Of a stretch of 32,000 bases of DNA, positions 1 through 32,000 are shown one piece after another; position 1 is the stretch's first letter; each line of letters starts with the position of its first letter. The notes under the pieces are model-generated. The model did no database searches, was not told where the DNA came from, and saw nothing but the letters and a program-made list of their open reading frames with translations. Position numbers and translations under genes: made by a program. This DNA is from Oryzomonas sagensis. Lineage in GTDB: Bacteria > Desulfobacterota > Desulfuromonadia > Geobacterales > Pseudopelobacteraceae. Location: positions 324,374-356,373 of the forward strand of contig NZ_VZRA01000003.1 of NCBI RefSeq assembly GCF_008802355.1, given 5' to 3'.

Positions 1-176
1 CCGTTTTTCTCGCGGCAGCATCGCTGTTCCTGTTCGGCGGCGAAGTGATCCACGACTTCTCGCTTGCCCTCCTGGTCGGCGTACTGGTCGGCACCTATTC
101 GTCTGTCTTCGTGGCCAGCCCCATCGTGGTCCTGCTGGAAAACCGCGCTCTGGCAAAACAGGGCGGCAAGGCCTGA
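1..176 (+). CDS. secF: C-terminal end of protein-export membrane protein SecF (5' end outside window)
   Basis: Frame 3 reads ...FLFGGEVIHDFSLALLVGVLVGTYSSVFVASPIVVLLENRALAKQGGKA* with TGA at 174-176. GTYSS-F-ASP in the last TM helix is typical of SecF C-termini. Confidence 0.7.
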   Translation, partial: VFLAAASLFLFGGEVIHDFSLALLVGVLVGTYSSVFVASPIVVLLENRALAKQGGKA

Positions 177-214
177 CCAACTCAGGGACTGAAATTCTGA
201 AGGAGAAACAGCCA

Positions 215-790
215 TTGAAAAACGAAAATATAATCATAGCTGTTGTGGCGCTGATAGCCGGTCTTTTAGGTGGTTATCTCGTGTTCAGTATCAGCTCCAC
301 CCATAAACAAGAACAGGCCATGCCGGCTATCCCGGCCGGCTCCGGCAGTCCGACCGATTACGCCCGCCGTATTGCCGAAGCGGAGAAAGTCGTTGCCCAG
401 GACCCCAAAAATGTGACGGTCTGGATTTCTCTGGGTAACGACTATTTTGATACCGACCAGGCGCAGAAAGCTATCGGCGCCTACGCCAAGGCGTTGGAAC
501 TGGACCCGAACAACCCCAACGTTCTTACCGACCAGGGGGTCATGTACCGCAGGGTGGGGTGGTACGACAAGGCCATTGTCAACTTCGGCAAGGCTCTGAC
601 GCTTGACCCCAAGCATCTCCAGAGCTTGTATAATATGGGAATCGTCTACGCCGTCGACATGAAACAGCCGGAAAAGGGGCTGCCGTACTGGAAAAAATAC
701 ATCGAGGTCGACCCGACCAGCGCCACCGCCATTCAGATCAAGGGCATGATCGAGCAGTACAGTAAGGGAACACCGCCGGCCACGAAATAG
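215..790 (+). CDS. membrane-anchored tetratricopeptide-repeat (TPR) protein, 191 aa
   Basis: TTG start 8 nt after AGGAGA (201-206). N-terminal hydrophobic helix IIIAVVALIAGLLGGYLVF. Three or more TPR-like units (WISLGNDYFDTDQAQKAIGAYAKALELDPNN, DQGVMYRRVGWYDKAIVNFGKALTLDPKH, YNMGIVYA...). Confidence 0.75.
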   Translation: MKNENIIIAVVALIAGLLGGYLVFSISSTHKQEQAMPAIPAGSGSPTDYARRIAEAEKVVAQDPKNVTVWISLGNDYFDTDQAQKAIGAYAKALELDPNNPNVLTDQGVMYRRVGWYDKAIVNFGKALTLDPKHLQSLYNMGIVYAVDMKQPEKGLPYWKKYIEVDPTSATAIQIKGMIEQYSKGTPPATK

Positions 791-792
791 AC

Positions 793-827
793 AAAAAAAT
801 CCCCCGCCTGACGGGGGATTTTTTTTT
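793..827. terminator. Rho-independent terminator, symmetric (A-run / GC stem / T-run)
   Basis: AAAAAAATCCCCCG-cctga-CGGGGGATTTTTTT. Perfect 14-bp stem including the A/T runs, placed directly after the TPR stop codon. Confidence 0.85.
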
Positions 828-868
828 ACCCCGGCATCGGTCGAGGCGCCGGGCAAGGATGACCTGAT

Positions 869-2575
869 TTGCACAAAAAATGGAATACGAAAAAGATAGC
901 TACGGCAACGGTCGAGCGTCTCGGCACCGACCTTGCCCTGCACCGGCTTACGGCCGCCGTGCTTGCCGCCAGGGGGATCGAAACCGCCAGGGAAGCAGGC
1001 CCGTTCCTGGCACCGTCACTCTCGGACATGCTCGATCCGCTTCTGTTGCGGGGGATGGCGGCGGCGGTCAAGCGACTGTTGGCGGCGCGCCGCAACCGGG
1101 ACACCATCTGCATCTATGGCGATTACGACGTGGACGGCATCTCGGGCACCGCCCTCCTGGTCTCCTTTCTGCGGCAGACCGGCTTTTCCTGCCGCTATTT
1201 CATTCCGAACCGTTTCGATGACGGCTACGGGCTGAACCGGGAGGCCATCCAGGGGATCATTGCCCTGGGGGCTAACCTGATCGTATCGGTGGACTGCGGC
1301 ATTACGGCGGTTGAAGAGGCGCTGTTCTGCCGTGAGCAGGGGATTGACCTGATCGTCGTCGATCACCACCTGCCCAAGGAAACGCTTCCGGATGCCGCTG
1401 CCGTGGTGAACCCGATGCAACCCGGCTGTCCCTACCCCTTCAAGTCCCTGGCCGGGGTCGGAGTGGCCTTCAACCTGCTGGTGGCCCTGCGCATGGCCCT
1501 GCGTGACGAGGGAGCCTTCACGGGGGGGCATGAGCCGGACCTGCGGGAATGGCTCGATCTGGTGGCCTTGGGCACCATCGCCGATGTGGTCCCGCTCACC
1601 GGGCAGAACCGCATATTCGCCTTTCACGGTCTTAAACAGCTCTCCGCAGCCACGAAGCCTGGCATCCAGGCGCTCAAACGGGTCGCCGGGGTGACGGGCG
1701 GGGTGAGTTGCGGACAGGTCGGCTTCCGCCTCGCTCCACGCCTGAACGCCGCAGGCCGTATGGAAAGCGCCGTTCCGGGGGTCGATCTGCTGCTGAGCAT
1801 TGATCAAACTGAGTCCCAAGGAATCGCCGAGGACCTGGATGCCGCCAATGCCGAGCGCCAGGCCACCGAACGGCGCATCCTGGATGAAGCGGTTGAAATG
1901 GTTGAGACGTCCGGGGCGTACCCCGATTGCCGCAGCATTGTCCTGGCCTCCCAAAACTGGCATCAGGGGGTGGTGGGTATTGTGGCCTCGCGTCTGGTGG
2001 AACGGTATCACCGGCCGACGATCCTGATCAGTCTTGACGAGGAGGGCGGAGCCAAGGGGTCGGGCCGCAGCATCACCGGCTTTCACCTGCTGGACGCCGT
2101 CACGGCCTGCTCTCCTTTCCTGGAGCGTTTCGGCGGTCATCGGTACGCCGCGGGGGTCGGTCTGCGGGCAGACGCGGTCCCCGCCTTTGCCGCCGCCTTC
2201 GAGGCCGAGGCGGCCCGGCTCTTGACGGCGGATGATCTCGTGGCGCAGTTGGATGTGGATGCCGAGGCGCAGCCGGGAGATATCACACCGGAACTGGCAC
2301 GGGAACTGAAACGGCTGGAACCGTTCGGCGCCGGCAATCCCGAACCGGTGCTGCTCATGCGTGGGCTGCGGGTCATGGAGCATCGCGTGGTGGGGGACGG
2401 GCATCTGAAGCTGCGGCTGGCCGGGGGAGGGTGCCACTTCAACGCCATCGCCTTCCGTCTTGCGTCCCGGGAACTCCCTGGTATGGTTGATATAGCGTTT
2501 TTCCCGGAGATGAACGAATGGAACGGCAACTCCACCCTGCAGTTGCGGGTGAAGGACTTACGTCCCACGGAGTGA
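869..2575 (+). CDS. recJ: single-stranded-DNA-specific exonuclease RecJ, 568 aa
   Basis: DHH-family motifs (ICIYGDYDVDGISG, VSVDCG, LIVVDHH, GTIADVVPL), DHHA1-like GGHRYAAG and a C-terminal OB-like region. TTG start at 869 is uncertain. Confidence 0.85.
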   Translation: MHKKWNTKKIATATVERLGTDLALHRLTAAVLAARGIETAREAGPFLAPSLSDMLDPLLLRGMAAAVKRLLAARRNRDTICIYGDYDVDGISGTALLVSFLRQTGFSCRYFIPNRFDDGYGLNREAIQGIIALGANLIVSVDCGITAVEEALFCREQGIDLIVVDHHLPKETLPDAAAVVNPMQPGCPYPFKSLAGVGVAFNLLVALRMALRDEGAFTGGHEPDLREWLDLVALGTIADVVPLTGQNRIFAFHGLKQLSAATKPGIQALKRVAGVTGGVSCGQVGFRLAPRLNAAGRMESAVPGVDLLLSIDQTESQGIAEDLDAANAERQATERRILDEAVEMVETSGAYPDCRSIVLASQNWHQGVVGIVASRLVERYHRPTILISLDEEGGAKGSGRSITGFHLLDAVTACSPFLERFGGHRYAAGVGLRADAVPAFAAAFEAEAARLLTADDLVAQLDVDAEAQPGDITPELARELKRLEPFGAGNPEPVLLMRGLRVMEHRVVGDGHLKLRLAGGGCHFNAIAFRLASRELPGMVDIAFFPEMNEWNGNSTLQLRVKDLRPTE

Positions 2576-2578
2576 TGC

Positions 2579-3478
2579 ATGCAGCGCAATGAGCGTTTTG
2601 ATCAGGCGGAAAGTATCATCCGCATCGGTTTTTGGGTCAATGCGGTGCTGATGGTCTTCAAGCTGGCCGCCGGCTACTGGGGGCGTTCTGACGCCGTGTT
2701 CGCCGACGGTATCGAGAGTGCCTGCGATTTCGTCGCCCTCTTCTCCACCATGGTGGCGCTCAAGCTGGGCCGCAAACCCTTCGATGAGAAGCATCCCTAC
2801 GGCCATGGCCGGGCCGAAAGTCTGGCGGCCCTGTTTGTCTCCATGGTTATCGTCGCAACCGGCGCCTGGATCCTGGTTGAATCGGTCCATGCCGTCATCG
2901 ACCGCGACTTCAAATCGCCCGGGCTGATCGCCGTTTTTGCGGCTTTTATCACCATCATCATCAAGGAATGGCTCTACCGCTTCTCGCAAAAAACCGGCGC
3001 ACGCCTGGAGAGCCCCGCGCTTCTGGCGGTTGCCAAGGATCACCGCAAGGATGCCATCACGTCGATCTCGACCCTGGCGGGCGTAGGGGGGGCCTATTTC
3101 GGCTGGGGGATCATGGACCCCCTGGCGGCCGGCCTGACCTCGTTTTTCATCCTGCACATCGGTTTTCAGACCTTCCGGGAATCGGCCAACGATCTGATGG
3201 ACGGCGCCGCCCCGCCGGATTTTGTGAGCGAGGTCACCCGCCTGGCGGAGAGCGTAGCCCGGGTGGAGCATGTCCACGGCATCCGCGCCCGCCGTTCCGG
3301 CCAGTACATGATCATTGACCTCAAATTGGATATGGACCCCGCCATGACGGTCAAGGAGTCCCACGATGTGGCCACCCTGGTGAAGAAGCTCATCTTCCAG
3401 GGATTTCCCAATGTGGGCGACGTGATGATCCACATCAACCCCCATGACGAGGAACATGAGGACTTGATCAGGCTGTGA
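2579..3478 (+). CDS. cation diffusion facilitator (CDF) family metal efflux transporter, 299 aa
   Basis: Six predicted TM helices. CDF signature-like ADGIESACDFVALFS...HPYGHGRAESLAAL. C-terminal cytoplasmic domain ending HINPHDEEHE. ATG lies 3 nt after the recJ stop. Confidence 0.8.
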   Translation: MQRNERFDQAESIIRIGFWVNAVLMVFKLAAGYWGRSDAVFADGIESACDFVALFSTMVALKLGRKPFDEKHPYGHGRAESLAALFVSMVIVATGAWILVESVHAVIDRDFKSPGLIAVFAAFITIIIKEWLYRFSQKTGARLESPALLAVAKDHRKDAITSISTLAGVGGAYFGWGIMDPLAAGLTSFFILHIGFQTFRESANDLMDGAAPPDFVSEVTRLAESVARVEHVHGIRARRSGQYMIIDLKLDMDPAMTVKESHDVATLVKKLIFQGFPNVGDVMIHINPHDEEHEDLIRL

Positions 3479-6012
3479 CGACGACACCGCTCCCCATTGA
3501 CCACATCCTTCCCCGCCTCCTCCAGACCGCCCGCACGTCCCCGTGCATGGTTTTGCACGCCCCGCCCGGCGCCGGCAAGACCACCCGTGTTCCCCTGGCA
3601 CTGCTGGACATCATCCCGCCCGAAGCGGGCCGCATCGTCATGCTCGAACCGCGCCGCATCGCCGCGGCATCGGCTGCCCGCTGGATGGCGCGCACCCTGG
3701 GGGAAGAGGCGGGGCAGACGGTGGGCTATTCGATCCGCTTCGAGAGCCGGGTATCGTCCGCCACCCGGGTCGAGGTCGTCACCGAGGGGATTCTGACCCG
3801 CCGCATCCAGAACGATCCCCTGCTGGAAGGGGTGGGGATGGTGATCTTCGACGAGTTCCACGAACGGAGCATTCAAGCCGACGTGGGGCTGGCGCTCTGC
3901 CTGGATGTGCAGCGCCAGGTGCGGCCGGACCTGAAGATTCTGGTTATGTCGGCCACCCTGGACGTGGACCCCCTGGCGCGTCTCATGGGGGAAGCCCCGG
4001 TGCTGAGTTCCGCCGGCCGCTCCTTTCCGGTGGAGGAGGTCTACCTGGACGAGCGCTCGCCTGCGCGGCTTCCCGACCGTATGGTCGCCGCCATCCAGCG
4101 GGCGCTGCACGAGACCGAAGGGGACCTGCTGGCGTTTCTCCCCGGCAGCGGCGAGATCCGCATCTGCGCCTCCCTGCTTGCCGGATGCGGCTTAGGGGAG
4201 AGGGGGATTGCGGTCCATCAACTGTACGGCGATCTCCCCTTCGATGAACAGCAGCGGGCCGTTCAACCCGGCAGGCTGCGCAAGGTGGTGCTGGCCACCA
4301 GCATCGCCGAGACCAGCCTGACCATCGAGGGGGTGCGGACGGTGATCGACAGCGGCCTCTCGCGGAGGCTCCGCTTTGACCCGGCCAGCGGCATGAACCG
4401 GCTGGTCACGGTGCGCGAATCCGCCTCCTCCGCCGAACAGCGCAAGGGGAGGGCGGGCAGGCTCGGGCCGGGGGCCTGTTATCGCCTGTTCAGCCGCCAC
4501 ACCCTGAGCGCCATGACGCCCCACACCCCGCCGGAGATTCTGGATACCGACCTGTCGCCCCTGGTATTGGAACTGGCTGCCTGGGGCGTTCACGATCCCA
4601 AAGACTTGGCGTGGCTCGATCCGCCCCCCGCTGCGTCCCTGGCCGTAGGGCGACACCTGCTGGCCGACCTGGGCGTCCTGGATATCCAGGGGCGCATCAC
4701 CCCCCAGGGGCGGTCCATGATGCGGTTGCCGCTCCACCCACGCCTGAGCAGGTTGCTGCTGCGGGCCCAGGAGCTGGGCTGCGCGCGGCTCGGCTGCGAC
4801 CTGGCGGCCCTGGTCTCCGAGCGGGATATCTTCCGCACGGCCCGAGGCGAGCGCGCACCCCGTGTGGGGCCGTCGGACATGGTGGAACGCCTGGAATGCC
4901 TGCACGCTTGGCGCAGCGGCGGTTCCGGCGGAGGACGGGCCGACGCGGCGAGTCTGAAGGCGGTGGAGCGGGTGAGCCGCCAGTTGGAACGCCTGTTGAA
5001 GCCAGCCGCCGGCAAGGAACGGTCGGTCGATGCGGATGAGGCGACAGCCCGGCTGCTGTTGGCCGCTTATCCCGACCGGCTGGCCCGGCGCCGCGGGGAC
5101 GGGGAGGGGCGCTATCTGCTGGCGAGCGGCCGGGGCGCCCGGCTCTCGCCCCGCAGTGTGGCGCGGAAGGCCGAATACATCGTGGCGGTGGATGTGGACG
5201 GCGGCGGTCAGGGTGAGGGGATCATCCACCTGGCCTCGGAGGTTGGAGAGGACCTTCTGCGCCAGGAATGCGCCGGGCTGATCGTCCAGCGGAACACAAT
5301 CGCCTGGAACGAGCGGGAAAAACGTGTGGTGGCGGCCAGGGAGGAGTGTATCGGGGCGCTCAGGCTTGCGTCTGTACCCTACACCCCCGGCAATGAGGAG
5401 TTATGCCCCGTAATCCTGGAGGCGGTGCGGGCATCCCGTCTGGAATTGCTCGACATGGATGATGCGGTCCGGCGGGTACAGGGGAGGGTGGCGCTTCTGC
5501 GCCAGGCCCTGCCGGAGGAGGGGTGGCCGGACCTGTCGGACGAAAACCTGCTGGAGACGCTGGAGGAGTGGCTGGGGCCGCATCTGGCAGGGGTGCGCAC
5601 CGCCCAGCAATTGCGGGCGCTGAATGTCGCCCCGCTGCTGCTCGGGCTGTTGGACTACCGCCGCCAGCGGCTTTTGGACGAACTGGCCCCGACACATCTG
5701 GAGGTGCCGAGCGGCTCCCGCATCAGGCTCGATTATGCGGCCGGGGAATGGCCGGTACTGGCAGTGAAGCTGCAAGAGCTGTTCGGGTTGGCGGATACGC
5801 CGGCCATTGCCAGGGGGAGGGCCGGGGTGTTGCTGCACCTCCTGTCGCCGGCCGGGAGGCCGATACAGGTCACGCGGGACCTGAAGGGGTTTTGGAACGG
5901 CGCCTACCATGAGGTGAAAAAGGAGTTGAAGGGGCGGTATCCCAAGCACCCCTGGCCGGACGACCCCTGGAGCGCCCAACCGACGCGGCGGACGAAACCA
6001 CGGGGTAGCTAG
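3475..6012 (+). CDS. hrpB: ATP-dependent RNA helicase HrpB (DEAH-box), 845 aa
   Basis: Walker A APPGAGKTTRVP, DEAH-type box IFDEFHERS, SAT, TSIAETSLTIEGV, QRKGRAGR, and a C-terminal HrpB-type extension. GTG start overlaps the CDF stop (GTGA). Confidence 0.85.
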   Translation: MTTTPLPIDHILPRLLQTARTSPCMVLHAPPGAGKTTRVPLALLDIIPPEAGRIVMLEPRRIAAASAARWMARTLGEEAGQTVGYSIRFESRVSSATRVEVVTEGILTRRIQNDPLLEGVGMVIFDEFHERSIQADVGLALCLDVQRQVRPDLKILVMSATLDVDPLARLMGEAPVLSSAGRSFPVEEVYLDERSPARLPDRMVAAIQRALHETEGDLLAFLPGSGEIRICASLLAGCGLGERGIAVHQLYGDLPFDEQQRAVQPGRLRKVVLATSIAETSLTIEGVRTVIDSGLSRRLRFDPASGMNRLVTVRESASSAEQRKGRAGRLGPGACYRLFSRHTLSAMTPHTPPEILDTDLSPLVLELAAWGVHDPKDLAWLDPPPAASLAVGRHLLADLGVLDIQGRITPQGRSMMRLPLHPRLSRLLLRAQELGCARLGCDLAALVSERDIFRTARGERAPRVGPSDMVERLECLHAWRSGGSGGGRADAASLKAVERVSRQLERLLKPAAGKERSVDADEATARLLLAAYPDRLARRRGDGEGRYLLASGRGARLSPRSVARKAEYIVAVDVDGGGQGEGIIHLASEVGEDLLRQECAGLIVQRNTIAWNEREKRVVAAREECIGALRLASVPYTPGNEELCPVILEAVRASRLELLDMDDAVRRVQGRVALLRQALPEEGWPDLSDENLLETLEEWLGPHLAGVRTAQQLRALNVAPLLLGLLDYRRQRLLDELAPTHLEVPSGSRIRLDYAAGEWPVLAVKLQELFGLADTPAIARGRAGVLLHLLSPAGRPIQVTRDLKGFWNGAYHEVKKELKGRYPKHPWPDDPWSAQPTRRTKPRGS

Positions 6013-6027
6013 ATTTGAAAACAAAAA

Positions 6028-6167
6028 TCTGCCACAGAGACACGGAGACACAGAGGTTCACAGAGGTTCACAGAGAAAATAAAAACACAGGCTTTGGGTC
6101 CATGAACAACTTATTTCGAGAATTTATGTTTTTGACTTTCTCCGTGTCTCCGTGTCTCTGTGGCAGA
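6028..6167. repeat. about 140-bp inverted-repeat element (MITE/REP-like), copy 1
   Basis: Left arm TCTGCCACAGAGACACGGAGACACAGAG and right arm CTCCGTGTCTCCGTGTCTCTGTGGCAGA are reverse complements with 1 mismatch. AT-rich core. Internal 10-bp tandem CACAGAGGTT x2.7 (6050-6076). The right end is 30/34 identical to 28233-28266. Confidence 0.8.
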
Positions 6168-6178
6168 AGTTAGTTTGT

Positions 6179-7768
6179 TTATTGCTTCGCCCTAAATCGC
6201 CACTCGCCGACATTCCCCTCGCACACCGCCGCAACACCCCGATCAGGATTGGCCGCCAGGTGCCGCAGGATGGCGAAGACCTGCTCCACCGCCTCCGGTT
6301 TGCCGAGGCTTGCGGCAATTTCGCCCGCAGTCATGGCGTTTTGCCCCTTCCCGAGCAGTCCCACGATCTCCTTTTGCAGGGCTATGACCGCACCGGCCGC
6401 CTTCTTCCCCGCCTCGACCCCGGGCTGGTGGTAGGCGTTGACATTGATCAGACTGGCGTACAGGCCGACGGCGCGCTCGAACAGGGCGATCAGGACGCCC
6501 ACCGTAAAGGCGTCGATCCGCTCCACGGTGATGGTCATGGATTCGCGCCCCTTCTCGTACAGTGCCTGGCGGGTCCCCTGGAAAAAGCCGAACAGGAAAT
6601 CTCCGCTGGTAACCCCTTCTTCCACCTGCATCGAGGGCTTTTCCCGGTCGTACAATACCTCAACGAAGGTCACGAAGAAATTGGCCACCCCCTCACGCAG
6701 CTGCTGCACATAGGCGTGCTGGTCGGTGGACCCCTTGTTGCCGTAGACCGTCATACCCTGGGTGACGATGTTCCCCCCCAGGTCCGCTTCCTTGCCGATG
6801 GACTCCATGATCAGCTGTTGCAGGTAGCGGGAGAAGAGCAGCAGACGGTCCTTGTAGGGGAGCATGACCATATCCTTCTCCCCGTGCCCGTTTGTGGCGT
6901 AGTGCCACATCAGGGCCATGAGCGCGGCGGGGTTCTGCCGGGTCTCCGTCTGGCGGGTGACGGCGTCGCAGGCCGCGGCACCGGCCAGCAGGGCCGTGAT
7001 GTCGAGCCCCTGCAAGGCTGCCGGGAGCAGGCCGACCGCAGAGGTCACGGAGGTCCGGCCGCCGACCCAGTCCCACATGGGGAAGCGGGCAATCCACCCT
7101 TCTGCGGCGGCAAGCCTGTCCAGTTCGCTTCCGGCGCCGGTCACGGCCACGGCGTGGCGGGCAAACTCCAACCCTGCGCGCCGGTAGGCGGCCTGGGTCT
7201 CCAGCATGCCGTTGCGGGTCTCCTTGGTAGAGCCGCTCTTGGAGATGACGATGGCCAGGGTGCGACCCAGGTCGTCCCCCAGTTCGGCGAACACCCGGTC
7301 CATGCCGTCGGGATCGGTGTTGTCGAGGAACGAGGGCTTCATCCGGTCACCGGACGTGCCGAGGGCCTCGGCCACGAACTGCGGTCCCAGGGCCGAACCG
7401 CCGATGCCGATGATGAGAATATTTTTAAATATCTCGTTATTTTGCGACGTTATCGTGCCAGAGTGGATGCGTTGGCTGAAGTTTTTGATCTGGTCGAGGG
7501 CCGACGCAATCTGGTCCCGGATCTCGCCGGTCGGAGCGAGGGCGGTGTTTCTCAGCCAGTAGTGCCCCACCATGCGCTGTTCGTCCGGATTGGCCACGGC
7601 GCCGGCCTCCAATTCCTTCATGGCGGTGAAGGCCCGTTGCATGGACGGTTCCATGTGATCCGGAAACGCTTCAGGGAACCCCATGCGGCTGATATCCAGA
7701 GACAACCCCAGCTTTGGACACAGGCAGAGATAGGTAGTATAACGCTTCCAAAGTGTAAGATCGCCCAT
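6179..7768 (-). CDS. pgi: glucose-6-phosphate isomerase, 529 aa
   Basis: PGI/SIS motifs [76 protein letters not shown] precedes the ATG (minus strand). Confidence 0.9.
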
Positions 7769-8034
7769 GATAACCTCCGGTTGTGGTCGTAAACGTCAGA
7801 GCCATTTTGCCCTGTCCGCACCGTTTGTCAAGTTGCCAGACCGTTTGCCCGCTGATTTGTTGCGGCCGGACAAAAAATATGCAGGGAATGTTTACTTTTA
7901 TCTTGTAACATCACGGGGTTTTTATTAGGTTCAAGGCACGAGAGGCCGCGGCCCGTCACCCGACCTCTCTCCAGGGCAATCAGGATGAGGTCACATCCGT
8001 TCTGACGGGATTGAATTCAGGATAGGGGTCTGCT

Positions 8035-11000
8035 ATGAGTAGAAAGTCCGCGACCGATACCTCCCTTCCGGCGTGTTCTGCCGAACCAGATGAACACTTA
8101 ACTGCAATACTGGATCTGGTGCAGTCCCGGACCGGGCACGATTTCAGCTCATACAAGATCAATACCATCCGAAGACGCATCGAGCGGCGCATGGCGATGA
8201 ACAATGCGCGTGGCGTTGCGGACTACCTTGCCCTCCTGAACGCTAACCCCCGGGAAGCCCATGACCTCTGCCGGGAGTTCCTGATTGGGGTGACCGGCTT
8301 CTTCCGCGACCCGGAGGCGTTTGCAATTCTTGGCCGAGAGGTGGTCCCGCGTCTCTTTGCGGGGCGGAATGCCGACGACCCGGTGCGCATCTGGCACCCC
8401 TGCTGCTCCACGGGCGAGGAGGCATACTCCATGGCCATTCTGATCAGGGAGTATCTGGAGAGCCGGAATCGCACCGCCGAGGTGCTGATCTTTGCCAGCG
8501 ACCTGGACGAGGAGGCGCTTGCCCAGGCCCGGGCCGGACAGTACTCCGAGGCCATCGAAGCGTCCGTGGGGCCGGAGAGGCTCGCGACCTGGTTTACCAG
8601 GACGAACGGCGGCTACCAGGTGGTCAGGCGCCTGCGTGAGATGGTGGTATTCGCCCACCATAGCCTGATCAAGGATCCTCCCTTTTCCCGCCTCGACCTG
8701 CTCGTCTGCCGCAACGGCCTCATCTATCTCACCTCCGACATGCAGAAGCGACTTATTCCCCTCTTCCATCAAATCCTGAAGCCGGAGGGGTTTCTGTTTC
8801 TGGGAGCGTCGGAAACGATCGGCCAGTACACCGATATGTTCATCCCGGTTCATAAGAAGTGGAAGATCTTCCAGCGTCGGGAGAGCGGTCGGTCCGGCGA
8901 AACGGTCTTCCCTTTTTCCGTTCCCGTTCCCAAACCTGCCGGAGCAACCCGCCCTTCGAAGTCTGCCGACGCCCCGGGGGATGTCTCCGCACAGCGGGCC
9001 GAGAAGATCCTCGTGGAGCGTTATGCCCCTCCCTGGGTGATGGTCAACGAGAAATATGAAGTGGTCCATGTCTCTCCCCACGCCGGCCGTTTCCTCGAAG
9101 TGCCGGTCGGCGAACCGTCTCGGGATATCCTGAAGATGGCACGGAAGTCCCTGCGGCCATCGCTGCGGGCAGCGATCCATACGGCCTTCGGCGAACAGAG
9201 GCAGGTTGTCTTCCGGGGGGTGAGGGTTGCTGACGGCGATGGGGAATCTACGGTCAATGTGCTGGTGGAGCCCCTTGTTACGGCATCGTTTGGCGTACCC
9301 CAGGCCATGGTGATCTTTGAACCGATACGTGCGCCACTTACGGCCCCGCCGGCTCCCGGAACCGAAATCGCCCCGGGCGACGACTCCTCCAAGGATGCCT
9401 TGCTACGCCAGTTGGAAGAGCAGCTGTGCATCACGCACGAACAGCTCCAGGTCACCGTCGAACAGCTCGCCACCTCAAGCGAGGGGTTCACGTCCTCCAG
9501 CGAGGAACTCATCACGATCAACGAAGAATACCAGTCGATGAACGAAGAGTTGCAGGCGACCAATGAGGAGTTGGAAACCTCGAAGGAGGAGTTGCAGGCG
9601 CTCAATGAGGAACTGCTTGCCGTCAACACCGAGTTGCAGCAGAAGGTGGAAGAGCTCAATCTGGCCAACAGCGACATGGAAAATCTCTTCGCCAGTTCCG
9701 GGATCGCGGCCATCTTTCTTGACCGGCAGCTTGCCATCAAGCGTTTTTCCCCGGCCATGGCCGCCATCTTCAGCCTGATCCCGGCCGATCTGGGGCGGCC
9801 CTTCCAGCATCTGGCGGGAAAGCTCGACTGGCCGGCGCTTTCCCGCGATGCCCTCAAGGTGCTGGGTGGGCATCCCATTGCCGAGCGGGAGGTCACCACC
9901 CTGAAAGAGGGGCGCTGTTACCTCAAACGGGTACTCCCCTATCGGAACCACGAAGGAGCCATCAATGGTATCGTCATCACCTTTGTGGATATCAGCGGAC
10001 ACAAGAAGGCCGAAGAGACGCGGGCCCGGCTGGCGGCCATTGTCGAATCATCGGATAACGCCATTATCTCCAAGGGGCTGGACGGCCGCATCAGTACCTG
10101 GAACAGCAGCGCCGAACGGCTGTTCGGCTATCCGGCGAAAGAGGTTATCGGAAAACCGATCTCGCTGCTCTTCCCTCCTGAGTTGTTGGCCGAAGAGGAG
10201 CGGATACTTGGCCGGTTGAAGGCGGGCGAGCGGATTGATCACCTGGAAACCGTGCGCCTGGCCAAGGATGGGCGGCGCATAGATGTCTCCCTGACCGCCT
10301 CGCCTGTCAGGGACGATTCGGGCAGCATCACCGGGGCATCACAGATCGTCCGGGATATCACGGAGAGAAAGAAAGAAGAGGAACAGGCGCGGCATCTCGC
10401 CTCGTTTCCGCAATTGAATCCGCACCCGGTCCTGGAAGCGGATGCATCGGGCGGCATTGTCTTTGCCAATCCGGCCGCGCAACGGTTTCTGGAGACCGTT
10501 GGGCTGGCCGGGGAGGATGCCGTTCGCTTCCTCCCCCCGGATGTCGACGAAATCCTGGCGGAGTGGGACAGGAGCAGCGAGTCGACCCTGTATCGGGAGA
10601 TTACCATCCAGGAGAGGGTCTTTGGCGAGACGATCCAATTGATCCCCCGTTTCAATGCCGTGCGCATGTATGCCCACGAAATCACCAAACGCAAGCGGGC
10701 GGAGGAAGAACTGCTCCGTGCCCACGACGAGTTGGAACACCGGGTTGCGGAACGCACCGAGGAGTTGGCGACGGCGCTTTCATCCCTGCGGAAAGAGACC
10801 AGTGAACGGCTGCACGCCCTGGAGGCCCTGCGTAAAAAGGAACAGATGCTCCTGCAGCAGAGCCGTCTGGCGGCCATGGGGGAGATGATCAACAACATCG
10901 CCCACCAATGGCGCCAGCCGCTGAACGTGCTGGGGCTTCTGGTTCAACAGATACGGCTGTTTTACGGCATGGATCAGTTCAACCAGGAGTTTCTGGACGA

Positions 11001-11532
11001 AACCGTCGGCAAGGCGATGGGATTGGTCAACCACATGTCCCAGACCATCGAAGACTTCAGAAATTTTTTCAAACCCGACAAGGAAAAGGTCGAATTTGCG
11101 ATCCGCGATGTGGTCGTCAAGACCCTGGCGCTGGTAGAGGAGAGTTTCAAAAACCAGCAGGTTGCGGTTGAGACCCAGGCGAACGCCAACCCCATGGTCT
11201 CCGGCTATCCGAACGAGTACTCCCAGGCTCTGCTGAACATCCTGCTGAACGCCAGGGATGCCTTGTTGGACAAGCGCCCCGACGACGCCAAGGTGGTGGT
11301 GACCATCGGCATGGAAGAGGGGCGCTCCATTGTGACCATCACCGACAACGCCGGCGGCATCGCCGGGGACACCATGGGCAAGATCTTCGAGCCGTATTTC
11401 ACCACCAAGGGGCCGGATAAGGGGACCGGGGTGGGGCTGTTCATGTCGAAAGCCATCATAGAAAAGAACATGAACGGCAGGCTTACGGCACGCAATATCG
11501 CCGATGGCGCGGAATTCAGGATAGAGGTTTGA
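8035..11532 (+). CDS. cytoplasmic multidomain sensor: CheR-type methyltransferase + PAS-like + NEEL coiled coil + PAS domains + histidine kinase, 1165 aa
   Basis: The N-terminus matches CheR (HDFSSYKINTIRRRIERRM, TGFFRDPEAF, VRIWHPCCSTGEEAYSMAILI, FASDLDEEAL, LLVCRNGLIYL). A NEELQATNEELETSKEELQALNEEL coiled coil follows. A clear PAS is present (IVESSDNAIISKGLDGRISTWNSSAERLFGY...). H-box NNIAHQWRQPLN and HATPase N/G boxes (LLNARDAL, DNAGGI, GTGVGLFMSK). No TM segment and no receiver domain. Confidence 0.8.
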   Translation: MSRKSATDTSLPACSAEPDEHLTAILDLVQSRTGHDFSSYKINTIRRRIERRMAMNNARGVADYLALLNANPREAHDLCREFLIGVTGFFRDPEAFAILGREVVPRLFAGRNADDPVRIWHPCCSTGEEAYSMAILIREYLESRNRTAEVLIFASDLDEEALAQARAGQYSEAIEASVGPERLATWFTRTNGGYQVVRRLREMVVFAHHSLIKDPPFSRLDLLVCRNGLIYLTSDMQKRLIPLFHQILKPEGFLFLGASETIGQYTDMFIPVHKKWKIFQRRESGRSGETVFPFSVPVPKPAGATRPSKSADAPGDVSAQRAEKILVERYAPPWVMVNEKYEVVHVSPHAGRFLEVPVGEPSRDILKMARKSLRPSLRAAIHTAFGEQRQVVFRGVRVADGDGESTVNVLVEPLVTASFGVPQAMVIFEPIRAPLTAPPAPGTEIAPGDDSSKDALLRQLEEQLCITHEQLQVTVEQLATSSEGFTSSSEELITINEEYQSMNEELQATNEELETSKEELQALNEELLAVNTELQQKVEELNLANSDMENLFASSGIAAIFLDRQLAIKRFSPAMAAIFSLIPADLGRPFQHLAGKLDWPALSRDALKVLGGHPIAEREVTTLKEGRCYLKRVLPYRNHEGAINGIVITFVDISGHKKAEETRARLAAIVESSDNAIISKGLDGRISTWNSSAERLFGYPAKEVIGKPISLLFPPELLAEEERILGRLKAGERIDHLETVRLAKDGRRIDVSLTASPVRDDSGSITGASQIVRDITERKKEEEQARHLASFPQLNPHPVLEADASGGIVFANPAAQRFLETVGLAGEDAVRFLPPDVDEILAEWDRSSESTLYREITIQERVFGETIQLIPRFNAVRMYAHEITKRKRAEEELLRAHDELEHRVAERTEELATALSSLRKETSERLHALEALRKKEQMLLQQSRLAAMGEMINNIAHQWRQPLNVLGLLVQQIRLFYGMDQFNQEFLDETVGKAMGLVNHMSQTIEDFRNFFKPDKEKVEFAIRDVVVKTLALVEESFKNQQVAVETQANANPMVSGYPNEYSQALLNILLNARDALLDKRPDDAKVVVTIGMEEGRSIVTITDNAGGIAGDTMGKIFEPYFTTKGPDKGTGVGLFMSKAIIEKNMNGRLTARNIADGAEFRIEV

Positions 11533-11553
11533 GCGGGTAGGGGAACGGGAACG

Positions 11554-11589
11554 AAAAAGGCGGGGCTAACCCCGCCTTTTTCGTTTTTT
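11554..11589. terminator. bidirectional Rho-independent terminator between convergent genes
   Basis: AAAAAGGCGGGG-ctaa-CCCCGCCTTTTT followed by CGTTTTTT. A T-run follows the stem on both strands. It lies between the kinase stop (11532) and the eno stop (11606). Confidence 0.85.
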
Positions 11590-11605
11590 ATTGATGGGTT
11601 ACATA

Positions 11606-12973
<1,368 letters not shown>

Positions 12974-13136
12974 TTACTTTCAATAAATACAGATATGCCG
13001 AGAAAAAATGTGTGGCTGCCCGGAAATATCCCCATCGGTTTGGCATACAGATATTCACATTATGTTGTAATAATGGTATGAAATACCTGCCCATTGTTTG
13101 CGGATGGAATCCCCCTGATTAGCGGAGAAGGCATTC

Positions 13137-14351
13137 ATGCCGTCAGATTCCCTGGATCGTCTCACCATCGACAAATCCCGCCACCCCTCTCACAAACGGG
13201 GCGCGGGCAAGCGCACGCGTCTTTGGGGCGTTGTTTTCGTCGTGATCGCCGCCGGAGTCGTACTGCTGGCAGTGCAGAGGCGCTCCGTCTCCATCGAAAC
13301 CACCAATGTCTCCCAGGTATTTCCGACCCAGTCATTTACCCTGTTGAACGCCAGTGGATATGTGGTGGCCCAACGAAAGGCGGCGGTGGCCGCCAAGACC
13401 ACCGGCCGGTTGGAATGGCTGGGGGTCGAGGAGGGGAGCCGGGTTACGACCGGCCAGGTTATTGCCCGGCTGGAGAACAAGGACCTGGATGCGGCCGTGC
13501 GGCAGAACAAGGCGGCCGTGCAGAGCGCCCGGTCTGCACTTGACCAGGTCAAGGCGGAGCTGGTCGACGCCAAACAGGCGTACCTGCGTGAGAAGGAGTT
13601 GCTGAGCCAGGGGATCGTCGCCAAGTCCGAATACGATGCGGCCTACGCGCGCTACAAGAAGGCCGTTGCCGGCGTTGCGGAGGCGGAAGCCGGCATCCAC
13701 GTTGCCCTCGCCGCGCTGAAAGGGGCGACCGTAAGCTACGATTACAGCCTGATCCGGGCGCCGTTCGATGCCGTTGTCTTGACCAAGAATGCCGATGTGG
13801 GTGACATCATCACCCCCCTGGGGGCGGCGGCCAATGCCAAGGCGGCCGTGGTGTCCATAGCGGACCTCGGGTCGCTTGAGGTGGAGGCCGATGTCTCCGA
13901 ATCAAACCTGGCGGTGGTGAAGCCGGGGCAGCCCTGCGAGGTCACCCTGGATGCGCTGCCCAACACCCGGTTCCGCGGCGTCGTGCACACCATCGTCCCG
14001 ACGGCCGACCGCACCAAGGCCTCGGTCATGGTCAAGGTGCGCTTCGTGGACACCGATCCCCACATCTTGCCGGAGATGAGCGCCAAGGTGGCCTTCCTGG
14101 AGCGGGAAGCCCGCAAGGCGGACCAGCGGCCGCGCATCGCCGTCAAACCGTCGGCAATCGTCGCCTCCGGCGGTCGCCAGGGGGTCTATCTCGTCACGGG
14201 GGATCGCGTGGTCTTCACGCCGATTACCCGCGGCGCCCCGCTGGGCGATCTGGTGGAGGTAGGCGGGGTAAAGTCCGGCGATCGGGTCGCGCTCAAGCCC
14301 TTGGATAAACTGAAGGACGGGGCCAGGATCCGTCTGGCCGGGGAAAAATAG
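13137..14351 (+). CDS. efflux transporter periplasmic adaptor subunit (HlyD/MFP, MacA-like), 404 aa
   Basis: N-terminal TM anchor, coiled-coil hairpin (LDAAVRQNKAAVQSARSALDQVKAELVDAKQAY...), lipoyl/beta-barrel-like motifs (LIRAPFDAVVLTKNADVGD). RBS GGAGAAGG. Confidence 0.8.
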   Translation: MPSDSLDRLTIDKSRHPSHKRGAGKRTRLWGVVFVVIAAGVVLLAVQRRSVSIETTNVSQVFPTQSFTLLNASGYVVAQRKAAVAAKTTGRLEWLGVEEGSRVTTGQVIARLENKDLDAAVRQNKAAVQSARSALDQVKAELVDAKQAYLREKELLSQGIVAKSEYDAAYARYKKAVAGVAEAEAGIHVALAALKGATVSYDYSLIRAPFDAVVLTKNADVGDIITPLGAAANAKAAVVSIADLGSLEVEADVSESNLAVVKPGQPCEVTLDALPNTRFRGVVHTIVPTADRTKASVMVKVRFVDTDPHILPEMSAKVAFLEREARKADQRPRIAVKPSAIVASGGRQGVYLVTGDRVVFTPITRGAPLGDLVEVGGVKSGDRVALKPLDKLKDGARIRLAGEK

Positions 14352-14354
14352 GAA

Positions 14355-15056
14355 ATGGCCGACTCCGGGGAACGGCGGGTCGTCGTCAGTATCCGCAACG
14401 CAGCCAAGTCCTACCTGCGGGGCAGCCAGGTGGTGCCGGTTCTGGAGGATCTCTCCTTCGAGATCTTCCAGGGGGAGTTCCTGGCGCTGATGGGGCCGTC
14501 CGGGTCGGGCAAGAGCACCCTGCTCAACCTGATTGCCGGCATCGATTCGGTGGACAGTGGCGCTATCGTGGTGGATGGCGTGGATATCGCCACCCTGGGG
14601 GAACGGGAACTTGCCGACTGGCGCGCGGCCCACGTCGGCTTCATCTTCCAGTTCTACAACCTGATCCCGGTTCTGACCGCGTTTGAAAATGTGGAACTGC
14701 CGCTCCTTCTGACGCCGCTTAACCGCCGCGAACGCCGGGAGCATGTGGTGGCCGCCCTGGAGGTGGTCGGTCTGGCCGACCGCATGGAACATTACCCCTC
14801 CCAGCTTTCGGGCGGCCAGCAACAACGGGTCGCCATCGCCCGGGCCGTGGTGAGCGACCCCTCCATTCTGGTGGCCGACGAACCGACCGGCGATCTGGAC
14901 CGGGTTTCCGCCGAGGAGATCCTGCACCTGATGACGCACCTGAACAGCGCGTTCGGCAAGACGATCATCATGGTCACCCACGACCCCCGCGCCGCCGAGA
15001 AGGCCCATACCGTCAGGCACCTGGAAAAGGGCGTGTTGAGCGATGTTCCTTCTTAA
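14355..15056 (+). CDS. ABC transporter ATP-binding protein (MacB/LolD family), 233 aa
   Basis: Walker A GPSGSGKST, Q-loop, signature LSGGQQQRVAIARA, Walker B ILVADEPTGDLD, H-loop VTHD. Confidence 0.88.
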   Translation: MADSGERRVVVSIRNAAKSYLRGSQVVPVLEDLSFEIFQGEFLALMGPSGSGKSTLLNLIAGIDSVDSGAIVVDGVDIATLGERELADWRAAHVGFIFQFYNLIPVLTAFENVELPLLLTPLNRRERREHVVAALEVVGLADRMEHYPSQLSGGQQQRVAIARAVVSDPSILVADEPTGDLDRVSAEEILHLMTHLNSAFGKTIIMVTHDPRAAEKAHTVRHLEKGVLSDVPS

Positions 15057-16200
15057 GCTGCTTACCAGGAACGCCCTGCGCCACCATCTGCGCACCGGGC
15101 TCACCATTCTGGGAATCACCATCGCCATCCTGGCTTTCGGCCTGCTGCGGACGGTGGTCAGCGCCTGGTATGCCGGGGTCAACGCCTCGTCGGCCGCGCG
15201 GCTGATCTCGCGCAACGCCATCTCCCTGACCTTTTCCCTGCCCCTTTCCTATCTGGAGCGGATCAGACAGGTGGAGGGGGTCAAGTCGGTTTCCTATGCC
15301 AACTGGTTCGGGGGCATCTACATCACGGAAAAGAACTTTTTCCCGAATTTTGCCGTGGAGCCGAAAAGCTATTTCGAGTTGTATCCCGAATTCGTGCTCG
15401 CTCCCGAAGACAAACGGGCCTTTCTGGCCGACCGCAAGGGGTGTGTGGTCGGACGGAGACTGGCCGAGCGCTTCGGCTGGAAGGTGGGCGACAATATCAC
15501 GCTCAAGGGCACCATCTTTCCCGGCACATGGGAATTCGTCCTGCGCGGCATCTATCGCGGCGCGGAGAAGTCCACCGATGAGAACCAGTTCTTCTTTCAG
15601 TGGGACTATCTGAACGAGACCCTGAAGAAGACGGCCGCGCGCCGGGCCGACCAGCTCGGCGTCATCATCCTGGGGCTGAAAAACCCGCAAACAGCGGCGG
15701 AGACCTCCCTGGCGGTGGATGCGCGGTTCAGGAACTCCCTGGCCGAAACCCTGACCGAGACGGAAAAGGCCTTCCAGCTCAGCTTCGTCTCCATGACCGA
15801 GGCCATTGTTGTGGCCATCCGTATCGTGTCGTACGTGGTGATCGTCATCATCATGGCGGTGGTAGCCAATACCATGGCCATGACCGCCCGGGAGCGGATC
15901 GGCGAGTATGCCATCTTCAAGGCCCTGGGCTTTCGCGGGTACTACATTGCCGGCATGGTGTTCGGCGAGTCGTTGTTTATCGCCATGACCGGCTGTGCGG
16001 CCGGCATTGTCCTGACCTTTCCGGTGGCCGCCAGGTTCGGCAAGGTCATGGGTGCGTTCTTTCCCGTATTCCAGGTCGAGCGTTCAACCCTGTACCTGGA
16101 CGTGGTCTTCTGCCTGGTGGTCGGCCTGGTGGCGGCCGTTTTTCCCACCTGGCGGGCGGTCAGGATCGGGATTGCCGACGGCTTGCGCAGGATCGGATAG
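15043..16200 (+). CDS. ABC transporter permease, FtsX/MacB-type with periplasmic domain, 385 aa
   Basis: One TM, then a roughly 200-aa periplasmic domain, then three C-terminal TMs (FtsX fold pattern). ATG overlaps the ATPase stop by 14 nt. Confidence 0.8.
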   Translation: MFLLKLLTRNALRHHLRTGLTILGITIAILAFGLLRTVVSAWYAGVNASSAARLISRNAISLTFSLPLSYLERIRQVEGVKSVSYANWFGGIYITEKNFFPNFAVEPKSYFELYPEFVLAPEDKRAFLADRKGCVVGRRLAERFGWKVGDNITLKGTIFPGTWEFVLRGIYRGAEKSTDENQFFFQWDYLNETLKKTAARRADQLGVIILGLKNPQTAAETSLAVDARFRNSLAETLTETEKAFQLSFVSMTEAIVVAIRIVSYVVIVIIMAVVANTMAMTARERIGEYAIFKALGFRGYYIAGMVFGESLFIAMTGCAAGIVLTFPVAARFGKVMGAFFPVFQVERSTLYLDVVFCLVVGLVAAVFPTWRAVRIGIADGLRRIG

Positions 16201-16278
16201 TAGGAGGTCGTTGAAAAACAGCCATCAGGCCTTTGTCCTCGAAAGCCCCTTTGTGCGGCGTAGCGCCCCTCATCCTAT

Positions 16279-16331
16279 CCTTCTCCCCAAGGGAGAAGGG
16301 ATACCGTTACCCTCTCCCTCCGGGAGAGGGT
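16279..16331. repeat. tandem GC-rich extragenic palindromes (REP-like)
   Basis: CCTTCTCCC-caa-GGGAGAAGG (16279-16299) and ACCCTCTCCC-tcc-GGGAGAGGGT (16309-16331, 10-bp perfect stem), in the intergenic region after the permease. Confidence 0.7.
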
Positions 16332-16440
16332 GGCCAAAGGCCGGGTGAGGGCCTCCGCGGGGCTTGGCTCGTGGGTGCGGCGACCTGGCTATTTTTGCAC
16401 GACCTGAATTTTTGATCAGCCTGTTAGACGAGGTATATCC

Positions 16441-17808
<1,368 letters not shown>

Positions 17809-17811
<3 letters not shown>

Positions 17812-17823
17812 CAATAATTGTCA
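17809..17823. promoter_or_regulatory. candidate enhancer (UAS) palindrome for the sigma-54 activator
   Basis: TGACAAT-A-ATTGTCA, a perfect 7-1-7 palindrome overlapping the pilR stop codon and centred about 105 bp upstream of the -24 element. A further TGAC half-site is at 17831-17834. Confidence 0.35.
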
Positions 17824-17891
17824 GGAGTGGTGACGTGTTTGGCCCCGGTTCAGATAGTTGTATTGTGGGGGCTCTGTGTATATATATGTAA

Positions 17892-17904
17892 TATCAAATT
17901 GTTA
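17892..17904 (+). promoter_or_regulatory. candidate IHF site
   Basis: TATCAAattgTTA matches WATCAANNNNTTR. It lies in an AT-rich tract between the palindrome and the sigma-54 promoter. Confidence 0.4.
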
Positions 17905-17919
17905 TGTTTGTTTTAAAGC

Positions 17920-17935
17920 TGGCCTTCGATTTGCA
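17920..17935 (+). promoter_or_regulatory. sigma-54 (RpoN) -24/-12 promoter of the pilin operon
   Basis: TGGCCttcgatTTGCA. GG and GC are exactly 12 nt apart, as in TGGCAC-N5-TTGC. Predicted TSS is about 17946, 56 nt upstream of the pilin ATG. Confidence 0.75.
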
Positions 17936-18001
17936 TGACTAATTGCGTATTTGATCATTACTTGACCTGTAAAGAACACAACACAACGAAAGGGGAAAAA
18001 C

Positions 18002-18220
18002 ATGCTACAAAAAATGAAAAACAGAAAAGGCTTCACCCTGATCGAACTGCTGATCGTTGTTGCGATCATCGGTATCCTGGCTGCTATCGCCATCCCGCAG
18101 TTTAACGCGTATCGTCAAAAAGCTTACAACAGTGCTGCATCAAGCGATCTGAAAAACACGAAAACAGCGCTTGAATCCGTTATGGCAGATGCCCAGAAGT
18201 ACCCAACCAATCTCCAGTAA
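18002..18220 (+). CDS. pilA: truncated type IVa pilin, Geobacter PilA-N type (72-aa prepilin, 62-aa mature)
   Basis: MLQKMKNRKG/FTLIELLIVVAIIGILAAIAIPQF...: class III leader, G-1/F+1/E+5. Near-identical over most of its length to my recollection of G. sulfurreducens PilA. No globular C-terminal domain. RBS AGGGGA. Confidence 0.9.
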   Translation: MLQKMKNRKGFTLIELLIVVAIIGILAAIAIPQFNAYRQKAYNSAASSDLKNTKTALESVMADAQKYPTNLQ

Positions 18221-18250
18221 ATTTAATAATACGATGAAAGGGGCGTTCTA

Positions 18251-18625
18251 ATGAAAAGGAAAATCTTCGCAATGGCCGGACTTGTAGCCATGATAATGTC
18301 AAATGCTTCTCTGACATTAGCTGCTGCTGCAGCAGCAGGGAGTGAATTTGTTGCGGCGGCTGGAGCTTCAATCCAGTACAGTGTCGATGGTACAAATTAT
18401 AAAGATCTTGCCAAGCTGTCGAACAACGTGATTTTGCATTGCTTTATCAATTCTACCTCAGACCAATACTCGATAACATCGAAGCATACTCAGTCTGTTC
18501 GCGAGTACGGCACCTCTTCTCAAGATACCAAGATGTATTATCATGAACTTTCCACTGCTTCCACAGGTATGACCGGTCTTAATGCAGCTGATACCAGCCA
18601 GATGACCTCGTGGACATCTATGTAG
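18251..18625 (+). CDS. secreted Ser/Thr-rich protein, PilA-C-like partner of the short pilin, 124 aa
   Basis: Sec signal peptide MKRKIFAMAGLVAMIMSNASLTLA/AA. Located 30 nt after pilA-N with its own RBS (GAAAGGGG) and no intervening terminator. Assignment is by position (split-pilin synteny) only. Confidence 0.55.
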   Translation: MKRKIFAMAGLVAMIMSNASLTLAAAAAAGSEFVAAAGASIQYSVDGTNYKDLAKLSNNVILHCFINSTSDQYSITSKHTQSVREYGTSSQDTKMYYHELSTASTGMTGLNAADTSQMTSWTSM

Positions 18626-18644
18626 CATCTCCTTCCTACACCGT

Positions 18645-18674
18645 AACGGGATGCTTCGGCATCCCGTTTTTTTT
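18645..18674 (+). terminator. Rho-independent terminator after the pilin pair
   Basis: AACGGGATGC-ttcg-GCATCCCGTT followed by TTTTTT. The U-tract ends at the GGAG RBS of the next gene. Confidence 0.85.
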
Positions 18675-18685
18675 GGAGTTTCTTT

Positions 18686-20410
18686 GTGCAAAACCCTGCC
18701 GCTAGGATTCGAAATCAATCTCTCCTTATCATCATTATCCTGCTGAGCAGTTATTACCCCTCACTCTTTGCCCCCTTTAATTCCGTAGATGACGTCAAAA
18801 TGGTCAACCAGCTCATCAACGTTGACACCATTTCCCTTAAAGGTTTGTTCTTTCCCGGCGCCGGCGGACAATACTACCGTCCCCTGTTATTCCTCACGTT
18901 TCTGTTTGATAAATTCGTCTGGGGGGTGCAGGAAAGTTTCATGCACCTGGAGAATGTTTTATTTCATCTTGTCAATACTCTGCTGGTTTTTTGTCTTGCC
19001 CGGCAGTTCATAAAAGCATGGCGTTGGGATACGCAATATTTCCCTTTTGTTGTTGCCCTGCTGTTTGGTCTCCATCCCATAGCCACCGAACCGGTCAACT
19101 GGGTATCCGGGCGTACAGACCTCCTGGCCGGGGTATTCGTCCTCTCGGCAGTTTTGTTATTCACGCGGTCGATTCATATATCATCCTTTTGGCAAGGGGG
19201 TGCAGGTGCTTTCCTCTTACTGTGCGGGTGTCTATCAAAAGAAACCGCCCTGTTTGTTCTTCCGGTTCTATTGTTATGGTGCCTTGTCCCGCCACGAGAT
19301 TATGCCTGCATGGCTTCAGGACGCCTGCGGGCGTTTCTTTTTGCATCGTACCTCGCGTCAGGTTTTGCTTATTTGGTGATGCGTTGGTATGCCTTAAACG
19401 GTGGCGACAAGATTGTCAGTACCATGGCGAGTGGGGCAAGTAGTTCCGGTGCTGCGTTTGGCATATGGGACATGATTCGGGTCGGTCTCAAAACATCCGG
19501 TTTTTATTGTAAAAAACTGGTCGTACCCTTTCCGCTCAACTTCGGAATTATTGAAATATCGCCCCATTATATCTGGTTGGGGCTTCTGGTGTGTGTAGGG
19601 GGCTGTTATTGCCTGTATGCACGTACTACGGTCTCTTACCTTTTTATTGCCGCTTTTTGTCTGGTATCGCCCGCCTTTATTGTACCGCTGTTAAAGATTA
19701 CGTGGACCCCGGTCGCCGAACGGTATGCGTATATTGCTTCCGCACCCTTCCTCGTCGCTCTCTCGTTTCTGTTTATCCGCTGTTTGCGATCACGTTTGCC
19801 GCCCCTGGCAATTACGTTCTTTGTGGCCATTCTGCTCTTTTGTTCAGGTTTTGCCACAATCAAACGCAATGTCGTTTGGCAGGATAATGTATCATTGTTT
19901 GAAGATACCGTAAAAAAATCCCCCAATTTTCCGGCAGCAAAAAATGAGCTGGCTATTGCCCTAGTTGGCAGAGGAAAAACCGACGAGGCCAATAAGATAT
20001 TGCTTGCCAACAGCGGAGACGATACCCAGCCCTCATCCATAAATAAAATCAAGGTTGCCGTGAACAACGGCAGGTATGAGGAAGCATACAGGATGATGGG
20101 GGAGCGGAAAGCAAGAGGGGGGAAGGAGGACAAGGATTCCCTGGATCTTATGTACCTGATCAACGAACAACGGTTCATAGCTTCAAAAAGCGAGAGCCAG
20201 TCCCGGAAAATACGCATGGAAATGCTTACAATCCTGGGGAATCTTCATTCACTGTCGGGAGATCCGGTGTATTTCTACCGGATTGGACTGGTGCAATTAC
20301 GACTGGGGAACAGATTGGCTGCCAAACAATCTTTTGAGAGCGCATGGCGGAATTCAGCGCCAGACTGTTATTATCATAATGCCGCCAAGAAGCTTGCAGA
20401 GAGCTTGTGA
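18686..20410 (+). CDS. polytopic membrane protein with C-terminal TPRs, TMTC/PMT-like (GT-C fold) putative glycosyltransferase, 574 aa
   Basis: GTG start 7 nt after GGAG. The N-terminal pattern FNSVDDV...L..LFFPGAGGQYYRPLLFLTFLFDKFVWG...FMHLENVLFHLVNTLLVFCLAR matches the conserved loop-1 DD / YYRPL / H-x-N-x-x-x-H pattern of bacterial TMTC-like TPR proteins as I remember it. About 10 or more TM helices. The C-terminal 170 aa are soluble and TPR-like. Confidence 0.55.
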   Translation: MQNPAARIRNQSLLIIIILLSSYYPSLFAPFNSVDDVKMVNQLINVDTISLKGLFFPGAGGQYYRPLLFLTFLFDKFVWGVQESFMHLENVLFHLVNTLLVFCLARQFIKAWRWDTQYFPFVVALLFGLHPIATEPVNWVSGRTDLLAGVFVLSAVLLFTRSIHISSFWQGGAGAFLLLCGCLSKETALFVLPVLLLWCLVPPRDYACMASGRLRAFLFASYLASGFAYLVMRWYALNGGDKIVSTMASGASSSGAAFGIWDMIRVGLKTSGFYCKKLVVPFPLNFGIIEISPHYIWLGLLVCVGGCYCLYARTTVSYLFIAAFCLVSPAFIVPLLKITWTPVAERYAYIASAPFLVALSFLFIRCLRSRLPPLAITFFVAILLFCSGFATIKRNVVWQDNVSLFEDTVKKSPNFPAAKNELAIALVGRGKTDEANKILLANSGDDTQPSSINKIKVAVNNGRYEEAYRMMGERKARGGKEDKDSLDLMYLINEQRFIASKSESQSRKIRMEMLTILGNLHSLSGDPVYFYRIGLVQLRLGNRLAAKQSFESAWRNSAPDCYYHNAAKKLAESL

Positions 20411-20528
20411 TAATAACGGTGGCAAGGTATACTAATAAAATTTTTATAAGCCTCTCATCCCTGACGGATCGATGAATTTGTAGGGGCGTTTTCTTGTCCA
20501 TGAATTTTACCAAGGAGACCAGACCAAT

Positions 20529-21323
20529 ATGATGAATGTCATTCTTGTTACCCTGAAAGGGGTTTTCCGTGACCGTGTTTTCTTGGGGATTGCGGCTCTA
20601 TTGGTGCTGTTTCTGTTCATTCCATCCGCTGCATCTCTGTCAATGCGTCAGGTGACGGAACTATCCGTCACGCTGTCATTATCGCTTATTTCCTTTATCT
20701 TGTTATTGCTGGCGGTTTTTTTGGGTGCAACTTCCATTTGGAGGGATATGGAGCGACGCTATACCTTTAGCGTTCTCAGTCTTCCGATCAATCGCAGTTT
20801 CTACTTGTTTGGACGTTTTTTCGGTCTGGCTCTGTTTCTGGTTCTTACTTCCGCAGCACTGGGGGCGGTCACGTGTTTGGTGGTTAAGGTAACGTCGGGC
20901 ATCTACCCCCCTGATCGGCCAATCATATTGGGGTATTTGGCATTAGCTGTTATATTTGCCACCCTCAAATATATTCTGTTGATTTCTGTGGCTATTTTGT
21001 TATCAACCGTCAGCACCTCCTTCTTTTTGCCGATCTTCGGTACCATTTGTGTTTTTATCGCTGGCGGCATAACGCAGCAAGTGTACGAATATATTAACTC
21101 GCCTGTAGCACAGACAGCTATTTCACCCGTTTTCAAAATAGCAGCGACAGCGGTATATTATCTCCTACCAAATTTGGCTGGTTTTGATCTGAAGGTAAAT
21201 GCCATTTATAGTATTGCACCTGATCCGCGGGGATTATGTATGACATTCGCCTATTTCCTGGCCTATACTGCCATTTTATTGGGTTGTGCGTCATTGCTGT
21301 TCAGCCGGAGGGAGTTAAAGTGA
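20529..21323 (+). CDS. ABC-2 type (NosY/COG1277-like) transporter permease, 264 aa
   Basis: RBS AAGGAGA. Six predicted TM helices with a loop after TM1. No soluble domains. An ABC ATPase lies two genes downstream. Confidence 0.6.
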   Translation: MMNVILVTLKGVFRDRVFLGIAALLVLFLFIPSAASLSMRQVTELSVTLSLSLISFILLLLAVFLGATSIWRDMERRYTFSVLSLPINRSFYLFGRFFGLALFLVLTSAALGAVTCLVVKVTSGIYPPDRPIILGYLALAVIFATLKYILLISVAILLSTVSTSFFLPIFGTICVFIAGGITQQVYEYINSPVAQTAISPVFKIAATAVYYLLPNLAGFDLKVNAIYSIAPDPRGLCMTFAYFLAYTAILLGCASLLFSRRELK

Positions 21324-22195
21324 CCCGCGATATAACGCCTGTCAGTCTGGTGATCGCAGGTTTACTTGTCTATAGCCTTCTCGTTTGCCCTTTCACTGAC
21401 TATATGCGTAACAAGCCGATTGAAGAAAAACTTGGCTTCGTGCCAAGCGTTAAGTTGCTGAAACCGTTGAGCGTTGACCAGAAGGAGTTGGTTGGAGCCT
21501 CGCTGGCCATGAAGGTGCTGATGTATTATGGCGGCGTTCTCGACAAAATGCAGGGCAGCAAGGTAATTGCCGAATCACCGGATCTTCAGGGAATGTCCCG
21601 GCTGCTTCATGGCGCGGTGCAGCTCGATCCATATAATATGGATGCCTACTATTTCGCACAGGGTTTTCTAACGTGGGATGCCCAACAATTCAACGTGGCC
21701 AACAACATGCTCCAATACGGTATGAAATATCGCACCTGGGATTGGTATCTACCGTTTTACGCTGGTTTTAATTACGCCTATTTTTTGAAGGACTTCAAAA
21801 AAGCCGCGGAATACTACAGCAAGGCTGGAGAACTGTCCGGCCAGGAATTGCATATCAACCTCGCGGGCAGATACCTGCAAGAGTCAGGACAGACAAGTCT
21901 TGCTATCGGGTATCTTAGGGCAATGATTGCGACCTCGCGCAACGAAACGGCACGAAAATCATTCGGAACGAGACTTAAGGCCTTTGAGGGCGTGCGAAAA
22001 ATAGAAATCGCCCGCGACCGTTTTCGGGAAAAGCAGGGACGAGAACCCTTTTCGGTGGCGGAATTGTTCAAATCGGGTTTTTTGGAAGCATTGCCCAGTG
22101 ATCCCTATGGAGGGCAGTTTTATTTACAGTCCGACGGCACAGTCGCAACGACAAGTAAGTTTGCGTTCCCGCAAGCAAAAAAGGGAGTTAAGTGA
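21320..22195 (+). CDS. membrane-anchored helical-repeat (TPR-like) protein with GspG/pseudopilin-like C-terminal motif, 291 aa
   Basis: GTG at 21320 (RBS GGAGGGA, GTGA overlap with the permease stop) is preferred over the track's ATG at 21236. N-terminal TM VSLVIAGLLVYSLLVCPF. TPR-like FKKAAEYYSKAGEL. The C-terminus KQGREPFSVAELFKSGFLEALPSDPYGGQFYLQSDGTV resembles the T2SS GspG motif (G-YP...L...GYL..LP-DPWG--Y-Y). Confidence 0.5.
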   Translation: MTRDITPVSLVIAGLLVYSLLVCPFTDYMRNKPIEEKLGFVPSVKLLKPLSVDQKELVGASLAMKVLMYYGGVLDKMQGSKVIAESPDLQGMSRLLHGAVQLDPYNMDAYYFAQGFLTWDAQQFNVANNMLQYGMKYRTWDWYLPFYAGFNYAYFLKDFKKAAEYYSKAGELSGQELHINLAGRYLQESGQTSLAIGYLRAMIATSRNETARKSFGTRLKAFEGVRKIEIARDRFREKQGREPFSVAELFKSGFLEALPSDPYGGQFYLQSDGTVATTSKFAFPQAKKGVK

Positions 22196-23109
22196 TGAAC
22201 ATGCTGGATATCCGCGGATTGTCAAAAACATTTATTGGCAAGCGTCGGCTGCGTATTGAAGCGCTCAGGAATCTCACACTCTCCATAACGCAAGGCGAAA
22301 TCTTCGGCTTCCTCGGCCCCAACGGCGCGGGTAAGAGTACGACCATCAAGTGCCTGATGGGGCTGATCCGGCCGACGGCCGGCACGGCAACCATCATGGG
22401 CGAGCCGATCGGCAGCGTTGCGTCCCGGACTAAAATCGGTTTCCTGCCCGAGAACCCGGCCTTTTACGATTATCTATCCGCCGAGGAGTACCTCCGGTTT
22501 GTGGGCAAGACGTTCAAGATGCCGGAAGACCTCCTGGACCGCCGCTCGGACGAAACGCTGAAGCAGCTTGAACTGTGGGATGCCCGCAAACGTCCCATGC
22601 GCGGCTACAGCAAGGGGATGGTGCAGCGGGTCGGGCTGGCGCAAGCCTTGATCCACGATCCCGACCTGTATATCCTGGACGAGCCCATGAGCGGGCTCGA
22701 CCCCATCGGCAGGGCGTTGGTGAAGGATATTATTCTCGACCTGAAGAAGCGGGGCAAGAGTGTCTTCTTCAGCACCCACATCACCGATGATGTGGAAAAG
22801 GTCTGCGACAGGGTAGGGGTGATCGTCAAAGGCCAGCTCGAGGCCCTGGACAGCGTCGAGAATATCGTGCGGCAAGGGATCGAAGGGTACATCGTGCAGA
22901 CCCGGCTGAACCAGGGAAACCACGAGCCTTTGGCCGGCTTTGCCGTCACGCGCACGAATGAAACCTTTATCGAGTACTTTGTGCCGGTGGCGGGCTTCAA
23001 TGAATTCATGGCGCTGGCCGGCCGGCATTCGGTGGAGGTTACCCTGGTCGAAACAAAACGCAAGGATCTTGAGAGCTTCTTCCTGGGAATCGTGGAAAAG
23101 AGGAAATAG
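22192..23109 (+). CDS. ABC transporter ATP-binding protein (ABC-2/CcmA-type), 305 aa
   Basis: Walker A GPNGAGKST, signature variant YSKGMVQRVGLAQAL, Walker B LYILDEPMSGLD, H-loop STHI, plus a roughly 80-aa C-terminal extension. The start may be GTG 22192, ATG 22195 or ATG 22201. Confidence 0.85.
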   Translation: MMNMLDIRGLSKTFIGKRRLRIEALRNLTLSITQGEIFGFLGPNGAGKSTTIKCLMGLIRPTAGTATIMGEPIGSVASRTKIGFLPENPAFYDYLSAEEYLRFVGKTFKMPEDLLDRRSDETLKQLELWDARKRPMRGYSKGMVQRVGLAQALIHDPDLYILDEPMSGLDPIGRALVKDIILDLKKRGKSVFFSTHITDDVEKVCDRVGVIVKGQLEALDSVENIVRQGIEGYIVQTRLNQGNHEPLAGFAVTRTNETFIEYFVPVAGFNEFMALAGRHSVEVTLVETKRKDLESFFLGIVEKRK

Positions 23110-23164
23110 CCGGTAACGTCCCTATAAGCTTCATTGTCCCTGTGCGGAATCAGTACTGCCAATT

Positions 23165-23210
23165 TGTTCGGGGCGAGTATCCGGAATGAACCGGAAACTC
23201 GCCCCGAACA
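23165..23210. other. very stable stem-loop without U-tract
   Basis: TGTTCGGGGCGAGT...ACTCGCCCCGAACA, a 14-bp perfect stem. It is extended after an A.A mismatch by TCCGG/CCGGA around the loop AATGAA. A C-rich tract follows, not T-rich. Confidence 0.7.
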
Positions 23211-23279
23211 TCTCCCCCTGCGTGTCCTCCCCCGATCTAGTCGAAATCAGCCGATATTTCACCAGAAGCGCGCTTCCGC

Positions 23280-23308
23280 TTGACGTACGGGATACTATCG
23301 GGTATAAA
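23280..23308 (+). promoter_or_regulatory. sigma-70-type promoter of the zur-znuCB operon
   Basis: TTGACG (23280-23285), 17-nt spacer, TATAAA (23303-23308). An AT-rich imperfect palindrome AAATAATTTTCATTT (AAAT-N7-ATTT) follows and is a possible Zur/Fur operator. Confidence 0.5.
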
Positions 23309-23344
23309 TAAAAATAATTTTCATTTAATTGCGGATAATTCTTT

Positions 23345-23800
23345 ATGAATAGAGAACAGGGGCGCGACATCCTCAAACGGCTGAATATGAAGGTCACTCC
23401 CAAGCGGCTGGAGGTTATGTGTTGCCTGGGGAGCGAACCGCTCTACCTCTCCGCCGATGAGGTCTGGCACCGCATCAAGGACCGGGTGGCCAGCATCGGG
23501 CTGCCCACGGTGTACCGCATCCTCGATGAACTGGCCGAGGCCGGCGTCATTACCCGCATCTTCCTGGCCGACCGCAAGCAGTACTATTTTCTCTGCGCCA
23601 ATCAGGACCACCACCATCACCATTTTGTCTGCGAGTCCTGTCGGCGGGTGGAGGACCTGGGGCAGTGCGCGCTCGGCGAGGGGACACTCGATGCGGTCCA
23701 GCGTTCGGGCGGGCGGGTAACGTCCCATATCCTTCAGATCAATGGGGTGTGCGCTACCTGCAGCACCCCGCGTGGAGGGGCGGCATGCCGGACGAAATAG
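23345..23800 (+). CDS. zur: Fur-family metalloregulator, probably Zur, 151 aa
   Basis: Winged-helix N-terminus (KVTPKRLEVMCCL...SADEVWHRI...GLPTVYRILDELAEAGVI). HHHHHFVCESC and VCATC provide the metal-binding and structural CxxC pairs. Sits directly upstream of ZnuC/ZnuB-like genes. Confidence 0.7.
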   Translation: MNREQGRDILKRLNMKVTPKRLEVMCCLGSEPLYLSADEVWHRIKDRVASIGLPTVYRILDELAEAGVITRIFLADRKQYYFLCANQDHHHHHFVCESCRRVEDLGQCALGEGTLDAVQRSGGRVTSHILQINGVCATCSTPRGGAACRTK

Positions 23801-24537
23801 TCAGGACGGAGCGGCTCTGTTGCAGTTACCGGACAGGCCGGGTGCTGGAGGATATTTCCATTTCGGTGGAGGCGGGCGATTACGTCGGGATTGTCGGCCC
23901 CAACGGCTCGGGCAAGAGCACGCTGGTGCGCGCACTGATGGGATTAAGCGCCATCAGCGACGGCACCGCCTCCCTGTTCGGCGTGCCGTGCAGCCGTTTC
24001 AACGCTTGGGGCCGGATCGGGTATCTCCCCCAAAGCCTGCATCTGCTCAACCCCATATTCCCGGCCACCGTGGCCGAAACGGTCGGACTCGGCCTCCTGT
24101 CGTTGAAGCGCTTCCCCCGCCGGTTGACCGCTGCCGACAGAACGAAGGTCGATGCCGTTCTCGAACAATTGGATATTTGCGATATAAAATCTAAACTGAT
24201 AGGTGAACTTTCCGGCGGTCAGCAACAGCGCGTTCTTCTGGCCCGCGCCCTGGTCAACGACCCGGATCTGCTGATCCTGGACGAGCCGACTGCGGCGCTC
24301 GACCCCGAGATGCGCGAACGCTTCTATTCCCTGATGGGAGAGATAAACCGTTCCCGGCAGGTTACGGTGCTGCTGGTGACCCATGATACCGGCGCCATCG
24401 GGAAATACGCCTCGAAGATGCTGTATCTGGATAAGCGTATGCTCTTTTACGGCAATTTCGAGGAATTCTGCCGCTCCACGGATATGTCCGCCCTGTTTGG
24501 CGAGTATTCCCAACACCTGATGTGCCACAGGCATTAA
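23785..24537 (+). CDS. znuC: zinc/metal ABC transporter ATP-binding protein, 250 aa
   Basis: ATG at 23785 (RBS GGAGGGG) is preferred to the track's 23665. Walker A GPNGSGKST, LSGGQQQRVLLARAL, LLILDEPTAALD, VTHD. Confidence 0.75.
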   Translation: MPDEIVRTERLCCSYRTGRVLEDISISVEAGDYVGIVGPNGSGKSTLVRALMGLSAISDGTASLFGVPCSRFNAWGRIGYLPQSLHLLNPIFPATVAETVGLGLLSLKRFPRRLTAADRTKVDAVLEQLDICDIKSKLIGELSGGQQQRVLLARALVNDPDLLILDEPTAALDPEMRERFYSLMGEINRSRQVTVLLVTHDTGAIGKYASKMLYLDKRMLFYGNFEEFCRSTDMSALFGEYSQHLMCHRH

Positions 24538-24543
24538 CGAACC

Positions 24544-25377
24544 ATGAATTTCATCGAAATACTCTCATACGGTTTCATCCAGCGGGCACTTCTGGCGGGG
24601 ACGCTGATCGCCGTGCTCTGTTCGGTGCTGGGCGTGTTCCTCGTGCTGCGGCGGCTTTCCCTGATCGGGGACGGCCTGGCCCATGTCACCTTCGGCGGCA
24701 CCGCCATCGCCCTGTCGCTCAAGCTCTATTCCGCCTCGGCCCTGCTGGTGTCGCTGCCGGTCGTGCTGCTCTCGTCGCTGGGCATCCTCAAGCTGACGGA
24801 AAAGGCGCGCCTGAGCGGCGACAGCGCCATCGGCATCGTGTCGGCGCTGGGGATTTCGGCGGGTATCATCCTGGCGAGCGTAGGGGGGGGGTACAACGTT
24901 GACCTGCTGAGCTACCTGTTCGGCAATATCCTCTCCATAACCTCCCAGGAGGTGGGCATTGCCGCCGTGCTGTTCTGCGTGGTGGTGCTGCTGTTGTCCC
25001 TCTTTTTCAACGACCTGCTCGCCATCGCCTTCGACGAGGAGTTGGCCCGGGTCTCCGGCATACGGACCGCCACCATCAATGCGGTGCTGGTGCTGCTGAC
25101 GGCCCTGTCGGTGGTCCTGGCGATGAAATTGGTGGGGATCATGCTGATCTCGTCGCTCTTGATCCTGCCGGCGGTATCGGCCCTGCAGCTGGCCCGCAGC
25201 TTCAAGTCCTGCGTTGTCCTGGCGGCCCTCCAGGGGGGCTGCTCGGTCGTGGCCGGCATCTTTCTGTCGTTCGCCACCAACCTGCCCACCAGTGCGATGA
25301 TCGTACTCCTCAATCTAGCCTTTTTCGGCCTGGCCTTCCTTGCCCGGCGCTGCGTGCAGCCTAAAAGTAGTAGCTGA
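24544..25377 (+). CDS. znuB: ABC-3 family metal (zinc) transporter permease, 277 aa
   Basis: MNFIEILSYGFIQRALLAGTLIAVLCSVLGVFLVLRRLSLIGDGLAHVTFGG is a typical ZnuB/ABC-3 N-terminus. Eight or more TM helices. Confidence 0.75.
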   Translation: MNFIEILSYGFIQRALLAGTLIAVLCSVLGVFLVLRRLSLIGDGLAHVTFGGTAIALSLKLYSASALLVSLPVVLLSSLGILKLTEKARLSGDSAIGIVSALGISAGIILASVGGGYNVDLLSYLFGNILSITSQEVGIAAVLFCVVVLLLSLFFNDLLAIAFDEELARVSGIRTATINAVLVLLTALSVVLAMKLVGIMLISSLLILPAVSALQLARSFKSCVVLAALQGGCSVVAGIFLSFATNLPTSAMIVLLNLAFFGLAFLARRCVQPKSSS

Positions 25378-26524
25378 AATCCTTGATTTCAAAAGGTGCT
25401 TCGTTCAGGCACTCGATAAAGACGTCCACCAGGAACGGGTCGAATTGGGCCCCCTTCTGTTCTTGCAGCTCCCGGACGGCGGCCTCTTTTTCCTGGGCCG
25501 GCCGGTAGGAGCGGACGGAGAGCATGGCATCGAAGGCGTCGGCTATGCTGACGATACGCGCGTGGAGCGGGATCTGCTCACCCTTGAGGCGGGCGGGATA
25601 GCCGGTTCCGTCCCAACGCTCGTGATGGTGCAGGATGGTCGGCACGATGTGGCCCAGGCCTTCGATCCCCACGATAAAGAGCGTGCCCTTGAGGGGGTGT
25701 TCCCGGATGAGGGTCTCCTCACGCCGGTTGAGGCGTCCCGGCTTGTTGAGCAGATCGTCCTCGGTGCCGAATTTTCCGATATCGTGAAGAATGGCGCCAA
25801 GGTACAGGTCGCGCAGTTTGGCCTCGGAAAGTTTCAGTTTGGAGCCGATGCAGAGACAGTATTCGGTAACCCGTTTTGCATGCCCCTGGGTATAGGTGTC
25901 CTTCAATTCCAGTGCTCCCACCAGCGCCTGGATGGTACTGTTGAACAGACGTTGATCCCATACCTCGTCATCCATGGCATCGCTGACCAGCATGGCCTTG
26001 GCCACATCTTCCGAAGCGTGGTTGCCGGCCAGCCGGGAAACGACGGCCAGGGCAAAGGGGAGCGCCGTGCCCGGCCCCTGGCTGGTGATGAATTTTCCAT
26101 CGTTCACCACGGCTTTATCGCGGTAGTATGCCCCGCCAAGCCGTTCCCGGTACGCGGGGTAGGAGGTCGCCTGGCGGCCGTTGAGCAGGCCGGCGCTGGC
26201 GAGCACGATCGGCGCGGCGCAAATGGCGCCGAGCAGCTTGCCGGCTGCGTGGAAATCCTTGAGCAGTTTGTCTATCCGGATGTCCGAGTTGAGGTTGTCG
26301 CTGCCCGGTTGACCACCGGGAAGGATGATCATGTCGAATTCGTCGACTCGGGCGGTATCGATGGTCGTATCGGGTATGACGGCGACCTTGCGGGTGCTGG
26401 TCACCGGTCCCGGATGCAGGCCGGCCGTGACGACTTCGATCCCGGCCCTGCGGAGTACGTCGATGATGGTAACGGCTTCAAGCTCTTCAAAGCCTTCGGC
26501 TAACGGAATCAGTACCTTTGGCAT
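25361..26524 (-). CDS. DJ-1/YajL (PfpI-superfamily) domain fused to an HD-GYP phosphohydrolase domain, 387 aa
   Basis: ATG at 26524 (RBS GGGAGAGAG) is preferred to the track's 26677. The N-terminal half (MPKVLIPLAEGFEELE...LPGG...GAICAAP...SQGPGT) is a full DJ-1/YajL module with the nucleophile-elbow Cys. The C-terminal half carries GHAKRV, LHDIGK, REHP, HHHERWDGTGYP and IADAFDAM, an intact HD-GYP ligand set. Confidence 0.8.
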   Translation of the reverse strand: MPKVLIPLAEGFEELEAVTIIDVLRRAGIEVVTAGLHPGPVTSTRKVAVIPDTTIDTARVDEFDMIILPGGQPGSDNLNSDIRIDKLLKDFHAAGKLLGAICAAPIVLASAGLLNGRQATSYPAYRERLGGAYYRDKAVVNDGKFITSQGPGTALPFALAVVSRLAGNHASEDVAKAMLVSDAMDDEVWDQRLFNSTIQALVGALELKDTYTQGHAKRVTEYCLCIGSKLKLSEAKLRDLYLGAILHDIGKFGTEDDLLNKPGRLNRREETLIREHPLKGTLFIVGIEGLGHIVPTILHHHERWDGTGYPARLKGEQIPLHARIVSIADAFDAMLSVRSYRPAQEKEAAVRELQEQKGAQFDPFLVDVFIECLNEAPFEIKDFSYYF

Positions 26525-26729
26525 GCTCTCTCTCCCTGGTGAAGTGCTGGATTCGGATGCAATAGTAGCGAAGATGTCATAAAACTTAAACATAATTCCA
26601 TGGGTGACAGGCTGTATACCGTCTGGCTGGTGGGGCGGCATTCCGCCAAAGGCCATGCCCTGCATGAACGGCAGCATGGATGTGGTGGTGTGCAGCCCCG
26701 GCCCGGAACAGCGTCAATTTCCCAATTTA

Positions 26730-26759
26730 ATTGACTTTGCAGGTATGAATTGCGTATAA
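26730..26759 (+). promoter_or_regulatory. candidate sigma-70 promoter for miaB
   Basis: TTGACT (26730-26735), 18-nt spacer, TATAAA (26754-26759). Confidence 0.4.
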
Positions 26760-26773
26760 ACGATCACTTAACC

Positions 26774-28099
26774 ATGAACGAAAAACATCTCTTTATTGAA
26801 ACCTTCGGCTGCCAGATGAATGTGAACGATTCCGAGCGGATCGTCACCATGCTGGCCGATTTGGGGTATAGACCGACGACGGTGCCGGCGGATGCGGACA
26901 TGATCCTGCTCAATACCTGCAGTGTCCGGGGTGGGGCGGAAGAAAAGGTCTACAAGCGCCTCAGTCATTTCCGCAGCCTGAAAAAAGCGCACAGCGGCCT
27001 TATTTTGGGGGTCGGCGGCTGTGTGGCCCAGCAGGAGGGGGACCACCTCTTGCAAAAGTTTCCCTTTCTGGATCTGGTGTTCGGCACCCATAACCTGCAC
27101 CTGCTCCCCGACATGGTGCGGGGCGCGGAAAAGGGCGAGCGGCGTTGCGAGACGGCTTTTATCGATAACGACCAGCGTCTCGACCTGTTCCCCCCGGTCA
27201 AGGGGGCGAGCCGCTTGAGCCGCTTCGTGACCGTCATGCAGGGGTGCGACAATTTCTGCTCCTACTGTATCGTGCCCTATGTCCGGGGCCGTGAAATCAG
27301 CCGACGCGCGGCCGATATCCTTGACGAGGTCAGGCAGCTCGCCGCAGAGGGCGTTCAGGAGGTGGTGCTGCTCGGCCAGAATGTCAACTCATACGGCCTC
27401 AAGAGCGCCAACGAGCCGACTTTTGCCCAATTGATCAGGCAGGTCGCCGGGGTGGAGGGCATTCGCCGGGTCCGTTTTACCACCTCCCATCCCAAGGATA
27501 TGTCCGATGAACTGATCGCCTGTTTTGCGGATGTGCCCAAGCTGTGCGGCCAGGTTCATCTGCCGGCCCAGTCGGGCAGCGACGTGGTGCTGTCCCGCAT
27601 GAACCGGGGCTATTCCCGCGCGGCTTACCTGGACAGGATTCGCGCCCTCAAGGCGGCCCGGCCGGGCATCGCCATCACCGGCGACATGATCGTCGGCTTT
27701 CCCGGCGAGAGCGAGGCGGATTTCGAGCAGACCCTGACCCTGATGGAAGAGGTTCGCTACGCCGACCTCTTTTTGTTTGTCTATTCGGCGCGCCCCGGCA
27801 CCAAGGCCGCGGAACTGCCCGAGGAACTCTCCCGCGAGCAAAAGGTAGAGCGCCTGGAGCGCCTGCTGGGGCTGCAACGGCGCATCACCCTTGAGATCAA
27901 CAGGTCGTATCTCGGCACGCTCCAGGAACTTCTGGTAGAAGGGGAAGGGAAGCGGCCCGGCCAGGTGTCCGGCAAGGCGGAGAGCGGCAGGATCGTCAAT
28001 TTCCCGGGGGATCCCGCCCTGATCGGAAGCTTCGTCACGGTGCGCATCGTGGCGGCCTACCAGAATTCGTTGCTGGGGGAACTAGCGCAAAACCCGTAA
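26774..28099 (+). CDS. miaB: tRNA-2-methylthio-N6-dimethylallyladenosine synthase MiaB, 441 aa
   Basis: MNEKHLFIETFGCQMNVNDSE, LLNTCSVR, radical-SAM CDNFCSYCIVPYVRG, C-terminal TRAM domain. ATG 26774 is preferred to TTG 26750. Confidence 0.85.
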   Translation: MNEKHLFIETFGCQMNVNDSERIVTMLADLGYRPTTVPADADMILLNTCSVRGGAEEKVYKRLSHFRSLKKAHSGLILGVGGCVAQQEGDHLLQKFPFLDLVFGTHNLHLLPDMVRGAEKGERRCETAFIDNDQRLDLFPPVKGASRLSRFVTVMQGCDNFCSYCIVPYVRGREISRRAADILDEVRQLAAEGVQEVVLLGQNVNSYGLKSANEPTFAQLIRQVAGVEGIRRVRFTTSHPKDMSDELIACFADVPKLCGQVHLPAQSGSDVVLSRMNRGYSRAAYLDRIRALKAARPGIAITGDMIVGFPGESEADFEQTLTLMEEVRYADLFLFVYSARPGTKAAELPEELSREQKVERLERLLGLQRRITLEINRSYLGTLQELLVEGEGKRPGQVSGKAESGRIVNFPGDPALIGSFVTVRIVAAYQNSLLGELAQNP

Positions 28100-28105
28100 C
28101 CATAA

Positions 28106-28266
28106 ATCCGCCACAGAGACCCGGAACACGGGGGAAAGACCAAAAGCAGGAATGAACGGGATAACGATTTTTTTGATTTTCCAAAACAGTTTTACGATGT
28201 TATTCTGTTTGTCCCGGTAAAACGTCTATGAATTTCTCCGCGCCTCTGTGTCCCTGTGGCAGAAGT
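28106..28266. repeat. about 160-bp inverted-repeat element (MITE/REP-like), copy 2, more degenerate
   Basis: The left end ATCCGCCACAGAGACCCGGAACACG and right end TTTCTCCGCGCCTCTGTGTCCCTGTGGCAGAAGT match the ends of the 6028-6167 element in the same orientation. AT-rich core. The right end stops 24 nt before the glnS ATG. Confidence 0.7.
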
Positions 28267-28289
28267 CATTTTGAATTTGAGAGGCAATC

Positions 28290-29966
28290 ATGTCCACCGA
28301 ATCGACACCAACACCCGTAGCCAACAATTTTCTGCGTACCATCATCGAGGACGACCTGAAAAGCGGCAAGCACACGGCCATTGTCACCCGCTTCCCGCCG
28401 GAGCCCAACGGTTACCTGCATATCGGCCATGCCAAGTCCATCTGCATCAACTTCGGGTTGGCGCGGGATTTCGGCGGCTGCTGCCATCTGCGTTTCGACG
28501 ACACCAACCCTGCCAAGGAGGAGATGGAGTACATCGAGTCCATCAAGGAGAGTGTCCGCTGGCTCGGCTTTGACTGGGGCACGCATATGTACTGCGCCTC
28601 GGAATATTTCGAGCAGCTCTACCAATGGGCCGAGTACCTGATACAGCAGGGCAAGGCCTATGTGGAGGATCTCTCCGCCGATGAGATGCGCTCCTATCGC
28701 GGCACCCTGACCGAACCGGGCAAGGAGAGCCCCTGGCGCAATCGCTCCGTGGACGAGAACCTCGACCTGTTCCGCCGCATGCGGGCCGGCGAATTCGCCG
28801 ACGGGTCCAAGGTGCTCCGGGCGAAGATCGACATGGCCTCTCCCAACATCAACCTGCGCGACCCGGTGCTGTACCGTATCATTCACGCCACCCATCCCCA
28901 CGTGGGCGACGCTTGGTGCATCTATCCCATGTACGACTTTACCCATGGGCAATCCGATGCCATTGAAGGGATCACCCACTCCATCTGCACCCTGGAGTTC
29001 GAGGACCACAAGCCGCTGTACGAGTGGTTCCTGGACAACCTGCCGGTGCCGAGCCGCCCGCGGCAGTACGAGTTTGCCCGGCTCAATCTGACCTATGCGG
29101 TGATGAGCAAGCGCAAGCTCCACGAACTGGTCAATCTGGGGATCGTCAGCGGCTGGGATGACCCGCGCATGCCGACCCTGATGGGCATCAGGCGGCGCGG
29201 CTATACGCCCGAGGCTGTTCGGGCCTTCTGCGAAATGATCGGGGTGGGGCGCAGCGATTCCTGGATCGATATGTCCATCCTGGAGGAATGCGTCCGCGCC
29301 GACCTGAACGAGCGCGCCCCCCGCGCCATGGCGGTGCTCAGGCCACTCAAGGTCGTGGTTGATAACTATCCCGAGGGGCAGACCGAGGAGTTCGAGGCCC
29401 CCAATCATCCCCAGAAACCGGAAATGGGGAGCCACCAGGTCACCTTTTCCCGTGAGCTGTTCATCGAACAGGACGACTTCATGGAGGAGCCGCCCAAAGG
29501 GTTCTTCCGCATGACCCCCGGTTCCGAGGTGCGCCTCCGTTACGCCTATATCGTGCGCTGCACCGGTGTGGTCAAGGACGAGAACGACGCCATCGTCGAG
29601 GTGCATTGCGAATACGATCCCGCATCGAGGGGCGGCTCTGCCGCCGATGGCAGGAAGATCAAGGGCACCATCCACTGGGTTTCCCTGGCCCATGCCATCG
29701 ATGCCGAGGTGCGCCTGTTCGACCGCCTCTTCAGCGACCCGAATCCCGACCGGGGCGGGGCAGACTACAAGCAGTTTCTCAATCCGCTCTCCGTTGAGGT
29801 CATAGGGACCGCCAAACTGGAGAAGAGCCTGGCCGATGCCGACCCGGAGACCCGTTTCCAGTTCGAGCGCCAGGGGTATTTCCGTCCGGACCCTGTGGAT
29901 GCGCAACCGGGAAAACCGGTGTTCAATCGGATCGTCACCCTCAGGGATGCCTGGACTAAAAAGTGA
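28290..29966 (+). CDS. glnS: glutamine--tRNA ligase, 558 aa
   Basis: Class I signatures [14 protein letters not shown] (HIGH) and VMSKRKL (KMSKS). GlnRS-type C-terminal anticodon-binding beta-barrels. RBS GAGAGG. Confidence 0.92.
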
Positions 29967-29992
29967 TACATGAAAGAGTGTGATCCAATTAT

Positions 29993-30883
29993 ATGAAAAA
30001 CAAAGAATTTAAATCGGGATTCGTCTCTATTGTCGGCCGCCCGAATGTGGGCAAGTCCACGCTGTTGAACCGCATCCTCGGTGAGAAGATCGTGGCGGTC
30101 TCGGATAAGCCGCAAACGACCCGCACCGTTATTCGCGGCATCGTCTCCGATGAGGCGAGCCAGATCGTGTTCGTGGACACGCCCGGCATCCACGCCGCCA
30201 AAAGCCGCATGAACCGGGCCATGGTGGATGCGGCCTACGGGGCCATTTCCGGCATCGACCTGCTCCTCTTGGTGGTGGACGCCACGGCGCCGCGGGACGA
30301 CGCCTTTGTGCGGGAGGTCGCGACCAAGGCTGGCGCTCCGGTCTTCCTGGTCCTGAATAAGGTCGATCTGGTCGAGCCCAAGGAGCGGCTTCTGGCGCTG
30401 ATCGCCTCTGTTTCGCGCCTGCACCCCTTTGCCGAGGTGGTGCCGATCTCGGCCCAGACCGGCGGCAACGTGGAGCGCTTGGTGGAGGTGATCCGCGGAC
30501 GCCTCCCCGAAGGGCCGGCCTATTTCCCCGACGATATCCTCACCGACCAGCCGGAAAAGGTGATCTGCGCCGAACTGGTGCGGGAGAAGATCTTTCGTTT
30601 GACCGGCGAAGAAGTTCCCTATGCTACGGCTGTTATGGTCGATTCCTTCAAGGAACGGGAGAATGGTGTGATCGCCATCAGTGCCACCATCCTGGTGGAA
30701 CGGGAAGGGCAGAAGGGGATCATCATCGGCAAAAAGGGGGCCATGCTCAAAAAGATCGGCCAGGCGGCCCGCGGCGATATTGAGCGCCTGCTGGGGACCC
30801 GGGTCTTTCTGGAACTGTTCGTCAAGGTGCAGGAGCGTTGGACCGAACGGACGGCCGTTCTGAGGGAGTTGGGATACGAATGA
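29993..30883 (+). CDS. era: GTPase Era, 296 aa
   Basis: G1 [13 protein letters not shown]3 DTPG, G4 NKVD, and a C-terminal KH domain ([18 protein letters not shown]). Confidence 0.92.
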
Positions 30884-32000
30884 AACCTATTGTCGCCATA
30901 GTCGGCCGCCCCAACGTGGGCAAGTCCACCCTGTTCAACCGCCTGCTGGGCCATCGCCGCGCCATCGTGGACGATCTGCCCGGCGTAACCCGCGACCGCA
31001 ACTACGCCACCATCACCCGATTCGACAAGCCGTTCATCCTGATCGATACCGGCGGATTCGAACCGGTGACCGAGGACCGCTTGTTGCAGCAGATGCGGGA
31101 ACAATCCCGTCTGGCAATGGAAGAGGCCGATGTCATCATCTTCATGATGGATGCCAGGAGCGGGCTGACCCCCGCCGATATCGAAGTGGCCACGATGCTG
31201 CGCCGCGTTAAGAAGCCGATCTTCTACGTGGTCAACAAGGTGGACGGCGAGAAGCTGGAGAATGAGTCGGCCGAGTTCTACTCCCTGGGGATCGAGCGCC
31301 TCCATACCATATCGGCCGAACATAATCGGGGCATCATCGACCTGATGGAGGAGTTGCTGGATGTCTTTCCCGAGGCGGATGCCGGCATACCCGATGACGA
31401 GATCACCCGGATTGCCGTGGTGGGGCGTCCCAATGTGGGCAAATCGTCCCTGGTCAACCGGCTGCTCGGTTTCGAGCGGATGGTGGCCAATCCGACGGCC
31501 GGTACGACCCGCGATTCGGTGGATACCCTCTTCACCTGCAACAAAAAGAATTACCTGCTGATCGATACCGCCGGTATCCGCCGCAAGGGCAAGACCACTG
31601 AAAAACTGGAAAAATACAGCGTGGTGGACTCCCTGCGCAGCATCGAGCGGGCCGACGTCGTTCTGGTCGTCCTCGATGCCGAGGAGGGGGTGACGGAGCA
31701 GGATGAGCGCATCGCCGGTTATGTGCACGAGGCGGGCAGGGGATGCGTCTTTGTGGTCAACAAGTGGGATACCCTGGAAAAAGACAACAGCACCCTGGGG
31801 GTCTATGTGGACAAGGTCAGGACCGGCTTCAAGTACCTGGCCTATGCCCCGATCGTCTTCGTATCCGCCAAGACCGGCCAGCGCATCGGCAAGATCATGA
31901 CCACCGTGGATGAGGTCATGGGGCAGTACATACACCGGGTGACGACCTCGGACTTGAACCGGGTCTTTTCCGAGGCTACGGATACTCACCATGCGCCTTT
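30880..32000 (+). CDS. der: ribosome-biogenesis GTPase Der/EngA (3' end outside window)
   Basis: ATG overlaps the era stop (ATGA). [22 protein letters not shown]...DTGG...NKVD, then a second G domain [18 protein letters not shown]...DTAG...NKWD. The frame is open to the window end and absent from the ORF track because no stop is reached. Confidence 0.9.

Follow-up and report, generated by a model that had tools for sequence, protein, structure and literature searches.

A type IVa pilin cassette of Oryzomonas sagensis with a probable PilI-PilG-PilH ABC module and a GT-C-like membrane protein

What do four tightly packed genes directly downstream of a split type IVa pilin do, and do they act on the pilus or on the extracellular matrix? 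The question is raised by the cluster at positions 18686-23109 of a 32,000-nucleotide stretch of Oryzomonas sagensis DNA (hereafter, the window), which an earlier note, made from the letters alone, had described as four co-oriented genes following a pilin pair and had regarded as the most plausible under-described system of the window. The genes, here called G1 to G4, are indeed all open reading frames of the plus strand (Table 1), and a reading of the junctions confirmed the overlaps that the note had taken as translational coupling, GTGA at 21320-21323 (G2/G3) and GTGATG at 22192-22197 (G3/G4), while G1 and G2 are 118 nt apart. They are genuine genes rather than chance open reading frames; G1 and G3 are 100% identical to the NCBI entries F6V30_12390 and F6V30_12400 of O. 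sagensis, and the homologues of each number in the hundreds. In the mechanical list of open reading frames G3 has 319 aa, counted from an ATG located 5′ of the GTG start used here. As a whole, the explanation that we prefer, with a probability of about 0.5, is that G1 glycosylates the pilin and that G2-G4 act on pilins or the pilus and not in the export of exopolysaccharide (EPS).

Table 1. Features of the pilin locus, in positions of the window
Feature	Position	Strand	Description
pilR-like sigma-54 enhancer-binding response regulator	16441..17811	+	456-aa ORF
Sigma-54 type -24/-12 promoter-like element	17920..17935	+	TGGCCTTCGATTTGCA; 67 nt 5′ of pilA-N
pilA-N, truncated type IVa major prepilin	18002..18220	+	72 aa, mature 62 aa, Tyr32 conserved
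Low-GC exchangeable cassette, 4.2 kb	18131..22290		pilA-N 3′ half to first ~32 codons of G4
pilA-C-like secreted protein	18251..18625	+	124 aa, signal peptide
Terminator-like hairpin	18645-18668, T run to 18678	+	10-bp stem, 6 GC pairs; pilA-C/G1 gap
G1	18686-20410	+	574 aa, GTG start, GGAG 6 nt 5′; occupies GSU1498 position
G2	20529-21323	+	264 aa, PilI-type ABC-2 permease
G3	21320-22195	+	291 aa from GTG, PilG-type accessory protein
G4	22192/22195-23109	+	305/304 aa, PilH-type ABC ATPase, XapD/GSU1501 counterpart

The system turns out to have been described. Judging by sequence relationships, G2-G3-G4 are the PilI-PilG-PilH ABC module of Myxococcus/Geobacter-type type IVa pili, reported in 1998 as part of the pilAGHI operon of Myxococcus xanthus (Wu et al. 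1998, as cited in PMC3724824 and PMC3546991). As in that operon, an ABC ATPase, an ABC2_membrane_2 permease and a domain-less accessory protein are found beside the gene for the major T4aP pilin, although the order in the window is permease, anchored helical-repeat protein and ATPase, as the note had seen, whereas it is accessory-ATPase-permease in M. xanthus. Unlike in M. xanthus, the pilin is split (PilA-N/PilA-C) and a GT-C/TPR gene separates the pilin genes from the trio. The assignment rests on one intermediate locus (L084) and on a published table in which some of the “PilG” labels were given by position. L084, a Myxococcus-type locus, holds two full-length PilA (whole-model typeIV_PilA_Myxo match, E 5e-52), a PilG-position gene, ABC_tran, ABC2 and PilD, and the proteins of the window match it well (G3, E 3e-14; G2, E 5e-14; G4, 52% identity, E 7e-70), although its PilG-position protein does not have the DPYGG motif of G3 (see below). 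Sharma et al. (2018) had already given the G. sulfurreducens genes the PilI/PilG/PilH labels, and the KN400 table has the order PilA(N_methyl) - hyp - hyp - PilI(ABC2_membrane_2) - PilG(no domain) - PilH(ABC_tran), identical to that of the window. The link to xapD that the note had suggested also stood at the level of published synteny, as the trio corresponds to GSU1499-1501, PilH being XapD. In fact, the order and Pfam content of GSU1496-1501 match those of the window, and the family that the window shares with the xap cluster (GSU1498-GSU1508; xapD = GSU1501) is 63-70% conserved across Geobacteraceae.

XapD has been assigned in the literature to EPS export. Under that proposal, XapD and its partners would export an extracellular anchoring polysaccharide, G1 would help to build or attach it, and the proximity to pilA would have no functional meaning. 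In agreement with such a role, the EPS of the xapD mutant is reduced by about half, and its cytochrome anchoring, growth on electrodes and Fe(III) oxide reduction are defective; the counting of the G. sulfurreducens genes within a polysaccharide cluster (GSU1498-1508) agrees as well. By contrast, the ATPase gene is the last of the cluster in the window and zur-znuCB comes next, with neither polysaccharide genes nor the UbiA, GT2, Wzm, Wzt and FkbM found further downstream in the xap cluster; a textbook Wzm + Wzt(Wzt_C) exporter is encoded three genes downstream in G. sulfurreducens; G2 belongs to the NosY-like ABC2_membrane_2 family and not to that of Wzm (PF01061), and G4 does not have Wzt_C; and pilin genes accompany the trio across phyla. 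Additionally, deletions of pilG, pilH or pilI make M. xanthus EPS-negative, and deletion of the whole cluster abolishes S motility and EPS, but a pilB Walker-A allele suppresses the EPS defect of the single deletions, so this loss is indirect. The article that describes this suppression, citing Wu et al. (1998), explains these mutants as devoid of pilins and pili. Export of matrix polysaccharide by the ABC unit is, consequently, very doubtful and the weakest reading of the evidence, and the “Xap” polysaccharide-exporter label of these known genes is probably wrong. The loss of EPS and of cytochrome anchoring in the mutant would instead be downstream of a pilus defect, although the xapD mutant was first reported to be still piliated (this was later disputed), which counts against such a defect.

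PilGHI is a poorly understood ABC machine needed for the type IV pili of Myxococcus, and its nearest relatives may indicate how it works. G2 matches ABC2_membrane_2 (E 8.8e-8), and its family profile gave a sole meaningful match in the PDB, NosY (7o0y_D, E 1.2e-8), over its full length. G4 matches ABC_tran (E 3.4e-29) and is formed by an NBD and a C-terminal extension of ~75 aa; its DrrA/GldA-type subfamily matches fall below their cut-offs, and its top matches in the PDB are the NBDs of ABCA1/3/4/7, followed among bacterial proteins by NosF (7o0y_B, 4e-40). As in NosDFY, which takes part in N2O-reductase maturation in Pseudomonas stutzeri (7o0y), an ABC-2 transporter is combined with a periplasmic accessory protein, although the latter is a TPR/GspG-like bitopic protein in the window and a beta-helix in NosD, and the genes of the window stand in a pilin context, with nos genes and copper chaperones absent nearby. 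The kinship of PilI/PilH with NosY/NosF, new here, may be taken as a precedent for mechanotransduction, and the similarity of the G4 NBD to ABCA lipid transporters fits a lipid-linked substrate as well as mechanotransduction.

The accessory protein has, according to its AF2 model and TPR matches, an N-terminal TM helix, TPR-like repeats (~89-205) and a C-terminal head similar to GspG pseudopilins, an architecture that is added here for PilG. Its earlier description as pseudopilin-like agrees with the C-terminal profile, whose top PDB matches are seven GspG structures (E 2.9e-5 to 6.4e-3), and Pfam T2SSG matches 9 of 64 family members. The C-terminal ~60 residues align with GspG/PulG from the alpha1C helix through the “P-x-DPWG-x-Y” strand region, and the head carries the nearly invariant motif P-x-DPYGG-x-FY, of which DPYGG is the most conserved part of the family. 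Unlike GspG/PulG, G3 has no prepilin leader, GFxxxE motif or long GspG loop, and its TPR domain is inserted between the TM helix and the head; polymerisation is not expected. G3/PilG, therefore, looks like a pilin binder or pilin mimic. Its family forms 1288 clusters when grouped at 50% identity, and neither Pfam nor NCBIfam was found to have a model for it.

The conserved synteny of the trio is also new here. G2 and G3 are adjacent in 78/78 Geobacterales loci, G4 was found in 64 of 69, and prepilin genes adjoin all six distant trio loci (25-43% identity; Deferribacteraceae and metagenome contigs). The linkage between trio and pilin across phyla is ancient, although prepilin genes are missing within 10 kb of the trio in 16 of 65 loci, which counts against a pilin-centred function. 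The neighbouring enzyme, by contrast, differs between loci (GT-C/TPR, Wzy_C plus a Wzx-type flippase, MBOAT plus AlgX, or none); as it varies while the trio stays, the trio is not tied to any single donor pathway.

This conservation bears on the proposal that PilI-PilG-PilH could be a flippase or exporter that takes a lipid-linked donor (a polyprenyl-phosphate sugar or Und-PP-glycan) to the periplasmic face, where G1 or a Wzy_C enzyme would use it on the pilin; the part of PilG would be to accept this lipid-linked sugar or to pass it on. A precedent is provided by ABC-2 (type V) exporters such as Wzm/Wzt and TarGH, whose substrates are polyprenyl-linked, and the position of ABCA lipid transporters as the nearest to the G4 NBD may be added to it. 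Moreover, GT-C, UbiA and GT2 genes flank the trio in most pilin-linked Geobacterales loci (UbiA in 27/33 pilin-linked vs 5/19 pilin-less loci; GT2 alongside UbiA in 28/32), these pilin-linked clusters showed no GtrA- or ArnEF-type flippase gene, and aromatic and acidic residues, which are frequent at sugar-binding sites, abound on the conserved PilG surface and may hint at sugar binding. However, loci with no glycosylation gene next to the trio conserve it just as well (the Myxococcus-type locus, Deferribacteraceae L081 and T. lovleyi L012), a Wzx-type flippase is separately encoded beside the trio in L085, and the G. sulfurreducens cluster has a separate Wzm/Wzt pair. NosY, the nearest solved permease, is not a lipid exporter, and donor-synthesis genes (UbiA, GT2) are absent near the cluster in the window and lie elsewhere. 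We consider this role possible but unlikely.

Regarding G1, its suggested resemblance to GT-C enzymes agrees with its AF2 model (pLDDT 88.3), whose best Foldseek matches are STT3, PglB, Pmt4 and AftD (prob 1.0, E 3e-4 to 5e-3), and with D35 and D36, unchanged in 40/40 homologues; the C-terminal TPRs were also found, at residues ~401-574. The term “TMTC-like” holds for the architecture (GT-C plus C-terminal TPRs) and not for the family, as G1 has no direct HMM match to DUF1736 or PMT_2, although 13/40 homologues match PMT_2. The TMTC1-4/PMT protein O-mannosyltransferases are GT-C proteins with TPR or MIR domains, and G1, although bacterial, shares with them the GT-C domain, the first-loop acidic pair, the C-terminal TPRs and the fold match to Pmt4. 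The D35-D36 loop and the TPR domain of G1 would face the periplasm, the side of the latter depending on the TM count.

The most likely function of G1 is glycosylation of the pilin. A G1-like gene is adjacent in 32/33 pilin-linked but only 2/19 pilin-less loci (Fisher 1.3e-10, for loci that are not phylogenetically independent), a linkage that is added here, and PMT or Wzy_C enzymes lie directly 3′ of pilin genes in distant loci. A candidate acceptor is the PilA-C-like protein, whose mature part is 29% Ser+Thr (background, 0.105); its gene has the position of GSU1497/PilA-C, and weak homologues (28-32%) occupy the same position in five related loci. Alternatively, G1 might glycosylate another envelope target (OmcS/OmcE cytochrome filaments, LPS or EPS), its link to the cassette reflecting a clustering of surface-structure genes. 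OmcS and OmcE filaments are glycosylated, Desulfuromonadia genomes have several GT39/TPR genes, and G1 has many paralogue-like relatives at ~40% identity; additionally, the terminator-like hairpin parts the pilin genes from G1, so their co-transcription with it is not assured. Given that OmcE is served by its own separate glycosylation cluster, that G1 keeps mostly to pilin-linked loci and that it has been swapped along with the variable half of the pilin, such a target seems improbable. In the articles consulted, we found no report of a glycosylated Geobacter pilin, of a PilI-PilG complex or of pilin binding; the only PilA modification found reported is glycerophosphate on Tyr32, which is not expected from a GT-C enzyme and counts against the action of G1 on pilin.

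The swap is visible in the comparison with Oryzomonas japonica, whose DNA matches at 93-95% identity on either side (to 18130 and from 22291), whereas the intervening segment is 64-70% identical or unalignable and has 47% GC (vs 61% in the rest of the window). This segment contains the 3′ half of pilA-N, pilA-C, G1, G2, G3 and the 5′ end of G4. Protein identity falls to 36% in G1, 59% in G2 and 57% in G3, while it is 96-99% in the flanking genes. The cassette has, thus, been swapped between Oryzomonas species, moving pilin, G1, G2 and G3 together, an exchange that is also new. A comparison by gene arrangement may be made with the pilin islands of Pseudomonas aeruginosa, in which TfpW is a GT-C enzyme for D-arabinofuranose and TfpO/PilO a Wzy_C O-oligosaccharyltransferase. 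There too a polytopic transferase gene lies directly 3′ of pilA in a horizontally exchanged cassette; loci related to that of the window also encode a UbiA-type polyprenyl-phosphate phosphoglycosyltransferase, which has a parallel in the D-Araf pathway, and Wzy_C occupies the same position in distant loci (compare TfpO). Unlike TfpW/TfpO, G1 has a C-terminal TPR domain.

In the mechanism that we favour, glycosylation of the pilin by G1 together with action of PilGHI on the pilus, the four genes would be two functional units that share a single exchangeable pilin cassette in a type IVa pilus locus of the Geobacter/Myxococcus type. G1, in analogy with TfpW, which serves the group IV pilins of Pseudomonas, would take a sugar from a polyprenyl-phosphate carrier, probably supplied in relatives by the UbiA and GT2 genes 3′ of the cluster, and attach it to the pilin encoded by the two genes directly 5′, most likely to the Ser/Thr-rich PilA-C part. 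PilH would act as the ATPase, PilI as the NosY-like ABC-2 permease and PilG as the membrane-anchored periplasmic adaptor. Powered by ATP, PilI would move and transmit its motion to PilG in a presumed PilI-PilG complex, as NosFY does to NosD. With its pilin-mimicking head and TPRs, PilG would attach to pilin subunits in the membrane or to the base of the pilus, keeping pilins stable and fit for modification and assembly.

The pilA-N product matches N_methyl (E 1.7e-11) and has typeIV_PilA_Myxo as its top NCBIfam match. Upstream, TGGC-N7-TTGCW matches occur twice in the window (0.62 expected), and the match that adjoins pilR, TGGCCTTCGATTTGCA, is promoter-like by its agreement with the sigma-54 consensus. 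The pilR-like gene belongs to the setting of this promoter, and in related loci the gene 5′ of pilA-N encodes a protein with 60-96% identity to its product.

The four co-oriented genes that an earlier note had described at 18686-23109 are borne out as plus-strand open reading frames, as are the couplings it had proposed for the last three: the stop of the permease gene (G2) overlaps the start of the accessory gene (G3) in GTGA, and the stop of the latter overlaps the start of the ATPase gene (G4) in GTGATG, both being read directly at the sequence junctions. The product of the first gene, a GT-C/TPR protein (G1), and that of G3 are 100% identical to the NCBI proteins F6V30_12390 (Oryzomonas sagensis, Geobacteraceae) and F6V30_12400 (Oryzomonas sagensis), respectively. 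The 5′ neighbours of G1 are a pilR-like gene and the two pilin genes, which code for a 72-aa prepilin (pilA-N) and a 124-aa secreted PilA-C-like protein, and on the 3′ side of G4 a gap of 235 nt is followed by Fur/Zur, znuC-like and znuB-like genes. No UbiA, GT2, Wzm or Wzt genes were found beside the cluster in the window, and an Rfam search of the whole window returned no RNA family.

Features of the pilin-adjacent cluster, in window coordinates
Feature	Coordinates	Strand	Description
Sigma-54 type -24/-12 element	17920-17935		5′ of the pilin genes
Terminator-like hairpin	18645-18668		Strong; directly 3′ of the PilA-C-like gene
G1 (GT-C/TPR protein)	18686-20410	+	ORF, 574 aa; GTG start, GGAG 6 nt 5′
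G2 (PilI-type permease)	20529-21323	+	ORF, 264 aa
G3 (PilG-type accessory)	21320-22195	+	ORF, 291 aa counted from GTG
G4 (PilH-type ATPase)	22192/22195-23109	+	ORF

The observation of that note is correct and its structural guesses were good; what did not hold is its view of an essentially undescribed system. The trio G2-G3-G4 is probably a PilGHI module and XapD probably PilH, and the locus belongs to a known yet poorly understood kind, PilGHI/XapD with a GT-C gene at the pilin locus. The genes pilA, pilG, pilH and pilI of M. xanthus make up a single operon, whose products include the ABC ATPase PilH, the permease PilI and PilG, called an ‘accessory factor’; the ATPase, ABC-2 permease and accessory protein beside the major pilin gene are common to the window. 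Deletion of the pilGHI cluster abolishes both S motility and EPS, and deletions of pilG, pilH and pilI are each EPS-negative, an effect attributed, in a passage that cites Wu et al. 1998, to missing pilins and pili. Additionally, a Walker-A allele of pilB suppresses the EPS defect of pilGHI-type mutants and, therefore, this defect is indirect.

For G. sulfurreducens KN400, Sharma et al. 2018 give in their supplementary tables the block PilA (N_methyl)-hypothetical-hypothetical-PilI (ABC2_membrane_2)-PilG (no domain)-PilH (ABC_tran), after which come UbiA, GT2, Wzm, Wzt (Wzt_C) and FkbM. When compared with this published table, gene order and Pfam content in the window are those of GSU1496-1501. 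GSU1501 is xapD, and Geobacter papers up to 2026 call XapD an EPS exporter; our literature search found no paper naming both xapD and pilH. One gene set goes by two names, PilGHI in Myxococcus, where it is described as required for pili, and XapD in Geobacter, where it is described as an EPS exporter. The sequence ties of the trio to the M. xanthus and G. sulfurreducens proteins are one step indirect, as they run through the gene table and through a metagenomic Myxococcus-type locus (L084), where two full-length PilA (typeIV_PilA_Myxo end to end, E 5e-52) are followed by a gene in the PilG position and then by ABC_tran, an ABC-2 permease, MBOAT, AlgX and PilD. All three proteins of the trio find matches in this locus: G3 with 30% identity over 171 aa (E 3e-14), G2 with E 5e-14 and G4 with 52% identity (E 7e-70).

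The kinship of the ABC unit bears on what the trio may do. G2 is an ABC2_membrane_2 permease (PF12679), and G4, an ABC ATPase, belongs with the DrrA/GldA/NodI-like group and falls under every equivalog cut-off in NCBIfam. GldAFG, DrrAB and NodIJ were rejected as families of this unit, all of their NCBIfam scores being far under the cut-offs. The profile of the G2 family found one meaningful solved permease, NosY (7o0y_D, E 1.2e-8, query 3-261 against 6-274), and the best bacterial PDB match to G4 is NosF (7o0y_B, E 4e-40), its best PDB matches overall being the NBDs of ABCA1/3/4/7. The window holds no nos genes and, in contrast to NosDFY, with which a NosY-like permease and a NosF-like ATPase are shared, the NosD beta-helix is replaced by the TPRs and GspG-like head of G3. 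Of the readings considered, the published one, in which the trio exports EPS, finds the least support: polysaccharide genes are missing from the window, including those for synthesis and export that flank the Geobacter xap cluster after the ATPase; G2 is not Wzm-like, as it lacks PF01061 and its profile matched no Wzm structure; G4 lacks Wzt_C, the carbohydrate-binding C-terminus of Wzm/Wzt exporters; and the EPS defect of M. xanthus is the indirect one described for pilGHI-type mutants.

Although G3 has no Pfam or NCBIfam family, its own family is large and tightly conserved, with 1833 matches in the 90% collection and, at 50% identity, 1288 clusters at E<=1e-3, 519 of them at E<=1e-10; almost every member has 270-300 aa. 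Exact-sequence look-up of ten high-GC-looking representatives gave Dissulfurirhabdus and Desulfuromonadales, and no Myxococcus. In the G3 model (pLDDT 77), a TM helix at the N-terminus precedes TPR-like helices (89-205), a long helix (209-239) and two strands; whole-protein searches return TPR proteins. The earlier suggestion of a pseudopilin-like accessory protein is supported by a profile of the C-terminal ~85 residues (A8), whose top PDB matches are seven GspG chains (E 2.9e-5 to 6.4e-3). The almost invariant P-x-DPYGG-x-FY of the family aligns with P-x-DPWG-x-Y of GspG, and Pfam T2SSG is matched by 9/64 single family sequences (best 4.7e-3). By contrast with this likeness to a T2SSG-type head, the prepilin leader with G-F-x-x-x-E that GspG carries is missing from G3, whose N-terminus (MTRDITPVSLVIAGLL...) gives no N_methyl match.

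The AlphaFold2 model of G1, obtained with 40 homologues (pLDDT 88.3, pTM 0.82), has ~12 membrane helices, for which hydropathy analysis gave no firm count or topology, and helical repeats at residues 401-573. Foldseek matched it to PDB structures of STT3 (6ezn_F, E 3e-4), PglB, Pmt4 (9i5k) and AftD (6w98) with probability 1.0 and modest TM-scores of ~0.4, and its C-terminus was matched by TPR proteins. Two residues just after TM1, D35-D36, are invariant among the 40 homologues, down to 37% identity, and correspond to the acidic motif that GT-C enzymes conserve in their first extracytoplasmic loop. Single-sequence PDB searches with G1 and with G2 gave no match; for G1, Pfam returned TPR_19 alone (weak, E 5e-4), NCBIfam nothing, and the GT-C Pfam families PMT_2 and PMT nothing at E<=0.1. 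Among the homologues, 13/40 match PMT_2 (best 1e-7) and 36/40 match TPR families, and DUF1736 is absent from G1 and from all 40. G1 is, therefore, a GT-C enzyme outside the TMTC/DUF1736 family. The GT-C similarity that had been suspected is, thus, borne out, and the term ‘TMTC-like’ stands for the architecture, with the C-terminal TPR array that G1 shares with TMTC proteins, but not for family membership. An origin of the G1 TPR domain and G3 by duplication was discarded, as they have no detectable relation (E 1.6).

Gene neighbourhoods were compared in the best 80 of 385 loci from a genome scan with a closer G3 alignment (A4), all of them Geobacterales. Among these 80, G2 stands directly before G3 in 78/78 and G4 comes next in 64/69, pilA-N lies <=5 kb 5′ of the trio in 40/65, a prepilin motif is absent within 10 kb in 16 loci, and the G1-like gene is found either 5′ of G2, as in the window, or 3′ of G4. 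For the 52 with enough flanking DNA, a G1-like gene adjoins the trio in 32/33 pilin-near versus 2/19 pilin-less loci (Fisher 1.3e-10, which is indicative only as the loci are related) and UbiA is present in 27/33 versus 5/19, being accompanied by GT2 in 28/32. When 112 downstream neighbours were scanned as a batch against Pfam, UbiA (30) and GT2 (26) were again the commonest families. Farther away, prepilin genes stand beside the trio in 6/6 distant loci (25-43% identity to G3). Its neighbour there may be Wzy_C, in a locus going on to pilD and pilMNOPQ; PMT with a G1-like TPR protein; Wzy_C with a Wzx-type flippase and glycan-synthesis genes; or MBOAT with AlgX; and in a distant Deferribacteraceae genome there is no neighbour enzyme. 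As the distant loci keep the trio by prepilins while the enzyme differs, the trio is a constant pilin-linked core and the periplasmic-face transferase a variable add-on.

The comparison with O. japonica (L053) revealed that part of the cluster behaves as an exchangeable cassette. Up to 18130 (pilA-N codon 43), and again from 22291 (G4 codon 33, just before Walker A), DNA identity is 93-95%, whereas the 4.2 kb between them (18131-22290) are unalignable or 64-70% identical; the flanking proteins are 96-99% identical, as against 36% for G1, 59% for G2 and 57% for G3. Cassette GC is 47% versus 61%, a 14-point trough, with 45-49% over 18-22 kb and ~60% elsewhere in the window. The same G3 type as in the window occurs in O. 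rubra (G3 96%) and in Geobacter sp. FeAm09 (G3 86%, G1 75%). The variable pilin half, PilA-C, G1, PilI and PilG are, thus, both inherited and exchanged together, and the breakpoints fall within conserved sequence. Pseudomonas pilin islands are exchanged between species in the same way, and this joint exchange argues for functional matching between the cassette proteins and the pilin. A GC dip was rejected as a general property of the trio, as the trio differs from its flanks by a median of -1.3 points across 72 related loci; hence, the dip in the window marks a recent import in this genome and not a universal signature. In most of the 72 related loci, the permease-accessory pair has a GC of ~43-53%, with host flanks of 40-65%, which suggests either repeated horizontal movement of the module or strong compositional constraint.

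Beyond the observed folds, family links, synteny and cassette exchange lie proposals on mechanism. The main rival to the arrangement we favour is that the trio flips the lipid-linked donor, a reading that the ABCA-like NBD of G4 and the glycosylation gene context support. We favour, instead, a NosDFY-like arrangement in which PilH2-PilI2 would drive the bitopic PilG, because the trio is found irrespective of the donor pathway beside it, because it stands alongside dedicated flippases or exporters (Wzx in L085; Wzm/Wzt in G. sulfurreducens) and because the M. xanthus mutants are described as without pilins and pili. In the NosDFY-like arrangement, ATP hydrolysis would drive PilG as a pseudopilin-mimicking TPR adaptor, whose GspG-like head and TPRs may engage pilins or the pilus base, and which could keep membrane-embedded pilins stable, or present or pass them to modification enzymes and the assembly platform. 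PilGHI might then be a mechanotransducing ABC machine acting on protein instead of a transported solute, and a new class of T4P assembly factor, and XapD a pilus component, a possibility that we hold tentatively, at a probability of about 0.3. As a corollary, the EPS and cytochrome-anchoring phenotypes of xapD would be indirect. The xapD mutant was first reported to be piliated, which is disputed.

A route of pilin glycosylation through GT-C, UbiA and GT2 is likely. On the basis of the UbiA/GT2 gene context, G1 would act as a periplasmic-face GT-C that glycosylates the pilin from a polyprenyl-phosphate sugar donor, which the linked UbiA and GT2 would supply in relatives. Ser and Thr make up 29% of the PilA-C-like protein, versus a background of 10.5%. 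The literature searched reports no Geobacter pilin glycan that we could find, and the one known modification of PilA is glycerophosphate on Tyr32. OmcS and OmcE are glycosylated, and OmcE has its own separate glycosylation gene cluster.

If the pilus-centred reading were true, the xapD phenotypes, which have served as an argument that a polysaccharide matrix with redox activity takes part in extracellular electron transfer, would need reinterpretation as pilus or secretion defects, and this would bear on the long dispute over the role of Geobacter pili. What is added here is a joint view of the Myxococcus and Geobacter literature, the domain layout of PilG, the NosFY kinship, the modular pairing with different transferases and the cassette exchange; for PilGHI, a NosFY-like core and a PilG with a GspG-like head are structural hypotheses that can be tested.

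Some related loci present additional arrangements. In Geotalea toluenoxydans JCM 15764 (L023:10876-13440), the PilH-type ATPase ORF reads into the G1-like GT-C/TPR gene (855 aa), which may be a true fusion or, instead, an error of the draft assembly. One MAG, JAYTVV01 (L026 and L047), has two PilI-PilG-PilH trios, one directly behind pilA-N and a G1-like gene and the other with these 4-10 kb away. A pilin-less trio on the minus strand (L033:3142-8868) lies divergently beside split transketolases, a 652-aa protein without Pfam and an epimerase-GT2 fusion, a neighbourhood that may be another lipid-linked sugar module. In L084:4219-6797, the ABC permease and pilD have between them a DltB-like MBOAT and a protein with an AlgX domain, which hint at O-acylation, not glycosylation, of a pilus-related substrate.

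Within the window, a MacAB-like set (HlyD-family adaptor, ABC ATPase and MacB/FtsX permease) occupies 13137-16200, directly 5′ of pilR, and its ATPase and permease are kept at this position in 11 related loci with 72-97% identity. Unlike the G. sulfurreducens arrangement, pilS, pilB, pilT and pilC are absent around the window pilR. Downstream of the cluster (23345-24537), the long version of the znuC-like ORF (GTG at 23665) begins within the Fur/Zur-family gene (23345-23800); its true start probably lies later. At 6152-7792 there are long ORFs on both strands, of 546 aa (+) and 529 aa (-), the former without a Pfam match at E<=1e-5, and 8035-11532 codes for a 1165-aa protein in which a CheR methyltransferase, several PAS domains and the ATPase domain of a histidine kinase are fused.

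Follow-up and report, generated by a model that had tools for sequence, protein, structure and literature searches.

A Predicted GT-C Fold Glycosyltransferase with a TPR Domain beside the Split Pilin Genes of Oryzomonas sagensis: A Candidate for Pilin Glycosylation

The Pilin Locus and Its Genes

The window (the whole stretch of DNA analyzed here, 32,000 nucleotides from Oryzomonas sagensis, GCF_008802355.1 NZ_VZRA01000003.1:324374-356373) contains a type IV pilin locus in which the genes of a split pilin are followed by the gene of a large membrane protein and by an ABC-2/TPR trio (Table 1). The pilR gene at the head of the locus is 97% identical to its Oryzomonas japonica ortholog. Downstream of pilR, 67 nt before the ATG of pilA-N, lies TGGCCTTCGATTTGCA, the sole match to TGGC-N7-TTGCA in the 32-kb window, a pattern found at least once in 25 of 100 shuffles. 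The pattern and position of this element suggest that it may be the pilA-N promoter.

Table 1. Features of the pilin locus, in positions of the 32,000-nucleotide window.
Feature	Position	Strand	Basis or content
pilR, sigma-54-dependent response regulator	16441..17811	+	Pfam Response_reg, Sigma54_activat (E 1.2e-73), HTH_8
Candidate sigma-54 type -24/-12 promoter element TGGCCTTCGATTTGCA, upstream of pilA-N	17920..17935	+	Pattern match
pilA-N, short type IV pilin (72-aa prepilin, 62-aa mature)	18002..18220	+	N_methyl E 1.7e-11
Low-GC hypervariable cassette	18130..22291	.	pilA-N C-terminal half, pilA-C, GT-C gene, permease, TPR protein
pilA-C (geopilin domain 2), Ser/Thr-rich candidate acceptor, 124 aa	18251..18625	+	PDB match
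Intrinsic terminator (10-bp GC-rich stem, T8 tail) between pilA-C and GT-C gene	18645..18676	+	
GT-C fold glycosyltransferase (predicted) with C-terminal TPR domain, XapA/GSU1498-like	18686..20410	+	ORF, homologs, AlphaFold, Foldseek
Membrane (putative catalytic) domain, residues 1-400, ~11 TM helices, N-terminus cytoplasmic	18686..19885	+	Model, Foldseek, PMT_2
Codons of the invariant acidic pair D35-D36 (periplasmic loop 1), a possible catalytic or metal site	18788..18793	+	Alignment
Y274-x6-P281-F282-P283-L-N-F-x-I288 motif, periplasmic loop 4	19505..19549	+	Alignment
Periplasmic (predicted) TPR-like domain, residues 401-574, five helical hairpins	19886..20410	+	Pfam in homologs, profile, model
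ABC-2 family permease, XapB-like, PilI-like in role	20529..21323	+	ABC2_membrane_2 E 8.8e-8
Membrane-anchored TPR protein with C-terminal pseudopilin (GspG)-like head, XapC-like	21320..22195	+	TPR, PDB matches
ABC transporter ATPase, XapD/GSU1501-like	22192..23109	+	Pfam ABC_tran E 3.4e-29

The PilA-N gene of most related loci is 62-82% identical to pilA-N here. The adjoining PilA-C protein of the window matches the "Geopilin domain 2 protein" of PDB 9egp_B (E 5.9e-6). The first-pass annotation had described this PilA-C-like protein as very rich in serine and threonine, and its composition bears this out, with these residues making up 28% of the mature part and 38% of the last 40 residues. In the orthologs, the proportion is 20 to 36%, and a C-terminal W-T-S-M motif is conserved.

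The GT-C gene starts 60 nt past pilA-C. The strong terminator found between the two genes had been absent from the earlier account of the locus. The T-run of this hairpin ends 10 nt before the GTG start codon and is followed directly by a GGAG ribosome-binding site, which leaves no room for a promoter belonging to the gene itself, so that transcription must read through the hairpin. Most of the related loci likewise have a hairpin after pilA-C.

The open reading frame is real, as first described, and encodes a 574-aa product in 1725 bp. An identical 574-aa protein is present in a public protein collection, which also contains 527 homologs at E<=1e-3, and the existence of hundreds of full-length homologs rules out a spurious reading frame. 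An antisense reading frame (19636-20217) was rejected as a gene, given that it lies wholly within the well-supported plus-strand gene. The superfamily is very large, with 92,565 matches at E<=1e-3 and 1,409 at E<=1e-30 in a profile search of 1.84 billion representatives, and the protein has no match in NCBIfam.

The trio downstream, which accompanies the GT-C gene across the related loci, resembles the pilGHI genes of Myxococcus. Among the 81 sequences compared (80 related loci and the window), 65 have the permease gene next to the GT-C gene. The start of the TPR protein (21320) was taken from the gene call in Geobacter sp. FeAm09 (288 aa), and the best seven matches in the PDB for its C-terminal ~90 residues are all GspG (best E 3.4e-4). 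The ABC ATPase is 88% identical to its O. japonica ortholog, and zur-znuCB follows the module in the window.

Fold, Topology and Conserved Motifs of the GT-C Protein

The full-length AlphaFold model (pLDDT 86.9, pTM 0.82) and the model of the TM domain alone (pLDDT 89.1, pTM 0.91) were compared with the PDB in Foldseek. The best 11 matches of the full-length model are PglB and STT3, and the best 24 matches of the TM-domain model all have the GT-C fold, as had been claimed for this protein, with TM-scores of up to 0.56. The latter include AglB, STT3, PglB, PIGU, AftD, ArnT, Pmt4, and EmbA/B/C, with AftA, PimE, and ALG3 ranked lower, while matches with other folds have a probability of <0.42 and a TM-score of <0.2. 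Comparison with the PMT, TMTC, and ArnT families supports the GT-C fold, and not the closer TMTC/PMT assignment: Pmt4 (TM-score 0.50) is no better a match than STT3, PglB, or EmbC, and no TMTC or PMT domain is matched. ArnT (5f15) has the weakest TM-score of the GT-C matches (0.35).

Sequence searches of the solved structures gave no GT-C match, and the fold was resolved by structure prediction and Foldseek only. The window protein matches no GT-C Pfam family, PMT_2 (PF13231) included, and neither the single protein nor a TM-domain-only profile recovered any solved GT-C structure, while the search of the solved structures with a full-length family profile was swamped by TPR proteins. Seven of the eight orthologs tested nevertheless exceed the PMT_2 gathering threshold of 26.1 bits (26.3-32.8 bits, residues ~77-228), and PMT_2 is matched by 12 of 31 family members at E<=0.01. 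There is no TMTC_DUF1736 (PF08409) match in the 31 members at E<=0.01, or in eight of them at E<=1, and no PMT (PF02366) or MIR match in the window protein or the family members (31, and the eight tested). An identity of the Wzy_C/TfpO type was also rejected, given that neither the window protein nor its relatives match Wzy_C (PF04932). As the models match only GT-C enzymes in the PDB, and all but one of the orthologs tested pass the PMT_2 threshold, the predicted structure identifies the protein as a real GT-C glycosyltransferase of the inner membrane.

From the sequence, the positive-inside rule predicts 11 TM helices with the N-terminus inside, a topology that places the C-terminal TPR domain in the periplasm. 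In the model, residues 401-574 form ten helices, that is, five hairpins. The TPR_19 match of the window protein is sub-threshold (E 5.4e-4), while 29 of 31 homologs match TPR families, and the family profile matches the TPR domain of OGT (E 1e-8), in line with the TPR domains originally proposed for this protein. This is the most divergent part of the protein, with a mean pairwise identity of 33%, against 40% for the TM domain.

The first-pass annotation had pointed to a DD motif in the first loop, and FNSVDDV does occupy residues 31-37, directly after TM1 and in a loop predicted to be periplasmic, with D35 and D36 invariant in all 31 aligned homologs. The YYRP sequence, also noted at the outset, lies at residues 63-66 and is likewise invariant (Y63-Y64-R65-P66, loop 1). 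The histidine motif exists, with its spacing misread by one residue: it is not H-x-N-x3-H but H87-x2-N90-x3-H94, in which H87 and N90 are invariant, and H94 nearly so. Other conserved residues on the predicted periplasmic side are H130-P131-x2-T134-E135, R143, and D145 in loop 2, K185 (invariant) and E186 (nearly invariant) in the predicted loop 3, and W340-T-P-x2-E345-R346-Y347 in loop 5, while Y274, P281, P283, L284, F286, and I288 of the loop-4 motif are invariant in the 31 homologs, and F282 is invariant or nearly so. In all, more than 40 periplasm-facing or membrane residues are invariant, the DD pair included. A distant pilin-linked homolog aligns with an hhalign probability of 97.1%, with the DD, HPLNT, and SKE motifs in register.

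Related Loci and the Variable Cassette

Gene order was compared in 80 related loci, with each count limited to the loci with enough flanking sequence. In 57 of 59 such loci, the end of a PilA-N gene is found less than 1.5 kb before the module, and the pilin-linked loci span the Geobacteraceae, Desulfuromonadaceae, Desulfobulbales, and Nitrospirae-labelled MAGs. This linkage, together with a position equivalent to that of tfpW and tfpO in Pseudomonas aeruginosa, agrees with the original placing of the gene in the slot of the pilin glycosyltransferases.

The minimal loci consist of the pilins and the GT-C gene only (L031), or of these and a UbiA-like gene (L069). A metagenome scan that started from pilins recovered mostly ordinary long pilins of unrelated bacteria, and only one short-pilin locus (L081) had enough flank; the module is present there, too (reverse association, n=1). 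A gammaproteobacterial locus has a distant GT-C homolog next to canonical pilins, pilB, and a GT2 gene. At L107, a 577-aa Wzy_C protein of the TfpO/PglL type (E 5e-21) is found beside pilins and a similar ABC/TPR trio, while at L140 a xapB-D-like trio occurs inside pilus clusters without polysaccharide genes.

Genes of the GT2, GT4, or Wzm/Wzt types lie downstream in 29 of the 39 loci with at least 4 kb of downstream sequence, and a UbiA-family gene follows in at least 54 of 64 loci. The UbiA-like enzyme scores 206.5 bits, against a cut-off of 207, as a decaprenyl-phosphate phosphoribosyltransferase, and a donor gene of this type in the relatives points to a pentofuranose donor, as in TfpW and Emb, rather than mannose. 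Given this, and the lack of TMTC_DUF1736 and PMT matches, the specific kinship with the TMTC/PMT O-mannosyltransferases proposed in the first-pass annotation is not supported. No GT2, Wzm, or UbiA gene lies near the pilins and the four-gene module in the window, O. japonica (L023), or Geobacter sp. FeAm09 (L161), and the 32-kb window has no donor-synthesis gene. Among the cluster representatives of the flanks of the related loci, inspected by eye, no homolog of DprE1/DprE2 was recognized, and there were resemblances to Wzx-type flippases, methyltransferases, a heptosyltransferase, an ABC exporter, and a TPR-containing glycosyltransferase-like protein.

Between otherwise near-identical genomes, a single cassette that comprises the C-terminal half of pilA-N, pilA-C, the GT-C gene, and two ABC genes has been exchanged as a unit. 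The GC content of this segment is 0.45-0.49, against ~0.60 in the flanks, and in the comparison between the window and O. japonica, the flanks have 93-95% nucleotide identity, while that of the cassette is <70% or undetectable. In a mirror-tree comparison, the correlation between PilA-C and the GT-C protein (rho 0.28-0.32) is no higher than that of other pairs.

Possible Functions and Known Systems

The best-supported function of the GT-C enzyme is the glycosylation of the adjacent split type IV pilin, a tentative reading, with a little less than an even chance. If the enzyme works as solved GT-C enzymes do, a sugar linked to polyprenyl phosphate would bind at the periplasmic face of the membrane, where the D35-D36 pair may either activate the acceptor hydroxyl or hold a metal ion, while the TPR domain would hold the protein acceptor. 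The likeliest acceptor would be the Ser/Thr-rich PilA-C, either alone or in a PilA-N/PilA-C heterodimer, prior to its entry into the pilus. In most relatives, the likely donor would be a polyprenyl-phospho-pentofuranose (ribose, or arabinose derived from ribose), made by the adjacent UbiA-type phosphoribosyltransferase-like enzyme, the gene of which is not in the window. The GT-C gene would be expressed by read-through of the pilA-C terminator from a PilR/sigma-54-driven pilin promoter, and the enzyme would be a functional analog of the TfpW of P. aeruginosa.

In favor of pilin glycosylation are the fold, the linkage with the pilins, the joint cassette, the architecture shared with TfpW, and the UbiA-like neighbor of the relatives, and PilA could not be detected in a xapD mutant of Geobacter sulfurreducens (bioRxiv 10.1101/114900). 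The only modification of a Geobacter pilin that the literature yielded, a glycerophosphate on Tyr32 of PilA-N (review), is not one expected of a GT-C enzyme, and in the literature found, cryo-EM papers on PilA-N/PilA-C filaments aside, no glycan is documented on a Geobacter pilin. A number of observations count against the glycosylation of the pilin: the terminator between pilA-C and the GT-C gene, the assignment of xapA to an exopolysaccharide cluster, the lack of special co-variation with PilA-C, the frequency of GT2, GT4, and Wzm genes downstream, the lack of a GT-C Pfam match for the window protein and of a solved GT-C structure in the sequence searches, the lack of a donor-synthesis gene in the window, and the lack of a recognizable DprE1 or DprE2 among the flank representatives inspected.

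A wider reading, somewhat doubtful as a whole, is that the xap genes by Geobacter pilA form a module for pilin biogenesis and modification. This module would comprise a TfpW-like XapA that pentofuranosylates PilA-N/PilA-C, a PilGHI-like ABC transporter with a pseudopilin-headed TPR partner, and, as XapE, a polyprenyl-phosphate sugar synthase that depends on PRPP. Strains would exchange the pilin head, the transferase, and some of the ABC system as a hypervariable cassette, like the pilin-allele cassettes of P. aeruginosa, and the published exopolysaccharide and cytochrome-anchoring phenotypes of the xap mutants would be secondary to the loss or mis-modification of the pilus.

The main rival to pilin glycosylation, itself unlikely, is that the enzyme decorates or extends an exported "Xap" polysaccharide in the periplasm, with pentofuranose from a polyprenyl-phosphate donor. 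The glycan would be built by cytoplasmic GT2/GT4 enzymes and exported by Wzm/Wzt, on the model of mycobacterial arabinogalactan synthesis (GlfT, Wzm/Wzt, UbiA/Rv3806c, then Aft/Emb), and the position beside the pilins would reflect the co-regulation of surface structures. The polysaccharide genes downstream are consistent with this, as are the UbiA-like neighbor, an enzyme type of the arabinan pathway, and the structural matches with EmbA/B/C, AftA, and AftD. TPR domains are found in polysaccharide export proteins too, although GT-C enzymes that act on polysaccharides, such as Emb and AftD, are known to carry carbohydrate-binding domains rather than TPRs. The linkage with the pilins (57/59), however, is tighter than that with the polysaccharide genes (29/39), and the loci where the pilins accompany the four-gene module without GT2, Wzm, or UbiA nearby (the window, L023, and L161) or the GT-C gene only (L031), and the pilus clusters of L140, all argue against a polysaccharide substrate. 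The G. sulfurreducens cluster GSU1498-GSU1508 was named xap, and the loss of xapD is reported to halve the exopolysaccharide, but this phenotype could be indirect, given that the xapD mutant lacks PilA, and that the loss of pilG/H/I in Myxococcus xanthus eliminates the pili, with exopolysaccharide lost as a secondary effect.

It is improbable that the enzyme is a periplasmic O-glycosyltransferase for other surface or secreted proteins, such as OmcS, OmcE, OmcZ, or minor pilins. Like those of TMTC and OGT, the TPR domain could accommodate a range of protein substrates, but the partner conserved across orders and phyla, including the Nitrospirae- and Desulfobulbales-labelled lineages, is the pilin pair, and the window has no cytochrome gene. 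Extra densities on the OmcE filaments of G. sulfurreducens have been read as glycans (preprint), although the glycosylation genes discussed adjoin omcE, not pilA. The xapD mutant also has an extra, higher-mass OmcS band (bioRxiv 10.1101/114900), which would suit a cytochrome target. Very improbable, in turn, are an ArnT-like action on a lipid acceptor (lipid A or the LPS core) and a non-catalytic role as a TPR scaffold or chaperone that, with the ABC trio, serves the pilin. ArnT-like enzymes, too, fall under PMT_2, and ArnT is among the structural matches, but it is the weakest of these and has no TPR domain. The pilin-like head of the neighboring TPR protein suggests that proteins are handled by proteins in this module, in keeping with a scaffold, but more than 40 invariant residues, including the DD pair, point to a conserved active site rather than a scaffold.

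The pili and pilus-dependent filaments of Geobacter are central to the long dispute on microbial "nanowires", and the xap locus is routinely cited as an exopolysaccharide system that anchors cytochromes. If XapA does glycosylate PilA-N/PilA-C, a pilin modification has been overlooked that may affect the surface chemistry of the filament, its stability, and its detection by antibodies or mass. The phenotypes of the xap mutants (no PilA, mislocalized OmcS, and less exopolysaccharide) would then need to be reread as pilus defects. The pilin-linked GT-C/TPR transferases would also extend beyond the few gammaproteobacteria with TfpW to the Desulfuromonadales, Desulfobulbales, and Nitrospirae-labelled MAGs, in a new partnership with an ABC transporter. 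Pilin glycosylation is directly testable in G. sulfurreducens, for which genetic tools and cryo-EM maps (6VK9, 7TGG, and 9EGP) exist.

The GT-C protein shares with TMTC (GT105) and PMT (GT39) the GT-C fold and, in the first extracytoplasmic loop, a pair of acidic residues. With TMTC it also shares a C-terminal TPR domain, predicted here to lie on the extracytoplasmic side, but no member matches a TMTC_DUF1736, PMT, or MIR domain, and the donor gene of the relatives is of the phosphoribosyltransferase type, not a polyprenyl-phosphate mannose synthase. Some orthologs have been named "protein O-mannosyl-transferase" automatically by JGI. The TfpO/PilO/PglL enzymes, which glycosylate Ser/Thr of the pilin in the periplasm, are also encoded beside pilin genes, but belong to a different family (Wzy_C, using undecaprenyl-diphosphate oligosaccharides), with no PF04932 match here. 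The M. xanthus genes pilG, pilH, and pilI, as described, likewise encode an ABC-2 permease with its ABC ATPase and an accessory protein right after pilA, and both pilins and pili depend on them. The mutants in these genes, which also lack exopolysaccharide, are paralleled by the xapD mutants, with their lack of PilA and loss of exopolysaccharide; descriptions of the M. xanthus pil cluster mention no GT-C gene.

Synteny and gene size make the GT-C gene the ortholog of G. sulfurreducens xapA (GSU1498), based on the KN400/PCA gene table, the window ORFs, and the gene order of the 80 loci. The G. sulfurreducens order (pilR, pilA, GSU1497, xapA, xapB, xapC, xapD) is that of the window, and xapA, xapB, and xapC have 1749, 792, and 855 bp, against 1725, 795, and ~876 bp here, where the xapD-like gene has 918 bp. 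The genes after xapD in G. sulfurreducens are xapE-K (UbiA-like, GT2, Wzm, and others), whereas in the window this place is taken by zur-znuCB. XapA is annotated only as "membrane protein, putative", and xap stands for "extracellular anchoring polysaccharide". Neither this orthology nor the TM-plus-TPR architecture of TfpW itself had figured in the first-pass annotation.

The closest described analog, on architecture and position, appears to be TfpW, the GT-C pilin D-arabinofuranosyltransferase of P. aeruginosa group IV strains (Pa5196/PA7). A search seeded with a pilin-linked homolog (L114) returned unnamed marine gammaproteobacterial proteins, with no protein named TfpW among the 120 best matches. 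The two were compared by published description. The GT-C protein differs from TfpW in its length (574 aa, against 646 aa), in the distal proline of the loop-4 motif, which is not conserved, while P283 is, and in its setting, with a pilin split into PilA-N and PilA-C, an accompanying ABC-2/TPR trio, no DprE1/DprE2 seen nearby (flank representatives, by eye), and a pilin glycan that is only predicted. The donor of TfpW is made in a D-arabinofuranose pathway, via an Rv3806c-like phosphoribosyltransferase and DprE1/DprE2, and an Rv3806c-like gene adjoins the GT-C gene in most relatives, although it is missing in the window. [quoted passage not shown] The GT-C protein shares this topology, as predicted, with the DDx of loop 1, the Y-x6-P-F part of the loop-4 motif in matching position and spacing, and the TPR domain, and its gene, too, lies downstream of a pilin gene, to which it is linked.

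Fold and predicted topology of the GT-C protein

The open reading frame delimited by the first-pass annotation was confirmed in its coordinates, GTG start, and length. The public collection contains an identical protein and 527 homologues at E<=1e-3, of which the closest named one (75% identity) comes from Geobacter sp. FeAm09 and is annotated as hypothetical. In an alignment of 31 sequences, D35-D36, Y63-Y64-R65-P66, H87, and N90 are invariant, along with approximately 45 further positions, and these residues include the DD and YYRP motifs noted at the outset. The histidine motif is also present, with a spacing one residue away from that first described, its real form being H87-x2-N90-x3-H94. 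The window protein alone gives a weak signal for the proposed TPR domain (TPR_19, E 5.4e-4, under the Pfam threshold), which is clear at the level of the family, in which 29 of the 31 members match TPR families, and in the structure model, where residues 401–574 form ten helices.

Sequence methods alone fail to place this protein, given that it matches no GT-C family in Pfam and no NCBIfam entry, and that no solved GT-C structure was recovered by either the single sequence or a profile of the transmembrane part only. The full-length AlphaFold model (pLDDT 86.9, pTM 0.82) was compared with the PDB by Foldseek, and the 11 best matches were PglB and STT3. With residues 1–400 modeled separately (pLDDT 89.1, pTM 0.91), the 24 best matches were all GT-C-fold proteins, that is, AglB, STT3 (TM-score 0.56), PglB, PIGU, AftD, ArnT, Pmt4, and EmbA/B/C, with AftA, PimE, and ALG3 ranking lower, while matches to other folds had a probability of <0.42 and a TM-score of <0.2. 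The PMT_2 family, in addition, is matched above Pfam’s own threshold by seven of the eight orthologues tested (residues ~77–228). These matches indicate that the protein, as modeled, has the GT-C fold, in agreement with the structural similarity expected from the earlier reading, and it is very probably a GT-C glycosyltransferase.

The narrower assignment to the TMTC/PMT enzymes stands only in part. The combination of a GT-C region with an extracytoplasmic TPR domain agrees with it, as do the PMT_2 matches, and some members of the family have been named automatically as ‘protein O-mannosyl-transferase’ by JGI, whereas no TMTC_DUF1736, PMT, or MIR domain was found by Pfam in any member scanned, and the structural match to Pmt4 is no better than that to STT3, PglB, or EmbC.

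The topology was predicted from hydropathy and the positive-inside rule, with 13 Lys/Arg in the ~55 residues of the predicted cytoplasmic segments and 13 in the ~140 residues of the periplasmic loops. The predicted arrangement has a cytoplasmic N-terminus, 11 transmembrane helices, and a periplasmic TPR domain, which would place all the invariant polar residues in periplasmic loops.

Features of the window and of related loci (coordinates of L-numbered loci refer to those loci; periplasmic loops follow the predicted topology)
Feature	Position	Strand	Remarks
CheR–PAS–histidine kinase fusion	8035-11532		1165 aa; upstream of enolase
MacA/MacB-type tripartite ABC exporter	13137-16200		5' of pilR
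pilR			upstream of the GT-C gene
Sigma-54 type -24/-12 element	17920-17935		TGGCCTTCGATTTGCA; 67 nt upstream of the pilA-N ATG, downstream of the PilR gene
PilA-N prepilin	18002-18220	+	72 aa; upstream of the GT-C gene; N_methyl, E 1.7e-11
PilA-C	18251-18625	+	124 aa; upstream of the GT-C gene
W-[TS]-x-[ML] end of PilA-C	18611-18625
Intrinsic terminator, strong	18645-18676		3' of pilA-C; 10-bp stem, T8 tail
GT-C gene	18686-20410	+	GTG start; 574 aa
Periplasmic loop 1			DD, YYRP
Periplasmic loop 2			HP-x2-TE, R143, D145
Periplasmic loop 3			K185 (invariant), E186 (nearly invariant)
Periplasmic loop 4			Y274-x6-P-F-P-L-N-F
Periplasmic loop 5			W-T-P-x2-E-R-Y
ABC-2 permease	20529-21323
XapC-like TPR protein	21320-22195		TM anchor, TPR repeats, C-terminal GspG-like segment
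ABC ATPase	22192-23109
UbiA-family gene, L066	7671-8522		example of the gene after the module
Pilus cluster, L107	5768-10761		metagenome
Pilin and GT-C/TPR locus, L114	3347-6995		marine gammaproteobacterial
Pilus cluster, L140	7379-11142		metagenome, high-GC contig

Gene neighborhood of the split pilin

A scan of species-representative genomes recovered 80 related loci, from the Geobacteraceae, Desulfuromonadaceae, Desulfobulbales, and Nitrospirae-labelled MAGs, among others. The consensus order is pilC, pilS, pilR, pilA-N, and pilA-C, followed by a four-gene module composed of the GT-C gene, an ABC-2 permease, a TPR protein of ~290 aa, and an ABC ATPase, in which the GT-C gene stands first in 30 loci, including the window, and last in 34. 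The pilin-adjacent position proposed initially recurs: of the 59 loci with enough flank, 57 have a PilA-N gene that ends <1.5 kb before the module, and the two exceptions are the most distant homologues. The GT-C gene may also be found with the pilins and little else: one locus contains only pilA-N, pilA-C, another pilA-N, and the GT-C gene, and a different one has pilA-C, the GT-C gene, and a UbiA-like gene, the ABC trio being absent. Some loci carry the GT-C gene twice, in tandem in L047 and on either side of the pilin and ABC genes in L048.

The 124-aa protein of the window is identified as PilA-C by its match to PDB 9egp_B, ‘Geopilin domain 2 protein’ (E 5.9e-6), and its description as rich in Ser/Thr is borne out by a Ser+Thr content of 28% in the mature part (38% in the last 40 residues; 20–36% in orthologues). 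The PilA-C orthologues (L001–L079) are very divergent, yet they share a W-[TS]-x-[ML] C-terminus, which comes after a stretch rich in Ser/Thr/Ala/Gly, and this end could be a site of recognition or modification.

Downstream of the module, GT2, GT4, or Wzm/Wzt genes are found in 29 of the 39 loci with enough flank, and a UbiA-family gene follows directly in at least 54 of 64. The best NCBIfam match of this UbiA-like gene is decaprenyl-phosphate phosphoribosyltransferase (206.5 bits, against a cut-off of 207). In the window, O. japonica, and FeAm09, the pilins and the four-gene module are followed by zur-znuCB (in FeAm09, a PAS sensor-kinase gene intervenes), and no UbiA or polysaccharide gene lies beside the module. 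These three genomes also have a tripartite exporter upstream of pilR (an HlyD-like protein, an ABC ATPase, and an FtsX/MacB permease), and lack the usual pilB-pilT-pilC-pilS at that position, leaving pilR without an adjacent sensor kinase. Farther upstream, the window encodes a protein in which a CheR methyltransferase is fused with PAS domains and a histidine-kinase ATPase domain.

In the KN400/PCA gene table of G. sulfurreducens, pilR (GSU1495), pilA (GSU1496), and GSU1497 are followed by xapA (GSU1498; ‘membrane protein, putative’, 1749 bp), xapB (792 bp), xapC (855 bp), the ABC ATPase xapD (GSU1501), xapE (GSU1502; putative polyprenyl-phosphate phosphoglycosyltransferase), the glycosyltransferase xapF, and xapG, an ABC-2 membrane protein. 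Judged by position and size, the GT-C gene appears to be the orthologue of xapA, and the UbiA-like gene beside the module corresponds to xapE. The gene family is already named, without an assigned function: the cluster is cited as an ‘extracellular anchoring polysaccharide’ system, and the literature searched assigns no activity to GSU1498.

The start of the XapC-like TPR protein is placed at 21320, as suggested by the FeAm09 gene call, within a longest open reading frame that begins at 21236. Its C-terminal ~90 residues are similar to the head domain of GspG, a type II secretion pseudopilin, with the top seven PDB matches all being GspG (best E 3.4e-4), and its D-P-Y-G-G aligning with D-P-W-G of GspG.

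A metagenome search seeded on pilins, rather than on the GT-C gene, found similar ABC trios inside the pilus clusters of unrelated bacteria. In L140, the order is pilR, pilA, pilA, ATPase, permease, TPR protein, and pilMNOPQ, and in L107, it is pilA, ATPase, permease, TPR protein, and pilA2, and then a Wzy_C (TfpO/PglL-type) enzyme. The TPR part and a pilin are separate, abutting genes in L107, and this may indicate that genes were fused or split relative to XapC. Just one short-pilin locus in this search had sufficient flank (L081, n=1), and it carries the full module. Locus L114 contains pilB, two canonical pilins with disulfide bonds, a GT2 gene, and a divergently transcribed, distant GT-C/TPR homologue of 654 aa, which adjoins the GT2 gene and aligns with the GT-C protein (hhalign probability 97.1%, E 6e-11), the DD, HPLNT, and SKE motifs being in register. 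This homologue belongs to an unannotated family of ~2,800 members from SAR86 and Pseudomonadales MAGs.

Transcription and allelic divergence of the cassette

The sigma-54 type element upstream of pilA-N is the sole match of its kind within the window. The T-run of the terminator ends 10 nt before the GTG of the GT-C gene and is directly followed by its ribosome-binding site, GGAG, which leaves no space for a separate promoter, so that the GT-C gene must be transcribed by read-through. Such read-through would yield much pilin and little GT-C enzyme. A stable hairpin recurs 3' of pilA-C in most of the related loci.

The organism of the window is closely related to Oryzomonas japonica, with a nucleotide identity of 93–95% at positions 13002–18130 and 22291–25000. 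Between them, over 18130–22291, identity is <70% or undetectable, and this segment, which has been exchanged as one block between the two genomes, takes in the C-terminal half of pilA-N together with pilA-C and the genes for the GT-C protein, the permease, and the TPR protein. One breakpoint lies within pilA-N, past the region for its conserved N-terminal helix, and the ABC ATPase gene has the other at its 5' end. The GT-C proteins of the two genomes are 37% identical, compared with 97% for PilR and 88% for the ATPase, and the GC content of both alleles is low (0.45–0.49 vs. ~0.60 in the flanks). The fastest-evolving proteins of the locus are PilA-C (mean pairwise identity 36%) and the GT-C protein (40% in the transmembrane part, 33% in the TPR part). 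In a mirror-tree test, PilA-C showed no particular correlation with the GT-C protein (rho 0.28–0.32; permease and TPR protein, 0.80), and the cassette therefore shows co-inheritance, rather than specific co-evolution.

Candidate acceptors and comparison with known systems

The favored explanation, at slightly less than an even chance for the whole chain of inference, is a TfpW-like enzyme dedicated to the split pilin, which would act in the periplasm with a polyprenyl-phosphate-linked sugar and have PilA-N/PilA-C as its acceptor. In most relatives, the donor would probably be a PRPP-derived pentofuranose on polyprenyl-phosphate. Three points weigh against a pilin acceptor: the 32-kb window has no donor gene, the only pilin modification reported is glycerophosphate on Tyr32, and no Geobacter pilin glycan was found in the literature searched, which excluded key cryo-EM papers.

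The main rival, that the enzyme decorates an exported polysaccharide in an arabinogalactan-like pathway, is backed by the xap literature and the frequent GT2/Wzm neighbors, and is given roughly a one-in-four chance. The linkage to the pilin is nevertheless tighter (57/59 vs. 29/39), and some genomes, that of the window included, have no neighboring polysaccharide genes. The xapD mutant of G. sulfurreducens has undetectable PilA and mislocalized OmcS, and its polysaccharide phenotype is likely secondary to the loss of pili. In M. xanthus, an ABC transporter encoded beside pilA is needed for pilins and pili alike, and mutants in it are devoid of exopolysaccharide as well. Acceptors among other proteins, cytochrome filaments for instance, are improbable relative to the pilin, and a lipid or scaffold role is more improbable still. 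If the pilin reading is true, the xap mutant phenotypes would be read differently, and this can be tested in G. sulfurreducens.

The new elements here are a GT-C/TPR family tied to the split pilin in several orders and phyla, its partnership with a PilGHI-like ABC system in which a pseudopilin head is borne by the TPR component, and the inclusion of the GT-C gene in a hypervariable cassette. The cassette resembles the pilin-plus-accessory-gene cassettes of P. aeruginosa, and the three genes downstream of the GT-C gene behave like pilG/H/I of Myxococcus, with the trios of L140 and L107 fitting this system rather than a polysaccharide exporter. Together with the loss of PilA in the xapD mutant, the GspG-like segment, the L114 homologue, and the module of L081, they speak for a role of the module in pili.

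Pilin-linked GT-C/TPR transferases have been known until now only from TfpW of P. aeruginosa, and no protein of that name was found among the best 120 matches of a search seeded from the L114 homologue. [quoted passage not shown] Periplasmic loop 1 holds an essential DDx motif and loop 4 a Y-x6-P-F-x7-P motif, the C-terminal part is a large periplasmic TPR domain, and the donor is made by an Rv3806c-like enzyme and DprE1/E2. In the family of the GT-C protein, Y274-x6-P281-F282 of loop 4 is invariant or nearly so and the distal proline is not conserved, and an Rv3806c-like gene lies beside the module in most relatives but not in the window. The predicted topology of the GT-C protein, its DD pair in loop 1, its TPR domain, and the place of its gene after the pilin genes agree point by point with the TfpW description.
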